A stretch of DNA of 64,000 nt, taken from assembly GCA_964422035.1 (NCBI GenBank), contig CAYQZQ010000001.1, positions 50,528 through 114,527 on the forward strand. Direction: 5' to 3'. The DNA comes from an uncultured Pseudomonadales bacterium. Lineage in GTDB: Bacteria > Patescibacteriota > Microgenomatia > UBA1400 > Chazhemtobacteraceae. Made by a program: the position numbers and the translations under genes. The notes under the pieces were generated by a model that saw only the letters and a program-made list of their open reading frames with translations, was not told the DNA's origin and did not search any database. Below are positions 1-64,000 of this stretch, piece by piece. How positions within the stretch are numbered: the stretch's first letter is position 1; every line of letters begins with the position of its first letter.

Positions 1-1593
1 GGAAAATGAGCGGCCTTTGTTGTATTTGAGATCAGCCAGCCAGTGGCGGATGATGATAACGGACCAGAGCATGGTGAGCAGCAATATAGCGACGATGAGA
101 AATTGTTTTATAGGGGAGTCTTTTTTAATCAACTGAGGAGAGAAAGAAAATTTGGAGATGAAGCGGGGGTATAAAGATAACAGGAGAGCCGGATAGAGAT
201 AGAAGAGAAGGGCAATGGGAATAACGGAGAAGCCAAAGAAGTTGGTGATTAGGATGCTGATGTAGCCTATAAGTAGAGCGGTGGGGAGAGGTTTGTCTTT
301 ATTTTTAAGAAATGTTTTGATGTAGATAACGAAAGTAGAGACAATCAGCGCCAGATAAGTGAGAGTACCAACCAGACCGGTGGTGGCAAGAAAGTTTAAG
401 TATTCATTGTGGGCCTTGTTGTAGAGAAAGTCCCATTCGGAGAGTTGGTTGTGTTCTTGAGGGCGTGTCCAGTAGTAAGAGTAGGCAAAGGTTTCAACTC
501 CGGTTCCCAGAACTGGGTTTTGTTTAAATAATTTCCAGGCACCAGTCCAGACAACACGGCGGATTTCAAAAGAGTCGGAGCCCCCGAAGCGAACTCCTTT
601 TTGTTTGGCTTCTATGAGCTGTTGGGTTTGGGGGGAGAGCTTTTCAAGTTCAAGCGGTTTTGCCTGAGTGGTGAGATTTATTATATTTAAAAGGGGCTCG
701 GCTGTGGGCCAGACAGGACCGCCAACGTTAAGGCGGTGTTGGATTTGGGCGGGACTAGGTGTCCAGGGGGTGCCAACCAGAAAAGTTACAGATAGACAGA
801 AGAGAGTGGTGAGGATAAGTGGTTTTAGTTTCTTTTTGTTTTTAAGGGAGCGGAAAAATAGAAAGAGGAAGCTTAAAGTGAGAATGATAAAAGTGGTGCC
901 GATACCAGAGCGGGATTTGGTGAAAAGAATGGTGGTGTAGTATAGGGAGGCGAGAAAGATAAATAAAAGTCGTTTTTTAGTTGATTGACTGTGAAAGGCG
1001 AGAAAAATGGGGAGAGGGAGAAGAGCTACCAGGTAAGCTGAAAGCCAGTTGGGCTGGCCTAAAGTTGAGAAAACTCTGTTTTGGACGTCTTGAATCCAGA
1101 TATGTTTGTCGATGCCAAAGTGCTCTAAAAAGCCGTAAAAAGCAACTAAGCCGGCAGAGGCCAGGATTGAGTAAAGGATGGTGGTTTCAAGATGCTTTTG
1201 GTTTTTTTGTTGGGAGAAGTGGCTGGTGAAGGTAAAGTATAAAAATAGATAGGAGATAGTGGAGATCAGGCCACCGTGAAAGCGGGAGTAGTAGCCCCAG
1301 AGTGAGGTGTGAGTATCTATCGAGAAGATGGTGGTTATAAGTTGGCCAAGAAAGAAAAGTAGTAGAGGAATGTCAAGAAAGGTGCGTTTGATTTTTAATT
1401 CACCTTGGAAGAGGGATTTGATGAGAAAGGCGCAGGTTATAAGGCCAGTTAAGAGATAGGTAAAGATCATTTTATTGAATTCAAAGACTTCGCTGGTTTT
1501 GGGCCAGAGCAGTAAAGGAACAAAAAAGAGCAAAGCAGCAAATCCGTAGGTGACAAAGCGGTCTAGAAAGTTTTGTAATTTGGTTTTTGGCAT
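1..1593 (-). CDS. O-antigen ligase/polymerase-like (Wzy_C-type) polytopic membrane protein. ATG at 1593 on the minus strand; the C-terminus runs off the window edge.
   Basis: Minus-strand reading frame open from the ATG (revcomp of cat at 1591-1593) to position 1 with no stop, so it is not in the ORF track. Translation is highly hydrophobic and multi-TM (MPKTKLQNFLDRFVTYGFAALLFFVPLL...), with a large periplasmic-type loop typical of the O-antigen ligase family. Plus-strand ORFs 668..940 and 981..1229 are antisense artefacts. Confidence 0.45.
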   Translation of the reverse strand, partial: MPKTKLQNFLDRFVTYGFAALLFFVPLLLWPKTSEVFEFNKMIFTYLLTGLITCAFLIKSLFQGELKIKRTFLDIPLLLFFLGQLITTIFSIDTHTSLWGYYSRFHGGLISTISYLFLYFTFTSHFSQQKNQKHLETTILYSILASAGLVAFYGFLEHFGIDKHIWIQDVQNRVFSTLGQPNWLSAYLVALLPLPIFLAFHSQSTKKRLLFIFLASLYYTTILFTKSRSGIGTTFIILTLSFLFLFFRSLKNKKKLKPLILTTLFCLSVTFLVGTPWTPSPAQIQHRLNVGGPVWPTAEPLLNIINLTTQAKPLELEKLSPQTQQLIEAKQKGVRFGGSDSFEIRRVVWTGAWKLFKQNPVLGTGVETFAYSYYWTRPQEHNQLSEWDFLYNKAHNEYLNFLATTGLVGTLTYLALIVSTFVIYIKTFLKNKDKPLPTALLIGYISILITNFFGFSVIPIALLFYLYPALLLSLYPRFISKFSFSPQLIKKDSPIKQFLIVAILLLTMLWSVIIIRHWLADLKYNKGRSFS

Positions 1594-1732
1594 GAGGATA
1601 TTGTAACGGATGTTTAGATTATTTGGGAAGGAGAGTTGTATATATAAAGCTGGAAAGTTGGAGATATGAGTGGGAAGGATGAATTAAAAAGAGTTTTAGA
1701 ACAACCTGTAATTCGTGTTATACTAAGCTGCG

Positions 1733-2797
1733 ATGATTGATCAATTTTGGCAAATGGTTTCATATGATATCGGCGTGGATTTGGGGACTGCCAATACTGT
1801 GGTACATGTTAAGGATAAAGGAATTGTAGTTAGAGAACCTTCGGTGGTAGCCAGACACAGGAAAACTTTGGAGATTCTGGCGATTGGAACTGAAGCTAAA
1901 CAAATGACAGGGAAGACTCCGGAGAATATTGAAGTGGTAAGACCCTTGCGAGATGGAGTGATTGCGGATTTTGATGCGGCTGAGGCAATGCTTGATTATC
2001 ACATTAGGCAAGTACATGAGTTGATGGGTGGACTTCGAGGAACTTTAAGGAAGCCTAGAGTAGTGGTGGGAATTCCCTCTGGAGTAACAGAGGTTGAGAG
2101 AAGGGCAGTGCAAGAAGCAGCTTTAAACGCGGGGGCAAGAAAGGCATTTTTAATTGAAGAGCCGATGGCGGCAGCCATTGGAGGGGGTTTACCGGTACAG
2201 AAAGCGATGGGTCAGATGGTGATTGATATTGGGGGAGGAACCAGTGAGATTGGAGTAATATCTTTGGGAGGATTGGTTTTAAATAAATCTTTGAGGATTG
2301 CCGGAGATGAGTTGACCGAGGCAGTGATTAGTTTTGCTCGGCTTAAATACAACTTGTTGATGGGTGAGTCGACGGCGGAGGCGGTGAAGATTGCAGTTGG
2401 TAGTGCGTACCCTTTGGATGAAGAGAAAAAGGCTAAGCCTTTGACTATTGTAGTTAGAGGTAGAAGTTTGGAGGATGGACTGCCTAAAAGCCAGAAGATT
2501 AACAGTGTTGAGGTAAGAGAAGCCTTGGCTCCGGTAGTGCGTCAGATTTTGCAGGAGGTGGCTTTGGTAATTGAAGAGACACCTCCGGAGCTTATTAGTG
2601 ATATTTTGGAAAGGGGAATTATGATGGCAGGTGGAGGTTCACTTTTGCGTAATATTGATAAGTTGGTAGCTGAGGAAACAGGAATGCCGGTATGGGTGAC
2701 GGACAATCCAATGGAGGCAGTGGTGAGAGGAACAGCTAAAGTATTGGAAGATGAAAAATTGTTAGGGCAGGTGAAGGTAGTTGGCGGTCTGGTCTGA
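1733..2797 (+). CDS. mreB: Rod shape-determining protein MreB (actin-like ATPase)
   Basis: DIGVDLGTANTVV phosphate-1 motif; full-length similarity pattern to MreB (IGGGTSE, MAGGGSLL). Alternative start at M8 (1754). Confidence 0.95.
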   Translation: MIDQFWQMVSYDIGVDLGTANTVVHVKDKGIVVREPSVVARHRKTLEILAIGTEAKQMTGKTPENIEVVRPLRDGVIADFDAAEAMLDYHIRQVHELMGGLRGTLRKPRVVVGIPSGVTEVERRAVQEAALNAGARKAFLIEEPMAAAIGGGLPVQKAMGQMVIDIGGGTSEIGVISLGGLVLNKSLRIAGDELTEAVISFARLKYNLLMGESTAEAVKIAVGSAYPLDEEKKAKPLTIVVRGRSLEDGLPKSQKINSVEVREALAPVVRQILQEVALVIEETPPELISDILERGIMMAGGGSLLRNIDKLVAEETGMPVWVTDNPMEAVVRGTAKVLEDEKLLGQVKVVGGLV

Positions 2798-2809
2798 TAT
2801 GATGGTTTT

Positions 2810-3403
2810 ATGAGTAAGAAAAAGGGTAAATTGTTTGACAAGATAGCTGCTATATCTAGTCGTGTTTTTGATCCGGTGATAGAGATTCCTGTATTGTTGT
2901 CGGCAGCTGTTTTGATAGCAGTGAATAATGGGATGAGGTGGAGATTTTTGGCGCTGCTTTTGTTAGTTGATGCAGTACTGCCGGCTGGTTATTTGGCTTG
3001 GGGGCTTAAAAGTGGAAAGCTGTCTGATTGGGATATAACAGATAGGAAAGAAAGAATGAGTATTTATCTGTTTGCAGTTCTGACTCATCTGTTTGGAGTT
3101 TTATTGGCTTTATTTATTGGTAAGTATGTGCTGTTTAGGATTTTGTTGGTTTGGTGGAGTATGGCGGTGGTGTTTTTTGTAGTAACTTTGTTCTGGAAGA
3201 TATCAGTTCACGCTGGTGTGAATGCGGCTTTAGTGGTATTTGTTAATCATTTTTATGGTTGGGATAGATATTGGTGGTTGATAGGAGGATTGATTTTGGT
3301 GATGTGGGCAAGAGTGAGGAGTAATAAGCACACGTGGGTGCAGGTATTGGTAGGAGCAGGACTGGCGCTGTTGTGGACAGGATTAGGGTTGCAGGTGATA
3401 TAG
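2810..3403 (+). CDS. Integral membrane protein, possibly a PAP2-like phosphatase
   Basis: 197 aa with 5-6 predicted TM segments. Weak PAP2-like motifs (SVHAG; RVRSNKHTWVQ). Lies between mreB and an inverted mreC. Confidence 0.35.
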   Translation: MSKKKGKLFDKIAAISSRVFDPVIEIPVLLSAAVLIAVNNGMRWRFLALLLLVDAVLPAGYLAWGLKSGKLSDWDITDRKERMSIYLFAVLTHLFGVLLALFIGKYVLFRILLVWWSMAVVFFVVTLFWKISVHAGVNAALVVFVNHFYGWDRYWWLIGGLILVMWARVRSNKHTWVQVLVGAGLALLWTGLGLQVI

Positions 3404-4168
3404 GACTGCGGCGACGTTGAGTTGAGTTTTGGGGTTTATGGCAGGAGTTAGTGAAGCTGATTGATAGACATCTGTCTGGGCTGGTTGGACTTGGTTTATA
3501 GTGCCGATAAGCAAGCCGGAGGGGTAGTCGTCTGTGCCTTGGGTGAAAACGGGTTGGTCAGCCGTTAAGGCGGGGTCTGGTGAGACCTGAGTGAAGCGCA
3601 GTGTCTGGGATTGAAAGATGACTTGACCGGTTTGCCCTTTGGATGTTTTGGCAGGAATCTGAATTTGAGGATCAGTGAGGAGGCGGACTGAGCTGGTGCG
3701 GGGGTTGACTTGTTCAATTATGCCTAGAAGTGAGGAGCCGGAGATGACAGCGTAACCCGGTTTGATGTGGGAAATGGCACCGTGATCAATGTATGCATAG
3801 CGGGAAAGACCAGTGACTCGAGCAGGTTGAATGGGAGCTTGGGCGACGGCGGGAACGTCAAGTAATTGTTTTAGGTGCTGGTTTTGATCTTTGAGTTCTT
3901 GGAGGGTGAGAAGCTGGCTTTGGAGCTGAGTGTTTTGACTGTTTAGGTTGTCAATGGTTTGTTGCTTGTTAGGGAGTTGTTTAAGAAAGGAGAGTCTGTT
4001 TTGAATATAGAGGCGGGAGTTGGTGGCGGGTATACGCAAGGGAGAGGTGAGAGTAGTAAGGGAGAGCTTGAGCCAGTTTAAGCGATTCTGGTATGAGAAA
4101 CCAACCAGGGTGGCAGAAATCAAAACAGCCAATAAGTAGTGAGTGAAAGTGGCGTCTTTGGTTTGCAT
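3383..4168 (-). CDS. mreC: Rod shape-determining protein MreC
   Basis: N-terminal TM segment, a Q/L-rich coiled coil, then MreC beta-domain motifs (VISGSSLLGIIEQV...SSVRLLTDP; VFTQGTDDYPSGLLIGTINQV). On the opposite strand to mreB. Confidence 0.85.
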   Translation of the reverse strand: MQTKDATFTHYLLAVLISATLVGFSYQNRLNWLKLSLTTLTSPLRIPATNSRLYIQNRLSFLKQLPNKQQTIDNLNSQNTQLQSQLLTLQELKDQNQHLKQLLDVPAVAQAPIQPARVTGLSRYAYIDHGAISHIKPGYAVISGSSLLGIIEQVNPRTSSVRLLTDPQIQIPAKTSKGQTGQVIFQSQTLRFTQVSPDPALTADQPVFTQGTDDYPSGLLIGTINQVQPAQTDVYQSASLTPAINPKTQLNVAAVLYHLQP

Positions 4169-4215
4169 ATAGGGGTATTGTAACTTATGAGTTAAGAACG
4201 TGGTAAATTAATGGT

Positions 4216-4644
4216 ATGAAAATTAAGTTTTGGGCGGTAGTCTTTACAACAGGTCTGTTGGTGATGATACTGGAGTCCAGTTTCTGGCCTTTGCCGATGG
4301 TTATTTGGTGGTGGTGGTGGATATCAAGGCGGATAAGTTGGAAAGAGTTGATCTGGATTAGTTTGGTGGTGGGTGTTTTGATGGATAGTTTGAAGGTTAG
4401 AGCTTTGGGGTGGTCGAGTCTAGTGCTTTTGGCTTATGTAGCTGTGTTGTGGTGGATAAAAGAAAAGGTTGGTAGAGAAGAGATAGAGTGGGTAGTTGTT
4501 TTGGTGATGGCTATAGTATGGAGTGGTTTTTGGGGATGGGGATGGGGGATTGGTAAGATGGTTTTAATAGCAGTGATAACAGGAGTTGAGATTTTACTGA
4601 TAGATAGATTGAGTAGTTATTCAGCAATTAGATTAAGAAGATGA
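4216..4644 (+). CDS. Small polytopic membrane protein, MreD-like by position
   Basis: 142 aa, 4-5 TM segments, located between mreC and PBP2 as mreD would be. No sequence motif recognised. Contains a WWWWW run encoded by 5 consecutive TGG codons. Confidence 0.4.
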   Translation: MKIKFWAVVFTTGLLVMILESSFWPLPMVIWWWWWISRRISWKELIWISLVVGVLMDSLKVRALGWSSLVLLAYVAVLWWIKEKVGREEIEWVVVLVMAIVWSGFWGWGWGIGKMVLIAVITGVEILLIDRLSSYSAIRLRR

Positions 4645-6236
4645 ATTCAGTAGGCAGACGAATGCTGGGTGAGCAGATGGGAGAGAAGGGAAAATTAAGA
4701 AACAGTGACAGCAAGGGTGGGATGTTGTGGCTTAAGTTAGTGGTTGTTTTATTGGCGGGAATTTTTATGAGCAGAGCCTTTTTTGTTCAAGTAGTGACGG
4801 GTCAGATTCAGTCAGGTCAGGCGCAAGGAAATAGTTTGGAGCGAAAATGGATAGAAGCCAAAAGAGGGGTGATTAAAGACAGGGAGGGTGAGGTGATGGT
4901 TAGAAATAGCAAAAATGATAAAGGTGAGGTGGAAAGGGAGTATTTACTTGAAGAGGCAGGAGCTCATCTTTTGGGGTATGTAGGAGAAGTTAATGAAGAT
5001 GAGATGGAGAAGTTTAATCTGAGAGCAGGTGAGTTGATAGGTAAGATGGGGGTTGAAAAAGCCTTTGATGAAGTTTTAAGAGGAGTACCGGGTCAAAGCC
5101 TGGTGGAAGTTGATGCTGAAGGGGAAATAATACGTGAGGTAACAAGAAAGAACCCGATTGATGGACGCGAGCTTAAACTTAACGTGTCGAAAGGACTGCA
5201 AGAGCAGATTACTAAAGTACTAAGGGAGAGGGAGGATGAGACAAAGGGAGCGGTGGTGGTAACAACGGTTGATGGAGAGCTTTTGGGGATGGTTTCCTGG
5301 CCAAGTTTTGATGCTAACTTATTTGTAAAGAAAGATGACAAGGTAAAAGAGCTTTTAAACTCAGAGGATAAGCCTTTATTTAACAGGGCAGCTTTGGGTA
5401 TTTATCCACCCGGTTCTGTTTATAAGCTGGTAACAGCAACAGCTGGACTGGAGGAGGGGGTAATTGATGAGAACACCTTAATTGAGGATACGGGAGAGAT
5501 TGTAATTGGTCAGTATAGGTATGGGAACTGGTACTATGACCAGTACGGAAAGACAGAGGGAGAGTTGGATGTGATAGGAGCACTGAAGCGCAGCAACGAT
5601 ATTTTCTTTTATAAAACTGGAGAGAAGTTGGGAGTAGAGAAGATGAGGGAGTGGTCACATAAAATGGGTTTGGGCGAGAAGATTGACTGGGATTTGGGAG
5701 GACAGATAACAGGAGGAGTACCAGATCCGATTGAGTGGGAAAAGAGAACCGGTCAGCGCTGGTTTTTGGGTAATACGTATCATATGTCAATTGGTCAGGG
5801 TGATTTGAGAACCAGCCCGTTGCAGATAAACAGAATGACGGCAACAGCTGTTTCAGGAGAGATTTGTGATGTAAGGGTAGAGGGGAAGAGTGGTGACTGC
5901 AGCAGAGTTGATATTGGAGACAAGACTAGAGAGCTGGTGGTGGAGGGAATGAAACAGACTTGCAGTCAGGGAGGTACGGCATTTCCGTTTTTTGATTTTA
6001 AGCCACAGGCAGCTTGTAAGACGGGAACAGCGCAACAGGGAGGAGAGGAAGCATTACCGCATGCTTGGATCAGTGTGGTGGTGCCAAAGAAGGGGGAGGA
6101 AGAGTTTGATTTGAAAGCGTACGAGAAGGGAGCGGTGATCACTGTTTTGCTGGAAGCAGCTGGTGAAGGAAGTGAACAAGCGGGGTCGGTAGCGAGAGAG
6201 GTTGCTGATTATTTAATTGAAGATGTGGAGTGGTAG
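4641..6236 (+). CDS. mrdA: Penicillin-binding protein 2 (peptidoglycan D,D-transpeptidase, elongasome)
   Basis: N-terminal TM anchor. Transpeptidase motifs SxxK (PGSVYKLV), SxN (KRSNDIFF) and KTG (CKTGTAQ). Positioned in the mre cluster. Confidence 0.9.
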   Translation: MNSVGRRMLGEQMGEKGKLRNSDSKGGMLWLKLVVVLLAGIFMSRAFFVQVVTGQIQSGQAQGNSLERKWIEAKRGVIKDREGEVMVRNSKNDKGEVEREYLLEEAGAHLLGYVGEVNEDEMEKFNLRAGELIGKMGVEKAFDEVLRGVPGQSLVEVDAEGEIIREVTRKNPIDGRELKLNVSKGLQEQITKVLREREDETKGAVVVTTVDGELLGMVSWPSFDANLFVKKDDKVKELLNSEDKPLFNRAALGIYPPGSVYKLVTATAGLEEGVIDENTLIEDTGEIVIGQYRYGNWYYDQYGKTEGELDVIGALKRSNDIFFYKTGEKLGVEKMREWSHKMGLGEKIDWDLGGQITGGVPDPIEWEKRTGQRWFLGNTYHMSIGQGDLRTSPLQINRMTATAVSGEICDVRVEGKSGDCSRVDIGDKTRELVVEGMKQTCSQGGTAFPFFDFKPQAACKTGTAQQGGEEALPHAWISVVVPKKGEEEFDLKAYEKGAVITVLLEAAGEGSEQAGSVAREVADYLIEDVEW

Positions 6237-7063
6237 AAAATAAAGTTAAGTATTTGTTGGGGTTGTCGGAAGTTGAAGGATTAAGGGGTAAGAAATTGAA
6301 GAAAATTTTGGATGAGGTAGGTGATGCCAAACAGATCTGGATGGCAAGTGATGAAATGTTGAATAAGTGGGGGGTTTCAGGTCAAGTTTTGGATAGCTTG
6401 CGGGCCTATAAGCGTAGTGTGAACTTGGATAAAAAAATTGTTCAATACGAAAATGAAAAAATTGAGTTGTTGCCAATCTGGAGTGATAAGTATCCGGATA
6501 ATTTAAAGGAGATTGAAGGAGCGCCGGGACTACTTTTTGTGAAAGGAAATTTGGATGTTTTAAATAAAAAAATGATGGCGGTGGTTGGCAGTCGAAATGC
6601 CAGTGATGGGGCGAAAGAAAAAACTGCAGCGGTGTGTGGAGTTCTGGTTAATAGAGGGTTTGTAGTGGTATCGGGACTGGCACAGGGAATTGATGGATAT
6701 GCGCATAAGGCTTGTCTGGGGCAGAAGGGTGAGACGGTGGCAGTTCTGGCGCATGGGTTGGAGAGAATATATCCTAAAAATCATCAGGGACTGGCGGAGC
6801 GAATACTGGATAAGGGAGGGGCATTGGTTAGTGAGCAACCGATGGATGTGGAGATAAAAAGGGAGTACTTTTTGGAGAGAAACAGGATAATGGTGGGGAT
6901 GAGCGAGGGCTTGGTAGTGGTAGAGGCGCAGGTAAGGTCAGGTTCGATGGCTTCGGCTAACAGGGCGGCCAGTATGGGAAGAGAAGTTTGGGCTGTTGAG
7001 GGAAGTATGGGGACTGATTTGTTAATAAAGGAGGGGGCAAACAAGTTGGCAGTGGACGTTTGA
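6230..7063 (+). CDS. dprA: DNA processing protein DprA (Smf)
   Basis: Rossmann-like DprA core (MAVVGSRNASDGAKE...GLAQGIDGYAHKACL...AVLAHGLERIYPKNH). GTG start overlapping the mrdA stop. Followed by topA, a conserved dprA-topA pair. Confidence 0.9.
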   Translation: MVENKVKYLLGLSEVEGLRGKKLKKILDEVGDAKQIWMASDEMLNKWGVSGQVLDSLRAYKRSVNLDKKIVQYENEKIELLPIWSDKYPDNLKEIEGAPGLLFVKGNLDVLNKKMMAVVGSRNASDGAKEKTAAVCGVLVNRGFVVVSGLAQGIDGYAHKACLGQKGETVAVLAHGLERIYPKNHQGLAERILDKGGALVSEQPMDVEIKREYFLERNRIMVGMSEGLVVVEAQVRSGSMASANRAASMGREVWAVEGSMGTDLLIKEGANKLAVDV

Positions 7064-7098
7064 GGTTGTTGGTGATTATGTGTTTAAATAGGGAAAGT

Positions 7099-9168
7099 AT
7101 GAAACTTATTATTGTTGAGTCACCAACAAAGACTAAGTCCTTGTCAAAGTATTTGGGAAAAAAATTTAAGGTAATGGCTTCGATGGGTCATATTCGTGAT
7201 TTGCCCAAGTCAAAGATGGGGATTGAGATTAAAAAGAAGAATGGTGATTATCACTTTGAGCCCGACTACATTACAGTTCGAGGCAAAGGTGAGCAGATAA
7301 AGAGAATACAAAAGGAAGCTAAAAAAGCTGGTGAAGTGATTTTGGCTACTGACCCGGATAGAGAAGGAGAAGCGATTGCTTATCACGTTGAGCATTATCT
7401 GAAAGATGATATGGAGAAAGAGAAGATAAAAAGAATTGTTTTTCACTCGATTACCAAAGAGTCGGTGTTGGAGGCGATAGAGGAACCAAGAGGAATAGAT
7501 AAAGACTTATTTCATGCCCAGCAGGCAAGAAGGCTTCTGGACAGGTTAGTGGGTTATACGCTGTCTCCGGTTTTATGGAAGAAGGTAAGGAGAGGTTTGT
7601 CAGCAGGTCGAGTTCAGAGTGTGGCTTTGCGTTTGACGGTGGAGAAAGAAAAAGAGATTGAGGCTTTTGAGCCGCAGGAGTACTGGAATATAACTGCTTT
7701 GACTAAAACAACCAAAAAGGATGACTTGGAGATGGCTTTATGGAAAGTCAAAGGCGAGAAGCTGGAAGTTGACAGTGAGAAAAAGGCCAAAAAGATTGAA
7801 AGTGATCTGAAAAAAAGTAGTATCAGTGTAGTTGAGGTAAAAGAGAAGAAAAGGAAAAGGAAAGCTAAGGCTCCTTACAGAACTTCAACTCTGCAACAGG
7901 CGGCTGCCAATGTCTTGGGTTGGTCTTCAAAGAAGACGATGGCAGTAGCGCAGAGATTGTATGAACAGGGGGACATTACTTATCACAGAACTGACTCGGC
8001 CAAGCTGGCAGATTCGGCTATTGGACAGGTAAGAGATTTTGTGAAAGATGAATGGGGGGAGAAGTTTTTACCTGGAAAGCCTAAAGAGTACAAGACAAAG
8101 AAAGGCGCAGTTGCTCAAGAGGCACATGAGGCTATCAGGCCGACAAGAATGGAAGTAGGTACTCATAGTTTTAAGGGTCAGGGAAAGATGGCTGACAGTC
8201 AAGAGAGATTGTATGATCTTATCTGGCGAAGAACGGTTAGCTCTCAGATGAAACCGGCTATTTATGAAGGTGTGCGGATTTTAGCGGAAGATGAGAAGGG
8301 AAACTATACTTTAAGAGCCAGTGGTGAGAGATTGATTTTTTCCGGATGGAGAGAGTTGTATAAGAGATTTGAGAAAAAAGACGAGGAGATGCCTGAAGTT
8401 GAGGAGGGCGAGAAGCTTGATTTGCAGAAAGTGGAGTTGGAACAGAAGTTTACCAACCCGCCGGCCAGATATAATGATGCGTCTTTGGTTAAGCAGTTGG
8501 AAAAGAAGGGGATTGGAAGACCAAGTACTTATGCATCAATTATCAGTACACTTTTGAGCAGGCGTTATGTAGTTAGGGAAGAGAGAAGATTTAAGCCAAC
8601 TTCGATCGGAATTGGTGTTTGTGAGTTTTTAGTTAAAAATTTTCCCGAGGAGATGGAGTATGACTTTACCAAAGAGATGGAGGATGGGTTAGATGATATT
8701 GCCAGAGGAGAGAAAGACTGGCAGGAGTATTTAAGTAATTTTTATAAAGATTTTCATAAGACGGTAGAGAAAGTAGAAGAAGAGGCTGAGAGAGTGGAGT
8801 TGCCGGTTGAGAAAACTGGAGAGAAGTGCCCTAAGTGTGATGAGGGAGAAGTGATTATCAGAGAGGGAAGATATGGCAAGTTTTACAGTTGTGACAGGTT
8901 CCCTGATTGTGATTACACCAAAGACTATAAGGAGTACCTGGATAATTTTAAGTGCCCTGAGTGTGATGGTAGGGTTGTCATTAAAAAAACTAGAGGAGGC
9001 AAGCAGTTTTATGGCTGTGAGAATTATCCTAAATGTGATTGGGCAAGTTGGAAAGATCCTCGTGAAGAGATGGATAAAGAGGGGAAAGAAGACAAAAAGG
9101 AAAAAGAAGATAAGAAAGAAAGCAAACAAGAAAAAAATAAAAAAAAGAGTAATGATAAGAAGAAATGA
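7099..9168 (+). CDS. topA: DNA topoisomerase I
   Basis: Toprim N-terminus (MKLIIVESPTKTKSL...GHIRDLP). C-terminal zinc-ribbon repeats (CPKCDEGEV..., CPECDGRV..., CENYPKCDW). K/E-rich tail. ORF-track start 7060; the ATG at 7099 matches the canonical N-terminus. Confidence 0.95.
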   Translation: MKLIIVESPTKTKSLSKYLGKKFKVMASMGHIRDLPKSKMGIEIKKKNGDYHFEPDYITVRGKGEQIKRIQKEAKKAGEVILATDPDREGEAIAYHVEHYLKDDMEKEKIKRIVFHSITKESVLEAIEEPRGIDKDLFHAQQARRLLDRLVGYTLSPVLWKKVRRGLSAGRVQSVALRLTVEKEKEIEAFEPQEYWNITALTKTTKKDDLEMALWKVKGEKLEVDSEKKAKKIESDLKKSSISVVEVKEKKRKRKAKAPYRTSTLQQAAANVLGWSSKKTMAVAQRLYEQGDITYHRTDSAKLADSAIGQVRDFVKDEWGEKFLPGKPKEYKTKKGAVAQEAHEAIRPTRMEVGTHSFKGQGKMADSQERLYDLIWRRTVSSQMKPAIYEGVRILAEDEKGNYTLRASGERLIFSGWRELYKRFEKKDEEMPEVEEGEKLDLQKVELEQKFTNPPARYNDASLVKQLEKKGIGRPSTYASIISTLLSRRYVVREERRFKPTSIGIGVCEFLVKNFPEEMEYDFTKEMEDGLDDIARGEKDWQEYLSNFYKDFHKTVEKVEEEAERVELPVEKTGEKCPKCDEGEVIIREGRYGKFYSCDRFPDCDYTKDYKEYLDNFKCPECDGRVVIKKTRGGKQFYGCENYPKCDWASWKDPREEMDKEGKEDKKEKEDKKESKQEKNKKKSNDKKK

Positions 9169-9728
9169 TTTTATCTGACAAGGATATAAAAAAACGAATA
9201 AAGAAAGGGGATTTAAAGATTGAGCCGTTTGATGTGAGTTGCGTGCAGCCTTCTACGTATGATTTGCATTTGGGTAATGAGTTTAGAATTTTTAACAGTC
9301 ATAAGCAAAGCCATATTGATTTGAAGAAGAAGTTTTCGTTAACCAGAGTTGAAGAGGTGAAAGACGATGAGGGGTTTGTTTTGCATCCCAGTGAGTTTGT
9401 TTTAGCAAGTACCGGTGAGAGCTTTAAGATACCGACTAATGTGGCGGCTAAGCTGGAGGGAAAGAGTAGTCTGGGTAGACTAGGCTTGGTGGTGCACGCT
9501 ACAGCTGGATATATTGACCCAGGGTTTGAAGGGGAGATTACTTTTGAGATGAGTAACATGAATACGATACCGATTGTTTTATATCCGGGTATGAAGGTGG
9601 CCCAGATATGCTTTTTTGAGATGAGTAGTGAAGTTGAAAGACCGTATGGAAAGGCGGGAAATAAGTATCAGGGACAGATGGGGCCAACGGAAAGCAGAGC
9701 GTGGCAGGATTTTGAGAATGAGGAATAG
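9165..9728 (+). CDS. dcd: dCTP deaminase
   Basis: MILSDKDIKKRI...IEPFD...VQPSTYDLHLG is the canonical Dcd/dUTPase-fold N-terminus; length 187 aa. Confidence 0.9.
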   Translation: MILSDKDIKKRIKKGDLKIEPFDVSCVQPSTYDLHLGNEFRIFNSHKQSHIDLKKKFSLTRVEEVKDDEGFVLHPSEFVLASTGESFKIPTNVAAKLEGKSSLGRLGLVVHATAGYIDPGFEGEITFEMSNMNTIPIVLYPGMKVAQICFFEMSSEVERPYGKAGNKYQGQMGPTESRAWQDFENEE

Positions 9729-9772
9729 ATAGCATTAGAAAGAAGCGTTTTTGCATATATAATAGTTGAGTA

Positions 9773-10456
9773 ATGAAAGAAAAACTAATAGTAATCGAAG
9801 GAGCAGATGGATCTGGCAAGAGTGTTCAAGTACAAAAACTTAGGGAGAGGATCGAGGAGGAAGGGGAGCAAGTAGTTGTGTATGACTTTCCTCAGTATGA
9901 GAAAACATTTTTTGGCGGCAAGGTAGGCGAGTATTTGAACGGCAAGTATGGAGGCTTTGAGGACATGCATCCCTTTTTTCCAGGGTTGTTGTTTGCCATA
10001 GATAGGTATGAAGCCAAAGATGAAATGATAGAAGACTTAAAAGCAGGCAGGGTGGTGATTTGCAATCGATATATGAGCTCTAATTTGGCTCACGGGGGAG
10101 CAAAGTTAAAGGATGAAAGCGGGGGCGATGTTGAGAATTTTATCGAGGAGATGGAGAAGGTTGAGTTTGAGGTTTTTAAGATTCCGGTGCCTGATTTGGA
10201 GATAATAGTATCAGTGCCGGCTGATATTAGTCAGAAGTTAGTTGAGATGAAAGGGGAGCGCTCTTATGTAAAGGGTAAGGATATTGCTGAAGAGGATGTT
10301 TTGCATCAGGAAAGGGCTTTGCAGATTTATCATTGGCTGGTTGAGAATAGAGATCGATATGAGTTGGTGGAGTGTGTTGATGAGGAGGGTGAGTTGTTGT
10401 CGATTGAAGAAGTGGCAGAAAAAGTTTGGGCAAAGGTGGAAGATAGACTTTGGTAA
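9773..10456 (+). CDS. tmk: Thymidylate kinase (dTMP kinase)
   Basis: P-loop IVIEGADGSGKS; DRY-like motif (AIDRY) and CNRYMSSNLAHGG (Tmk CDRYxxSSxAYQG lid region). Confidence 0.75.
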   Translation: MKEKLIVIEGADGSGKSVQVQKLRERIEEEGEQVVVYDFPQYEKTFFGGKVGEYLNGKYGGFEDMHPFFPGLLFAIDRYEAKDEMIEDLKAGRVVICNRYMSSNLAHGGAKLKDESGGDVENFIEEMEKVEFEVFKIPVPDLEIIVSVPADISQKLVEMKGERSYVKGKDIAEEDVLHQERALQIYHWLVENRDRYELVECVDEEGELLSIEEVAEKVWAKVEDRLW

Positions 10457-10529
10457 GAGCAATTGGGGTTGGCAAAGTATTTAAGGATTGTTACTTTGGT
10501 AAAGGTGGGTTATTAATTAATGTATTAAG

Positions 10530-10691
10530 ATGACAAAAGAAAGAGTCCCTTTGGTCAAAACAGGAAGATCTTTAGATGATGATAATGGGATTGATAGAAG
10601 TGAGTTAGATAATCGTTTTGAGAGGTGGTATCGAGGATTGGATAAAGAAGAACAAGAAAATGGTCAACAAGCTAAGGAAGAGGTAGAATAA
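10530..10691 (+). CDS. Small acidic hypothetical protein (53 aa)
   Basis: Unannotated short ORF (MTKERVPLVKTGRSLDDDNGIDRSELDNRFERWYRGLDKEEQENGQQAKEEVE) in the 240-bp tmk-folD intergenic region. Below the ORF-track size cut-off. No homology recognised. Confidence 0.2.
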   Translation: MTKERVPLVKTGRSLDDDNGIDRSELDNRFERWYRGLDKEEQENGQQAKEEVE

Positions 10692-10695
10692 AATT

Positions 10696-11505
10696 ATGAT
10701 CTTTGATGGCATTAAAGCAGCGGGTAAGATAAAGAAGAGACTTAAGGCAAAAGTGGTAAAGGAGAGACTTAAGTCTAAGTTGGTGATTTTTTTAAGTGAA
10801 GACAATAAGGCAGGTAAAAGTTATGTTGATCAGAAAAAAGAGGTGGCTGAGGACTTGGGAGTTGAGGTTGAGATAAAAAAGCCGGAGTCGGTTGATGAGT
10901 TAAAAAAGGGCTTGAGGCAGGCTAGTGAAGACAGTGGCGTGGATGGAGTGATGGTTCAGCTGCCTTGGGGGAACTTAGAGGGCAGCCAGTTGGCGGAAGT
11001 TTTAAGTTTGATTGACATTAAAAAGGATGTGGATGGTCTTAACCCTAAAACGCTGGAGCTGATTAGAAAAGGGAGAGTAAATTATCTACCAGCTACGGTA
11101 AGAGCGATTGAAAAGATAGTTGATCAGGCTCTTTTGGAAACGGATAAAGAGATGAATGAGGAGTTTAAGATAGCTGTGGTAGGTAGTGAGGGCATGGTGG
11201 GTAAGCCTTTGGTGGCAAGACTCTTGTATTTTGATTTTGAAGTGAGAGAGTTTGAAGAGGGAGATGACTTGGGTGATTTAAAAGACTATTGTGTAGTGAT
11301 AAGTTGTACAGGTAAAGACAGCTTAATCAAAAAGGAAATGGTACAGGATGATTTTGTGGGAATTGATGTTGGTTTTCCTGAAGGTGATTTTGATTTTGAG
11401 CGAGTAAAGGGTAAAGCTGGTTTTATTACACCTGTGCCCGGAGGGGTGGGGCCTGTGACGGTGGCTTGTTTGATGTCTAACCTGATTGAGGCAACGGCAG
11501 GCTGA
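10696..11505 (+). CDS. folD: Bifunctional 5,10-methylene-THF dehydrogenase/cyclohydrolase FolD
   Basis: FolD pattern: substrate-binding region then NAD(P) domain (IAVVGSEGMVGKPLVARLL...FITPVPGGVGPVTVACLMSN). Confidence 0.85.
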   Translation: MIFDGIKAAGKIKKRLKAKVVKERLKSKLVIFLSEDNKAGKSYVDQKKEVAEDLGVEVEIKKPESVDELKKGLRQASEDSGVDGVMVQLPWGNLEGSQLAEVLSLIDIKKDVDGLNPKTLELIRKGRVNYLPATVRAIEKIVDQALLETDKEMNEEFKIAVVGSEGMVGKPLVARLLYFDFEVREFEEGDDLGDLKDYCVVISCTGKDSLIKKEMVQDDFVGIDVGFPEGDFDFERVKGKAGFITPVPGGVGPVTVACLMSNLIEATAG

Positions 11506-11595
11506 ATATGTTATAATAAAAAAAGTTAATTAATTACACATTCTTGGTTAATCTTCTCTCGTATGCGAGCGGCCAAGAAGAGGGATAAAAAGAAG

Positions 11596-12366
11596 ATGGC
11601 AAAAACAAAATTTTCAGTTGATCTAGAAGAGTTATTAGAAGCAGGTGCTCACTTTGGGCATCAGTCTCGTCGTTGGAATCCTAAGATGGAGAAGTACATC
11701 TGGGATGAGAGAGATGATGTTCATGTATTTGATCTGGCAATTACTGCCAAAAAGATTGAGGAGGCTTGTGATTTTTTGTATGAGAAGGCCAAAGAGGGCA
11801 AAGATATCGTGATGGTAGGCACCAAGAGACAAGCTGAGGAGATTGTTAAAGAGGAAGCTAAAAATGCAGGAGTGTATTATGTGACAGAGAGATGGTTGGG
11901 GGGAACTTTGACCAACTGGAAACAGATGAAGACAAGAATTGATAAATTATTGAAGATGAAAGCAGAGAAAGAAGCGGGTGAGTATGAGGTGTATACCAAC
12001 AAGGAGCAGGTACTTTTGGATAGAGAGATAGACAGATTGGAGCGCTTTTTTGGCGGTCTGGTGGGTCTGGATGACATTCCAGATATAATGTTTGTGGTTG
12101 ATACCCTAAGGGAACGAGTGGCGGTTAGAGAAGCTAACCAGAGTGGAGTTACAGTAGTGGGAGTGGTGGATAGCAACGCTGACCCTGAATTGGTTGATTA
12201 TGTAATACCGGCAAATGATGATGCGGTAAGGACAGTGAAGTTGATTGTAGAAAAGATTGGCAGCGCTTTAGCTAAGGGTCGAGAAGAATGGGAAAAGAAA
12301 CAAGGGGTGATTAGAAAGAAAGAAGAAAAGAAGAAGAAAGACGAGAAGAAGGCAAAAAAGAAATAG
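11596..12366 (+). CDS. rpsB: 30S ribosomal protein S2
   Basis: LLEAGAHFGHQSRRWNPKM signature. K-rich C-terminal tail. ORF-track start 11563; the ATG at 11596 (MAKTKFSV) fits S2. Confidence 0.95.
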   Translation: MAKTKFSVDLEELLEAGAHFGHQSRRWNPKMEKYIWDERDDVHVFDLAITAKKIEEACDFLYEKAKEGKDIVMVGTKRQAEEIVKEEAKNAGVYYVTERWLGGTLTNWKQMKTRIDKLLKMKAEKEAGEYEVYTNKEQVLLDREIDRLERFFGGLVGLDDIPDIMFVVDTLRERVAVREANQSGVTVVGVVDSNADPELVDYVIPANDDAVRTVKLIVEKIGSALAKGREEWEKKQGVIRKKEEKKKKDEKKAKKK

Positions 12367-12386
12367 GTTAATATTTAGGTAATATT

Positions 12387-12836
12387 ATGCTGGATAAAAT
12401 TAAAAAACTTCGTGAAGAGACAGGTTCGGGGGTAATGGATGCCAAAAAAGTGCTGGAGGAGGCTAAGGGTGACCTGGAGAAGGCTAAAGATCTGCTTTTG
12501 AAAAAAGGATTTGAGAAAGCAGAGAAAAAGTCAGGCAGAGAAGCCAAAGCAGGAGTAGTTGAGGCGTATATACATCAGAATCACAGAGTAGGAGTAATGA
12601 TTGAACTTAATTGTGAGACTGATTTTGTAGCAAAAAATGAAGAGTTTAAGAAACTAGCTTATGAGATTGCCATGCAGGTAGCCAGTATGGAGCCTGAATC
12701 AGTAGATGAGTTGCTTGAACAAAAATATATTCGAGATCAAGAAAAAACTATCGAAGGATTAATTGCTGAGCAAATTACCAAGCTGGGTGAAAACATTCAG
12801 ATAGGCAGGTTTGTAAGATATGAGTTGGAAAAGTAA
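12387..12836 (+). CDS. tsf: Elongation factor Ts (short form)
   Basis: N-terminal UBA-like LREETGSGVMDAKKVLEE; core IELNCETDFVAKNEEF. 149 aa short variant. Directly after rpsB. Confidence 0.9.
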   Translation: MLDKIKKLREETGSGVMDAKKVLEEAKGDLEKAKDLLLKKGFEKAEKKSGREAKAGVVEAYIHQNHRVGVMIELNCETDFVAKNEEFKKLAYEIAMQVASMEPESVDELLEQKYIRDQEKTIEGLIAEQITKLGENIQIGRFVRYELEK

Positions 12837-12854
12837 TGTGTTAAGATAATTTTA

Positions 12855-13499
12855 ATGGAAGATAAGCATATGAATAAGGAGTCAACTGTTGGTGTCGATG
12901 AGGAGAAAAAAGAAGCAAAGCCATGGAGAGGTGAAGAGACAAGTGATCCGGAAGAATTTGTTAATGATTTTATGAAAGATGAATTCTTTTTGAAAGGATA
13001 TAACAAAGATAATATGAAGTCGGGGCCCAATTTAATTGGATTAAATGATTATATTGATAGAGTAAAATCTAGAGCAAAAGAAGAGATCGGTGATGATGAG
13101 ATAAAAGAAGTGTTTTTGAACACTAAGCAGACTAAGATGCTGCTGACATATTTTGCTAAGAATAAGAAGATGTTGGTATATGACGAAAACAAGTATCCAG
13201 ATAATATTAACCGGCTGTACGAAAAGTATAAAAAGACTGTTGAATTGATGAATAATTTTAGTAGTAGTCCCGAGTGGGCAAGGCTAGATTCATATGGGAG
13301 ACAAGAAAGAATAAAAGAATTAGATAGTAAAAGACAGTTTAACCATGTGAAGTTATCAGAGCAACTTGCAAAAGACGTCTTCCCATCTCACAGAATAGGC
13401 AGGACAGTGGCAAGGTTGTGGTTGATCTCGGAAGGATTGGATACGTTTGGACATTATGAGCGTGATGAGGAAATGAGAAGTCAAAGAATGAGTGAATAA
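12855..13499 (+). CDS. Hypothetical protein (214 aa) in the position normally occupied by pyrH
   Basis: No recognisable motif; no UMP kinase features. Sits between tsf and frr. Locally AT-richer codon usage. Confidence 0.5.
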   Translation: MEDKHMNKESTVGVDEEKKEAKPWRGEETSDPEEFVNDFMKDEFFLKGYNKDNMKSGPNLIGLNDYIDRVKSRAKEEIGDDEIKEVFLNTKQTKMLLTYFAKNKKMLVYDENKYPDNINRLYEKYKKTVELMNNFSSSPEWARLDSYGRQERIKELDSKRQFNHVKLSEQLAKDVFPSHRIGRTVARLWLISEGLDTFGHYERDEEMRSQRMSE

Positions 13500-13529
13500 G
13501 AATACTATTTATTAAAATTAAAAAATAAG

Positions 13530-14084
13530 ATGGACGATATTCTACAAAAAATAGAGAGCAAGATGCAGAAAGCTGTTGAGACAGTAAGAGGGGATATGAG
13601 CACTATCAGAGTAGGAGGTGCCAAACCTTCTTTGGTGCAGGACATTCAGGTGGATGCGTATGGATCAAAGATGAAGTTAGTTGAGTTGGCTCAGATCACA
13701 GCTCCGGACCCGACACAGATCATTATTTCCCCTTGGGACAAAGATGTTTTGGTGAATATCCAGGCAGCTATTGAGGAGGCTGACTTAGGTTTAACTCCAA
13801 CAGCAACAGGTGACAGGCTAGTGATTAACATGCCTGAGTTAACTGAGGAGAGGCGAAAGGATTATGTCAGGTTGGTAGGACAAAAGCTGGAGAGTGGCAG
13901 GGTAATGGTCCGTCAGATCAGACAAGAAGGCAGAGAAGAGATTGACAAATTAAAGGATGAACAGGGTATCAGTGAAGATGATGTGCATGAGATGTATAAA
14001 CAACTTGATGAGTTGACTGATAAATATAATGAGAAGCTTGAAGAGATGGCTGAGAAGAAGGAAGAAGAGATAATGAAGGTTTAA
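13530..14084 (+). CDS. frr: Ribosome recycling factor
   Basis: Canonical RRF sequence (TIRVGGAKPSLVQDIQVDAYGSKMKLVELAQI...LTEERRKDYVRLV). Confidence 0.95.
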   Translation: MDDILQKIESKMQKAVETVRGDMSTIRVGGAKPSLVQDIQVDAYGSKMKLVELAQITAPDPTQIIISPWDKDVLVNIQAAIEEADLGLTPTATGDRLVINMPELTEERRKDYVRLVGQKLESGRVMVRQIRQEGREEIDKLKDEQGISEDDVHEMYKQLDELTDKYNEKLEEMAEKKEEEIMKV

Positions 14085-14372
14085 ACGGGCGAGATTTAGC
14101 CTTATAGGTTGTTGTGAGGAAATTTATTTGTTAAGATGTGAGGACTACTTTAGGTAAAGCTTGGAGTGTTGTACTTGGACTTGCACCTTAATTTAATAAG
14201 AATAACCTATGAAGAAAGAGGTATGTATTTGTGCTATTTCTGCCTATAGGGGTAGAAAACTAACAAAAAAAAGGAGGTTTGATGAAGTATGCTGCTTTTG
14301 AGATTTGTATGAATAAGTGTTTAGATAGGAAAAGAGATCAATCTAAGAAAGAGTGATTAGATAGGAGGAGAA

Positions 14373-14864
14373 ATGGATAAGACTAGTGATTGGGTAACAG
14401 CGGCTCTTGGAAGAGGGCTTATCCTTAAGTCTCAAAATTTGGTTGATAAAGTTAAAAAGGAGATTAGTGATGAAGAAGAAGTTCTTTTAAAAAAGATCCA
14501 AATAATGTATCGGGAGTCTTATGTGGAAAGAATCAAAGTGATTGAAAGGTACTTGACTGAGTTTCGCATGGCTTGTTTGGGTAAAGTATCTTTGAAAGGT
14601 CCGCAGATTATCCTGAACACGGATATGCCTGGGTTCTTTCGTACTAAAGTTGATAAAATTGTTTGGGAGCTGAATTTCCCTGAGGTAGATGATTGTATAG
14701 GGGTGGATAAATCAGCAAGGGTGATATTTGTGTTTGGAGAGGGCCCAAATTGGTTTTTTAGTACGCAAAGTTTATCGACAGAGCGTTTGGAAAGCAGAGA
14801 AGAATGGGAGAGTTGTCTTTATGAATGGTTGGTGCAGTTGGTCAAGCACGGATTTGTCGCTTGA
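14373..14864 (+). CDS. Hypothetical protein (163 aa)
   Basis: ORF preceded by a good RBS (AGGAGG, 8 nt upstream). No family recognised. Confidence 0.45.
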   Translation: MDKTSDWVTAALGRGLILKSQNLVDKVKKEISDEEEVLLKKIQIMYRESYVERIKVIERYLTEFRMACLGKVSLKGPQIILNTDMPGFFRTKVDKIVWELNFPEVDDCIGVDKSARVIFVFGEGPNWFFSTQSLSTERLESREEWESCLYEWLVQLVKHGFVA

Positions 14865-14969
14865 CGATTAGTTTGTGTACTTTAGGGACAGTTGCCTCTA
14901 AAAAAGGTGGCTGTCCTTTTTTATTGGTTGCAAGTTTATTGTGAGGGAAAGTTGTATTATGATTAAGCT

Positions 14970-16637
14970 ATGCGAAAAAAAATAAAAAATGCAGTTTTGG
15001 AGGCTTTAAAAAGTTTGGATTGGAAAACTAAAAAAGTAGAACTGGAACACCCACAGGAGGATAGTTTTGGAGACTACTCCACAAGCGTGGCCTTGAAAGA
15101 AGCTGCAAAAAGTAAAAAGGAGGCAAGAGAGTTGGCTGAGGAATTGCTGGAGAAACTAGAAGAAGAAGGAATTGTAGGTGTGGAGGAGATCAAGCTTGCG
15201 GGGGCGGGATTTATTAACTTATATTTAAGTGAGGAGTGGTTGATCAGCCAGGCGGAAAAAGTGGTCAAAAAAGGGGAAAGATATGGAAGGAGCAGTTGGG
15301 GGAAGGACAGGAGAATGCTGATTGATTATTCTGCACCAAATATTGCCAAACAGTTTAGTGTGGGGCACTTGCGGAGCACTATTATTGGTCAGGCGATTTA
15401 TAATTTGTATGATTTTGGAGGCTGGGAAACGATTGGAGACAATCATTTAGGAGATTGGGGCACTCAGTTTGGAATGATAATTGCAGCAGTTGAAGAGGAG
15501 GGCTTGAATATAGATAAGATGAGTGTTACTCAGATGGAGGACTTGTATGTTGAGTACAACAAGAAAGCAAAAGAGGATGAGGAGTATCAAGAGAAGGCCA
15601 GGGAAGCTTTTTTAAGGCTTGAAAAAGGAGAGGAGGAGGCTAAAAAAATCTGGCAAGAGGCGGTTAAGGTGAGTATGGAAGAGTTTGTAAAAATCTATGA
15701 TCTTTTAGATGTAAAAATTGATATGGCTTTAGGAGAGAGTTTTTATGAAGACAAGATGGGTAAGGTTATAAAAGAGGCAAAGGAGAGCGGGATTGCAGTC
15801 GAGGGGGAGGGTGGTTCATGGATTGTTGAGTTTGAGGATATGCCACCGGCTATGCTGGTTAAATCAGATGGGGCAACAACTTATTTTACCCGTGATTTGG
15901 CAACTGTTAAGCACAGAGTAAGTGATGATAAGCTTAAATCAGATCTTTATGTATACGAGGTTGGAGCAGAGCAGAAACTGCATTTTAGACAAGTGTTTGC
16001 TGCAGCGGAAAAGCTAGGCTGGGTGGAAAATGATCAGTTAGTACATGTTGCTCATGGGTTAGTTTTGGATAGTAAGGGCAAAAAGATGAGTACCAGGAAG
16101 GGAACTGTTGAGAGTATGGAGGAGCTTTTGGATAAGGCGATTAAGAAAGCTGAGAGTATTAATGAAAAGTCAGCGCAGAAAGTAGGAGTGGGAGCGGTGA
16201 AGTTTAATGACTTAAAGCATGAACCACAGACTAGTTATCGTTTTGACTGGGAGCAGGCTTTGAGCCTGGAGGGTGATAGTGGTCCTTATCTGCAGTACAC
16301 AGCAGTGAGATGCAAAAGTGTGCTTAGTAAATCAGAGAAAAAGAAGAGTGACTGGTCAGAGGTGGACTGGGAGGAAGTGAGTGATGAGGGTAAAAGGGTC
16401 TTGCGCTGGATGTATAGATTCCCGCAGAAGGTAAAGGAGTCAGCGGTTAAGTTTGCACCCAATATTTTGGCTTCGTATTTGTTGGAGCTGGGACAAAGAT
16501 ATAATAGTTTTTATAACAAGCGACAGATTATAGATAGTGAGAACGAGGATTTGAGGCTACTTTTAACGGCAGCAAGTGGTCAGATTTTTGAGAACGGACT
16601 GGGTATTTTAGGGATAAAAGTACCCAGCAAGATGTAA
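14970..16637 (+). CDS. argS: Arginyl-tRNA synthetase
   Basis: N-terminal Arg_tRNA_synt_N-like region. Catalytic core with GNHLGDWGTQFGMII. KMSTRKG (ArgRS-type degenerate KMSKS). C-terminal DALR anticodon-binding domain. The HIGH region reads FSVGH. Confidence 0.95.
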   Translation: MRKKIKNAVLEALKSLDWKTKKVELEHPQEDSFGDYSTSVALKEAAKSKKEARELAEELLEKLEEEGIVGVEEIKLAGAGFINLYLSEEWLISQAEKVVKKGERYGRSSWGKDRRMLIDYSAPNIAKQFSVGHLRSTIIGQAIYNLYDFGGWETIGDNHLGDWGTQFGMIIAAVEEEGLNIDKMSVTQMEDLYVEYNKKAKEDEEYQEKAREAFLRLEKGEEEAKKIWQEAVKVSMEEFVKIYDLLDVKIDMALGESFYEDKMGKVIKEAKESGIAVEGEGGSWIVEFEDMPPAMLVKSDGATTYFTRDLATVKHRVSDDKLKSDLYVYEVGAEQKLHFRQVFAAAEKLGWVENDQLVHVAHGLVLDSKGKKMSTRKGTVESMEELLDKAIKKAESINEKSAQKVGVGAVKFNDLKHEPQTSYRFDWEQALSLEGDSGPYLQYTAVRCKSVLSKSEKKKSDWSEVDWEEVSDEGKRVLRWMYRFPQKVKESAVKFAPNILASYLLELGQRYNSFYNKRQIIDSENEDLRLLLTAASGQIFENGLGILGIKVPSKM

Positions 16638-16653
16638 GGCTATCTATGTTAAG

Positions 16654-17778
16654 ATGGTGATTATGCAAGCTTTAGTGTTTTTGGCAGTTTTGTCAGTGGT
16701 TGTTTTGATTCACGAGGGCGGTCATTTTCTGACAGCTAGATTGTTTGATATCAAGGTAGAGGAGTTTGGATTTGGTTTGCCGCCTAGATTAGTTAGGTTA
16801 TTTAAGAAAGGTGAGACGGAGTACACCTTAAACTGGTTGCCGATCGGGGGATTTGTGAAGCTATATGGTGAGAACGGGCTACAGGAGGGTGTTGAGGACA
16901 AGCGGGCCTTTGGAAGTAAACCGATATGGCAGAGAGTGGTGGTGTTAACGGCTGGAGTGATAGGAAACTTTTTGTTGGCAGTGGTTTTGTTTGGTGTGGT
17001 TTACTCGGTATTGGGTATTCCAACTGCCGTTGATGGAGCAGCAGTGTCGGAAGTGGTGGATGGATCCCCGGCGGCAGCGGCGGGGATTGAAGAGGGAATG
17101 ATAATCAAGGAGATTGTAGTTGAGGGAGAAAGTATGGATGTAAACGATGTGCCTGAGCTGATTACACAGATAGAGAACTATAAAGGTGAAGAGATTGGCT
17201 TAAGAGTTGAGAAAAATGGTGAAAGCAGGGTGATCAAACTGACACCCAGGGAAAATCCACCTGAAGGAGAAGGCTCCTTGGGGGTGGTGATAACTGACAG
17301 TCAGCTTAAGGAATATCCGCTTTGGCAGATGCCATTTAGGGGTGTTTGGGTTGGGTTTAAGGAAGCTTTAGCGTGGGGGGCGGAGATTGTGTTGGGACTT
17401 AAAGACGTATTTATAAGACTGGTAACAGGACAGGGAATTGATGCTGAAGAGGTAGCCGGACCGGTGGGAATATATCAGGTAACCGGTCAGGTCAGTAAGA
17501 TGGGTATCTGGCCATTGCTGCAGTTTATTGGAGTGTTTTCGGTCAACTTGGCAATTTTGAATATGATTCCTTTCCCGGCATTGGATGGGGGAAGGGTATT
17601 GCTTTTGGGGGTTGAGAAAATAAGAGGTAAGAAAATGGAAGTCAGAGTTGAGCAGTGGATAAATGCGTTGGGGATGATGATATTACTGGGGTTGATGGCG
17701 GCGGTGACTTTAAATGACGTGGCTAGACTAGCAGGGGGATGGCAGAAGTTATGGGTTAAGATCTGGTGGTGGTTTTAA
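16654..17778 (+). CDS. rseP: RIP metalloprotease RseP (site-2 protease, M50)
   Basis: HEGGHFLTARL HExxH in TM1; PDZ domain; LAILNMIPFPALDGGRV (LDG motif). Confidence 0.9.
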   Translation: MVIMQALVFLAVLSVVVLIHEGGHFLTARLFDIKVEEFGFGLPPRLVRLFKKGETEYTLNWLPIGGFVKLYGENGLQEGVEDKRAFGSKPIWQRVVVLTAGVIGNFLLAVVLFGVVYSVLGIPTAVDGAAVSEVVDGSPAAAAGIEEGMIIKEIVVEGESMDVNDVPELITQIENYKGEEIGLRVEKNGESRVIKLTPRENPPEGEGSLGVVITDSQLKEYPLWQMPFRGVWVGFKEALAWGAEIVLGLKDVFIRLVTGQGIDAEEVAGPVGIYQVTGQVSKMGIWPLLQFIGVFSVNLAILNMIPFPALDGGRVLLLGVEKIRGKKMEVRVEQWINALGMMILLGLMAAVTLNDVARLAGGWQKLWVKIWWWF

Positions 17779-17848
17779 GAATTAGATTTGAAAGAGTTTT
17801 TTGAAATTGGATGAAGTTTGAGGGAAATCTTTGCTATAATAGAACGGT

Positions 17849-18184
17849 ATGAAAAATGAAGAAAAATGTATTTTTTGCCAGATAGTTGAAGGTAAAGAAG
17901 AGGCTAATATGAGATATGAGGATGATAATTTTTTGGTGTTTGATGACATTAGCCCAAAAGCGCCTGAGCATGTATTGATTGTTCCTCGGGAACATATTGA
18001 GAGTATGAATCAGGCGGATGAGAAGATTCTAAATGAGATGATTAAGCTGTCAAAAAAGATATGCAATGATTGGCAATTAGATCACTTTAGGGTGCAGATA
18101 AACAACGGTCAAAAAGCCGGACAGATAGTTGATCATCTGCATATGCATCTTTTAGGATGGAATAAAGGGAAGGAGGTGGCTTAG
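17849..18184 (+). CDS. HIT-family (histidine triad) nucleotide hydrolase
   Basis: CIFCQIV...; histidine triad HLHMHLLG. Confidence 0.9.
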   Translation: MKNEEKCIFCQIVEGKEEANMRYEDDNFLVFDDISPKAPEHVLIVPREHIESMNQADEKILNEMIKLSKKICNDWQLDHFRVQINNGQKAGQIVDHLHMHLLGWNKGKEVA

Positions 18185-18185
18185 T

Positions 18186-18419
18186 TTGAGTATTGTGACG
18201 GTAAAGCGAAAGCCTGGTGATAGCAATCAGAGCTTAATTCGCAGATTCAAAAACAAGACATATAAAGATCCTGATCTAGAACGCTATGAAGAGCGTCAAG
18301 AAGGGTATAAACCTGATTCTGTTAAGAAAAAAGAACAACGCAATAAAGAAGCGCTACGATCAAAAATTGAGAGTCGTAGACACAGAAGACGCAAGAAAGG
18401 CGGCAAGATTAAAAATTAA
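18186..18419 (+). CDS. rpsU: 30S ribosomal protein S21
   Basis: 77 aa basic protein; SLIRRFKNKT core; R/K-rich C-terminus; TTG start. Followed by yqeY, a conserved pair. Confidence 0.65.
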   Translation: MSIVTVKRKPGDSNQSLIRRFKNKTYKDPDLERYEERQEGYKPDSVKKKEQRNKEALRSKIESRRHRRRKKGGKIKN

Positions 18420-18428
18420 TCTATTTAT

Positions 18429-18875
18429 ATGGAATTAATTGATAAGGTAAGGCAAGATCTTAAAAAAGCAGCAAAGAAGCGAGATAGAGAAAGACAGGCT
18501 GCAGTTAGGATGCTATTGGCTGGGTTGGAAACAGAATCAAAGCGTGAAGGAGAGTTTGATAAAGCTAAAGCTATATCAGTGGTCAAGTCGGAAGTGAACA
18601 AAAGAAAGGAAGCTATTGAAGCCTATGAGAAAGTAGGGGCAGATAAGAGAGCTGCCGGTGAAAAGAGAGAGCTTGAGATACTCAGCGAATATCTGCCTGA
18701 ACAGGCCAGTGAAGAGCAAGTGCGAAAAGTGGTTGAGGAGATAATTGAGCAACAGGGAGGGGTTGATAATATTGACAGCCCCGGGCCGATTATCGGTCAG
18801 GTGATGAGTAGGATTGGAAAAGAAAAGGTAGATGGAAGTGTAGTGGCACAAGTAGTTAGAGAGATCTTGGCTTAA
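18429..18875 (+). CDS. yqeY: GatB/YqeY domain protein
   Basis: YqeY pattern (RDRERQAAVRMLLAGLE...GPIIGQVMSRIGKEKVDGSVVAQVVREIL). Confidence 0.8.
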   Translation: MELIDKVRQDLKKAAKKRDRERQAAVRMLLAGLETESKREGEFDKAKAISVVKSEVNKRKEAIEAYEKVGADKRAAGEKRELEILSEYLPEQASEEQVRKVVEEIIEQQGGVDNIDSPGPIIGQVMSRIGKEKVDGSVVAQVVREILA

Positions 18876-19259
18876 ATGATAAAGGTAGACTTTAAGGTAA
18901 GAAGTGAGTATCAAATTGACAGAGACAGCTTGCGTGAGATGATTGGAGACTTTTTAGAGGAGAAAGGTATTGATAATGCCAAGGTAGGGGTGGTGGTGAT
19001 AGGAGACAGGAAGATGAAGGAGCTTAATGAGAAGTATTTAGGTAAAGAAGGTACTACTGATGTATTGAGTTTCTCTTTGATTGAAGATGAAGGGGAGTTT
19101 ATGGGGATAGATGAACAGCTGCTTGATTTAGGAGAGGTGGTTGTTTCTTGGCCGCAAGCGATGAAGCAAGCTTTGTCCAGACAAGTGAAAATTGATGAAG
19201 AGATTGAGTTTTTGGTGCAACATGGACTGCTTCATTTGTTGGGAATTCATCACGATTGA
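18876..19259 (+). CDS. ybeY: Endoribonuclease YbeY (16S rRNA 3'-end maturation)
   Basis: C-terminal metal-binding motif HGLLHLLGIHHD (H3xH5xH). Confidence 0.85.
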   Translation: MIKVDFKVRSEYQIDRDSLREMIGDFLEEKGIDNAKVGVVVIGDRKMKELNEKYLGKEGTTDVLSFSLIEDEGEFMGIDEQLLDLGEVVVSWPQAMKQALSRQVKIDEEIEFLVQHGLLHLLGIHHD

Positions 19260-19390
19260 ATAAGATTCGTGTGCTTTAAGTAAGGTGGTTTTGTTAGTGG
19301 GGGAGATTAAGGCTAAAAAGGCGAGTGTCTTATTTTGATGTAGTAATTGGTAGTTGACAGAAACTGAGTGTACTTTAGAGTGATTAATAC

Positions 19391-20932
19391 ATGGCAGTTT
19401 TTTATCGCAAATACCGACCACAGAAAATTTCAGATCTAGATCTTGTTGATGTGCGAGAAAGACTGGAAAAAGACCTTAAAAAAGGAGAACTTACTCATGC
19501 ATATTTGTTTGTTGGTCCCAGAGGATCTGGCAAAACCAGTGCAGCTAGGATTTTGTCCAAGGTTTTAAATTGCAAAGAGAATCAGGACAATAAAGGCAAG
19601 TTGGAAGAGCCTTGTTTGGATTGCAATCAATGTGAGAACATTGAGAAGAACAAAGCGGTGGATGTGATTGAGATTGATGCGGCTTCTCATAGAGGTATTG
19701 ATGCGATAAGAGAGTTGCGTGACAAGATAGGTTTGTCTCCTGTCTCGGCGGAGAAGAAGGTTTATATCATTGATGAGGTGCACATGTTGACCACCCCAGC
19801 TTTTAATGCGTTACTTAAGACACTGGAAGAGCCGCCAGAGCATGCCCAGTTCTTTTTATGTACTACGGAAGAGGAAAAAGTACCGGAGACAATTGCCTCA
19901 CGTTGTGTGAGGGTTGGGTTTACCAAAGCAACTGCGCAGGAGGTAAGGGATAGTTTGGAGAAAGTGGTGGAAGGTGAAAATCTTGAGATATCTGATGAAG
20001 CTTTGGAGTTGTTGGCTGAATCGGTAGATGGAAGTTTTCGCGAGGGGCATAAGTTATTAGAGCAGCTATCGGGTAAAGATGAGATTAAGCTAGAGGATGT
20101 TAAGAAAGTGTTGGGAGTGGCTCAGGGGATAGAGCCGGAGAAGCTGGCGTTGTTGTTGTTGGATGGAGATGCCAAGGGTGCTTTAAAGGAATTGGATAAA
20201 GCTGACAAGGCGGGAGTTATCTGGAGTGGGTATAGCTTAAGTGTTTTGGGGTATTTGCGTAATCAGCTTAAAGCCAAGTATGGATTAGGTAAGGAAGAGG
20301 TAAAGCATAGTAAAAGCCGGGTTAAAAATGTAACAGTAAGAGTAGAAAGGGCATGTGTAGAGATGAAAGATGCTGTGGTGGAACCGCTACCTTTGGAAGT
20401 GGCAGCGGCTGAATTGGGTGAAGAGCAAAAAAATGGAGAAGAGGGCAAAAAAGGCAATGGAGTAAAAAAGAAAAAACCTAAGTCGAGCTCTAAAGTTAAG
20501 AAAGCGAAGAAGAAAAGTACTCAAAAAGAAATAGGTAAAGTTAAGGCTAATAAGAAAAAATGTAAGGGAGGAGCGAAGATAAGTCTGCAGGATATTAAGG
20601 ATAAATGGGATGAGTTGATTAAAAGACTGGCGCCTGATAATCACAGCGTGGCGGGGCTATTGCGCTCATGTGAACCAAAGTCTGTTGATGATGATTGTTT
20701 GGTTATTGAAGCTTATTACAAGTTTCACAAAGAGCAGTTGGAACAGTCGAATAGAAGGATAATGGTTGAGAGGGAAGTTGATGAGTTAATGGGAATTAGG
20801 GGTGTCAAATATAAACTGGGAAAAAAGTCGAGCAAGAATAAAGTAGTTAAGGAAAAGCCGGTAAGTGATAATGCAAAGACTGGTGAAGATATTGAACTGG
20901 CAGATGCGGTAGAAGAGCTATTTGGGGTTTGA
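19391..20932 (+). CDS. dnaX: DNA polymerase III subunit gamma/tau
   Basis: YRKYRPQKISDLDLVDV; Walker A GPRGSGKTS; zinc module CLDCNQCENIEK; DEVHML box; SRC arginine; K-rich linker. Confidence 0.95.
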   Translation: MAVFYRKYRPQKISDLDLVDVRERLEKDLKKGELTHAYLFVGPRGSGKTSAARILSKVLNCKENQDNKGKLEEPCLDCNQCENIEKNKAVDVIEIDAASHRGIDAIRELRDKIGLSPVSAEKKVYIIDEVHMLTTPAFNALLKTLEEPPEHAQFFLCTTEEEKVPETIASRCVRVGFTKATAQEVRDSLEKVVEGENLEISDEALELLAESVDGSFREGHKLLEQLSGKDEIKLEDVKKVLGVAQGIEPEKLALLLLDGDAKGALKELDKADKAGVIWSGYSLSVLGYLRNQLKAKYGLGKEEVKHSKSRVKNVTVRVERACVEMKDAVVEPLPLEVAAAELGEEQKNGEEGKKGNGVKKKKPKSSSKVKKAKKKSTQKEIGKVKANKKKCKGGAKISLQDIKDKWDELIKRLAPDNHSVAGLLRSCEPKSVDDDCLVIEAYYKFHKEQLEQSNRRIMVEREVDELMGIRGVKYKLGKKSSKNKVVKEKPVSDNAKTGEDIELADAVEELFGV

Positions 20933-20954
20933 AGAGTAGTAATGGCGTGTTAAA

Positions 20955-21239
20955 ATGGCAAGCATGTTAGATAAAATAGGAAAAGTTGGTTCTCAGGGTA
21001 AAGCAGCGGCCAAGATGATGATGCTGCAAAGAAAGATTGGTAAAAAAAAGATAGAGTATCAGGATGAGAATATTAAAGTAGTGGTGACGGGTGACGGTAA
21101 GGTAAAGAGTATTGAGGTTGAAGGAGAGAAAAAAGAGGAGATTGCTAAGGTAGTTAATAAAGCTATCGAGAAAGCTCAAAAATGGGCTGCCAAACAAATG
21201 CAGGGGAAGATGGGCGATTTAAGTAAGATTCTTGGATAA
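20955..21239 (+). CDS. ybaB: Nucleoid-associated protein YbaB/EbfC
   Basis: 94 aa; the MMMLQRKIG...VVVTGDGKVKSIEV pattern matches YbaB; conserved dnaX-ybaB-recR order. Confidence 0.8.
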   Translation: MASMLDKIGKVGSQGKAAAKMMMLQRKIGKKKIEYQDENIKVVVTGDGKVKSIEVEGEKKEEIAKVVNKAIEKAQKWAAKQMQGKMGDLSKILG

Positions 21240-21281
21240 GGCTTGCTTGAGGGATTACAAAGAAGTTAAACTAGTTAGTGG

Positions 21282-21899
21282 ATGAATAGTATTAAACCAA
21301 TTGCCAAACTAATTGATCATTTGGAGCACTTGCCGGGGATTGGCCCCAAGACAGCCCAGAGACTGGCTTATTATATGTTGCGTTTTCCTCAGGGCAAGTT
21401 GGAAAGTTTTGCAGAAACGATAGAGAGATTGAAAAAAGAAACCAAGTTTTGTGAGATTTGTTACAACATAGATGATCAATCACCTTGTAAGATATGTGAG
21501 AATGAGAGCAGAAGTATAAAGACTTTGTGTGTGGTGGAGAGTCCGTTGGATGTGTTGGCTTTGGAGAAGTCAAATGGATTTGATGGAAAGTATCATGTTT
21601 TACATGGAGTGATTAACCCTTTAAATAATGTGGGGCCGGGGGATTTGTATTTACCTCAACTGCTGGAGAGATTGGAGAGCGAGTCAGTGGAGGAGTTGAT
21701 AATGGCTACCAACCCTTCGATGGAGGGAGAGGCGACGGCAATGTATATAGTAAATAAAATTAGAGAGATGCAAGAGGAGGACAGGATGGGTGAGATCAGA
21801 ATAACCAGGATTGGAAGAGGGTTGCCGACGGGGGCTGACGTGGAGTATGCAGATGAGGTAACTTTAAGCAAGGCTTTGGAGGGAAGAACTGAGTTATAG
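21282..21899 (+). CDS. recR: Recombination protein RecR
   Basis: HhH (LPGIGPKTAQRLAYY); C4 zinc finger (CEICYNIDDQSPCKICEN); Toprim domain. Confidence 0.95.
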   Translation: MNSIKPIAKLIDHLEHLPGIGPKTAQRLAYYMLRFPQGKLESFAETIERLKKETKFCEICYNIDDQSPCKICENESRSIKTLCVVESPLDVLALEKSNGFDGKYHVLHGVINPLNNVGPGDLYLPQLLERLESESVEELIMATNPSMEGEATAMYIVNKIREMQEEDRMGEIRITRIGRGLPTGADVEYADEVTLSKALEGRTEL

Positions 21900-21917
21900 A
21901 TATGCTTAAATGGATAT

Positions 21918-22370
21918 ATGAGTAGTCTGGGAAAGCAAATGCAAAAAGGTGTTGGGCAGTTGGGTAAATCAGTTGGTGGTGACGTAGTTAAGGGTGTGGG
22001 GGAGGTGGGTAAAGGGATTGTGGAGGAGGCGGGTAAGAAAGGTATCGAGCAGATCACGGGAGGGGTGGTAAAGCCAGATGATGACAATAAGGACAGAATG
22101 AAGACAGGATTATCTGACGAGGAGGTAGTTTGGCAGAGACAACAACAAGAGAAAAGAGCCCGGGTGAGAAAAAGAATCAAAGAGTTGCAGGAGGAGTTTA
22201 AAAGAATGAGTAGAGGTGAGGAGATATTAGAGGAAAGAGAGGAAAGACAGGAAGAGGAGTTTGTTGAGAGGCGAAAAGAACAACAGGAAGAGGTAAAAAA
22301 ACAACAGAGACGCAAACTAATTAATCAGAAACAAAGCAGAGCCAGAGGAGAGTTTTTAGGGAAGCACTGA
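21918..22370 (+). CDS. Hypothetical low-complexity protein (G/V/K-rich N-terminus, E/R/Q-rich coiled-coil C-terminus)
   Basis: ORF with compositional bias only. Confidence 0.35.
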   Translation: MSSLGKQMQKGVGQLGKSVGGDVVKGVGEVGKGIVEEAGKKGIEQITGGVVKPDDDNKDRMKTGLSDEEVVWQRQQQEKRARVRKRIKELQEEFKRMSRGEEILEEREERQEEEFVERRKEQQEEVKKQQRRKLINQKQSRARGEFLGKH

Positions 22371-22390
22371 AGATGATATGATATTGCCCT

Positions 22391-22909
22391 ATGGGCAGGA
22401 TAGAGAAGATTCGTTCTACAAATCCAAAACTTTTGGAGGGGGAAAACAAGCAGATGGTGTCTGTGTGGAGACAGAGACTGGATGACAAGGAAAAACGTAA
22501 GCTTAATCATGAGGGGGCGATTTTATTTACATATAATGACGAGATTGTAGATCATGTATGCTTACGCGGACTTCGATTTAAGGCAGAAAGCGAAGAGGAG
22601 TTGGAGAGAATGAGAGAGGAGTTGGCCCGTAGAGTGATTGCAGAGGGAAAGATGTGGCAACTGGGAGGGGATTGGAAAGTATTATGGCTTGAACCGAGGA
22701 GAAATAGTGCAGGAGGGGGAAGTTATAGATATAAATTTTGGGATACGAAAGCAAGCTCAAGGGAAGATTCTAATATCCAGAGAGTTGGAGGATACACAAA
22801 AAGTAAATACAGGCATAGTAAGCACCGTCAGTCGGTGTCGGATTATTTGAAGAGAACAGAAAGGTACAAAAATAACCAGTTTAGAAAGAAGTGGAAGAAG
22901 GATAAATAG
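22391..22909 (+). CDS. Hypothetical basic protein (172 aa)
   Basis: ORF only; no motif recognised. Confidence 0.4.
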   Translation: MGRIEKIRSTNPKLLEGENKQMVSVWRQRLDDKEKRKLNHEGAILFTYNDEIVDHVCLRGLRFKAESEEELERMREELARRVIAEGKMWQLGGDWKVLWLEPRRNSAGGGSYRYKFWDTKASSREDSNIQRVGGYTKSKYRHSKHRQSVSDYLKRTERYKNNQFRKKWKKDK

Positions 22910-22960
22910 AATTTGACAGGTGTTTGGGGGATATTTATAATTGCCTACGCACGTTAACAA

Positions 22961-23046
22961 GGGGCTGTCGTCTAATGGTAAGACATCCGGTTTTATAAAT
23001 TTATCCTCGCACCGGAAAAATATGGGTTCGAGTCCCATCAGTCCCT
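22961..23046 (+). tRNA. tRNA-like gene with a 21-nt anticodon loop (insertion, mini-intron or pseudogene); isotype undetermined
   Basis: Cloverleaf read directly from the sequence. Acceptor GGGGCTG/CAGTCCC (one G-U pair). D-arm GTCT-AATGGTA-AGAC. Anticodon stem TCCGG/CCGGA enclosing TTTTATAAATTTATCCTCGCA (21 nt instead of 7). Variable region AAAAT. T-arm ATGGG-TTCGAGT-CCCAT. Discriminator T. Confidence 0.5.
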
Positions 23047-23048
23047 AT

Positions 23049-23189
23049 AGGAAGGAAGTTGGTTAGGGCCGACCATGGTCTAAGGTTAAATACTCTTATT
23101 GAATGAGAGTGAACTAGTACCGTGAGGGAATTTCACATTCAATCAGCGTATTTGTTTTCCCACTAAATGCTTCCACCAACTTCCTTCCT
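23049..23189. repeat. 15-bp perfect inverted repeat (aGGAAGGAAGTTGGT ... ACCAACTTCCTTCCt) enclosing about 110 nt that carries a 23S-rRNA-like 15-mer (AGTACCGTGAGGGAA)
   Basis: Left arm 23049-23063, right arm 23175-23189, exact reverse complements. The internal sequence gaactAGTACCGTGAGGGAAtttc is identical over 15 nt to the conserved 23S rRNA domain I segment GAGUACCGUGAGGGAAAGG. The element sits exactly between two tRNA-like genes. Confidence 0.5.
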
Positions 23190-23199
23190 TTTGTACTTT

Positions 23200-23272
23200 G
23201 CGTCTGTAGCTTAACTGGTAAAGCCTAAGGTCCACTTCCTTAGAGTTGAGAGTTCAACTCTCTCCAGGCGCT
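23200..23272 (+). tRNA. tRNA-like gene with a non-canonical anticodon loop TCCACTT (C33, pyrimidine 37); formal anticodon CAC
   Basis: Acceptor GCGTCTG/CAGGCGC (one G-U pair). D-arm GCTT-AACTGGTA-AAGC. Anticodon stem TAAGG/CCTTA. Variable region GAGTT. T-arm GAGAG-TTCAACT-CTCTC. Discriminator T. The plus-strand fold is better than the minus-strand fold, which has a C-A mismatch in the acceptor stem. Confidence 0.5.
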
Positions 23273-23657
23273 TTAGAAAGTTTGCTTAATGCTGAGTCGC
23301 ATATCAGCTGTGTACTTGATAGCAGGCTTTCTTATACCGTGGGGTAAAAAAATAAACGAGTAGCTAATTACTCGGTCTCCTCCTTTGAGATATTTTTTAC
23401 AACCCCACGGTTTTTTTGTGGTACAAATTGGTTTATATGAGGCTGTAAGCTTGATGTAAATTAAGAGAGTGAATGTAATAACAAGTGTACTTTGAAAGGC
23501 ACGCCTAGGGTTAGTTGTTTTCAGCCAAGGCTCGGCCTTTTTGAACTCCTTGCTTAGCCGCAGGGGAGTAAACTGAGTTTTTTTAATTGTCTTTCCCTCA
23601 GTTTGTACTTTGTTCTTGTGGCTTTTTTTATGCTTTAAAATTGGTAAGATAGAGGTT

Positions 23658-25046
23658 ATGAAGTTACACAATTCATTAACAGATGAAAGGGAGGAATTTG
23701 TACCTTTGGGAGATGTGGTAAGGATGTATACTTGCGGACCGACTGTTTATGATTATGTGACGATAGGTAACTGGAGAACATACACTTTGGGGGACTTTGT
23801 AGTTAGAACACTTAAGTTTTTGGGGTATGAAGTTAAGTATGTGATGAATATTACTGATGTTGGTCATTTAACCGGTGATAATTTAGGGGACTCTGATAGT
23901 GGTGAGGACAGGATGGAGAAGGCCAGTGAGCGGGAAGGCAAGACTGCCAGTGAACTGGCTGATTTTTATAGCAAGGATTTTAAAAAAGGGATGGAGAAGT
24001 TGAATTTTGTTATGCCTGACAAGCTGCCTAAGGCAACGGCTCATATTGATGAGCAGATTGAGATGATTGAAAAGATTGAGAAGAAAGGGTTTGCCTATCA
24101 GATATCGGATGGAGTGTATTTTGATACCAGCGCTTATGAAAAAGCAGGCAATGAGTATGGCAAGTTATCATCGTTGGATGAGATAAAAGAAGGAGCAAGA
24201 GTTGAAGTTAATGAGGAGAAAAAGGATGCGCGAGATTTTGCTTTATGGAAGTTTTCAAAAGAGAAAGATCGACAGATGGAGTGGGACAGTCCTTGGGGGA
24301 TAGGGTTTCCCGGTTGGCATATAGAGTGCTCGGCTATGAGTATGGAATATCTGGGCAGTCAGTTTGATATTCATATTGGTGGTGAAGACTTGCGTTCTAC
24401 ACACCATCCGAATGAGATTGCCCAGAGTGAGACAGTAAGTGGAAAAAAGCCGTTTGTTAAGTACTGGCTGCATGGAGCATTTTTGCAAGTGGATGGAGGC
24501 AGAATGGGGAAGAGCTTGGGTAATGCATATAGTTTGCATGATCTGGAAGAGAGGGGATACTCAGCGCTTGATCTAAGATACTTTTTTTTGACAGGACACT
24601 GGCGTAAGCCGTTGAATTTTACCTGGGAGGCTCTGGAGGCAGCCAAGGTGGCCCGAAAGAAGCTGGTAAGTAGAGTCAGTCATTGGCAAGAGAAGGGGGA
24701 AAAGGGTGGAGGCTGTTTTGAGTATGAAGAAAAGTTTGTAGAGGCGGTGGAGGATAATCTGAACATGCCAAAAGCGCTGGCGGTGATGTGGGATATGATA
24801 AAAAGTGAAGAGGAAGGTAGAGATAAGCTGGCAAGTGTGATCAGATTTGACAGAATTTTGGGCTTGGGGCTGCAGGAGAGAAAAATAGTTGAGATACCGG
24901 AGAGAATTCGGGAGCTGGTAAGAAAAAGAGAATGGCTGCGGGAGCAGAGAAAATGGGATGAGGCAGATGAGGTAAGAGAGAAGATTGAAAGCCAGGGATT
25001 TAAGCTTGAGGATGAGGATGAACAAACCAAGATTGTTTCTGAGTAG
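23658..25046 (+). CDS. cysS: Cysteinyl-tRNA synthetase with a variant HIGH (TIGN) and variant KMSKS (RMGKS)
   Basis: CGPTVYDY..., zinc-ligand region GWHIECSAM, HIGGEDL..HHPNEIAQSE, and a C-terminal DALR-2-like region. ORF-track start 23610; the ATG at 23658 (MKLHNSL) has a GGAGG-like RBS (GAGG) 6 nt upstream. Confidence 0.9.
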   Translation: MKLHNSLTDEREEFVPLGDVVRMYTCGPTVYDYVTIGNWRTYTLGDFVVRTLKFLGYEVKYVMNITDVGHLTGDNLGDSDSGEDRMEKASEREGKTASELADFYSKDFKKGMEKLNFVMPDKLPKATAHIDEQIEMIEKIEKKGFAYQISDGVYFDTSAYEKAGNEYGKLSSLDEIKEGARVEVNEEKKDARDFALWKFSKEKDRQMEWDSPWGIGFPGWHIECSAMSMEYLGSQFDIHIGGEDLRSTHHPNEIAQSETVSGKKPFVKYWLHGAFLQVDGGRMGKSLGNAYSLHDLEERGYSALDLRYFFLTGHWRKPLNFTWEALEAAKVARKKLVSRVSHWQEKGEKGGGCFEYEEKFVEAVEDNLNMPKALAVMWDMIKSEEEGRDKLASVIRFDRILGLGLQERKIVEIPERIRELVRKREWLREQRKWDEADEVREKIESQGFKLEDEDEQTKIVSE

Positions 25047-25079
25047 TTAGGAGTTTGGTAAATACGATATGATGGAGAT

Positions 25080-25799
25080 ATGAAGAAGTTGGGGAGTATT
25101 TTATTGGTAATACTGGGAGTTTTGCTGTTTGTGGATTTGGCGTTTGTTAACTGGAAGATTTTAAATAGTAATCAATCACAGGTAGTTGAGCAACAAAGAG
25201 AGACAAATATCTGTGACAGAGAGTGCGTTGAGGCAATAATAGAGAGTAGACTGGGTAATGTTGATAGAGAGCAAGTTGAACAGATGGGTAGTGAGGTGGT
25301 TGAGACTGATGGTTGTGATAGGGAGTGTGTCAGTAAAATTGTAGATGAGAAGGTGGCTTTGATTAAGAATGAGTTGGTGGCAACGCCAACACCGACTCCA
25401 ACGGAGACGACTTCACAGGCTAGTGTGGTGAAAGAGACGCATATAGAGACGGTTGATTTATCAGGCGGCAGTGCAAAAGGGGGAGATTGGGTAAGGATTG
25501 GTGGTAGCGAGAAGTGGATGGATACTTCTTTATATGGGGAGTTGGTTTCAGCTACCTGGCAGGGGTGGATTGAGGTAAAGGATGGTAATGGAGTAGCTTA
25601 TGCAAGAATTTATGACGCAACTAACAACCGAGCAGTTGATGGTAGTTTAGTTAGTAATGCAAGTGGGGGGAAAGCAAGTTTTTATTCTGAGAATCTGTCT
25701 ATATGGAGAGGGCAAAATCAGTACTATATAGAGGTTAAGAGCAGTACAGGATATGAAGTGACTGTAGAGGGGACGAAGATAAAGCTTGAGGTGAGGTGA
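25080..25799 (+). CDS. Hypothetical membrane-anchored/secreted protein with a duplicated CDRECV motif
   Basis: N-terminal TM/signal segment (ILLVILGVLLFVDLAFV); two CDRECVxxI repeats; T/P-rich linker; beta-rich C-terminal domain. Confidence 0.45.
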   Translation: MKKLGSILLVILGVLLFVDLAFVNWKILNSNQSQVVEQQRETNICDRECVEAIIESRLGNVDREQVEQMGSEVVETDGCDRECVSKIVDEKVALIKNELVATPTPTPTETTSQASVVKETHIETVDLSGGSAKGGDWVRIGGSEKWMDTSLYGELVSATWQGWIEVKDGNGVAYARIYDATNNRAVDGSLVSNASGGKASFYSENLSIWRGQNQYYIEVKSSTGYEVTVEGTKIKLEVR

Positions 25800-25838
25800 T
25801 TATGATAAGATGAAGGCAATGAAAGGAGGTGAGAGTAA

Positions 25839-26087
25839 ATGAAAGATCAGAAAATAGGTGAAGTAACTCACTTTTATACTGGTATTAATGTAGCTATTGT
25901 GAAGCTGGAAGGTAAGCTGTCTGTAGGTGACAAGGTTATTTTTGAGGGAGCAACTACTGATTTTGAGCAGGAAGTTGATGATATGGAGTTTGATCACGAA
26001 AAACTGCAGGAAGCAGAAGCCGGCCAGGAAGTAGGTATTAAGGTAAAGGAAAGAGTAAGAGAGGGTGATGAGGTGTATTTAGCTTAA
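25839..26087 (+). CDS. Small EF-Tu domain-2-like beta-barrel protein
   Basis: 82 aa; pattern GINVAIVKLEGKLSVGDKV...AEAGQEVGIKVKERVREGDEV resembles EF-Tu/IF2 domain II. Confidence 0.45.
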   Translation: MKDQKIGEVTHFYTGINVAIVKLEGKLSVGDKVIFEGATTDFEQEVDDMEFDHEKLQEAEAGQEVGIKVKERVREGDEVYLA

Positions 26088-26131
26088 GAGGAATAGTAGG
26101 TGAATGTTAAAGTGTTGGAGAAAGAGTGTAA

Positions 26132-26368
26132 TTGGATAGACAAGAGAGGCTAGACTGGTATAATTGGGTTATGATGAAGTTTGTCAATTTTTTATTGAGT
26201 AGCCTTTCAGGTAAGAGGAATTTTTCCGTTGAGGAAGGTGTGAAGTATAGTCTGAAAAAATACAAGAAGGCCTATAAATTGCTGGAGAAGTATGACCAAG
26301 AAACTGCAAAAGACTGCCAAGAATTGGCTGACCCTGAAGACTTGCGCTCTTCTATTCAAGAGCTTTAA
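26132..26368 (+). CDS. Small hypothetical protein upstream of and overlapping the Doc/Fic gene; possible cognate antitoxin
   Basis: 78-aa ORF ending inside the 5' part of the Fic/Doc ORF in another frame; no motif recognised. Confidence 0.25.
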   Translation: MDRQERLDWYNWVMMKFVNFLLSSLSGKRNFSVEEGVKYSLKKYKKAYKLLEKYDQETAKDCQELADPEDLRSSIQEL

Positions 26369-26741
26369 GCAAGGGCTTGAATTTGGGGAACCGATTCCGG
26401 TTTTTGATAGCAGGTATCCAGGTAAGTTAGAGGGTATTTTGGATTCAGTGAGGCAGACCTATGACGGGAATTACTTGAATGCGACTGTAGCTGACGCATC
26501 AGCGGCATATTTTAATCAGTTAATTAGGGGCCATCCGTTTGAAAATGGAAATAAGAGAATGGCAGTTTTGTTTAGCCACTTTTTTCTTTTGAGAAATGGA
26601 GTAGATTTTACTTTGGGAAATCGGCAGATGTACCGATTTGCTTTAATAATTGCTAAAGCGGGAGAAAGTGGAATTAAAGCTGATGAGACAAAAAGGTGGT
26701 GTAAGCAGATTATTATACGATTTACTGAGGAGAAAAAATGA
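26292..26741 (+). CDS. Fic/Doc family protein (death-on-curing-like toxin)
   Basis: Fic motif HPFENGNKRMAV (HPFx[DE]GNKR). Size is Doc-like. True start uncertain: no in-frame ATG/GTG/TTG downstream of the 26368 stop, so the genes probably overlap. Confidence 0.7.
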   Translation: MTKKLQKTAKNWLTLKTCALLFKSFKQGLEFGEPIPVFDSRYPGKLEGILDSVRQTYDGNYLNATVADASAAYFNQLIRGHPFENGNKRMAVLFSHFFLLRNGVDFTLGNRQMYRFALIIAKAGESGIKADETKRWCKQIIIRFTEEKK

Positions 26742-27796
26742 GTTTATCAGTAGGAATAGTAGGGCTACCTAATGCAGGCAAGTCTACTTTATTTAACGCC
26801 CTTTTGGGCAAGCAGAAAGCCTTAACGGCTGAGTATCCATTTGCCACCATTGACCCAAACAAGGGTGTGGTAGGAGTGCCTGACAATAGATTGGATAGAT
26901 TATCAAACGCCACTGGTATTGATAATAAAAAACAGGCGACGGTGACATTTATTGATATTGCCGGATTGGTTAAAGGAGCAGCTGATGGCGAAGGGTTGGG
27001 AAATCAGTTTTTAGGCCAGATCAGGGAAGTGGATTTGATTTGTCATGTAGTGCGTGATTTTGAAGCTGAAGGAGTAGAGAAGATCGGCAAGAACCCTTTA
27101 GATGATTATCAGACTGTTCAAGCAGAGCTTATTTTAAAAGATCTGGAGACAGTGGAGAAGGCTTTGGATAAGACAGGAGTTAATCAGAAAGAAGAGAAAA
27201 GAGTTTTGAAAAGCCTTTATGAAAGTTTGAATGAAGGTGTGCCGGTGCGGGAACTGGAGGAGAGGAGAAGTGAAGAAGTAAAGCAGTTGAATCTGTTGAC
27301 CATCAAGGAGGAGATAGTGGTGGTTAACGTAGATGAAGATAAATTAGGAGAGATCAAAGAGGTTGAGAGCAAAGTTGGACAAGAGCTTGATATACCTGCC
27401 ATTGCATTGGCAGCTAAGCTTGAAGAGCAGGTATGGCAGTTGTCACAAGAAGAGCGAGAGGAGTTTTTGGAAGAGTTGTCAATCTTGGAGCTGGGATTAA
27501 ATAGATTGATAAGAGTAGCATTTGCTAAATTGGGATTGATTATTTTTTATACTACTACTTCGGAGGAGGAGATAAGGGCCTGGCCGGTAAAGAGAGGAAT
27601 TGAAGCCAGAAAGGCGGCTGGAGTGGTACATACAGACTTTGAGGAGAAGTTTATTAAAGCCAGAGTGATTGACTGGGAGGAGTATGCTAACTGGGGCAGT
27701 TGGCAGATAGCAGCCCAGGAGGGCAGGGTGAGAGTAGTGGGGGCGGACTACAAGATTGAAGACGGAGAAGCGGTTGAGTTTGTCAGTGGTTCTTGA
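26738..27796 (+). CDS. ychF: Ribosome-binding ATPase YchF (Obg-like)
   Basis: G1 motif GIVGLPNAGKSTLFNAL, YPFATIDPN, C-terminal TGS domain. Confidence 0.9.
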   Translation: MSLSVGIVGLPNAGKSTLFNALLGKQKALTAEYPFATIDPNKGVVGVPDNRLDRLSNATGIDNKKQATVTFIDIAGLVKGAADGEGLGNQFLGQIREVDLICHVVRDFEAEGVEKIGKNPLDDYQTVQAELILKDLETVEKALDKTGVNQKEEKRVLKSLYESLNEGVPVRELEERRSEEVKQLNLLTIKEEIVVVNVDEDKLGEIKEVESKVGQELDIPAIALAAKLEEQVWQLSQEEREEFLEELSILELGLNRLIRVAFAKLGLIIFYTTTSEEEIRAWPVKRGIEARKAAGVVHTDFEEKFIKARVIDWEEYANWGSWQIAAQEGRVRVVGADYKIEDGEAVEFVSGS

Positions 27797-27875
27797 TTGG
27801 GGAAAAGAAAAATTGTAAAATACAAGAGTTGTAAAAAATAAATTATTTATTTAAAAAAAGTAACGAGAGATACAG

Positions 27876-28157
27876 ATGAGCAAGCGTGTATACGAATTGA
27901 CAGTGATTTTTCCTGTTGACACCAAAGAAGAAAAAGCTGAGAAGTTAATTGGGTCTATTATTAACAAGGCTGGTGGATCTTTGTCCGAGTTTGATTATTG
28001 GGGAGAGAAGGGACTGGCTTACCCGATCAAGAAAAATAAGAGAGCTGTTTATGCTCACATGGAGGTAGAGATTGATGCTAGTAAAGTTAAAGATTTGGAG
28101 AGAAGAATTGGTTTGGAAGATGATATTATGCGAAGTTTATTAACAATTAAAGAATAA
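27876..28157 (+). CDS. rpsF: 30S ribosomal protein S6
   Basis: YELTVIF...; S6 fold length; followed by ssb and rpsR. Confidence 0.85.
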   Translation: MSKRVYELTVIFPVDTKEEKAEKLIGSIINKAGGSLSEFDYWGEKGLAYPIKKNKRAVYAHMEVEIDASKVKDLERRIGLEDDIMRSLLTIKE

Positions 28158-28200
28158 TGAGTCAGAAAGGCTGTTTGGCCGGAAAAGACTTATAATACAC

Positions 28201-28710
28201 ATGGCTGCAAGAAGCTTAAACAAAGTTGAGTTAATTGGAAATTTGACCCGTGATCCGGAGCTTAGATACACTCCTTCCGGTACAGCTGTATGTACTTTTG
28301 GAGTAGCTACTAATCGTGAGTGGACCGATTCGTCCGGTCAGCACAATGAAGAAGCAGAGTTTCATAATATTGTAGCTTGGGCTAAGTTGGCAGAGATTTG
28401 TGATCAGATTCTTCATAAAGGAAGAAAAGTATATCTTGAGGGTAGAATCTCAACCCGTGAATGGGAAGGCAAGGATGGCCAAGACCGCAAAACCGTTGAG
28501 ATTGTGATTGATGAAATGATTGCTTTTGGAAAAGGGCAATACGGAGATAATGATGAGAGTGAAGATGAAGAGGATGGTATGGATCTGGATACTTCTGATC
28601 TTGTTGAAGAAGAAGCACAGGGCGAAGAAAAGAATGAGGAAGAGAAGCCAAAAGAGGCTGATAAGGATGAAGACGCAGCAGAGGAAGTAGCTGATGACAT
28701 CCCTTTTTAG
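28201..28710 (+). CDS. ssb: Single-stranded DNA-binding protein
   Basis: OB fold (NKVELIGNLTRDPELRYTPSGTAVC...); acidic tail ending DDIPF. Confidence 0.95.
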   Translation: MAARSLNKVELIGNLTRDPELRYTPSGTAVCTFGVATNREWTDSSGQHNEEAEFHNIVAWAKLAEICDQILHKGRKVYLEGRISTREWEGKDGQDRKTVEIVIDEMIAFGKGQYGDNDESEDEEDGMDLDTSDLVEEEAQGEEKNEEEKPKEADKDEDAAEEVADDIPF

Positions 28711-28728
28711 GAAATATAAAAACAAAAA

Positions 28729-28959
28729 ATGGCAAAAGATAAAGATAAGAAAAACAAAATAACTGATAAAGGCGGATGTCACTTCTGTGGCAGCAAGACT
28801 GAGCCTGATTACAAGGATCTTGAGGTATTGGGCGAGTTTTTGTCTAATAAGAACAGGATAAGACCAGCTGAGTACACAGGTTTGTGCAGGAAGCATCAGA
28901 AAAGAGTAGCCACAGAGATAAAGAGAGCCAGACACCTGGCTTTAATGCCAACTCACTAA
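28729..28959 (+). CDS. rpsR: 30S ribosomal protein S18
   Basis: CHFCGSK...DYKDLEVLGEFLSNKNRIRPAEYTGLCRKHQKRVATEIKRARHLALMP. Confidence 0.9.
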   Translation: MAKDKDKKNKITDKGGCHFCGSKTEPDYKDLEVLGEFLSNKNRIRPAEYTGLCRKHQKRVATEIKRARHLALMPTH

Positions 28960-28975
28960 AAGGTAAACTATTCTT

Positions 28976-30451
28976 ATGAGAGTTTTGGGAGATTTACTAG
29001 TAGATGTTGAGGTATTGAGTAAAGAGAGTCTGGGTGAGATTGAGGTTGGGGCAGTTAAGACGGATTCAAGAGATGTTGAGGAGGGAGATTTGTTCATTGC
29101 TTACAAGGGTGTTGAGACTGACGGACATGAGTATATAAAACAGGCGATTGAAAAAGGGGTAAAAGCAGTTTTGGGTGAGAAAGACATGGAGCTTGATGTG
29201 CCATATATTCAGGTTGAGAATGGGCGTTTGGCTTGGGCTAGGATTGAGTCAGCCTGGCATGAACAGCCTGAAAAGAAACTGAAGATGATAGGAGTGACCG
29301 GCACCGACGGGAAGACGACGACGGTTAGCTTGATTTACAACATCTTGCAAGCGGCGGGTAAAAAGGTAGGTATGTTGTCAACTATTGAAGCTAAAATCGG
29401 TGAGAAGGCTAGATCAACAGGGCTGCATACGACCAGCCCTAACCCTAAAGTGTTTTTTAAGTTTTTAAGTGAGATGGTGGAGGCAGGTCTTGAGTATGCG
29501 GTGGTGGAGGTAACCTCGCACGCTTTGGTGCAAGACAGATTTGGAGACAGTCAGTTTGAAGTGGGGGTAATTACCAACATTGCCAGTGAGCACTTGGATT
29601 TACATAAAAGTAAAGAAGAATACAGAAAGGCCAAGCTTAAGTTAGTTAATAAAAGCAAGAAAGCTGTTTTGAACATGAGAATTGCCGGTCTGGAGAAGTT
29701 GGAGGTAGAAAAAGAGAAGTTGATTCTTTTTGATAGAAGAAGGGAAGTGTCAGAGACTGAGTATGTAGAGCTTGAAGAGAAGGTCTATCAGCAGTTTGAG
29801 ATGATGTATGAGAATGAGTGGAGGGTGTTTAAAAGCCAGCTTTTGGGAGAGTACAACCAGGAAAATATATTGGCGGCTAGTAAAATAGCGGAGCTGTTGG
29901 GAATTGAGGTTGATAAAGTACAGATGGGAGTAGGAAAGCTGGCTAAGGTTGAAGGCAGATTTGAAAAAGTTGCTAATGACAAGGATTTGCATGTAGTGGT
30001 TGATTTTGCCCATACTGCTCAGTCGATGTGGCAGGTGTTGAAACTGGTGCGCGAGGAGTTTTTGGAAGAGGGTAATAGAATAATTGTAGTATTTGGTTGT
30101 GCGGGAGAAAGGGACGCCAGTAAAAGAAGGCCGATGGGTCAGGTGGCAGTAGCTTTGGCAGATTTGTCGATTATCACTGCTGAGGATCCTCGTAGTGAGA
30201 AGATGGATGAGATTTTCAAAGAGATTGAGAAGGGTTGTAAGATGGCTCGAGGTAAAAAGGGAAAGGATTATATCAGGGAAGATGATAGGCGAGAGGCTAT
30301 CAAAAGAGCTATTTTGGAGGCTAATGAGGGAGACTGGGTGATGATTTTAGGCAAGGGACATGAGCAAAGCCTGAACTTGGGCGAGGGAGAGATGCCCTGG
30401 AGTGACGTTGAGACGGCTGAGGAAGTGTTAAGTAAGGGATTTAAAAGTTAA
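28976..30451 (+). CDS. murE: Mur ligase, most likely UDP-MurNAc-L-Ala-D-Glu:diamino-acid ligase MurE
   Basis: GVTGTDGKTTT P-loop; Mur central and C-terminal domains (VVDFAHT...IVVFGCAGERD...EDPRSE). The MurE DNPR motif reads EDPRSE, so the diamino-acid specificity is unclear. Confidence 0.75.
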   Translation: MRVLGDLLVDVEVLSKESLGEIEVGAVKTDSRDVEEGDLFIAYKGVETDGHEYIKQAIEKGVKAVLGEKDMELDVPYIQVENGRLAWARIESAWHEQPEKKLKMIGVTGTDGKTTTVSLIYNILQAAGKKVGMLSTIEAKIGEKARSTGLHTTSPNPKVFFKFLSEMVEAGLEYAVVEVTSHALVQDRFGDSQFEVGVITNIASEHLDLHKSKEEYRKAKLKLVNKSKKAVLNMRIAGLEKLEVEKEKLILFDRRREVSETEYVELEEKVYQQFEMMYENEWRVFKSQLLGEYNQENILAASKIAELLGIEVDKVQMGVGKLAKVEGRFEKVANDKDLHVVVDFAHTAQSMWQVLKLVREEFLEEGNRIIVVFGCAGERDASKRRPMGQVAVALADLSIITAEDPRSEKMDEIFKEIEKGCKMARGKKGKDYIREDDRREAIKRAILEANEGDWVMILGKGHEQSLNLGEGEMPWSDVETAEEVLSKGFKS

Positions 30452-30476
30452 CTTAAAGTATGTAGAATGGGCAGAT

Positions 30477-31787
30477 ATGAATGGAATGGTAGAAATACAT
30501 GGTGGCAAGAAATTAAAAGGAGAAGTTAAACCAATTGCTAACAAAAACTCAGTAGTGGCAGTTTTGCCGGCAGCTCTTTTGAGTAAAGAAAAAGTTGTCT
30601 ATGAAGGTATACCCCAGACTAGTGATGTAGATAAGATCTTGGCGATTATGGAGAAACTGGGAGCTAAGGTTAAAAGAGAGGGAGGTAGAGTTGAGATTAA
30701 GGCTGAGGATTTAATTAATTACAAGATTGACGAGGAGTTGGGAGGTCAGTTTAGGGCCAGTTTGATGTTTGTAGGGCCCCTTTTGGCTAGAATGGGCAAG
30801 GCAAGAATTCCTCTGCCGGGTGGTTGCGTTTTGGGGCACAGGTCAATTTCGGGACATGTGGATGTATTTAGAAAAGTGGGAGTGAAAGTTAAGCTGGAAG
30901 ATGACAGTGTCTTTTTTGAAGTACCTGAAAAGCTTGAAGAATGTTATCGCATTTGGCAGCTTGAAGCTTCGGTGACAGCCACAGAGAATTTGCTTATGTA
31001 TGCTGCGGGAATAGAAACGCAGATAGAGATAGTGGATGCGGCAGCTGAACCACATGTAGTGGAGCTACAGGAGCTTTTGCAGCGCATGGGAGCTGAGATT
31101 GAAGGATTGGGATCTAATAAACTGACTGTAAGGGGAAAAAGCGATCTTAGGGGCTCGGAGTTTACTCCCGGTCCTGACTTTGTTGACATTGCTGGTTTTA
31201 TGGTAGCTGCGGCAGTGACAGACGGGAAGATAAGGATATTGGGAGCTAATAAAGCAGGAGTAATTGATGGATTGATTGACTGGTTTGGTTTGTTTGGTGT
31301 GAAAGTTGAAAAAGATGGTGATGATATTGTTGTTGAAAGAGAAGAGAAAGGATTGCGTTATGATCTGTCGGGCAGGTATCCGATGGCAGCTGACAATTTA
31401 CCAAAGTTATATCCGCGTCCCTGGCCAGGATTTCCGGTAGATGTGATCCCAGTTATGGCCACTTTGGCTTGCAAGACAAAAGGAAGGTTGATGCTTAAGA
31501 ACTGGATGTATGAGAGCGGTTTTGATTTTGTGAGAGAACTTAACAGCTTGGGAGGAGACATTGTGATGGCTGACCCGCAAAGAATCTTGATTCACGGTCC
31601 GGTGAGCTTTACAGGTGGAGAAGTGGCACCGCCTAAGGTAATTCAGTCCACAAAAGCAGTGTTTTTGGCAGCCTTAGCTGATGAGGTGAGGACGGTGATT
31701 CATGGAGTGGATATTTTAAAGAGAAGATATCCTGACATTATCTCGGTTTATAAAGGGTTGGGAGCTGAGATTAAAAGTGAGGTTTAA
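30477..31787 (+). CDS. murA: UDP-N-acetylglucosamine 1-carboxyvinyltransferase MurA
   Basis: EPT fold; active-site loop LPGGCVLGHRSI containing the catalytic Cys; KNSVVAVLPAALL. Confidence 0.9.
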   Translation: MNGMVEIHGGKKLKGEVKPIANKNSVVAVLPAALLSKEKVVYEGIPQTSDVDKILAIMEKLGAKVKREGGRVEIKAEDLINYKIDEELGGQFRASLMFVGPLLARMGKARIPLPGGCVLGHRSISGHVDVFRKVGVKVKLEDDSVFFEVPEKLEECYRIWQLEASVTATENLLMYAAGIETQIEIVDAAAEPHVVELQELLQRMGAEIEGLGSNKLTVRGKSDLRGSEFTPGPDFVDIAGFMVAAAVTDGKIRILGANKAGVIDGLIDWFGLFGVKVEKDGDDIVVEREEKGLRYDLSGRYPMAADNLPKLYPRPWPGFPVDVIPVMATLACKTKGRLMLKNWMYESGFDFVRELNSLGGDIVMADPQRILIHGPVSFTGGEVAPPKVIQSTKAVFLAALADEVRTVIHGVDILKRRYPDIISVYKGLGAEIKSEV

Positions 31788-32503
31788 AAGCAGAGAAAGA
31801 TTAGGTTATCTTCGGTTTGTTTGACGGATTTTATGTTAAAGCCAGCTTGTTTGAGGAGTTTTTGAAGGCATGTTTTATCCAGAGCGGTGTAAAAGCGGGA
31901 GTGGTTGGTGTCTTTGTAAGGAATTTTGAGAAAGCGTAAGTTTAAGTGTTTTATCTTTAAGGGCAGGCTTTTAAGATGCTGGATAGCGAATTTTGGTCTA
32001 AGCAGTCTCCAGGTAGTTAAGATAAGTAAGCCATCTTTTTTAAGATGTTTTTTGGCTTGTTTTAAGACAAAAAGTTGTTGAGATTTTTCAGGTAAATGAT
32101 GAATGAAGGCGATGGTTAAGATTGCGTCGAACTGATCAAGGTCCTGCCAGGCTTGAGGCTTGGTTAGGTCAGCTTGAATAAAGTTGTGAGAGGGAAAAGA
32201 CTGACGGGCCTGGTTGAGCCATTTTTTGGAGAAGTCGATTCCGGTATAATTAAGCTGCTTTGGTAGGTAGTTTAGTACACGACCATGGCCACAGCCAAGA
32301 TCAAGTACTTTCTGATCAGGTTGAATTTTTTGGATGAAGGGCTTTAGACCCGGCCAAAGCCTGGGATGATAGGAGGCATGATCTGAGGCTATGTGATTGT
32401 AAGTTAGTTGTAAGTTTTTAAGTATGGACATAAAGGTTTTGTTTAGTGAAATTTTAGCAAAGTGAAGAGTTTGAGGGAAATGAATTAATAAAAAGCTTGA
32501 CAT
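31784..32503 (-). CDS. Class I SAM-dependent methyltransferase
   Basis: Motif I VLDLGCGHGRV; post-I acidic residue; motif II/III region DAILTIAFIHHL. Confidence 0.75.
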   Translation of the reverse strand: MSSFLLIHFPQTLHFAKISLNKTFMSILKNLQLTYNHIASDHASYHPRLWPGLKPFIQKIQPDQKVLDLGCGHGRVLNYLPKQLNYTGIDFSKKWLNQARQSFPSHNFIQADLTKPQAWQDLDQFDAILTIAFIHHLPEKSQQLFVLKQAKKHLKKDGLLILTTWRLLRPKFAIQHLKSLPLKIKHLNLRFLKIPYKDTNHSRFYTALDKTCLQKLLKQAGFNIKSVKQTEDNLIFLCF

Positions 32504-32525
32504 AGTATTTTAGGGGGCGTATTAT
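32497..32525 (+). promoter_or_regulatory. Sigma70-type promoter for the AbiE-1 operon (TTGACA-17-TATTAT)
   Basis: TTGACA at 32497-32502, 17-bp spacer, TATTAT at 32520-32525. The -10 box overlaps the ORF-track ATG (32524), implying the true AbiEi start is the downstream ATG at 32578. Confidence 0.5.
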
Positions 32526-33111
32526 GTACATATACGTACATAAATCGTCTTCAAATAAATTTTTAGGTAATTATCTTATGGATTACAAATCAGAGTTGTT
32601 AAAACAGGGCAGAAAGATATTTAAGACAGATGATCTGGCTTTGTTGTGGCAGATAAAGAAGAGAAACACCTTGCTGAAGACGATTTATCGCTATTTGGAG
32701 AGGGAAGTGTTGTTTAGTGTGCGAAAAGGAGTATATAGTGTGATGCCGCCAGAGGAGCTAGATCCGTTTGTGTTGGGTACGGCCTACATGAAAGGTTTTT
32801 GTTATGTCAGTTTGCAGACGGTACTAGCTAAAGAAGGGCTGATTAATCAGGTGGTGAGGCGAGTTACTTTAATAGGAGAGAGATCGTTGGAGTTTGAGGC
32901 GGGGGGAAGAGAGTATAGCTGCAGAAAAATGAAAAAGGAGTATTTGTATAACCAGATGGGGATAGAGTTTAAACATGAGTATGCTCAAGCGAGTAAGGCA
33001 AGAGCCATTGCTGATATATTGTATTATAATTCTGATTTTTACTTTGATAAGAAGTGGGGAGAAGTAGAAAACAGGGTTGAAGAAATTAGAAAGCAGGTGT
33101 TTTTAAAATGA
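32524..33111 (+). CDS. abiEi: AbiEi-family antitoxin/transcriptional regulator (type IV TA / abortive infection); true start probably ATG 32578
   Basis: AbiEi_4-like N-terminal domain pattern (GRKIFKTDDLALLW...RKGVYSV...FCYVSLQTVLAKEGLI). Immediately upstream of, and overlapping by 4 nt, an AbiEii nucleotidyltransferase gene. Confidence 0.75.
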   Translation: MYIYVHKSSSNKFLGNYLMDYKSELLKQGRKIFKTDDLALLWQIKKRNTLLKTIYRYLEREVLFSVRKGVYSVMPPEELDPFVLGTAYMKGFCYVSLQTVLAKEGLINQVVRRVTLIGERSLEFEAGGREYSCRKMKKEYLYNQMGIEFKHEYAQASKARAIADILYYNSDFYFDKKWGEVENRVEEIRKQVFLK

Positions 33112-33842
33112 TGAAAGTACCAAGACGAAACGAGATGCCTCATAAACTGGCGATGTATAGCTTGCTGCAGAAGCTTTTGGCTGATGTGGAGATTGTTTCA
33201 AGTATTTATTTTAAGGGTGGAAGTTGTGCGGCCATGCTGGGATATCTGGACCGGTTTAGTGTGGACTTGGATTTTGATTTACTGGATAAAGAGAAAAAAA
33301 GTAATTTGCGTCAAAAGATCCATCAGGTAATAGACAGTTTGGGGTATGAAGTTAAAGATGAGGCAAAAGAGCAGTTGCAGTTTTTCTTAAAGTACAGAGA
33401 TGCGGCAAATGAGCGCAACACCTTGAAGCTGGAGATTGGAGATTTGGTGTCTGAGGCTAATGAGTATAAAAAAGTGTATTTGGTGGAGATAGATAAGTAT
33501 TGTAAGGCACAGACGATCGAGACGATGTTTGCAAATAAACTGGTGGCGTTAAAGGCTCGTTATGAGGAGGGAAAGGGGATAGCAGGGAGAGATGTTTATG
33601 ATGTTGGTCATTTTTTTAAGCAAGGATATGGAATAAACAATAAAGTGGTGGAAGACTTAAGAGGGGTGAGTATGACTAAATATATAGAAGAGCTGGTTGA
33701 GTTTGTAGAAAATGAGGTGGGAGAGAAAGTACTATATCAGGATTTAAATCCTTTGTTGAGTAAAGAGAAGCTAAATCAGGCAGTACCAAGATTGAAGGAA
33801 GAAGTGTTGATTGCTTTGAGAAGCCTAATTGTGGGTAGTTGA
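33108..33842 (+). CDS. abiEii: AbiEii/AbiGii-family nucleotidyltransferase toxin (DUF1814-like)
   Basis: NTase motif KGGSCAAMLGYLDRFSVDLDFD (GS...hxRxSxDLD). Size 244 aa; operon partner of AbiEi. Confidence 0.8.
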   Translation: MMKVPRRNEMPHKLAMYSLLQKLLADVEIVSSIYFKGGSCAAMLGYLDRFSVDLDFDLLDKEKKSNLRQKIHQVIDSLGYEVKDEAKEQLQFFLKYRDAANERNTLKLEIGDLVSEANEYKKVYLVEIDKYCKAQTIETMFANKLVALKARYEEGKGIAGRDVYDVGHFFKQGYGINNKVVEDLRGVSMTKYIEELVEFVENEVGEKVLYQDLNPLLSKEKLNQAVPRLKEEVLIALRSLIVGS

Positions 33843-33854
33843 GTTGAATTATCA

Positions 33855-35423
33855 GTGGATGGTAAGTTTTTAAGTATGGACATAAAAGAATTCCTTTACC
33901 AGGATTTCAGCAAACTAAAACCAGATAATCTGGAGAGTTTTAAGCGCAGTTGGGCAGAGGATTTGGGTAAGATGCCCAAGCACAGCGATGTGTATGTGGC
34001 ATATAGAAAGCTTCTGGAAGAGGGGAAAATTGAGCCTAATATCGAGCTGGAGAGGGAGATGACAACCAGCAAGGTGCGCAGCCAGTCAGGAGTAGCTCCG
34101 ATGGCGGTGATGACCAAGGCTTTTGTTTGTCCTGGCGAGTGTATTTACTGTCCACTGGAGGCTGGATTGCCTAAAAGTTATCTACCTGATGAACCAGCAG
34201 CCCAGAGGGCCTTAAAGTATGATTTTGACCCATATAAGCAGGTTGAGTCTAGATTAGAGCAGCTTGAGAAAACGGGGCATAAGACTGACAAAGTGGAGTT
34301 GATTGTGATCGGAGGCACGTTTGGGGCGTATGCGGATGATTACAAAATTGAGTTTTTTAAGGGGATATATGAGGCTTTAAATGGCAAGAGGGCGGAGAGT
34401 TTGGAAGAAGCTAAGAAAGTTAACCAGACGGCTGATAGAAGAGCGGTGGGAATAAGTGTGGAGACAAGACCAGACTGGGTGAGTGATGAGGAAGTAAGGC
34501 TATATAGAAGGCTGGGAGTAACTAAGATTCAGCTTGGAGTGCAGGCTTTTGATGAGAAGATTCAAAAGATAATCAAAAGGGGGCACGGTATTGAGGCGGT
34601 GGCGCAGGCAACTAGGAAACTGAAGAATGCAGGTTTTAAGGTTTCTTATCATTTTATGCCTAACTTGCCGGGAAGTAACCCCAAAAAAGACGTTAAGATG
34701 GCCAAGCAGATGTTTGAAGATAAGCGATTCAAGCCTGATTACTTGAAGGTTTATCCTACTCAGGTAATTGCTGGCACGGTGCTGCACAGAATGCACCAGC
34801 AGGGTGAGTTTGAAGCTTATGATGATCAGACTTTAAAAGAAGTTTTGAAAAAAATTAAGGCAGTGACCCCTGAGTGGGTAAGAATAGATAGGTTAGTGAG
34901 AGATATTTCCAAAAAATGGGTAAAGAGTGGCACTCATAAGTCAAACATGCGCCAGATTATCAAAGACGAGTTGAAGGAGGAAAGTGGAGTGGGGTGTAGG
35001 TGTATCAGATGTCGAGAGATCAAACTACGTGAGTATACAGATAGACCCAAAATGAGTATTTTGAGGCTGGAAACTAGTGGCGGAGAGGAGTTGTTTATGA
35101 GCTTTGAAAAAGATGACAAATTGTACTCAATTTTACGTCTGCGATTGCCAAATGCTGATAAGAAGATGCTCTTTGATGAACTTGAAGGAGCGGCAATTGT
35201 ACGTGAGATTCATACCTATGGAACGGTGTTGGGGTTAAGTGAGAGAGTAAAGAAGAGGGTGCAACACAGAGGATTGGGACAGGAGTTGCTGGAAGAGGCA
35301 GAAAAACAAGCTAAAAAGGCGGGCTACAAAAGGGTAGCAGTTATCTCAGCAATTGGCACCCACCAGTATTATGAAAAATGGGGATACAGGCTTGAGGGTG
35401 AGTATATGGTTAAAGATTTGTAG
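33855..35423 (+). CDS. elp3: Elp3-family radical SAM / GNAT acetyltransferase (tRNA wobble uridine modification-type)
   Basis: Radical SAM CxxxCxxC (CPGECIYCP); Elp3 central region; C-terminal GNAT fold (QHRGLGQELLEEAEKQAKKAGYKRVAVISAIG). Confidence 0.8.
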   Translation: MDGKFLSMDIKEFLYQDFSKLKPDNLESFKRSWAEDLGKMPKHSDVYVAYRKLLEEGKIEPNIELEREMTTSKVRSQSGVAPMAVMTKAFVCPGECIYCPLEAGLPKSYLPDEPAAQRALKYDFDPYKQVESRLEQLEKTGHKTDKVELIVIGGTFGAYADDYKIEFFKGIYEALNGKRAESLEEAKKVNQTADRRAVGISVETRPDWVSDEEVRLYRRLGVTKIQLGVQAFDEKIQKIIKRGHGIEAVAQATRKLKNAGFKVSYHFMPNLPGSNPKKDVKMAKQMFEDKRFKPDYLKVYPTQVIAGTVLHRMHQQGEFEAYDDQTLKEVLKKIKAVTPEWVRIDRLVRDISKKWVKSGTHKSNMRQIIKDELKEESGVGCRCIRCREIKLREYTDRPKMSILRLETSGGEELFMSFEKDDKLYSILRLRLPNADKKMLFDELEGAAIVREIHTYGTVLGLSERVKKRVQHRGLGQELLEEAEKQAKKAGYKRVAVISAIGTHQYYEKWGYRLEGEYMVKDL

Positions 35424-35440
35424 CTGGTAAGATAGAAGCT

Positions 35441-36010
35441 ATGCAAGCAGTCTATGTTGACCAGTTAGCGGAGGGTAACAGAGAAAAAGTAGAGAAGGTT
35501 AATGGATTGATAAATGACAAGCAAGCAGCGAAGAGATTTGGAGCTAGAAACCTAAAGGAGTACAGTTATTGGGCGTGGCGAGCTTGCGGGGTGGCTAATG
35601 TGGCGATGATTTTTCAAAGTGAGAATTTGTGGGAAGGGAAGCTGATGGAGTTGGTGTTGGAGGGGTTGAAGATGAACGGCTATGCATATAAAAATATAAG
35701 GGGTGAGAAAGATGTGGGTTGGCGGCATCAGTGCTTGATGAAAATGATGGAAGAGAGAGGTTTGCAGTCTAAGAGGCGAGAGGGAGTGAAGGCAAAGGAG
35801 TTGAAAAATGAGATCGACGGTAGTTATGTAATAGCTTCTATTAAAAGTAAACCAGGTAGTCATTTGGTGCTGTTAAAAGAGTTTGTAAAAGGAACATGGA
35901 TAGTAAATGACCCTTACGGGTTTGATAGGCAGGGAGAGGATAGAAAGATAGGAGAGGAAGAGTTTAAAAAAGTGTTTTTAGGTAAAGTAATTATGGTGTC
36001 TTATGGATAA
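35441..36010 (+). CDS. Papain-fold cysteine-peptidase-like protein (C39/BtrH-like)
   Basis: Candidate catalytic Cys in WRACGVANVAMIF, His in GSHLVLL, Asp/Asn in VNDPYGFD, in the order typical of C39-like peptidases. Confidence 0.4.
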   Translation: MQAVYVDQLAEGNREKVEKVNGLINDKQAAKRFGARNLKEYSYWAWRACGVANVAMIFQSENLWEGKLMELVLEGLKMNGYAYKNIRGEKDVGWRHQCLMKMMEERGLQSKRREGVKAKELKNEIDGSYVIASIKSKPGSHLVLLKEFVKGTWIVNDPYGFDRQGEDRKIGEEEFKKVFLGKVIMVSYG

Positions 36011-37163
36011 ATTTGATTACGGTGAAAGCAATATAGTTAAAAAAGCATTTCGCAGCCTACGCTGGCAAGTTGCCAAGGCTTGGCTCAAGTTACACCCACA
36101 TGTAGATGTAATCGGGATAACTGGCAGTGTGGGTAAAACGAGTGGTAAAGAAATGATAAAAGCAGTGTTGTCAGAGGTATTTAAGATAGAAGCAACACGG
36201 GAGAACTTGGATCCTATTTTTAACATTCCACTGACAGTATTGAGGCTGCAAGACAATGAAAAGATGATTTGTGAGATGGGAGTGGATGATTTTGGCCAGA
36301 TGAGTGCGTATTTGGAGTTGGTTCAGCCAAGAATTGGGGTTGTGACTGAGCTTTCTTTGGCGCATGCAGACGAGAGTCATTTTGGTTCTTTGGATGGGTT
36401 GATAGAGGAGAAGAGTAAGTTGATTAAAGGATTGTCTGAGCATAGTTGGGCGGTTTTAAATGGAGATAGTAACAAGGTGAGGAGCTTGGCTAAGAAGACA
36501 AAGGCTTGGGTGTTGACGTATGGATTTGGGAAAGATAATGACATAGTAGTTAGTAGTTTTACGCATTTTGATAGGGGCAAAAAGGTGGGGAGTAAGTTTA
36601 AGATTAACTATGGATTGGGAGAAGAAGAGGTAGAGATAAAGCTTATGGGTAGACATAATGCTAAGCTGGCAGCGATGACTGTGGCGGTGGGAATGATTGA
36701 GGGAATGAAGATAGAAGAGATAAAAAGAGGATTGAAGAAAATTAAGCCAGTAGAGCAGAGATTGGAGCCAAAGTGGGCAGGTGAGAGATTGATTATTGAT
36801 GATACATATAATGCCAGTCCGCAAGCTTGCAAGGCAGCCATTGAGGTGTTGGCTGATCTGGATAAAAAGGGAGTATTTGTAATGGGAGATATGCTGGAGC
36901 TGGGTAAGCATAGCAAGAGAGCCCATAAACATGTAGGTGAGTATGCGGCAAAAAAGGGAGTAAGCAAGCTGGCAGTGCTGGGTGAGGAGAGCAAAAGCAC
37001 AGCTGATGGCATTATTAAAGCAGGGGGAGATAGACAGAGGGTGTTACGAGCAGAAAGCCCAGAGGAGATTGTAGAGTGGCTAAAAGAAGGGCAAGAGACG
37101 GTACTGGTGAAGGGTTCACGAGGAATGAGGATGGAGAGAGTAGTAGAAGGATTGATGGAGTAG
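36003..37163 (+). CDS. murF: UDP-MurNAc-tripeptide:D-Ala-D-Ala ligase MurF
   Basis: Mur ligase P-loop VIGITGSVGKTS; IIDDTYNASP; C-terminal domain. Short N-terminal domain. Confidence 0.8.
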   Translation: MDKFDYGESNIVKKAFRSLRWQVAKAWLKLHPHVDVIGITGSVGKTSGKEMIKAVLSEVFKIEATRENLDPIFNIPLTVLRLQDNEKMICEMGVDDFGQMSAYLELVQPRIGVVTELSLAHADESHFGSLDGLIEEKSKLIKGLSEHSWAVLNGDSNKVRSLAKKTKAWVLTYGFGKDNDIVVSSFTHFDRGKKVGSKFKINYGLGEEEVEIKLMGRHNAKLAAMTVAVGMIEGMKIEEIKRGLKKIKPVEQRLEPKWAGERLIIDDTYNASPQACKAAIEVLADLDKKGVFVMGDMLELGKHSKRAHKHVGEYAAKKGVSKLAVLGEESKSTADGIIKAGGDRQRVLRAESPEEIVEWLKEGQETVLVKGSRGMRMERVVEGLME

Positions 37164-37201
37164 ATTTAATAGTAAGCAATAAGTAGTGGGGATATTGGGG
37201 G

Positions 37202-38299
37202 CTAGGTGGATAGAGGGTGATATAAGTGGAGCTGATGGGAGTTAAAAGCTGTGACTAGAAAGCCGTTTTTGGTTGAGCAAAGCCCGGTAGGCTCTTGTCC
37301 AGTGTAAGAAGATCGACCAAGAATCTTAAATGTTTGAGGATTAAGAAGATAAACTGCCTGAGATGCCCGACAAGATACGGCTAAAAGAGGGTTGAAGTCT
37401 AAAAGACACAGAGAGTTAGGTTGTTTACCTACCTTAGTGCTAGTGAGTAGTTTTCTTTCAGGGATAGACCAAAGATTAACAGTATTTAGGCCAAGGTTGG
37501 AAAAGGCGGCATATTGGGAGTTGAGGGTGATTAAATCACGAGGATTGCCGGCATATTGCTGGTTGGGAGTTAATCGGGAAGAAATGTGTTCAAAGTGGAA
37601 GCCTCTTTTGGGGTGATAACTGATTTCTAAAATGTTTTGGGAGTAAAAACCGGTGACAAGAGCTGTTCTGCCGTTAGGAGTGAATTCGATAGCTCTGGGG
37701 GACTCTAGTTGTTGACGACCTTTTGGGGGTGAGAGGAGTTTTATAACTGAGGGGCGAGAGCGATTTCGGATATCAATCACAGAAATATCGTGAGATTTCC
37801 AGTTGCTGACTAGGATGTATTTACCGCTAGGGTGTAGGGCAGGAACCTTGCTCCAATTACCTTGGGTGTTGACGGAGGAAATGATTTTCAGACTACGGGG
37901 GTCAATTAACCAGAGTTTGTTGTGATGAGGAGGCAGGTGTGAAAAATTGGTGGTAGTAACCATAATTAGATCTTGTTGTCTTTTAACTTCTACTACCTGA
38001 TTTGGGAGATTGAACTCTTTTTTTAGGTGTAGTTTTTTAGATAAGTCAAAAACTTGGAGTTTGCGGCTTGACATGCAGGAAACAAAGACATGGTTTTGGT
38101 AAAGAGCAACTTGTTTAGGTTGTTTTTGGGTGGAAACAGTGGTTGTTTTTTTAGTCAAGACGGGAAGGTCCTTGGCAGATTGATAGATTTTTGTCTCAGG
38201 TGGGGGGTGAAAGTAAATTCTCCAGGTTCTTTTGAGAAGAATGAAAAATCTATTTAAGTGTTTTCTTAGACTAGTGATAAAAAGATTGAATGAGCGCAA
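37202..38299 (-). CDS. Beta-propeller repeat protein (YVTN/NHL-like)
   Basis: Repeated about 40-aa units with conserved aromatic/Gly positions (PRAIEFTPNGRTALVTG..., PTGLCSTKNGFLVTAFN...). Confidence 0.5.
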   Translation of the reverse strand: MRSFNLFITSLRKHLNRFFILLKRTWRIYFHPPPETKIYQSAKDLPVLTKKTTTVSTQKQPKQVALYQNHVFVSCMSSRKLQVFDLSKKLHLKKEFNLPNQVVEVKRQQDLIMVTTTNFSHLPPHHNKLWLIDPRSLKIISSVNTQGNWSKVPALHPSGKYILVSNWKSHDISVIDIRNRSRPSVIKLLSPPKGRQQLESPRAIEFTPNGRTALVTGFYSQNILEISYHPKRGFHFEHISSRLTPNQQYAGNPRDLITLNSQYAAFSNLGLNTVNLWSIPERKLLTSTKVGKQPNSLCLLDFNPLLAVSCRASQAVYLLNPQTFKILGRSSYTGQEPTGLCSTKNGFLVTAFNSHQLHLYHPLST

Positions 38300-38425
38300 T
38301 TTAAAAGTATTCTATCATTAGCTTGTGTGAGACTATTTGGTTAGTGAAAATGAATATTTGGGAGTTTAATTGGAGGTTGTTTTTTTAGCTTAAAAATAGA
38401 AAGGAGGCTGTGATAGAATTGTCGT

Positions 38426-40945
38426 ATGAGTAAAGATCATTATAATCACCAGAAAATCGAAGATAAATGGAGTAGTAAGTGGGGAGATGAGAGAGTTTAT
38501 GAGGTTGATTTGGAAAAGGCAGAGAAACCTTTTTATAACCTAATGATGTTTCCTTATCCGTCAGCGGAAGGGCTGCATGTAGGTAATGTATATGCTTTTG
38601 TAGGTGCTGATATATATGGCAGATACCAGCGACTTTTAGGTAAAGATGTATTTGAGCCGATCGGTCTGGACGGGTTTGGAATTCACTCTGAAAATTACGC
38701 CCTAAAGATAGGTAAGCACCCAGCAGAGCAGGCTAAGATCTCTGAGAAGAATTTTTATAAGCAACTTAAGATGATTGGTAATGGTTTTGCTTGGGAGAAC
38801 AAGTTGGAGACATATAAAAGTGAGTATTATGGCTGGACTCAGTGGATGTTTGTTCAGATGTATAAAAATGGTTTGGCATATAAAAAAGCTGCACAAGTAA
38901 ACTGGTGTGGGCAGTGTAAGACTGTGCTGGCAGATGAGCAAGTAGAGGCTGGAGCTTGTGAGAGATGTAAAAGTAAGGTGGAAAGAAGGGAAGTTGAGAG
39001 CTGGCATTTTAAGATAACTGATTATGCAGATAAACTTTTGGAGAATATTGATGGGGAAGACAAGGACAGTCAGACAGGTAAGGTAGGGCCGGTAGAAGAT
39101 GACTGGGAAGCTAGTCGTGATGGCTTGCGTTGGCCGGAGAAGATAAAAACAGCTCAAAGACAGTGGATTGGCAGGAAAAAAGGAGTGAAGGTAAAGTTTG
39201 ATATAAAGGGTAAAGAATTTGATTTGGAGATATTTACTACTCGACTTGATACTATTTTTGGTACCACTTTTATGGCTGTGTCTCCGGAGACGGTAAAGAG
39301 CTGGCAGAAGCGGGGTCTTAAGGTGAGCGAAAAAGTTGAAAACTATGTTGAAGAGAGTCTGCGCATGAGTGATCAGGAAAGATTGGTTGAGGCAGGAGAG
39401 AAAAGTGGGGTAAGGCTGGAAAAGATTAGAGCGATTAACCCAGTAAATGAGGAAGAGCTACCTGTTTATGTGGGTGATTATGTACTATCAACGGTGGGGA
39501 CAGGTGCGGTAATGGGAGTACCAGGCCATGACCAGCGTGACTATGATTTTGCAGAGAAATACGGATTGCCAATTGAGAAAGTGATTAAGCCTGAAGATGG
39601 TGAAGTTAAAAGTGAGGGAGCCTTTGAGGAAGATGGAGTACTTGTCAACTCAGGCAAGTACAGCGATTTAAGTTCAAAGGGAGCTAGAGAAGAGATACTG
39701 GAAAGCTTGGAAAGCAGGGGATTGGCTGAGAGACAAGTTAATTATCATCTGCGGGACTGGGTTATTTCTCGTCAACGCTATTGGGGTCCGCCGATTCCGA
39801 TGGTTAAGTGTGAGAAGTGTGACTGGCAGCCGGTACCAGAGGAAGAGTTGCCAGTTGAGTTGCCGGATATTGAAGAGTATAAGCCTAAAGGAGGAGGAAC
39901 AACGCCTTTGTCTAATGCGCCTGATGAGTGGAAAGAGACTGAGTGTCCTAAGTGTGGAGGTAAGGCTAAGCGTGAGCTTAATGTGTCAGATTCGTTTGTT
40001 GACAGTTCTTGGTACTTTTTGGCCTATGTGCATATGAATGAAGGTAGATGGGTGAAGGAGGGCAAAAATGAGCCGTTTGTTGAAGAAAGGTTGGAAAAAT
40101 GGCTGCCAGTGGATGCTTATATTGGTGGAGCGGAGCATGCGGTGTTGCATTTGCTTTACTCGAGATTTGTAACTATGGCTTTGCATGACTTTGGTTATTT
40201 GTCTTTTGAAGAACCGTTTCCATTTTTGTACTCGCATGGCCTGATCATTAAAGATGGCTCCAAGATGAGTAAGTCAAAGGGGAATGTGATTAACCCGGAT
40301 GAGTATATAGAAAAATACGGGGCGGATGCATTACGGACTTACTTGATGTTTTTGGGTCCATATAGTCAGGGAGGAGACTTTCAAGACTCGGGCATGAGAG
40401 GGGTAAGAAAGTGGTTGGATAGAGTATACAGAACAGTATTGGATGAGAACAAACAAGCAAAGCAGACAACCCAGAAGAGTAAAAGAAAGCTGGCGGAGAC
40501 GATTAAAAAGGCCAAGGAAGACTACGAGAAGCTCTCATACAACACGGTGGTGGCAGCTTTGATGGAGTTTTCCAATATGTGGCGCGAAGAGGGGGAGAAG
40601 CTGTCAAAGAAAGATATGGAGAAGTTTTTGGTTATTCTTTCACCTTTGGCACCGTTTATTAGTGAAGAGTTGTATGAAGAAATTGGAGGAGAGGGGTTAC
40701 TACACCAAAGAGAGTGGCCTGAGTTTGAAGAAAAACTTTTGGAGAAAAAACAAGTAGAGATTCCAGTTCAGGTGAATGGCAAGCTGCGGGCTGTTATTAA
40801 GATGGAGAAAAGTGAGGCTCAAGATGAGAAGAAAGTAGTGGAAAAGGCTTTAAAGCAGAATCAGGTGCAAAAGTATGTGGAAGGTAAAGAGCGAAAGGTG
40901 GTATTCGTACCGGGAAGATTGGTTAATTTGGTAATAAAAGAATAA
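38426..40945 (+). CDS. leuS: Leucyl-tRNA synthetase (HIGH motif reads HVGN)
   Basis: FPYPSAEGLHVGN...; CP1 editing domain; zinc knuckle CGQCKT...CERC; KMSKS present (SKMSKSKGN); anticodon-binding and C-terminal domains. Confidence 0.95.
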   Translation: MSKDHYNHQKIEDKWSSKWGDERVYEVDLEKAEKPFYNLMMFPYPSAEGLHVGNVYAFVGADIYGRYQRLLGKDVFEPIGLDGFGIHSENYALKIGKHPAEQAKISEKNFYKQLKMIGNGFAWENKLETYKSEYYGWTQWMFVQMYKNGLAYKKAAQVNWCGQCKTVLADEQVEAGACERCKSKVERREVESWHFKITDYADKLLENIDGEDKDSQTGKVGPVEDDWEASRDGLRWPEKIKTAQRQWIGRKKGVKVKFDIKGKEFDLEIFTTRLDTIFGTTFMAVSPETVKSWQKRGLKVSEKVENYVEESLRMSDQERLVEAGEKSGVRLEKIRAINPVNEEELPVYVGDYVLSTVGTGAVMGVPGHDQRDYDFAEKYGLPIEKVIKPEDGEVKSEGAFEEDGVLVNSGKYSDLSSKGAREEILESLESRGLAERQVNYHLRDWVISRQRYWGPPIPMVKCEKCDWQPVPEEELPVELPDIEEYKPKGGGTTPLSNAPDEWKETECPKCGGKAKRELNVSDSFVDSSWYFLAYVHMNEGRWVKEGKNEPFVEERLEKWLPVDAYIGGAEHAVLHLLYSRFVTMALHDFGYLSFEEPFPFLYSHGLIIKDGSKMSKSKGNVINPDEYIEKYGADALRTYLMFLGPYSQGGDFQDSGMRGVRKWLDRVYRTVLDENKQAKQTTQKSKRKLAETIKKAKEDYEKLSYNTVVAALMEFSNMWREEGEKLSKKDMEKFLVILSPLAPFISEELYEEIGGEGLLHQREWPEFEEKLLEKKQVEIPVQVNGKLRAVIKMEKSEAQDEKKVVEKALKQNQVQKYVEGKERKVVFVPGRLVNLVIKE

Positions 40946-40950
40946 ATTCG

Positions 40951-41442
40951 GTGAAAAAGAATTATATGACTTTGGAAGGTAAAAAGGTTTTGGAAAGGAG
41001 GCTAAAGGAGGCTAAGGATGAGTTTAAAAAACAGAACTTGGCGATAGGTAGTGCGGCTGGTGAAGAGTATGATTGGCATGATAACGCGGCGTTTGATATA
41101 GCAGTGGCAAATAGAGATGTAGCCAGTAGCAGAATTAGAGAATTAAAGCAGAAATTGCAGAATGTGGAGATTATTAAACCGCGTGAAGAGACGAATGAGG
41201 TAGGAATAGGGAATGAGGTGGTGGTTAGGTACAACAAGGAGAAGGAAGATAAAGTGTTTACCATTGTGGGACCGGTAGATTCTGAGTTACATGAAGGCTG
41301 GATTAGCCATAAAACCCCATTGGGGAAGAGTTTATTAGGAGCTGAGGTGGGAGAATTCGTAGAAATGAAGCTTGGGGATGGGATGGTTGCTAGAATTAAA
41401 GTTAAGGAAATTAAAAAGATGAATGTTTTTGTTGAAATATAG
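40951..41442 (+). CDS. greA: GreA/GreB-family transcript cleavage factor homologue
   Basis: N-terminal coiled coil plus a C-terminal FKBP-like domain (ISHKTPLGKSLLGAEVGEFVEMKLGDG). The acidic-tip region is not canonical (DWHDNAAFD instead of D..E). Confidence 0.7.
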   Translation: MKKNYMTLEGKKVLERRLKEAKDEFKKQNLAIGSAAGEEYDWHDNAAFDIAVANRDVASSRIRELKQKLQNVEIIKPREETNEVGIGNEVVVRYNKEKEDKVFTIVGPVDSELHEGWISHKTPLGKSLLGAEVGEFVEMKLGDGMVARIKVKEIKKMNVFVEI

Positions 41443-41659
41443 TGCTGAGAAAGATAAGTGGAGGATATATTATGTAAACGATTTCTCTCATCTTAAATAT
41501 ATGAGGAGGGAGAGTTAATATTTTTTTAGTTATCTTTTGTTGTGGATAGATATGAGCTTTGCCTTTGATGAAAGTAGTTAAGAGCTCTGGTTGATGTAAA
41601 TAATAAGTAAAACGCAAGAATTGATTTTTAGAGAGTGCAAATTTTTATAAGAGATAAGG

Positions 41660-41687
41660 CTTGACAGGGGGTGATATAAAGATATAC
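41660..41687 (+). promoter_or_regulatory. Strong sigma70-type promoter (TTGACA-16-TATACT)
   Basis: TTGACA 41660-41665, TATACT 41682-41687. About 75 nt upstream of an intrinsic terminator. Confidence 0.55.
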
Positions 41688-41693
41688 TACAAA

Positions 41694-41777
41694 CAGATGT
41701 CTGAATTTGAGGTGCAGGACACCATAGTTTTAGCAAAAAGCTAATAAAACTTATTAACCGCCGTTTGGCGGTTTTTT
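41694..41777 (+). ncRNA. Candidate about 80-nt small RNA or cis-acting leader (promoter to intrinsic terminator)
   Basis: Predicted transcript ACAAACAGAUGUCUGAAUUUGAGGUGCAGGACACCAUAGUUUUAGCAAAAAGCUAAUAAAACUUAUUAACCGCCGUUUGGCGGUUUUUUU. Contains an internal imperfect hairpin (GUUUUAGC/GCUAA-AAAC) and a terminal terminator hairpin. Confidence 0.4.
41757..41777 (+). terminator. Rho-independent terminator (CCGCC-GTTT-GGCGG followed by T7)
   Basis: Perfect 5-bp GC stem, 4-nt loop, 7 consecutive T. Confidence 0.7.
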
Positions 41778-41843
41778 TGCAGTTGAATTGACAGGCATAA
41801 GAATAACTTATAATATATATTTATAATAATTTAAAATAAAAAA

Positions 41844-42776
41844 ATGAGTGAAAAATCAATAAATTCAGAGCAACCAAAGAATATTGAAAAAGGGGAGGAC
41901 AAAAAAGGAGGTATATCGAGAAGAAGGTTCTTGAAAATAGCAGGAGCATTGGTGGCGGTGGGGGCAATAACTAAGTTAGAGAAAGCTACAGGAGTGACTA
42001 AGGGATTGGGTAAGGAAAAGGGGGAGAAAGTGTTATCAGGTGAATCTGTGGAGTTTAAGGTTGGGGATAGGATTAAAGAAATCTATCAAATTAACGGAGT
42101 GGGGATAAATCCAGAATTTGATAATGAGACGGAAGGGTCAGCAGAGGATATAATGGCTCTGGTTTTTGTTAAGGCTTGTCATAAGGCGTGGCAGCGACAT
42201 CATAAGGATTTAGAGACTGGCTTTGATGAGTATGTGAGTATGCTGGATGAGGCAGAAAAAACAGGAGAATATGAGCAAATAATGTTTACTGTGGGAGGAG
42301 CGGATTTAACGGCTGGCGGAGATTATGATCAGATGATGATAAATCCTCTGGAAGGGTTTGATGTGGTGGTAGCTGATTATATATATGATGACATGAGAAT
42401 GAAGATGAGAATCGAGAGGCAAGAGGCGAGTTATAGGAGTAGTGATAAAGTGATGGATGAAGATGTGTCTCCTATCGAGGTTAAAAAAGACAATGTTATG
42501 CTTGGGTACGCAAAGAGTGAAGAAGGAAAGTTGCAGTTGATGTTTAATTTACCCAGTCAGGCATGGGCTAAAGATCCTACTTCTTCAAAACATCTGACAG
42601 AAAGGTTGATGATATCCTTGATAATGTTGCAAAGTTCCCCGGGCGAACAGATGGGTCATACGATTAGTGGTGAGAAGCAGCAAGAAGAGCTTAATTCAAA
42701 GTTGGAAAGAGAGTCAGATGGGTATAAGAAGCTGATGTTTGTTAGTGATGAGATTGGTATACTGGCAGCTGAGTGA
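41844..42776 (+). CDS. Secreted hypothetical protein with a twin-arginine (Tat) signal peptide
   Basis: N-terminus ...GGISRRRFLKIAGALVAVGAITK matches the Tat consensus S/T-R-R-x-F-L-K followed by a hydrophobic h-region. Confidence 0.55.
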   Translation: MSEKSINSEQPKNIEKGEDKKGGISRRRFLKIAGALVAVGAITKLEKATGVTKGLGKEKGEKVLSGESVEFKVGDRIKEIYQINGVGINPEFDNETEGSAEDIMALVFVKACHKAWQRHHKDLETGFDEYVSMLDEAEKTGEYEQIMFTVGGADLTAGGDYDQMMINPLEGFDVVVADYIYDDMRMKMRIERQEASYRSSDKVMDEDVSPIEVKKDNVMLGYAKSEEGKLQLMFNLPSQAWAKDPTSSKHLTERLMISLIMLQSSPGEQMGHTISGEKQQEELNSKLERESDGYKKLMFVSDEIGILAAE

Positions 42777-42799
42777 TGTAAGGAGAAGTAATAGGCAAG

Positions 42800-45073
42800 T
42801 TGTGTGTTGTTGGTATTTTTTGTTATATTGGAGTTATGAGGAGATGGAAAAGATGGGATATTTTGGTTTTATTAATATTTTTGGTGATTTTAATTATTGG
42901 AGGATTGTGGATATTGAGACCTATAATTAATGCGAATAGGAGAATTAAGTTTGAGAATAATTCTTCAGTTAAAATTAGTAAATCATTTATAGGAATGGTA
43001 AGGCTTGATGAGTTTCTAGAAGAAAATGAGGTATGGAGTAATGGGTTAAGGGCCGAAGGATCAGAAGGAGAGGTGAAGTTTTCAAAGATTAAGTTTGTCT
43101 ATCAAGATGATAAATTATCGAATTATATACTGGTGGATGCTCAAGGAGTATCAGCAAGTTATGGTAATGGATATCTTGAAGGAGATGTTTATAGAGTACC
43201 CTTGCATGTGAATGTGAGGCTGAAGTCATTGAGTGAGGCAGATTATGAGCGGATGATAAATTTTCTGCCGATATATGCAGTTTTGGCCTTACAGAGAGAG
43301 AAATATTTTGATAGGCAGGTGGCGGAAGAGGTAATGACGGAGAGCTTGGGAGTAATGGAGGGAGTGCGGGAGAATGAGCACTGGATTTTGGCGAGGGAGA
43401 GGACGATAGTAGATATCGGCAGAGGGTTGTTTAGGAAGATTTGGAATTTTTTCACAGTTGATGAAATTGAGGCATACTGGGCTTGTGGCGGGAGTTATAC
43501 TTGTAGTCCGATTGGTTGTGGGGGTCTACATGGTGAATGCAGTTGTGCATATTCGGGTGGTGGTGGTAATAGTAGTGCTTGTGTTTGGGGAATGGCGAAT
43601 AACTGTACAGGATATTGTGGGAATGCGGCGTATCCTTGTAAAACATCGGATAATTGTAGTACCTATTGGGTAGATGAAGAAGGTGGTGGTAATGGTGGTA
43701 ATGGTGGGTGCACTCCGAGTTGTTCATCACCACTATGTGGTCAGGGCGATGGATGTGGAGGTACGTGTTCAGATGAAGATGTGGGTACATATACAGAAGG
43801 TGCTTGGAGTGCATGTGATCCGGTTACTTTTGAGCGAACTAGAACAATAGATTATGCATGTGATGAGACTGATCAGACAGAGACAGAGGATTGTAGAGGG
43901 GAGATAACCGGTACTTTTTTTGATGCCAGTGAGGTAGATAACTGTAGTAATATAGTTGCGCAGCCTAAGATAGAGGGAGTGATGATACAGGCAGAGGCGC
44001 AGACAAATCATAGTGGTGTATATAGTGATGTTACAAGCGCAGATGGTAGTTACTTGATAAATGGGACAAGTTTAAGGGTGCCGGATGATTATTTAATGAG
44101 CTTTTCAGGGTTAGATACGGCTTTATATATTGGAGATGCGCCCAAGTTAATGTGTGACTTTGGAGTGGCGGATACTCCCAGTACTTGGGTAGCTAGTTTG
44201 AGTGATCAGGCTGAGGTGGAACAATGGAGAGTGGGTTTTTGGAGAATATATGGCAGTTGGTTTCAAGTGCAGGGTGGTGATGTGTATGCAGATGAGGGGA
44301 TTGAATCAGTAATTCCTGCGAATTGTGGTGAAGCAGAGAACTGGGAGAGTTGTGGAAATGTGATAGATGCAGGGGGAAGTTATACCAGCAGTACACCTTT
44401 GGTAAGGCAGGTATTTAACACAGATGGCAGTCGTGATAATCCGGGAGTGGCATTTGTGGGAAATGGAGATATAGATCTGGGTGGGGCAGGTAATGCAGTG
44501 GTAAGCAGTGAGGGCTGGGAGGCTGTCTCAGACTATCAAGGAAGGAATGCAGATTACGGATACTTTAATGTGGTAACAGGTAGGGTAGACAGGCAGGCTT
44601 GGGAGGGGAGTGGCAAGCCTAGCGGATCTAGTACTGGCATATACACAAGCTCAGGGAATGTAACCATTGATAGTGATTGGGATCTGGGGGGAGGAGGAAG
44701 CGATGAGACGATGGTGGTGGTGCATGATGGTAGTGTGAATATCACAAGTAATATTAACGTTGAGAAAGGCTCCTACTTGGCTGTAATAGCGTCAGGGAGT
44801 ATTAATGTGGCCAGCAACGTAACCTTATTGGAAGGGGTTTATGTAGCAGACAGTACTATAAACATCGAATCAACGGATGATACCAGTACAGATCAACAGT
44901 TTATTGGTGAAGGAACGTTTATTGGCTGGGATGGAGTTTCGTTAAACAGAGATAGAGGTATAACTAACAACAGTGAGCCACCACACAGATTTATTTTCCG
45001 TCAGGACTTTATTGTTAATGGGCCGGATGGGATGAGGAGTTCGAGGGTAACATGGAGGGAGATTAGGCCGTAG
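42800..45073 (+). CDS. Large (757 aa) membrane-anchored cell-surface protein with a Cys/Gly-rich module and a beta-helix-like C-terminal region
   Basis: N-terminal TM anchor (WDILVLLIFLVILIIGGLWIL). Central region with about 30 Cys and GGGNGGNGG tracts. WSACDPVTFERTRT..YAC segment reminiscent of a thrombospondin type-1 repeat. C-terminal repetitive V/I-x-S/N strands (SVNITSNINVEKGSYLAVIASGSINVASNVTLLEGVYVADSTINIES). Confidence 0.55.
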   Translation: MCVVGIFCYIGVMRRWKRWDILVLLIFLVILIIGGLWILRPIINANRRIKFENNSSVKISKSFIGMVRLDEFLEENEVWSNGLRAEGSEGEVKFSKIKFVYQDDKLSNYILVDAQGVSASYGNGYLEGDVYRVPLHVNVRLKSLSEADYERMINFLPIYAVLALQREKYFDRQVAEEVMTESLGVMEGVRENEHWILARERTIVDIGRGLFRKIWNFFTVDEIEAYWACGGSYTCSPIGCGGLHGECSCAYSGGGGNSSACVWGMANNCTGYCGNAAYPCKTSDNCSTYWVDEEGGGNGGNGGCTPSCSSPLCGQGDGCGGTCSDEDVGTYTEGAWSACDPVTFERTRTIDYACDETDQTETEDCRGEITGTFFDASEVDNCSNIVAQPKIEGVMIQAEAQTNHSGVYSDVTSADGSYLINGTSLRVPDDYLMSFSGLDTALYIGDAPKLMCDFGVADTPSTWVASLSDQAEVEQWRVGFWRIYGSWFQVQGGDVYADEGIESVIPANCGEAENWESCGNVIDAGGSYTSSTPLVRQVFNTDGSRDNPGVAFVGNGDIDLGGAGNAVVSSEGWEAVSDYQGRNADYGYFNVVTGRVDRQAWEGSGKPSGSSTGIYTSSGNVTIDSDWDLGGGGSDETMVVVHDGSVNITSNINVEKGSYLAVIASGSINVASNVTLLEGVYVADSTINIESTDDTSTDQQFIGEGTFIGWDGVSLNRDRGITNNSEPPHRFIFRQDFIVNGPDGMRSSRVTWREIRP

Positions 45074-45111
45074 GGTAGATGATTGGGTAAAAGAGAGAGC
45101 CCAGAAGGGTA

Positions 45112-45140
45112 TTGACAGAAAATGTACATTTATGTATATT
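45112..45140 (+). promoter_or_regulatory. Sigma70-type promoter (TTGACA-17-TATATT) giving a leaderless or near-leaderless abiEi-2 mRNA
   Basis: TTGACA 45112-45117, TATATT 45135-45140. Start codon at 45149 lies only about 8 nt after the -10 box. Confidence 0.5.
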
Positions 45141-45148
45141 AACTATTA

Positions 45149-45718
45149 ATGAGATTAAAAGAGTTAGAAGACAAGCTGGAGTATCCGATTTTTAGTTCAA
45201 ATCAGGTTGAAAGGATGTTTGTTGAGGAAGAGAATAATAGTATAAATATTCAGCTCTCCCGTTGGGAAAAGAGAGGGGAGCTGGTGCGGTTAAAAAGAGG
45301 GATATATAAGCTGGCGGATAGGGAAGTGGAGGAGATGGTAGTGGCGAGTGTTATGTATAGGCCTTCTTATGTAAGCTTGGAGACGGCTTTGCATTATCAG
45401 GGGGTGATACCGGAGGTGGTGAATATGATTACCAGTGTGACAACGATTACCTCAAAAGAGTTTGAAAACCAGATGGGGGTTTTTGTATACAGCAAACTTA
45501 AAAAAGAGCTTTATTTTGGTTTTAAGAAAGTGAAGGATAGTAAAAGTGGCATGTACTACCAGATAGCCGAGCCGGAGAAGGCTTTATTGGACTGGATTTA
45601 CGTGAAGGGAGTAAAAGACTTGCAGGCAAGCAGAGTAGATAGAAGTCTTTTGGAGGAGGAAAAGTTGTCCAGGTGGGCTGAAAAGTACCCGGACTGGGTG
45701 GGGGAGGTAATTGATTAA
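45149..45718 (+). CDS. abiEi: AbiEi-family antitoxin/regulator (second copy)
   Basis: RLKRGIYKL...VMYRPSYVSLETALHYQGVIPE is the AbiEi N-terminal domain signature; upstream of AbiEii-2. Confidence 0.75.
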   Translation: MRLKELEDKLEYPIFSSNQVERMFVEEENNSINIQLSRWEKRGELVRLKRGIYKLADREVEEMVVASVMYRPSYVSLETALHYQGVIPEVVNMITSVTTITSKEFENQMGVFVYSKLKKELYFGFKKVKDSKSGMYYQIAEPEKALLDWIYVKGVKDLQASRVDRSLLEEEKLSRWAEKYPDWVGEVID

Positions 45719-45730
45719 TTTAATAATAAA

Positions 45731-46513
45731 ATGAATAATTTAATAACCAACTTTGATCAGATCTTGCAGATGGCGGACGATCAGGGAGTGCCTTTAAAAA
45801 AGCGGGGTGTTTTAAGGGAGTATCTGCAAAGTAAATTTCTGGCAGAGTTTTATGGTTTGAAAAAGGCTAGCAAGATGTCGTTTGTGGGCGGGACGAGCCT
45901 GAGGTTTTTGGAAGGACTGCCTAGATTTTCAGAAGATCTGGATTTTGACAATTTGGGTTTAAGTGATGACCAGGTAGAAGAGTTGGTGGAGGAAGTGGTG
46001 GGTAGTTTTGAGGCGGAGAATATAGATTTGGAACTTAAAAAAACGATAAGGGAGCACAAGAAGTATTTTGAATTAAGGTTTCCCAAGATACTTTATCAGC
46101 TGGGGATATCCTCACATGCAAAGGAGAAGATGATGATTAAGATTGACTATGCCCGTCACTGGCGGGGGCAAAAGACCAGGTCGGTTTTGTTTTCGAAGTA
46201 CGGGTTTATTGAGCAGATAGTCAGCAATCAGTTGGATCAGATTTTGGTGCAAAAGATAGCGGCTTATGTGGGGCGTAGGCAAGTGCAGCCGAGAGATATG
46301 TATGACATAGTCTGGTTGTATGCTCGGGGAGTAAGACTCGATAGGGAGTTTATGAAGGAAAATGGAAAAACAGAGCTGATAGAAAAGGCTCGAGAAAGGT
46401 TTGAAGAAAAGGGAGTTTCTCAGGCTGACAAAAGAAGACTGAGACCCTTTTTATTCAAAGAAGGTGAGGTGGATAAGATAGAGTTGTTAGGTGAAGTTTT
46501 GTCTAAGTTGTAA
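45731..46513 (+). CDS. abiEii: AbiEii/AbiGii-family nucleotidyltransferase toxin (second copy)
   Basis: NTase motif FVGGTSLRFLEGLPRFSEDLDFD; 260 aa. Confidence 0.8.
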   Translation: MNNLITNFDQILQMADDQGVPLKKRGVLREYLQSKFLAEFYGLKKASKMSFVGGTSLRFLEGLPRFSEDLDFDNLGLSDDQVEELVEEVVGSFEAENIDLELKKTIREHKKYFELRFPKILYQLGISSHAKEKMMIKIDYARHWRGQKTRSVLFSKYGFIEQIVSNQLDQILVQKIAAYVGRRQVQPRDMYDIVWLYARGVRLDREFMKENGKTELIEKARERFEEKGVSQADKRRLRPFLFKEGEVDKIELLGEVLSKL

Positions 46514-46533
46514 ATTATGATGATTAAAGAAAA

Positions 46534-47025
46534 ATGCAGATAAATTTTTACCCCGATTGTGACAGGAAAGAGGTGGAGACGGTCACCGAAGAATACAAAA
46601 ACTTGTGGGAAGAGAAAGGAGAGTTGATAGAAAAAAGTGTGGAAGAGGTGTCAGGCTTAAAATTTAAAGAAAAGTATATTAATGCAGTGGTCTATCGGTC
46701 TAGTCTGGTTCCACGCTCTTTTCCCTTGAGCCTGCAGGCTATTATATCGGAGGAGGATAAATTGGGGCTATTGGTACATGAGTTGATTCATAGGCTGTTG
46801 TCGGGGAATGATGTTAAGATTGAATATGAAATACATAAAGTGGTGGATTTGATCTTATTTGATGTTTGGGAGAAAGTGGGGGGTGAGGGGTTTGCTCAAA
46901 GAATGGTAGAGAAGGAGAAGAGTTTTGATAACAAGGCATATAAACGGGCCTGGGAGTGGGCTTTGAAGTTGAGTAAGGAAGAGAGGAGTAAAAAGTTTAA
47001 AGAAGTGTTGGGAAATAGCAGTTGA
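46534..47025 (+). CDS. Small HExxH-motif protein (putative minimal zinc metallopeptidase-like)
   Basis: LLVHELIHRLL with downstream Glu/His (EYEIH); 163 aa; no family assigned. Confidence 0.3.
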   Translation: MQINFYPDCDRKEVETVTEEYKNLWEEKGELIEKSVEEVSGLKFKEKYINAVVYRSSLVPRSFPLSLQAIISEEDKLGLLVHELIHRLLSGNDVKIEYEIHKVVDLILFDVWEKVGGEGFAQRMVEKEKSFDNKAYKRAWEWALKLSKEERSKKFKEVLGNSS

Positions 47026-47867
47026 AAGTAGAAAGGGTGAGGACTAAAAATGAAATAGAAGAGAGGTTAAGTAAGAAATTGAGGTACGGATATGAGATGT
47101 ATAATCAAGATATGGCAGAAAAAATTGATTATGAAAAGTTCTATGAAAGAGTGGGAGAGGAAATTGGTTGGGATTTTAGCGAGTTGAAGGTGGAAAAAGA
47201 GGAGAGAAAGTGGAATCTTTATGAAAAGGCTATAAAAAAAGTAGAAGATAGGGGAGAGTTACTTGATATCGGATGCGGAGGAGGCAAGAAGATATTAAAA
47301 GTGGCGGATGCCTTTGACAAAGTTGTAGGAATTGATAGCTCTAAGGCGATGATTAAAAAAGCTAAACAAAATCTTAAAGAGGCTGGAAAAGAGGATGTTG
47401 AGTTTAAGTTGATGGATGCTAAGAGTTTAGAGTTTGAAGATGAAAGTTTTATGGTGATTACTTGTAGACATGCCCCTTTTGAGGCTGATCAGGTTTACCG
47501 GGCTTTGAAAAATGGAGGCTTGTTTATAACTCAGCAAGTATCGTTGGGAGATAAGAGAAATATTAAGGAGGTGTTTGGAAGGGGGCAGGGATGGGGAGAG
47601 GAAGAGGGAAGTTTCAAAAAGAGGTTGTTAAATGAGCTAGAGGAGGCAGGATTTGAGGATATAGAGGTAGATGAGTATGAAGTGGATGAGTTCTATAAAG
47701 AAGCTGAGGACGTAATATTTTTATTAAAACATACTCCAATAGTTGTGGATTTTGGGAAAAAGGAAGGTGATTTTGATAAGCTGGAGAAGTTTATTGAGGA
47801 AAATAAGGAAGAGAGAGGGATTAGAACAACATCAAAACGGTTTATGTTAAGTGGGAGGAAGAGATAG
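47022..47867 (+). CDS. Class I SAM-dependent methyltransferase
   Basis: Motif I LLDIGCGGGKK; acidic post-I VVGIDSS; motif II/III (FMVITCRHAP...LKNGGLF). Confidence 0.75.
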   Translation: MKVERVRTKNEIEERLSKKLRYGYEMYNQDMAEKIDYEKFYERVGEEIGWDFSELKVEKEERKWNLYEKAIKKVEDRGELLDIGCGGGKKILKVADAFDKVVGIDSSKAMIKKAKQNLKEAGKEDVEFKLMDAKSLEFEDESFMVITCRHAPFEADQVYRALKNGGLFITQQVSLGDKRNIKEVFGRGQGWGEEEGSFKKRLLNELEEAGFEDIEVDEYEVDEFYKEAEDVIFLLKHTPIVVDFGKKEGDFDKLEKFIEENKEERGIRTTSKRFMLSGRKR

Positions 47868-47903
47868 TAGTTGAAAAAGGGCAAAGAGGGAGCTTAGGGG
47901 AAA

Positions 47904-48542
47904 TTATTGATTAAGATATTGATTGAAGTTCTTATAAGAAGGCTCAAAATAAAGTCGAGTAAAGATATGGCTAAATTCTTCCTGGTTGGGTTTGGTCTTT
48001 TTAATTTCTTCAAGAAGTTTGAGAAATGTATCTTGGGGAAAGTTATCAAGCAGGATTTTGACTGCCCAGCCGGCTTCAGAATAGATTTCTTTACCTGGCT
48101 TGTTAAAAAAGTCTAAGGACTTAGTTAGTTTTTCAGGCTGGTCTTTCCATTTAAGTTGACCGGATAGGTAGGTGGCGATACCCTCATCTAGCCATCGAGG
48201 CTGGGTGTAGTTGTCGGTTAAGACATAATAAAAGCAATGAGTTAGCTCATGTTTTAGAAGGGCGGCGTATTTGTCTTGTGAATAAGAATGACAACTCTCA
48301 GTTTCGAAGTTTTCTTTATCTAAAAGATAAACGGTGGGGGGAGCAAAAGATGTCCAACCTATGACCCAGTCATCTGTTTTGCGGTCTTTTAATAGATCAA
48401 TGGTTTGGCGATTAGGGACAAGAAAGACTTGAGGTAGGTGATGCTTCCAGCCCAGCTTGAAGAATTGATTTAAGTCTTTGATGGCTTGTTGGTAGGTTTT
48501 TTGCAGTTGTGGGTCTGATAGGGGTTGGAGTTTGTAGAGCAT
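47904..48542 (-). CDS. Gluzincin-type (HExxH...E) putative metallopeptidase, peptidase-MA-like
   Basis: HELTHCFYYV...(18 aa)...EGIATYL is the HEXXH-x18-E gluzincin signature. The ORF-track N-terminal extension (to 48788) overlaps the MTase gene and is probably not translated; the ATG at 48542 (MLYKLQP...) is used here. Confidence 0.45.
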   Translation of the reverse strand: MLYKLQPLSDPQLQKTYQQAIKDLNQFFKLGWKHHLPQVFLVPNRQTIDLLKDRKTDDWVIGWTSFAPPTVYLLDKENFETESCHSYSQDKYAALLKHELTHCFYYVLTDNYTQPRWLDEGIATYLSGQLKWKDQPEKLTKSLDFFNKPGKEIYSEAGWAVKILLDNFPQDTFLKLLEEIKKTKPNQEEFSHIFTRLYFEPSYKNFNQYLNQ

Positions 48543-48583
48543 AGGCTGATTATATAAGAAAAGAGGTTGAGTATAATAAAAAT

Positions 48584-49396
48584 ATGAGTAAGGTTTGGGA
48601 TGAGTTATATAACAAGCAGGGAAAAAAGTATGTAAGCCGGCTGGATGGAGTTGGTAAGCTGGCTGATTTTTGGCAGGAAGAAGAGGTGAAGAATGTATTG
48701 GATGTGGGCTGTGGGAGTGGTAAACATCTGCTAAAGCTAGTTGAAGCAGGATTCGAGGTGACAGGCTTTGATGTCTCCCAGGAGGCAATTAGGTTAGCCA
48801 AAGAGCGCTTCAAAGCAGCAGGAGAAAGGGGAGAGTTTAAGAGGGCTTCGATGTATGAGAGCTGGCCTTATGAGGATAATAGCTTTGGAGCGGTGATGGC
48901 GCTGCGATCTTTTAATCATGGTAACAGGAAACAAATCAGAGAAGCTATTGTGGAGATAAAGAGAGTACTGAAACCGCAGGGTTGGTTTTATATGTCGGTA
49001 TTAAAGATACCAGAAAAGCAGATTAAGACAGACAGGGGGGAAACTACCTTGAATAACTTGCCGGTTAAGATGATTGAGCCACGCACCTATGTACCTTTGG
49101 AGGGGAAAGAGAAGGGTCAGGTTCATTTTATCTTCAACGAGCAGATTCTAAGAGAGGATTTTGAGGATTTTAAGATCGAGGATTTGTGGGTAGAGTACGG
49201 AGAAAAGCAGTGGGAAAAGTATTGGTGTTTATTGGTGAAAAATAGGCAAGCTGGAGAGAAAAAATACAGTCGGAGTTTGAGTAAACTGCAACAAGCGATG
49301 CAAGAGTCAGGAATCAGTGAGGACGAGCTTCAGAAAGCAGGAGAGAAGATTAGAAAGAAGTTAGTCAAGGAGAAAGGTCTTAAGGTTTTGGATTAA
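48584..49396 (+). CDS. Class I SAM-dependent methyltransferase (paralogue A of a three-member family in this window)
   Basis: VLDVGCGSGKHL motif I; C-terminal block ...LRSFNHG...LKPQGWFYM...PRTYVPLEGKEKGQVHFIFN...EDLWVEYGEKQWEKYWCLLVKN shared with the ORFs at 57632 and 56267. Confidence 0.75.
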   Translation: MSKVWDELYNKQGKKYVSRLDGVGKLADFWQEEEVKNVLDVGCGSGKHLLKLVEAGFEVTGFDVSQEAIRLAKERFKAAGERGEFKRASMYESWPYEDNSFGAVMALRSFNHGNRKQIREAIVEIKRVLKPQGWFYMSVLKIPEKQIKTDRGETTLNNLPVKMIEPRTYVPLEGKEKGQVHFIFNEQILREDFEDFKIEDLWVEYGEKQWEKYWCLLVKNRQAGEKKYSRSLSKLQQAMQESGISEDELQKAGEKIRKKLVKEKGLKVLD

Positions 49397-49439
49397 AAGC
49401 TTGTCTTGTAAAAATTTCTAACATACAATAAAGGATATT

Positions 49440-50750
49440 GTGTCAAAAACAATTGAGAAAAAGACTAGTAATTTAAACAAAATAAGAGCGGTATTGATAG
49501 GTTTGTTGTTGTTGGTTCTGGGTGGATTGGGTGGATGGGGAATGGGATATAAAACTGGTAAGCTGCAAAAAGAGAATGGCGGACCTTCATTGCAGGAAGT
49601 AGTAAACAGGCAATCGGGTGAGGAGACGGTTGATTTTAGTTTGTTCTGGGATGTGTGGGGCAGGCTGGAGAGAAGTTTTTTGGATCAGAGTAAGTTGAAC
49701 GCACAGAAGATGGTATATGGAGCGATTGAGGGCATGACTGGTGCTTTGGGTGACCCATACACTTCATTTTTACCTCCTTCGGAGAATAAGCAGACGAAAC
49801 AGGATTTGGCTGGTGAGTTTGCAGGAGTAGGAATTCAGCTGGGATACAAGGATGAGACGTTGGCTGTTATTGCACCCTTGGAGGGGCACCCGGCGATAGA
49901 GCAGGGAGTTGAGGCGGGGGACTTGATACTGCATATTAAAGATGAGAAAAAGGATGTTGATATAGATACTAAGGGAATGAGTTTGCCGGAAGCGGTAAGC
50001 ATAATCAGAGGTAAAAAAGGAGAACCGGTAACTTTAACTTTATATAGTAAAGGAGACGAAGAGGAAAGAGAGGTAACAATTGTTAGAGATACAATCGTTG
50101 TACCAACTGTTGAGTTGGTTTTTGTTGGTAGAGCAGGAGAAACTGTTGAGTCGGGTACATCGTATGCTCATCTTAAGGTAGCCAGATTTGGTGAAAAAAC
50201 TGCTTCGGAGTGGGAGGATGCAGTTGATCAAATTGTGGCAAGAGGTGATGTCGGCGGAGTAGTTTTGGATATGCGCAATAACCCGGGTGGATATCTGCAA
50301 AGAGCGGTTGATCTGGCAGGTGAGTTTGTAAGCTCAGGCTCAGTAGTAGTGCAAGAGGAGGGGAGAGAGAAGACTGTTGAGTTTAAATCAGATAGAAGAG
50401 GCAGGCTTTTAAATGTACCCTTAGTGGTTTTGGTAAATGAAGGTAGCGCCTCGGCTAGTGAGATACTGGCAGGAGCTTTGCGTGACCAGGTAGGGGCTAA
50501 ACTGGTAGGGGAGAATACATTTGGAAAAGGGACAGTGCAAGAAGCCCAGGAGTTGAGAGATGGGGCAGGGTTGCATGTAACTATTGCCAGGTGGCTATTG
50601 CCAAGTGGTGAAAATATTCATGAGACAGGACTTGAACCGGATGTAGTGGTAGAAAATGAACGGGTAGATGGTGAGTTGGTAGACAAGCAACTGCAAAAAG
50701 CGATTGAGGTATTAGATGAGCAAAGTATGGTGGCAGGACTTGAAAATTAG
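49440..50750 (+). CDS. ctpA: Carboxyl-terminal processing protease (S41, CtpA/Prc-like)
   Basis: N-terminal TM anchor, PDZ domain, S41 catalytic region (RNNPGGYLQRAVDLAGEFV...LVNEGSASASE with Ser/Lys dyad context). Confidence 0.8.
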   Translation: MSKTIEKKTSNLNKIRAVLIGLLLLVLGGLGGWGMGYKTGKLQKENGGPSLQEVVNRQSGEETVDFSLFWDVWGRLERSFLDQSKLNAQKMVYGAIEGMTGALGDPYTSFLPPSENKQTKQDLAGEFAGVGIQLGYKDETLAVIAPLEGHPAIEQGVEAGDLILHIKDEKKDVDIDTKGMSLPEAVSIIRGKKGEPVTLTLYSKGDEEEREVTIVRDTIVVPTVELVFVGRAGETVESGTSYAHLKVARFGEKTASEWEDAVDQIVARGDVGGVVLDMRNNPGGYLQRAVDLAGEFVSSGSVVVQEEGREKTVEFKSDRRGRLLNVPLVVLVNEGSASASEILAGALRDQVGAKLVGENTFGKGTVQEAQELRDGAGLHVTIARWLLPSGENIHETGLEPDVVVENERVDGELVDKQLQKAIEVLDEQSMVAGLEN

Positions 50751-50775
50751 AAAAACAAGGACTTAAATAATAAAT

Positions 50776-51918
50776 ATGAAGAAGTTTCTATTGGGACTGG
50801 CAGTTTCGGTTTTAATTATTTTTTCGGCCTTGGGTGGAGCGATTGCTGACAGATTATTTGTAATAAGACCACTTGATAGGATAACAGGAGGAGAAAAGGA
50901 ACAGGTAAGAAAACTGGAGCAGAGGGTAGTGAATGAGGAAAGTGTGGTTATTGATGTGGCTAGTAAGGCGTCACCGTCGGTGGTGACTGTGTCAATACAA
51001 AAGGAGAGGAGAATAGTGGAGCCGCTTTTTGAAGACCCATTTGGCTTGTTTAATGTGCCCGGTGAGCAGAGATTGGAGACGATTGAGAGGGATATAGGAA
51101 CAGGATTTGTAATTGAGGGGGGTTTGATTGTAACCAACAAGCATGTTGTGGCTGACAGTGAGGCTGAGTATGAGGTAATTGATAATGAGGAAAACCGCTA
51201 TCAGGTGAGCGATATTTATAGAGATCCGGTTAATGATCTGGCTATTTTGCAGGCTAAGAGTTCAGAGAGTTTGCCGGCTTTACAGATGGGGGATTCGGAT
51301 AATATTCAAGTTGGTCAGTTTGCCATGGCAATTGGAACTGCTTTGGGTGAGTTTAGGCATACGGTGACTACGGGGGTTATATCGGGAGTGGGTAGAGGTA
51401 TTCAGGCGCAAGCATCAGGTTATTTTGAAAGTCTTGATAATGTGATCCAAACTGATGCGGCTATCAACCCGGGCAACTCAGGAGGACCGCTTTTAAACTC
51501 TGCTGGTCAGGTGGTGGCGGTGAATGTGGCGGTGGCGGGAGCGGCTGAGAATATTGGTTTTGCTATTCCTATAAATGTAGTTAAGGAAAGTGTGGAGACA
51601 TTTCAGGAGACGGGCAGATTTGAGAGAGCCAGATTGGGGGTTAGATACCAGATGATAAGTAGAGAAGTGGCGGTATTAAACGAGGTACCGCAAGGAGCGT
51701 ATATTGTGCAGGTAACGGAGGGAGGGCCTGCTGATAAAGCTGGTATTCAAAGAGGAGAGATAATTGTTAGTGTTGATGGACAGAAAGTTAGTGAAGTTAA
51801 GGGTGGCTTGGCGGGAATTATTAACAAGAAAAGAGTGGGTGAGAGGATAAGAGCTGAGATTTGGGGGGAGGGAGAACAGACATCAGTTGAGCTAAGACTG
51901 GAGACGATAGAAGAGTAG
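50776..51918 (+). CDS. htrA: HtrA/DegP-family trypsin-like serine protease with PDZ domain
   Basis: Catalytic His (VTNKHVV), Asp, Ser (GNSGGPLLNSAGQVVAVN); single C-terminal PDZ domain; N-terminal TM anchor. Confidence 0.9.
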   Translation: MKKFLLGLAVSVLIIFSALGGAIADRLFVIRPLDRITGGEKEQVRKLEQRVVNEESVVIDVASKASPSVVTVSIQKERRIVEPLFEDPFGLFNVPGEQRLETIERDIGTGFVIEGGLIVTNKHVVADSEAEYEVIDNEENRYQVSDIYRDPVNDLAILQAKSSESLPALQMGDSDNIQVGQFAMAIGTALGEFRHTVTTGVISGVGRGIQAQASGYFESLDNVIQTDAAINPGNSGGPLLNSAGQVVAVNVAVAGAAENIGFAIPINVVKESVETFQETGRFERARLGVRYQMISREVAVLNEVPQGAYIVQVTEGGPADKAGIQRGEIIVSVDGQKVSEVKGGLAGIINKKRVGERIRAEIWGEGEQTSVELRLETIEE

Positions 51919-52701
51919 TTGGATTTTTGTAAATTTGGGTGTATATTGAAGTCAATGAAAAAAGAACATATTGCAGTAGCAGTTTTATTTTTAATTATTG
52001 GTCTGTCATTTGGTTATCTTCTAAACTCCAGCCAATTGGGAATAAACAAGGGTGAGGAGATAGCGACAAGTAAGCAAGAGGGTGAAGAGGAAAAAATTGG
52101 AGGAGAGAGAGACGAGCAAGGCTGTTTGGCAGCGGCTGGTTATGCGTATGATGAAGAAATTGGGGCTTGTATTCGTGATTGGGAGCTAAATGAGAATCAA
52201 AAAGATGGAGCTAAAATAGCGGTTGATTATTTGGATAAGGATAAAGTAACGGTAGTTGAGGTTTTGGAGAGTAGTATTTCTGGCACGTATAGAGTAGTGG
52301 TGAATATGGCTGATGACCAAAGGGTAACGGTGGATATTGCGGATGGGGAAGTGATTGAGGTAGATGGAGAAGTTGTTGTGCGAGAAGAAAAAGTTGACTA
52401 TGAGGAGATAGCGCGACTAGTAGAGGTAGCCTTACAAGATAAGCATGGATGGGAAGAGGGGGAGATGAAGGTTGAGGTTAACTGGAGTGATGGTGAGTGG
52501 GCTAAGGGTGGGGTGAGTCCGACTGAGGGTAGAATTGGCGGGGCGATGTGGTTTGCCGGCAAGGTTGATGGCGAGTGGGAGATTATCTGGGATGGTAATG
52601 GAACGGTGATGTGTGAGGATGTAGATAGCTTTGCAAAGCAAGTACCAACAAGCCTGATAGAGGAGTGTTATCAGGAAGGCAGTGGAATGATTAAGCGTTA
52701 A
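51919..52701 (+). CDS. Hypothetical membrane-anchored acidic protein
   Basis: TM segment (IAVAVLFLIIGLSFGYLL) then an acidic beta-rich domain; no motif recognised. Confidence 0.4.
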   Translation: MDFCKFGCILKSMKKEHIAVAVLFLIIGLSFGYLLNSSQLGINKGEEIATSKQEGEEEKIGGERDEQGCLAAAGYAYDEEIGACIRDWELNENQKDGAKIAVDYLDKDKVTVVEVLESSISGTYRVVVNMADDQRVTVDIADGEVIEVDGEVVVREEKVDYEEIARLVEVALQDKHGWEEGEMKVEVNWSDGEWAKGGVSPTEGRIGGAMWFAGKVDGEWEIIWDGNGTVMCEDVDSFAKQVPTSLIEECYQEGSGMIKR

Positions 52702-52703
52702 AA

Positions 52704-53636
52704 TTAGGAAAGTTGTTTGTGGGTGATTTTGATGACTTTTTTGAGTTGGCCGTCTAGGATGTCACCCAGTTGGTGCCAACTTTGATTTATTCTGTGGTCG
52801 GTGACGCGGTTTTGAGGAAAGTTGTAGGTGCGGATTTTTTCAGCTCTATCGCCGGTGCCAACAGCCTGAGAACGGGTTTTTTTAAGTTTTTGCTGTTGTT
52901 CTTGTTGTTTTTTGTTCCAGAGGATTTGGCGTAGGCGCTCTAGAGCAATTTCCCGGTTTCTTTGCTGGGTTCTTTCCTGCCTGACAGAGACAACTTCGCC
53001 GCTTGGTTTGTGGGTGAGGCGAACAGCGGTGGCTACTTTGTTGACGTTTTGGCCGCCTGGTCCGCCGGAGCGGGAGAAGTTCCATTCTAGCTCAGAGTCT
53101 TTGAGTTCTACTTGTTGGGGGTTGATTTCTGGAAGTACGGCAACGGTAGCGGTTGAGGTATGTATACGTCCTTGCGACTCTGTTTGGGGGACTCGTTGTA
53201 CGCGATGGACGCCAGCTTCGTGTTTAAAGGTTCCGTAAGGGCCCAGAGACCAGTCTTTGGGGTTGCCTGAGACTTTGATAACTCCATTATCAATGAGTTG
53301 AACTTTAAAACCGATTGATCGAGCAAAGCGGGTGTACATTTGTTGGAGATCTTCAGCGAAAAGCTTGGCTTCATCACCACCGGCAGCACCTTTGATCTCG
53401 ATGGTGGCAGGTTTGTCATCAAAGCTGGCTTGAGCTTGTTTTTTTTGTTTGCTTTTGAGGGATTTTTGAATATCTTTGAGAGATTTTTGCAGAACTTGTT
53501 TTTGTTGTTTAAGTTGGGAAATTTCTTGTTGGGCGAGATTTTTGAGGGATTTGTCTTCTAAAAGCTGAGTGTTTTCTTTGATTTTTTCCTCTACCTGATT
53601 GATCTGTTTTTTAAGATAGTCTAGTTGGTTGGACAT
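52704..53636 (-). CDS. prfA: Peptide chain release factor 1
   Basis: RF1 tripeptide motif PQT (PxT) in RVQRVPQTESQGRIHTS; GGQ motif SGGPGGQNVNKVATAVRLTH; downstream of rpmE as in many bacteria. Confidence 0.85.
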   Translation of the reverse strand: MSNQLDYLKKQINQVEEKIKENTQLLEDKSLKNLAQQEISQLKQQKQVLQKSLKDIQKSLKSKQKKQAQASFDDKPATIEIKGAAGGDEAKLFAEDLQQMYTRFARSIGFKVQLIDNGVIKVSGNPKDWSLGPYGTFKHEAGVHRVQRVPQTESQGRIHTSTATVAVLPEINPQQVELKDSELEWNFSRSGGPGGQNVNKVATAVRLTHKPSGEVVSVRQERTQQRNREIALERLRQILWNKKQQEQQQKLKKTRSQAVGTGDRAEKIRTYNFPQNRVTDHRINQSWHQLGDILDGQLKKVIKITHKQLS

Positions 53637-53669
53637 ATGTATAGTTTATACAAAAAAGAGGAGGAAGGT

Positions 53670-53984
53670 TTACTCTTTGCTCTCTTTGACCTGCTGTTGA
53701 AGCATGTCTTTTAGGGTCTTGGGTTGTTGGTCTTTGTCGGGTTGAGTCTTTTGTTCTTTTTTCTTATTTTTGCCTTGTTTTTTGGCAGCTTCCATTTTTT
53801 GACGGAATTTTTCTACACGTCCCTGGGTATCGATGTATTTAACTTCTCCGGTGAAGAAAGGGTGGCAAGCTGAGCAGATCTCAACGTTGATTTTCTCTTG
53901 AGTGGAGCCGGTGGTAAAAGTGTTGCCACAAGCACACTCTACTTTGGCATCTGAGTAGTATTTGGGATGTATTTTGGATTTCAT
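53670..53984 (-). CDS. rpmE: 50S ribosomal protein L31 (zinc-ribbon form)
   Basis: [10 protein letters not shown]...CACGNTF...[10 protein letters not shown]; C4 zinc ribbon; K-rich C-terminal extension. Confidence 0.9.
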
Positions 53985-54089
53985 AACAGAGTGTATTTTA
54001 ACATAGGTAGAGGCATGAAGCTAGTTATGGAAGGCTAGTTTGCTTTATATTTGTCCGAGAGAGTGGATTTTGTGTCACTTGTCACAGGT

Positions 54090-54118
54090 TTGACAACTAT
54101 AGGGTATTGTAGTAGAAT
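54090..54118 (+). promoter_or_regulatory. Sigma70-type promoter (TTGACA-17-TAGAAT) for the 54.1-58.3 kb cluster, preceded by a TGTCAC direct repeat
   Basis: TTGACA 54090-54095, TAGAAT 54113-54118. TGTCACTTGTCAC immediately upstream (54072-54084) is a possible operator. Confidence 0.45.
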
Positions 54119-54150
54119 CAAGGCTAATTATATATTATTGAAAGGGTAGA

Positions 54151-55236
54151 GTGATAACTAGTTTAACTTTATCTGATCTGAGGGACAAATATCAAATACC
54201 TGAGAATGATATAGTATTGCAGACTCTAAATATATGTGGAATTAAAGCTGCGATGGAACATAAAAGAGTGAGGTTGAGGTTGAGGGTTGAGGATTCGGGG
54301 AAGGAATATTTTTTGGCTATTTGTGTGAATACGCGGGAAACACCTTTTGTGTATAAGGATGGCTATATTTGGTTTGAGGAAAAAAAATGGGGAAAAGTTT
54401 TATCCTTGAAAAATGATACTTGTGATCAGACGTATTTGAGAAAAGGCGGCAAACACTTAACTTTAAACTCTAACTCTAGAAGTTTATGTAAGGGTTGCAG
54501 GTTTTGTGGGACTTATAGTTTGAAAGAAGAAGATATATCTAATTTTAATACTAAAGAAAAAGTGGTGGATCACATAAAAGAGGTTGTAATCGGCAAGAAC
54601 GGTATGGAAGATTTGTCTAATCTGGATTCGATCGGTGTTTGTACGGGGTGTTTTGTAGATGGTCAGGCAGCTGTAGAGCATATCATTATGTTAAATAAAG
54701 TTTTGTGCGAAGAATTTGGTTTTGAGGGAGAGGTTCAATATATTGGCTCTCAAATAATTGAGACAAAACAACTTGATAGGTTAAAGAGAGAGGGGATAGA
54801 TTTGGCTTTGTATTTAACAATAGAATGTTTTGAGCGTAGGAAAAAGTTTTTAAAGCCTGTGAAGGCATCTATTTCTTTGGAGGATGCTTATGAAGTGTTG
54901 GAATATGCTATGGAAAAAGAGTTTAACACCAGTTTTTTGTATATTTTAGGACTAGATTCGTTAAAATCAATTAGGAAATACTTTGAGTACTTTAAGCCGG
55001 TAATAACTCGTTTTCCATTGCTGAATCTAATGCAGAATTATGTACCGAACCATGAGAGCTTGAGAAACAAAAAGGCGGATAAGATAGATTATTATCTGAA
55101 AGCGAGGAAGTTGCTAGAAGAAATTTTTATAGATAGTAATTTTAGACCGAGGGATTGGGAGAATTATCGCTCTCCTTGGTATACTAGCTTTGCTGGAGAA
55201 AAATTAATAAAAACACCCTTATATGAATCCAAATAA
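54151..55236 (+). CDS. Hypothetical protein with a CxxCxxC cysteine cluster (possible Fe-S or radical-SAM-like enzyme)
   Basis: 361 aa; SLCKGCRFCGTY (C-x2-C-x2-C) plus GVCTGCF. Alternating beta/alpha pattern compatible with a TIM-barrel-type fold. No confident family. AT-rich. Confidence 0.45.
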   Translation: MITSLTLSDLRDKYQIPENDIVLQTLNICGIKAAMEHKRVRLRLRVEDSGKEYFLAICVNTRETPFVYKDGYIWFEEKKWGKVLSLKNDTCDQTYLRKGGKHLTLNSNSRSLCKGCRFCGTYSLKEEDISNFNTKEKVVDHIKEVVIGKNGMEDLSNLDSIGVCTGCFVDGQAAVEHIIMLNKVLCEEFGFEGEVQYIGSQIIETKQLDRLKREGIDLALYLTIECFERRKKFLKPVKASISLEDAYEVLEYAMEKEFNTSFLYILGLDSLKSIRKYFEYFKPVITRFPLLNLMQNYVPNHESLRNKKADKIDYYLKARKLLEEIFIDSNFRPRDWENYRSPWYTSFAGEKLIKTPLYESK

Positions 55237-55723
55237 AGCAAAAAAGTATTGGATGGCTTTGAAGGATATAGCGGGAATAGATTTTGCAGTTGGAGTTCCT
55301 TGTGGTGTTCAAAAATATTTGATTGAAGAGATTGAGAAAGAAGAATCGATTAAGAATATAACCACGGCGCGTGAATCAGAAGCGGTGGGAGTGGCTGCAG
55401 GATCATTTTTATCAGGAAAGACACCGTTAGTCTACCTACAAAATTCTGGATTATTGGACTCAATGAATGATGTAGGTTCTCTACTAATTTCTTATCAGAT
55501 CCCGATGCTGTTTTCAGTGACTTGGAGAGGCGCGCCGGGAGAGAGTGCACCACACCACTGGTATACAGGAAAGGCTACCAAGGATGTATTGAGGGCTTTT
55601 GAGATTCCTTTCGTAGTGCTCGATTTAAATGAGCCTAGTGAGGTTGTAAAGATAGCAAGTAGTTATGTTAAGAGAGGGCAATCAGTAATGATTTTAATAA
55701 TTAGAGAAAGATTTAATCAATGA
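55223..55723 (+). CDS. Thiamine-diphosphate enzyme, N-terminal (PYR) subunit, sulfopyruvate/phosphonopyruvate-decarboxylase alpha-like (ComD-like)
   Basis: 166 aa; pattern GIDFAVGVPCGVQKYL...ARESEAVGVAAGSFLSGK..LVYLQNSGL typical of split ComD/Ppd alpha subunits. Confidence 0.65.
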   Translation: MNPNKAKKYWMALKDIAGIDFAVGVPCGVQKYLIEEIEKEESIKNITTARESEAVGVAAGSFLSGKTPLVYLQNSGLLDSMNDVGSLLISYQIPMLFSVTWRGAPGESAPHHWYTGKATKDVLRAFEIPFVVLDLNEPSEVVKIASSYVKRGQSVMILIIRERFNQ

Positions 55724-56283
55724 AAAGGAAACAAGCAATTGAGATAATTGACAAGGTTTTAGGTGAAGGAGTGCCGATTATAAGCTCGACAGGGTTGATG
55801 AGTCGGCAGCTGTTTGACATGAATGATACGGTGAACCATTTTTATATGACAGGTTCAATGGGTTTGGCGGGAGCTATAGGTTTTGGTTTGGCATTAAATA
55901 GCAAACAAAAAATTGTTGTATTAGAAGGAGATGCTAGTTTATTGATGAATTTAGGAGTGATGACGACTATTTGTCGTTACAAACCAGAAAATTTAATTCA
56001 TATAGTTCTTGATAATCAAGCATATGCCTCGTGTAGTGAAGAAAAATCGGCCTCTTCAGTGATTGCTTTGGAAAAGTTGGCCAAGGTGGCGGGATACGAA
56101 GAGATTGTGAAGGTTTCTACAATTAAAAAATTGGAGAATACTCTGGAAATGGTGTTGGGTGAAAAAGGTCCAATATTTGTTTTGGTTGAAATTGATTTAG
56201 GAGGCAGGAGAGATTTGCCTAGACCAATAGATTTACCAGGAATAGCGAAGAGATTTAAAAAATATATTGAGAAAAATGAATAA
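55720..56283 (+). CDS. Thiamine-diphosphate enzyme, C-terminal (PP) subunit, ComE/Ppd beta-like
   Basis: 187 aa; TPP-binding GDG-x(25)-N-like motif (LEGDASLLMNLGVMTTICRYKPENLIHIVLDNQAY); overlaps the alpha gene by 4 nt. Confidence 0.65.
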   Translation: MKRKQAIEIIDKVLGEGVPIISSTGLMSRQLFDMNDTVNHFYMTGSMGLAGAIGFGLALNSKQKIVVLEGDASLLMNLGVMTTICRYKPENLIHIVLDNQAYASCSEEKSASSVIALEKLAKVAGYEEIVKVSTIKKLENTLEMVLGEKGPIFVLVEIDLGGRRDLPRPIDLPGIAKRFKKYIEKNE

Positions 56284-56923
56284 ATGGAACGAGATATATC
56301 AGAAAGGAGTAGAGGAGTATGAGTATTATGATCTTGAAGAACCACACGAAGATATTGAAAAAGTGATTGATTATTTTAAAAAAGGGGGAGTTAATAAGGT
56401 TTTGGATTTAGGCTGTGGAATAGGTAGAAATATGATTCCACTGGCGAAAGCAGGTTTTAAAATGACAGGGGTTGATTTGTCTGTTAAAGGAGTAGATCTG
56501 GCGAAGAAAAAAATTAAAGAGAACGGTCTGTCTGGGGAATTTGCAAGAGGAGATTTTCAAAAATTACCTTTTAAAGATAGAAAATTTGATGCCGTAGTGG
56601 CGGTACAAGTACTTCAACATGGAAGGGAAGATGAGATTAGAAAAGCAGTAGATGAGATTGAAAGAGTGCTTATTCCTAAAGGGGCAATCTTTATTACCTT
56701 GTCGGGTAGATATTCAAAGGGGAAAGTAAGATATTGTTTGGTAAAGACAGCAAAACGTGTTGGAGAGAGAACATATATTCCAATGAAAGGTAATGAAATA
56801 GGAGTACCTCATTTTATATATAACAAAGAGTGGATAAGGCGTCATTATCAGAATTTTTTGATTAATCAGTTCTGGAGAGATGATAAAGACTATTATTGTT
56901 TTTTAGCTAATAAAAATGAATAG
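56267..56923 (+). CDS. Class I SAM-dependent methyltransferase (paralogue B)
   Basis: VLDLGCGIGRN motif I; C-terminal PHFIYN / YYCFLANKN block shared with 48584 and 57632. Confidence 0.7.
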   Translation: MRKMNKWNEIYQKGVEEYEYYDLEEPHEDIEKVIDYFKKGGVNKVLDLGCGIGRNMIPLAKAGFKMTGVDLSVKGVDLAKKKIKENGLSGEFARGDFQKLPFKDRKFDAVVAVQVLQHGREDEIRKAVDEIERVLIPKGAIFITLSGRYSKGKVRYCLVKTAKRVGERTYIPMKGNEIGVPHFIYNKEWIRRHYQNFLINQFWRDDKDYYCFLANKNE

Positions 56924-57650
56924 AGAAAGAAATACCGTTAGAAGATATGATGAGATAGCAGAGCAATATGATAGTGATTGGCGAGGGGAGTTGGATGATG
57001 AACAGAAAGATAGGTTGGATATATTTATGAAGTTGCTAGGGGTCCCGCCTAAAGAGGTTCTCGATGCTGGTTGTGGAACTGGTAAGCATGCAGTGTATTT
57101 ATCGAGTAAGGGATTTCAAGTAACGGGCTTGGATTTGTCTAAGGGAATGTTGAAAAAGTTTCAAAATAAGGTGAAAAGACAAGAATTAAATGCAGGCTTG
57201 GTAATATCTGAGATGCAGAAATTGAGCTTGGAGAGTGAGAGTTTTGATGGAGTTTGGTCGTCAGTGGCTTTGGTGCATGTAGATCATGAAGAAAAAGAGA
57301 AAGTATTAGAAGAATTTAATAGAGTCTTGAAGCCTAAAGGTTTGTTGTATCTTAGAATTCAAAATTTATATGGAAAGAAGCATATTAAAAGGATGTTTCA
57401 ATCGTGGGTGAGTGATTTGGGTTATGATGATGATGGTAAATTTTATATGAAGCCAAAGCAGTGGAAAGAGATTTGGGCTAATCCGATTTGGGATAGGTGG
57501 AAGGAAGGCTATGCTAAGCTTGATAGTAGAGATTGGTATTTTATATCTAAACAAAGAATGTTAAAACAACTTGATAATAATGGGTTTGAGGTTAAAAAAG
57601 TAAATAGTGTGCTTGATCGTAGATTAAGTATTTGGGCAGTAAAAAAATGA
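56916..57650 (+). CDS. Class I SAM-dependent methyltransferase (UbiE/Tam-like)
   Basis: VLDAGCGTGKHAVYL motif I; FDGVWSSVALVHV; LKPKGLLYL. Confidence 0.75.
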   Translation: MNRERNTVRRYDEIAEQYDSDWRGELDDEQKDRLDIFMKLLGVPPKEVLDAGCGTGKHAVYLSSKGFQVTGLDLSKGMLKKFQNKVKRQELNAGLVISEMQKLSLESESFDGVWSSVALVHVDHEEKEKVLEEFNRVLKPKGLLYLRIQNLYGKKHIKRMFQSWVSDLGYDDDGKFYMKPKQWKEIWANPIWDRWKEGYAKLDSRDWYFISKQRMLKQLDNNGFEVKKVNSVLDRRLSIWAVKK

Positions 57651-58309
57651 GTAAAAGCTGGGACGAAATATATCAAAAAGAGGGCAGAAAATATGTAAGT
57701 AGATTGACTTATTTAGAAAAGCTGTCTAAATTTTGGAAGGAAAATAAGGTTAAGAGGGTGTTGGATGTGGGGTGTGGAGCAGGAGAACACCTGAGAAAAA
57801 TGAATGATTATGGATTTGAGGTAGCAGGAATGGATATATCTGAAAAGGCAGTGGATATAGCAAGAGATAAGTTTAAGAATAGTAAAGCTAGAAGTGATAT
57901 AAAGGTAGCTTCGATGCATAATGAGTGGCCTTTTGTGGATGAAAGCTTTGGAGGCGTAATGGCTTTGCGATCTTTCAATCACGGTTTTCTAAGAGAGATC
58001 AGGTTTGCTATTGAAGAGGTGAGAAGAATGTTAAAACCGGGAGGGTGGTTTTTTATGACGACCTTGATGATACCAGGAAGAAAGGTAGTGCAAGGAATAA
58101 CAACTTTAAATACCATGAAAGCAGTGATGATTAGACCCAGGACTTATGTTCCTTTGGAAGGGAAAGAAGTGGGGGTAGTACATTATATTTTTAATAAAAA
58201 GATTATTAGGCAGGAGTTGTCAGGTTTTGTTATTGAGGATCTGTGGGTAGATTATGGGGAAAAAGAATGGGAGAGATATTATTGTGTATTGGCCAAGAAG
58301 TTAGCGTAA
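57632..58309 (+). CDS. Class I SAM-dependent methyltransferase (paralogue C)
   Basis: VLDVGCGAGEHL; LRSFNHG...LKPGGWFFM...PRTYVPLEGKEVGVVHYIFN...EDLWVDYGEKEWERYYCVLAKK, collinear with the protein at 48584. Confidence 0.75.
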   Translation: MGSKKMSKSWDEIYQKEGRKYVSRLTYLEKLSKFWKENKVKRVLDVGCGAGEHLRKMNDYGFEVAGMDISEKAVDIARDKFKNSKARSDIKVASMHNEWPFVDESFGGVMALRSFNHGFLREIRFAIEEVRRMLKPGGWFFMTTLMIPGRKVVQGITTLNTMKAVMIRPRTYVPLEGKEVGVVHYIFNKKIIRQELSGFVIEDLWVDYGEKEWERYYCVLAKKLA

Positions 58310-58894
58310 GGAATCAAACCAACTATCAAGTTGTTGATAAAAGTCTGATTCAATTCCTACGTAAGGCATGTTTTTTTTCAACTCTTGAATAAATATTTGT
58401 CGTTGATTAATTGAGTGGTGAACAATAGGTTGATCATGAGGGACAATTGCAAGCTTAGTTTGTTGAATATTCTGACATGGTTTGTTGATGGGTAGATGGG
58501 CTTTTTCTAAGTCTGGATCCCAAGTAGCGTCGAGTAAGCAAGAGTGATCGTGAAATGATAGAGAAATACAGAGATGATACTGAAGAGGCATTTTTTTACT
58601 TAGTTTTTCTAGGGAAGGAGGGTAGTTTGCTGGCAACTCTTGCCAGTAAAAAGGAAAAGTAAGATATTTAACAGTCAGATTGTATTTTTCAAGCCATTCT
58701 CCTAAAAGATAGTGTTTATCTGTACAACCACCTTTTTGAAATTTGATAATGCTTTCTTTCCATGAAAGAGAAGAGGGAGGTGGGGTACCAAAAGGAATAT
58801 CTCTTACCTTTAAGTAGAGAGGTAGGATTTGTTGCTCTAAAGATTCAGACAGTTCAGGAGTACTGGTATAGCACTGAAACCTTTCCTTATTCAT
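58301..58894 (-). CDS. Transglutaminase-like superfamily protein (Cys-His-Asp papain-like core)
   Basis: Candidate Cys in QKGGCTDKHYLL, His in LQYHLCISL, Asp in LLDATWDP, in transglutaminase-like order. Confidence 0.4.
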   Translation of the reverse strand: MNKERFQCYTSTPELSESLEQQILPLYLKVRDIPFGTPPPSSLSWKESIIKFQKGGCTDKHYLLGEWLEKYNLTVKYLTFPFYWQELPANYPPSLEKLSKKMPLQYHLCISLSFHDHSCLLDATWDPDLEKAHLPINKPCQNIQQTKLAIVPHDQPIVHHSINQRQIFIQELKKNMPYVGIESDFYQQLDSWFDSLR

Positions 58895-59011
58895 ATACCC
58901 TGTATTATATATTATTGAGACTCTATGTGAAACTTTAAGGATAATGGAGGTTTAATATAAACAAAAACTTTTGATACAGATCAGATTGTGAGGAAAATTA
59001 GAAACTTTTAT

Positions 59012-59920
59012 TTATCGGCGTTTTTCTACGAGAAATACACCTAGGATGATGATTATGATAGCGATGATTTCAAGTGTTTTTATGTGTTCTGAGAGGAGGA
59101 GGTAGGCAGTGGGGACAGCAAAGAGGGGTTGTAAATAGGTAAAGACAGCGGCTTCTGAGGCTTCAATCTTTTCTTGGCCTTTTAGATATAAAGTTAAGCC
59201 AATAACTGAGCCGAAGATACCCATATATAGAGAAGCAATTAGGGGAGAGCGGGCGGATTGGGTGAAAAGAGTGGTGATTTGGTTGATGGGTGAGTGGCCG
59301 ACAAAAAGGCTGTATGAAGCGAAAACTAGAAGAGCTATCCAAAAACTGATGTGAGTGGTGACCCATTTGTTAAGTTTTTTGTAGTGTTTTTTAGCTAGGA
59401 GTAAGTAGGCAGCCATGGAGATGTTTTGCAGGAAAATGAGAATGTTGCCAAAAAGAGCACCGTTGAAGCCTTTTCTTATAACAGGCTCGATGACTAGTAG
59501 AATTGTACCGATGATGGCAATGAAAAGGCCAATTAACTCATTTTTTTCTTCTTTTTCTTTAAAGATAAAAATTCCGCCTATGGTAACAAAGATGGGCCAG
59601 GTGACGGCGATTAAAGTAGCTTCGATAGAGGTGGTGTGGTTTAGGCCGATGTAGAGTAGGGAAAGGGTAACAACGGTGCCTAAAAGTTCCAAAAGGACGA
59701 TGGTTATTAGTTGTTTGAAGGTAGGGGGATTTTTTTTGATAGCGATGATGCCGATGGGGAGGGAGAAGATTACAGCAAAGAAAAAGCGGGCTAGAAGGAA
59801 GGTAAGGGGAGTGAGCCCATTTAGAAAACCTAGTTTAATGATAGGAAAGGCGATACCCCAGAAAAAGGCATTGCCAACAAGCATAAGATAGGCTACAAGA
59901 CGATTAGGAGTTAGCTTCAT
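59012..59920 (-). CDS. EamA/DMT-superfamily transporter (10 TM)
   Basis: 302 aa; two EamA-like 5-TM repeats; hydrophobic throughout. Confidence 0.7.
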   Translation of the reverse strand: MKLTPNRLVAYLMLVGNAFFWGIAFPIIKLGFLNGLTPLTFLLARFFFAVIFSLPIGIIAIKKNPPTFKQLITIVLLELLGTVVTLSLLYIGLNHTTSIEATLIAVTWPIFVTIGGIFIFKEKEEKNELIGLFIAIIGTILLVIEPVIRKGFNGALFGNILIFLQNISMAAYLLLAKKHYKKLNKWVTTHISFWIALLVFASYSLFVGHSPINQITTLFTQSARSPLIASLYMGIFGSVIGLTLYLKGQEKIEASEAAVFTYLQPLFAVPTAYLLLSEHIKTLEIIAIIIIILGVFLVEKRR

Positions 59921-61164
59921 GAGGAAAGTTTATCAATAAGTTCTTTTTGTGTTAAGAGAGACTGATCTCCTGATCTCATGTCTTTGAGGGTTATTTTTTG
60001 TTCTTTTGTTTCTTCTGGGCCGATGATGGCTACAAAAGAGACGTTTTTCTTGTCGGCGTATTTAAGCTGTTTGCCGATGTCTGTTTTAGAGTTGGTGTAT
60101 AAAAGAGTATTAACACCAGCCTGGCGGAGCTTATCGGCTAGTTGTAAAGATTTTTCCACTAAATCTTGATTGAAGATGGTGACCAAGATTTGAGCAGAGG
60201 AGAGGTCTTCAGGGAAGAGATCCAGCTTTTCCATAGCCTCTATGGTGCGATCAAAGCCTATGGCTAGACCAACAGCTGGAACGTTAAAGTCACTTAGTTG
60301 GCCAATTAGCTTATCGTATCGACCGCCGCCAGCCAGTGAGCCGGCCTTAAACTGAGGAGACTTGAGCTCAAAAATAGTGGAGGTATAGTAATCAAGGCCG
60401 CGGGCGAGGGTAGGCTTGAATTCAAGTTGTGTTTCAAGTACACCTAGAAGCTGACAGAGACCAATTAGTTGTTTGGTGTTTTCATCTGGTTTGGCGGAGT
60501 CAATAAGATTGAAGAGTTTGTCAACTTTTTGAGTATCGATTTGTTTGCCTTCAAGCTCTTTTTTAATTTTTTGGGTAGATTGCTTGTCCAGTTTATCTAT
60601 GGATTGGATGACAGAATTAGCTTTGTTTTTGTCGATGCCTGTTTGTTTGATTAAGTCAAATAAAAGAGAGCGTGAGTTTAATAGCATTTTGATGTTTTTA
60701 AAACCTAAGTTTTGATAGGTTTTTAGAGTGGTGGCGATGATTTGGGCGTCTGCCAGTAGTGAGTCTTCACCGAAGATGTCGATGTCGCACTGGAGGAACT
60801 CGCGGAAACGGCCCTTTTGAGGATTCTCAGCTCGCCAGACGGGCTGGATTTGATAGCGCTTGAAAGGTAGACCAAGATTGTTGCGGTAGGCGGCAATAAC
60901 GCGGGAGACAGGCACAGTCTGGTCGAAGCGTAAGCCCACCTTTCTGTTACCTTGATCAGTAAAGGTAAAAACTAATTTGTCGGTTTCTTGTCCGGATTTG
61001 CCCATTAGCAACTCTTGCCTTTCCAGGGCAGGGGTTTGGAGTGGTTCAAAGCCAAACAGCTCGAAGCTTTGGCGGATTTTATCTAAGGCGAACTGACGTT
61101 TTCTGGCTTGGGAGGGCAGAAAATCACGAAAGCCTTTTAGTGGTTGTAGATTTTGTTTGTCCAT
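59917..61164 (-). CDS. hisS: Histidyl-tRNA synthetase
   Basis: Class II motifs: motif 1 region LKGFRDFLP; motif 2 (FKRYQIQPVWRAENPQKGRFREFLQCDID); motif 3 (GGGRYD); C-terminal anticodon-binding domain. Adjacent to tRNA-His. Confidence 0.95.
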   Translation of the reverse strand: MDKQNLQPLKGFRDFLPSQARKRQFALDKIRQSFELFGFEPLQTPALERQELLMGKSGQETDKLVFTFTDQGNRKVGLRFDQTVPVSRVIAAYRNNLGLPFKRYQIQPVWRAENPQKGRFREFLQCDIDIFGEDSLLADAQIIATTLKTYQNLGFKNIKMLLNSRSLLFDLIKQTGIDKNKANSVIQSIDKLDKQSTQKIKKELEGKQIDTQKVDKLFNLIDSAKPDENTKQLIGLCQLLGVLETQLEFKPTLARGLDYYTSTIFELKSPQFKAGSLAGGGRYDKLIGQLSDFNVPAVGLAIGFDRTIEAMEKLDLFPEDLSSAQILVTIFNQDLVEKSLQLADKLRQAGVNTLLYTNSKTDIGKQLKYADKKNVSFVAIIGPEETKEQKITLKDMRSGDQSLLTQKELIDKLSS

Positions 61165-61198
61165 ATTTAGATATTAACATTGATAACGTGTAAATGGG

Positions 61199-61271
61199 GG
61201 AGATCGACGGGATTTGAACCCGCAACCGTCGGTACCACAAACCGATGCTCTACCATTGAGCTACGATCTCC
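61199..61271 (-). tRNA. tRNA-His (anticodon GTG) with genomically encoded G-1
   Basis: Minus-strand cloverleaf. G-1 plus GAGATCG acceptor pairing with CGATCTC-C73. D-arm GCTC-AATGGTA-GAGC. Anticodon arm TCGGT-TTGTGGT-ACCGA. Variable region CGGTT. T-arm GCGGG-TTCAAAT-CCCGT. Followed by CCCA. Confidence 0.9.
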
Positions 61272-61303
61272 ATATAAAAAACCTGGCGATTAAGCCAGGC
61301 ATA

Positions 61304-61327
61304 TAAAAAAACGGACCAAGTGGTCCG
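61304..61327 (-). terminator. Rho-independent terminator on the minus strand (CGGACC-ACUU-GGUCCG followed by U7-8)
   Basis: Plus-strand sequence AAAAAAAACGGACCAAGTGGTCCG. On the minus strand the hairpin is followed by the U-tract. Lies about 170 nt downstream of the 61497 gene stop. Confidence 0.6.
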
Positions 61328-61496
61328 ATTGTATTTGCCTGACTCGGTTTCCCTTATGGGTGACATCAGGTGATTTTTTACGGAAATCTAACCGGCTGGC
61401 ATTTGACCAGCAGCTGGCTTAGGCGTGAACTAAGCTCATAACGCTTTGTTTTGTGTTTTTAAGGTAAAAGTAGTATATAACCCTATAAGACTAATG

Positions 61497-62333
61497 TCAA
61501 TTCTGGGTGCAGTCGGCTGGGCACGTTTCTGGAGTTTCAGGTTCGGGGCAACCTAGGCCTTGACAGACTACATCCTGGCAGATGCCGTCTCCACAAGTGC
61601 CTGCCTGGGCTGAGTCTGTGGCTGGGCTAGTTGTGTCATTGATTTGCTCTGAGATAGGGAAGGCGATTAGATTTAGAATGCCGATGTCTTGATCGTCTGT
61701 GTCTACTGAGAGAACCAGGGCGACTGATTGATTGATTTGGAGATCTTCAATGTCAATTTCTTGTTGGTTGATGGTGGTCAGAATGGTGTTTGAGGAGATG
61801 GCTATTGGGTCATTCAGATAGGAGCTGTGGTTGGAAAAGGTTATGGTGTCGTCTTGTATTTGCTCAATTTGGGCGTAGGCGATACGGCGAATGGAGGAGG
61901 GGGGAGTGTAGTCGTCAACTACGATACGTTGAGCTGTGAGTGTTTGTTCATTTTGGAGAGTGCCCATGGCGATGATGTAATCACCGATTTGAAAGTCTTC
62001 AATCTGGACTTCTGTTTGGCCGACTTTTATCAGGTTTGTGTCAGGAGTGACGATAGCTTGTTTGATGACGGTGGCTGAGCCGTGGTTGGGGTTGATGGTG
62101 ATGGAGATGGTTTCCTCTGAGATGGATTCAATTAAGCCGACGAAAGCTTTTAGAGAGGCTTGTTCACCTAGAGTTTTATTATTGATGTTTTCATCAACGG
62201 ATTGCTTGATGCGTTCTTTTAGGTCTTTTTGAATCTCTTCTGCTGAGTTAGTGGCTTCTTGGGCATTGATAAGCTGAGGAGCAAGTAGAATGGAGAGAGA
62301 TAGTAAAAAGGCGACTGCGATTTTGTTTTTCAT
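61497..62333 (-). CDS. Secreted hypothetical protein with a C-terminal Cys-rich knot
   Basis: Signal peptide (MKNKIAVAFLLSLSILLAPQLINAQE); C-terminus GTCGDGICQDVVCQGLGCPEPETPETCPADC. Confidence 0.5.
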   Translation of the reverse strand: MKNKIAVAFLLSLSILLAPQLINAQEATNSAEEIQKDLKERIKQSVDENINNKTLGEQASLKAFVGLIESISEETISITINPNHGSATVIKQAIVTPDTNLIKVGQTEVQIEDFQIGDYIIAMGTLQNEQTLTAQRIVVDDYTPPSSIRRIAYAQIEQIQDDTITFSNHSSYLNDPIAISSNTILTTINQQEIDIEDLQINQSVALVLSVDTDDQDIGILNLIAFPISEQINDTTSPATDSAQAGTCGDGICQDVVCQGLGCPEPETPETCPADCTQN

Positions 62334-62752
62334 TATTCTAGTTGAGTTGTAAAGACTAAGTTAATGTATTGATCTTGTTTTTGTCCGGTGGAGGTTATTG
62401 CTGAGATGTGAATGAGATTGCCGCCGGGGATAAGCTCGATTGTCTGGGTGAAATTACCACTATCATCAACTTGAGGAGTTAGCTCGTTTTGCTCGGTAAT
62501 GATGATTAAAGCGTTGTTTGGTTGAGTCTGGCCTGAGATGGTGGCAGTTTGATTGCCAAAGATCTGTCCGTCTTGGGGAGAGTAGATGGTTAAAAGTGAG
62601 GTGGGAGTAGGTTGAGCGGTGGGTTGGGCAGTGGTTTGCTGGTCTGTTTGATTTTGAGGCGACATAGCCTGGTTAGCACGATGCAGGCCGTAGACAAGTA
62701 CGGAGCCTAATAAGAGACCGATGATGATAGCTAAAATTACTTCTTTTCTCAT
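62333..62752 (-). CDS. Small membrane-anchored/secreted hypothetical protein
   Basis: N-terminal TM/signal (VILAIIIGLLLGSVLVYGL); Q/T/P-rich linker; small beta domain. Stop overlaps the start of the downstream gene. Confidence 0.45.
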   Translation of the reverse strand: MRKEVILAIIIGLLLGSVLVYGLHRANQAMSPQNQTDQQTTAQPTAQPTPTSLLTIYSPQDGQIFGNQTATISGQTQPNNALIIITEQNELTPQVDDSGNFTQTIELIPGGNLIHISAITSTGQKQDQYINLVFTTQLE

Positions 62753-62861
62753 TGACAGATGAAGGTTATCAGGTTAGAGGGAAAGTTGCAAGTGTTAGGG
62801 GATGATTTTTGACTTTAAAAGGGGGTAGTAAAGAAACTCCAATATGATATATTACTAATGT

Positions 62862-63521
62862 ATGTTAATTAGATATTTGGGCCATTCCAGTTTTAAAATT
62901 AGAGGCAGTGAGGGAGCAGTTATCACTGACCCTTATGATAATAAAGCAGTGGGACTGGAGCTGCCAAGAATGAGTGCAGAGGTAGTGACTGTCAGCCATG
63001 ATCATGATGACCATAATGCGGCTGATAGAGTGCAGGGAACTTCTGATAGAAAAGAGCCTTTTGTGATTGATAAGCCCGGTGAGTATGAAGCAAGTGGAGT
63101 GTCAGTGATTGGGGTACAGTCTTTTCATGATGACAAAGAGGGAGCTGAAAGAGGAAACAACATAATTTATGTATTTAAGCTTGATGATATCTGGGTGTGC
63201 CACTTGGGAGATCTGGGACATACTTTAAGCAACAGTCAGATCAAGCAGATCGGCCAGATTGATGTCTTGATGGTGCCGGTGGGAGACAAGTACACAATTG
63301 GGCCTAAAAATGCACTTAAGGTAATGGAAAGTCTTTCACCATCTTTGGTTATCCCTATGCACTATAAACAGAAGGGAATGAATGAGCAGTTTGATGAGCT
63401 GGTAACAGTTGATGAATTTTTGGAAAAAGCAGCATTGAATGGAGTAGAGAGATTGGAGAAGATCTCTTTGAGTGAAACAAACCTGCCGGATGAGATGGAA
63501 GTTATAGTAATGGAGATGTAA
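62862..63521 (+). CDS. Metallo-beta-lactamase-fold hydrolase (UPF0173-like)
   Basis: HxHxDH motif (VSHDHDDHN) plus downstream His/Asp ligands (CHLGDLGH, MHY). Confidence 0.75.
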   Translation: MLIRYLGHSSFKIRGSEGAVITDPYDNKAVGLELPRMSAEVVTVSHDHDDHNAADRVQGTSDRKEPFVIDKPGEYEASGVSVIGVQSFHDDKEGAERGNNIIYVFKLDDIWVCHLGDLGHTLSNSQIKQIGQIDVLMVPVGDKYTIGPKNALKVMESLSPSLVIPMHYKQKGMNEQFDELVTVDEFLEKAALNGVERLEKISLSETNLPDEMEVIVMEM

Positions 63522-63553
63522 TGTTTGTGAGAATTTGTAAAATTTAAAGATCT

Positions 63554-64000
63554 ATGGCTTCTAAAGCTAAGGTACCACCGCATTCAAGTAAAGCAGAAAG
63601 CTCGATATTGGGCTCGTTGCTTTTGTCTAAAGACGCGATGATGGATGTGGCTGAGATAGTCAGCCCGGAGATGTTTTATGAAGACAAACATCAAAGAATC
63701 TATGAGGCGATCAGATCTTTGTATGAAGCTAGAGAGCCGATTGACGTAGTAACGGTATCTGAGTGGTTGAAAAAGAAGGACGATCTAAAGAAAATAGGGG
63801 GATCCAGTTATCTATCTGAGTTGGTAAATAGTGTACCGACGGCTGCTCATGCTAAGGGGTATGCCAAGATTATAAAAAACCACTTTATTAAAAGAGAGAT
63901 GATTGACTCAGCTAGCCAGTTAGTTGAGTTGGCTTTTGATGAGGGAGCTGAAGTAGAGCAGGTTTTGGATAAGGCAGAGAGAGAAATATTTGGATTAAGT
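63554..64000 (+). CDS. dnaB: Replicative DNA helicase DnaB, N-terminal part (runs off the window)
   Basis: DnaB N-terminal domain signature (PPHSSKAESSILGSLLLSKDAMMDVAEIVSPEMFYEDKHQRIYEAI...); reading frame open to the window end. Confidence 0.85.
   Translation, partial: MASKAKVPPHSSKAESSILGSLLLSKDAMMDVAEIVSPEMFYEDKHQRIYEAIRSLYEAREPIDVVTVSEWLKKKDDLKKIGGSSYLSELVNSVPTAAHAKGYAKIIKNHFIKREMIDSASQLVELAFDEGAEVEQVLDKAEREIFGLS

Follow-up and report, generated by a model that had tools for sequence, protein, structure and literature searches.

We read the seven genes at 54.1-58.95 kb of the 64-kb stretch of DNA analysed here (the window), with moderate confidence, as an accessory cassette, probably horizontally acquired, that most likely converts central metabolites into a small methylated metabolite by an undescribed route. 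The cassette is most likely mobile and its methylated product most likely arises via a 2-oxo acid. No description of it was found in the profile libraries or the literature searched. The features concerned are the following:

54073..54085, + strand: direct repeat TGTCAC-T-TGTCAC, read in the sequence directly 5' of the -35 box
54090..54118, + strand: sigma-70-type promoter TTGACA-17 nt-TAGAAT, 11/12 consensus positions, 33 nt upstream of the first gene's GTG
54151..55236, + strand: divergent radical-SAM-fold enzyme, 361 aa, GTG start (Radical_SAM domain match, Cys motifs)
55223..55723, + strand: TPP-dependent decarboxylase, alpha (PYR-domain) subunit, 166 aa (TPP_enzyme_N)
55720..56283, + strand: TPP-dependent decarboxylase, beta (PP-domain) subunit, 187 aa (TPP_enzyme_C)
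56267..56923, + strand: class I SAM methyltransferase MT1, 218 aa (Methyltransf_25/11 at E 1e-24)
56916..57650, + strand: class I SAM methyltransferase MT2, 244 aa (domain match)
57632..58309, + strand: class I SAM methyltransferase MT3, 225 aa (domain match)
58301..58894, - strand: Cys-His-Asp protein, 197 aa, of transglutaminase / arylamine N-acyltransferase / papain-like fold (invariant residues, predicted fold)
58904..58931, - strand: promoter-like TTCACA-16 nt-TATAAT, 11/12 consensus positions, preceding the 197-aa gene
59012-59920: EamA gene

The six co-directional, overlapping genes behind a promoter that a preliminary description had listed were all recovered as open reading frames (54151-58309), and the near-consensus promoter in front of them is the top-scoring + strand site within 53600-59100. 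The exact repeat TGTCAC-T-TGTCAC occurs once in the window, where repeats of this type are not above chance when two mismatches are tolerated; it is a possible operator. The unit, however, comprises seven genes and not six, because the convergent 197-aa gene, which overlaps the operon by 9 nt, belongs to the conserved cassette. The low GC content noticed earlier is borne out, with GC 0.33-0.39 and GC3 0.25-0.37 in the seven genes versus 0.424 +/- 0.024 and 0.427 +/- 0.044 in the window's remaining 54 genes. Island and host share an extreme G-over-C strand skew, which indicates that the island is not a recent import.

The product of the first gene is a divergent radical-SAM-fold enzyme whose [4Fe-4S] loop is one residue short, in accordance with the radical-SAM hypothesis raised before. 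It matches Radical_SAM of Pfam with 27.6 bits, slightly below the gathering score of 29.5, and contains a beta-rich N-terminal domain of ~100 aa and the cluster loop C113-x2-C116-x-F118-C119, in which C116 and C119 are invariant and C113 is kept in at least 90% of 118 homologues. The C-x2-C-x2-C site singled out previously is thus nearly invariant, while conservation of the second proposed site, GVCTGC, is limited to C167 (in T-G-C-F). In contrast to the canonical radical-SAM loop, CX3CX2C, the spacing CX2CX2C is found in 175 full-length members of the family; 16 members have the canonical spacing in the same LN.N.R..C.G(x)C.FC context. The shortened loop retains an aromatic residue ahead of the last Cys, and SAM-binding-like motifs are present: T165-G-C167-F occupies the 'GGE' position and YILGLD is GxIxGxxE-like. 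Since the Pfam score lies below the threshold and C167, the fourth conserved Cys, sits at the usual binding place of the amino group of SAM, it is uncertain whether this enzyme cleaves SAM in the classical way.

The next two genes share a 4-nt ATGA overlap and encode the two-subunit ComDE/Ppd-type decarboxylase that had been recognised before; their top NCBIfam families are sulfopyruvate decarboxylase alpha/beta and phosphonopyruvate decarboxylase. All scores remain below the equivalog cut-offs: the alpha subunit reaches 115 bits with the ComD model (148 needed) and 106 bits with Ppd, the beta subunit 143 bits with ComE (221.5 needed) and 163 bits with Ppd (163 plus 106 vs 312.5). Among solved structures the closest is that of the phosphonopyruvate decarboxylase RhiEF (alpha vs RhiE, 9iz3_A, E 1e-18; beta vs RhiF, 9iz3_B, E 8e-24). 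Conserved motifs of the alpha subunit are GVPCG, E-x-E-A-x-G, QNSG and RG..GE..H; the beta subunit possesses the cofactor motifs GDAS...LDN and a subfamily-specific Y-A-S-C-S-E-E loop, so that the active-site loop reads STGGQ in RhiF but SCSEE in the cassette. SCSEE is kept in ~110 of the 120 closest homologues of the beta subunit, the three such homologues on long contigs all lie within TPPa-TPPb-MT-radical-SAM cassettes, and the subfamily adjoins a gene of this radical-SAM family in all contexts examined. By sequence, the predicted heteromeric TPP enzyme is a distinct subfamily within the phosphonopyruvate/sulfopyruvate decarboxylase clade. Because the subunits score below the equivalog cut-offs and STGGQ is swapped for SCSEE, the cassette represents neither coenzyme-M biosynthesis nor a canonical phosphonate pathway, as the preliminary description held; the lack of a nearby PEP mutase, also remarked upon there, agrees with the absence of the motif EDKx5NS from all frames of the window.

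The three methyltransferases recognised earlier match generic class I SAM models only (E 1e-20 to 1e-25). MT1, the widest-conserved methyltransferase of the Ppd-type cassette, has orthologues at 40-54% identity in the loci L004, L010, L012, L014, L017, L025 and L034, and its profile fits generic small-molecule methyltransferases, phosphoethanolamine N-methyltransferases among them. Orthologues of MT2 (34-41% identity) occur in L004, L017 and L047, and MT3 is paralogous to MT1 (35% identity) and to the gene at 48584-49393 (57% identity). The 197-aa protein gave no match in Pfam, NCBIfam or PADLOC searches. Its previous label, "transglutaminase-like", fits the invariant residues G55-x-C57, K60-H61, Y106-H107 and D122-A-T-W125 and an AF2 model (pLDDT 86) whose top Foldseek matches are arylamine N-acyltransferases (NATs), transglutaminase-like proteases, TglA and CPR-C4 (E 2e-3, TM ~0.4). 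Its gene belongs to the conserved set of cassette genes, adjoining the radical-SAM gene in L004, L011, L014, L017, L025, L047 and L049, and occurs in only 6 of the 65 non-redundant loci surveyed.

These 65 loci, from CPR, DPANN, Firmicutes, Treponema, actinomycetes and plasmids, made up a neighbourhood survey in which a TPP gene was counted when within six genes of the radical-SAM gene. A TPP enzyme was found in 47 (25 Ppd-like, 23 phosphoketolase-like), a nucleotidyltransferase or cyclase-like gene in 41, one or the other in 62, a methyltransferase in 29 and a HAD gene in 25. Conserved synteny, proposed earlier as a test, is seen in L017, with the gene order of the window, and in rearranged form in L004/L018, L047, L049, L025, L014 and L012; rearranged versions occur in Aenigmatarchaeota, other DPANN, Falkowbacteria and Saccharibacteria. 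Cassettes of relatives are flanked by integrase, restriction-modification or transposase genes, and members of the radical-SAM family are encoded on C. perfringens, M. intracellulare, Streptomyces and Nocardia plasmids. In a set of 1.84 billion proteins this family has just 373 representatives when clustered at 50% identity. Recurrence of the enzyme core is rare and patchy and extends from ultra-small bacteria and archaea to plasmids of Clostridium perfringens.

In the route that we favour, both the sequence of reactions and the 2-oxo-acid intermediate are deduced from family membership. The radical enzyme would act on, or make, a small poly-anionic substrate, itself a 3-substituted 2-oxo acid or later converted into one; such a substrate is suggested because eight Arg/Lys are among the enzyme's invariant residues and its nearest folds belong to enzymes acting on small molecules. 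The TPP enzyme would then strip the carboxyl group, giving an aldehyde or acyl-TPP intermediate, a role that a phosphoketolase/transketolase-like TPP enzyme may fill in other lineages. The methyltransferases would next act on the product, with up to three methylations in the case of this window, and the Cys-His-Asp protein may move or remove an acyl or amide group. Thirteen loci have GrpB and no TPP enzyme, so not every cassette includes the TPP step. The DAC, GGDEF and GrpB genes of relatives, together with phosphatases (HAD, PHP, PTP), a B12-radical-SAM methylase and exporters (MFS, ABC-2), suggest that an intermediate is phosphorylated or linked to a nucleotide and that the end product is exported. 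The window is without the cyclase/nucleotidyltransferase (DAC, GGDEF, GrpB) and the phosphatase common in relatives, therefore the nucleotide link may not hold here.

These nucleotide-type partners and the phosphoketolase-like swap alter the possible nature of the pathway. A rather unlikely alternative is a nucleotide-centred system, in which a nucleotide, a cyclic dinucleotide or SAM-derived adenosine would first be modified by the radical-SAM enzyme and then tailored to a nucleoside-type antimetabolite or signal by the TPP enzyme, methyltransferases and phosphatases, the window being a reduced version that lost its cyclase. For instance, the 5'-deoxyadenosyl radical might add to an enolpyruvyl acceptor, as in MqnE, to give an adenosyl 2-oxo acid. 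The 41 loci with a PanS-like minimal DAC (E 3e-24 between the ~150-aa partner and PanS, a cyclic-dinucleotide synthase), a GGDEF protein or GrpB speak for it, as do fusions of GrpB to the radical-SAM enzyme (P0140, P0147, P0152) and of DAC-like domains to TPPb and to MT1 (in L012 and L014), the kinship of the PHP phosphoesterases to nucleoside-bisphosphate phosphatases, and the HAD, NUDIX and macrolide-type glycosyltransferase genes of relatives. However, four-gene minimal cassettes lack DAC, GGDEF and GrpB just as the window does, the radical-SAM, TPP and Cys-His-Asp proteins all went unmatched in PADLOC, a membrane or nuclease effector is absent, and a search for phage copies found none. The weak KsgA/Erm-type matches of a 275-aa methyltransferase of relatives, which would also speak for this reading, are confined to the SAM-binding part, its best solved match being HvrF of the pantaphos phosphonate cluster (126 bits), a protein described as highly homologous to trans-aconitate methyltransferase (Polidore et al., PMC7858074).

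The HvrF match counts instead for a PEP-mutase-independent route to a C-P, C-S or C-As bond, which we regard as improbable: the radical-SAM enzyme would forge the bond to give a 3-substituted pyruvate, Ppd/ComDE-like decarboxylation would pull the reaction forward, as is known from phosphonate and coenzyme-M biosynthesis, and the methyltransferases would finish the product. The closest characterised relatives of the TPP enzyme are indeed phosphonopyruvate and sulfopyruvate decarboxylases, the B12-radical-SAM partner best fits the PhpK P-methyltransferase family (158 bits, far below cut-off), phosphonate pathways often include nucleotidyl activation and HAD enzymes, and the radical-SAM enzymes ArsL and ArsS make C-As bonds. 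On the other hand, the acidic SCSEE would be unexpected for phosphonate or sulfonate binding, the decarboxylase is swapped for a phosphoketolase-like enzyme in 23 loci, genes for the uptake or handling of phosphite, sulfite or arsenite were not seen, and radical-based formation of C-P bonds is not known. The cassette of L076 does have a cytidylyltransferase-PEP mutase fusion and a Ppd gene at a distance of 5 kb, but L076 is the only one of the 65 loci with the PEP-mutase motif and its radical-SAM gene is frameshifted.

It is very unlikely that the TPP enzyme is a dedicated donor to the radical-SAM enzyme, its enamine or acetyl-TPP reducing the Fe-S cluster or giving an acetyl group passed on by the NAT-like Cys-His-Asp protein. 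Two unrelated TPP types interchange beside one radical-SAM family, either could in principle reach acetyl-TPP given the established phosphoketolase mechanism, acetyl/acyl transferases are the best fold matches of the Cys-His-Asp protein, and flavodoxin-type reductants are often missing from CPR and DPANN genomes; still, the proposal is inference throughout, an Fe-S motif is absent from the TPP subunits, and both the 13 loci without TPP enzyme and the scarcity of the Cys-His-Asp gene argue against it. Equally slight is the chance of an ordinary coenzyme-M or 2-aminoethylphosphonate fragment, with true ComDE/Ppd orthologues here and ComA-C or PEP mutase plus aminotransferase elsewhere in the 725-kb genome, of which 64 kb were inspected for partner genes: subunit sizes, overlap and top NCBIfam families are as in ComD/ComE and Ppd, but the sub-cut-off scores, the diagnostic loop change, the constant radical-SAM neighbour, the restriction of the PEP-mutase motif to L076 and hosts (CPR, DPANN, Firmicutes plasmids) unlike coenzyme-M users all speak against it.

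Two suggestions of the preliminary description fare less well: its reading as a modification system is unsupported, and the link to the EamA exporter is weak, its gene being no part of the conserved cassette, with a host-like GC of 0.42 and an adjacency that is not conserved in other genomes.

The cassette occupies positions 54151-58894 of the window and consists of six plus-strand genes and one convergent gene.

Features of the cassette
54090-54118, promoter TTGACA-17-TAGAAT with 11/12 consensus matches
54151-55236, plus strand, radical-SAM gene, 361 aa
55223-55723, plus strand, TPP-alpha gene, 166 aa
55720-56283, plus strand, TPP-beta gene, 187 aa
56267-56923, plus strand, methyltransferase gene MT1, 218 aa
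56916-57650, plus strand, methyltransferase gene MT2, 244 aa
57632-58309, plus strand, methyltransferase gene MT3, 225 aa
58301-58894, convergent, Cys-His-Asp gene, 197 aa

The tight packing of six plus-strand ORFs, reported in the preliminary description, was confirmed (mutual overlaps of 4-19 nt), and its suggestion of an AT-rich island was borne out by comparison with the rest of the window: genes spanning 54.1-58.95 kb have a GC content of 0.33-0.39 and a GC3 of 0.25-0.37, while the remaining 54 genes have 0.424 +/- 0.024 and 0.427 +/- 0.044, respectively. The convergent 197-aa gene, which has its own promoter (11/12 consensus matches), lies within the low-GC block and the EamA gene (59012-59920, GC 0.42) lies outside it. 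Since the EamA gene has host-like GC and is not kept beside the cassette in other genomes, it was rejected as a part of the cassette, to which it had earlier been linked as a possible exporter. The TGTCAC-T-TGTCAC repeat at 54073-54085 has no second exact copy in the window and was therefore dismissed as a recurrent operator. The idea that the leader contains a riboswitch or another kind of RNA element was likewise rejected, as no Rfam match was found in 53600-59100 (leader and whole island) even at E <= 1.

The 361-aa protein has the core fold of radical-SAM enzymes, a partial or full (beta/alpha) TIM barrel. It scores 27.6 bits with the Pfam Radical_SAM model (PF04055), just below the gathering score of 29.5, which several of its homologues exceed according to precomputed annotations. 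No NCBIfam model matches it or its actinomycete and Firmicute homologues, and profile searching against the PDB yielded chance matches only. A search of 5.8 billion proteins returned 134 homologues, from Nealsonbacteria, Nanoarchaeota, Aenigmatarchaeota, Woesearchaeota and Treponema lecithinolyticum. The rarity of the family shows in an exhaustive HMM search of 1.84 billion proteins, in which no more than 373 representatives (50% identity) were found. The alignments show conservation of N106-S-N-S-R-x-x-C113-x-G-C116-x-F118-C119, T165-G-C167-F, Y264-I-L-G-L-D and C91, and eight Arg/Lys residues are invariant (R39, R41, R97, R110, R230, K238, R319 and R340). The cluster loop of the window protein is CX2CX2C (C113, C116, F118, C119), which is one residue less than the canonical CX3CX2C. 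This shorter form is present in 175 full-length family members, and 16 members possess CX3CX2C in the identical LN.N.R..C.G(x)C.FC context, which argues that the window's loop is, as judged from the alignments, a radical-SAM cluster loop with a one-residue deletion in which the aromatic residue before the last Cys is retained. This speaks well for a putative SAM-binding [4Fe-4S] site. Compared with HydG, ThiH, NosL, MqnE, PylB, BioB and LipA, the 361-aa protein is only 9-16% identical and carries a ~100-aa N-terminal beta domain of its own; it has CX2CX2C where small-molecule radical-SAM enzymes such as HydG, ThiH and NosL have CX3CX2C, TGCF in place of their GGE, and no auxiliary-cluster motif is present in it. 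One 1624-aa protein in the family combines a radical-SAM-like region with a HATPase_c domain.

The two TPP subunits exceed the Pfam gathering scores for TPP_enzyme_N and TPP_enzyme_C. The TPP superfamily is characterized by PYR and PP domains, a GDG-x(24-27)-N cofactor motif and a catalytic Glu, and the window enzyme possesses both domains, a conserved GDAS...LDN cofactor motif and a conserved E-x-E-A with the catalytic Glu. The best NCBIfam models are those for sulfopyruvate decarboxylase alpha/beta and phosphonopyruvate decarboxylase, all of them far under the equivalog cut-offs: with the ComDE models TIGR03845 and TIGR03846 the alpha subunit scores 114.9 (cut-off 147.95) and the beta subunit 142.8 (cut-off 221.5), and with the Ppd model TIGR03297 they score 105.6 and 162.8 bits (cut-off 312.5). 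These scores, together with the lack of the PEP mutase motif EDKx5NS in all six frames of the window, uphold the earlier view that the cassette is neither a canonical coenzyme M nor a canonical phosphonate pathway. The motif is also missing from 64 of 65 related loci, and neither ComA/B/C nor cysteate synthase was found in the island or in the gene families that recur as neighbours at these loci. The closest solved structure is RhiEF (E 8e-24 and 1e-18), a heteromeric phosphonopyruvate decarboxylase (PMC12141560). RhiEF/Ppd of rhizocticin biosynthesis (PDB 9iz3) and ComDE, the best sequence matches, share with the window enzyme the two-subunit PYR and PP organization (~170 and 190 aa), the overlapping genes, and the GVPC, QNSG and GD(G/A)S...LDN motifs with the catalytic Glu. 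However, the loop that follows the Mg-binding Asn is Q-A-Y-A-S-C-S-E-E in the window and G-M-H-E-S-T-G-G-Q in RhiF, so that the Ppd-type H-E-S-T-G-G-Q is replaced by Y-A-S-C-S-E-E (Y-x-S-C-S-E-E as a pattern), and the partner is a radical-SAM gene instead of PEP mutase or ComA-C. Of the 120 closest TPP-beta homologues, about 110 carry an SC(S/N)(E/G)E loop. All three homologues with this loop that were selected, solely for their long contigs, belong to a four-gene unit of TPP-alpha, TPP-beta, a 275-aa methyltransferase and the radical-SAM gene, bordered by integrase, restriction-modification or transposase genes. The window enzyme thus appears to represent a third subfamily alongside ComDE and Ppd, genetically tied to the radical-SAM family, and its acidic loop would argue against an anionic sulfonate or phosphonate substituent.

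MT1, MT2 and MT3 belong to the class I SAM methyltransferases, which are defined by a Rossmann-like fold, the (V/I/L)(L/V)(D/E)(L/V)GxGxG motif and a score above the Pfam threshold; they match Methyltransf_25/11 with E 1e-19 to 1e-25 and their VLDLGCG motif is visible. MT1 and MT3 are paralogous (35% identity). Their profile gives only generic small-molecule matches, such as phosphoethanolamine N-methyltransferases (72 bits) and TehB (47 bits). Class I methyltransferase genes are also situated at 47019-47864 and 48584-49393; the latter is an additional MT3 paralogue (57% identity) and is overlapped by a minus-strand ORF, 47907-48788, with a weak Peptidase_MA match. A Ppd-type decarboxylase accompanied by methyltransferases is common to these cassettes and to phosphonate clusters (pantaphos HiVir with HvrF; those with Fom3/PhpK-type B12 radical-SAM methylases). 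In related cassettes, the 275-aa methyltransferase has a 126-bit match to HvrF, and the B12-radical-SAM partner in six related loci is comparable to the Fom3/PhpK-type methylases, but PEP mutase is missing from the window and all but one of the 65 loci and the window's own methyltransferases are of a different type.

Nothing in Pfam, NCBIfam or PADLOC matches the 197-aa protein. Nine sequences share the invariant G-x-C57, H107 and D122-A-T-W. The structural model is confident (pLDDT 86), and its top Foldseek matches, weak ones (E 2e-3, TM 0.33-0.41), were arylamine N-acyl/acetyl-transferases, transglutaminase-like cysteine proteases, TglA and the CPR-C4 protease. The protein is a candidate member of the fold of arylamine N-acetyl/acyl-transferases and transglutaminase-like proteases: its Cys, His and Asp agree with that fold in order and spacing, although the similarity is low (TM ~0.4, 12-22% identity) and it is much shorter than the arylamine N-acetyl/acyl-transferases (~270-290 aa).

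Relatives of the radical-SAM protein were examined in their genomic surroundings at 80 loci, as well as in metagenomic contexts, and all neighbouring ORFs were clustered. The arrangement is not confined to the window: locus L017 carries, in precisely the same order, the radical-SAM gene, TPP-alpha, TPP-beta, MT1, MT2, MT3 and the convergent Cys-His-Asp gene. Rearranged cassettes were found in Aenigmatarchaeota (L004, L018), other archaea (L047, L049), Falkowbacteria (L025) and Saccharibacteria (L012, L014). Neighbours were counted in 65 non-redundant loci with sufficient flank, up to six genes from the radical-SAM gene.

Neighbours of the radical-SAM gene (loci out of 65)
any TPP enzyme, 47/65
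Ppd-like TPP enzyme, 25/65
phosphoketolase-like TPP enzyme, 23/65
methyltransferase, 29/65
HAD hydrolase, 25/65
GrpB, 20/65
DAC-like protein, 15/65
GGDEF, 11/65
enolase-superfamily protein, 11/65
PHP phosphoesterase, 7/65
B12-radical-SAM, 6/65
Cys-His-Asp protein, 6/65

A TPP enzyme or a nucleotidyltransferase/cyclase-like gene is present in 62 of these loci. Some loci also have adjacent MFS or ABC-2 transporters, an adenylation enzyme and a glycosyltransferase, all typical of exported secondary metabolites. In some DPANN loci (L005/L008, 7001-8011) a conserved ORF of 332-335 aa, with no match in Pfam, NCBIfam, PADLOC or PDB, overlaps the radical-SAM start. L076 (762-3229 and 7953-13784), from an Actinophytocola MAG, is the sole locus of the 65 with a PEP mutase motif. 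Its radical-SAM gene is frameshifted and is followed by enolase-like, HAD and phosphoketolase-like genes; 5 kb upstream of it are a Ppd gene and a gene for a cytidylyltransferase fused to PEP mutase (EDKEGLKQNS).

The nucleotide-type partners of the relatives are of several kinds. A ~150-aa partner (L004, L013, L021, L023, L025, L026, L028, L047 and L049) matches the Pfam DAC model weakly, and its profile matches the solved minimal diadenylate cyclase PanS of the Panoptoo system (PDB 37jy) over the full length (E 3e-24, 88 bits), with DG(F/A) and G-x-R-Y-H where PanS/DAC has DGA and RHR. PanS produces 3'3'-cUA or c-di-AMP (bioRxiv 10.64898/2026.08.10.743927). In Panoptoo it is paired with the S2TM-beta effector PanE, whereas the cassettes pair the ~150-aa partner with radical-SAM, TPP and methyltransferase genes, and some copies of this partner, unlike PanS, form one protein with a methyltransferase or a TPP beta subunit. 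A second DPANN clade possesses the DGA motif (hhalign 79% to the ~150-aa partner), and the partner in actinomycetes and Sorangium is a GGDEF relative (hhalign 97%). GrpB, a nucleotidyltransferase fold for which no assigned function was found in the literature searched, is fused to the radical-SAM protein in P0140, P0147 and P0152, and DAC-like domains are fused to MT1 in L012 and L014 and to TPP-beta in L017 and L011; these fusions tie the nucleotide-type partners to the core. L095 has another neighbourhood of the nucleotide type: beside a four-gene minimal cassette, at 10581-14270, are two genes of the PRK/uridine-kinase family and one that faintly matches CYTH (triphosphate tunnel metalloenzyme). 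The window itself encodes no DAC-like, GGDEF or GrpB domain, and a hidden DAC-like gene was rejected because tblastn against the window gave nothing below E 0.2.

The radical-SAM gene is also carried on plasmids. It was found on ~70-75-kb plasmids in 30 Clostridium perfringens records, where the homologue is annotated as 'hypothetical' and the order (L091, NZ_CP075989 1069-9017) is HAD, adenylation-domain protein, radical SAM, phosphoketolase, PHP and methyltransferase. A metabolite cluster not described so far may be present on these plasmids of a pathogen. A Mycobacterium intracellulare plasmid has the order GGDEF, radical SAM, enolase-like, HAD and phosphoketolase-like, adjoined by an MFS transporter and a methyltransferase, and Streptomyces and Nocardia plasmids also carry the gene.

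These data fit a mobile, modular biosynthetic unit whose invariant heart is the radical-SAM enzyme, usually partnered by a TPP enzyme and at least one methyltransferase. A small-molecule pathway is, in outline, somewhat favoured: it would begin with a radical-SAM reaction, continue with decarboxylation by the TPP enzyme and methylation by the methyltransferases, and end with acyl or amide transfer; our confidence in any specific substrate is far lower. Two unrelated types of TPP enzyme are interchangeable and actinomycetes possess an enolase resembling acid-sugar dehydratases, which points to a 2-oxo-acid or keto intermediate. The invariant set rich in Arg and Lys, the phosphatases and the nucleotidyltransferase partners point, in turn, to a phosphorylated or nucleotide-linked substrate. 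That the whole cassette is centred on nucleotides is genuinely supported by the GrpB and DAC-like fusions and by the fold similarity to MqnE and viperin, but we consider it unlikely, given that nucleotide enzymes are missing from the window and from the minimal cassettes. It is a rather remote prospect that the radical-SAM enzyme, together with the TPP enzyme dedicated to it, forms a previously unrecognised two-enzyme entry into the chemistry of 3-substituted pyruvates, in which a C-P, C-S, C-As or C-C(adenosyl) bond would be made radically on pyruvate or PEP and decarboxylation would pull the reaction forward. If true, the opening two steps of phosphonate biosynthesis would have a counterpart that needs no PEP mutase, used by CPR and DPANN symbionts and carried on plasmids of pathogens. 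A PEP-mutase-independent carbon-heteroatom route is improbable: the Ppd/ComDE ancestry of the TPP enzyme, the HvrF-like methyltransferase of relatives, the PhpK-like B12 enzyme and the one PepM-Ppd neighbour (L076) speak for it, and the acidic loop and the swap for phosphoketolase speak against it. It is very improbable that the enzyme is an ordinary ComDE or Ppd, as its subunits score below the cut-offs for both and its loop differs from that of RhiF, and equally improbable is the speculative proposal that the TPP enzyme serves as an electron or acetyl donor. Anti-phage defence is a weak rival: CBASS and Panoptoo combine a signal synthase with a signal-controlled effector, in defence islands or phages, while no S2TM-beta or other known effector was found in the relatives and no synthase in the window; PADLOC does not match the core proteins, and the family was found neither in 50,697 phage records nor in IMG/VR.

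Literature searches found no description of this radical-SAM/TPP/methyltransferase cassette. All domains come from known superfamilies, and the radical-SAM and SCSEE subfamilies are without a curated model or described function. The cassette defines two enzyme subfamilies, a radical-SAM one with a shortened cluster loop and a decarboxylase-like one with a remodelled active-site loop. Its core is mobile and present where biosynthetic capacity is almost nil (CPR, DPANN, Saccharibacteria), and further in gut Firmicutes, an oral Treponema, the C. perfringens plasmids and the M. intracellulare plasmid. Identification of the product would give a new radical reaction, could explain the role of minimal DAC, GGDEF and GrpB domains outside signalling, and might uncover a metabolite that matters in symbiosis or virulence.

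Two observations concern the window outside the cassette. An AbiEi antitoxin/AbiEii nucleotidyltransferase toxin pair (type IV toxin-antitoxin) is situated at 45143-46510, 8 kb upstream of the cassette. The whole window (1-64000) also shows extreme strand asymmetry, with 29.9% G, 11.8% C, 31.3% A and 27.0% T on the plus strand, a skew that to our knowledge far exceeds bacterial replication skews. The mean GC skew of the plus strand is +0.45 over the 49 plus-strand genes and +0.39 over the 12 minus-strand genes and is therefore independent of which strand is coding. Q, P, H and T visibly abound in the products of minus-strand genes (release factor, L31, HisRS), and G, E, V and D in those of plus-strand genes.
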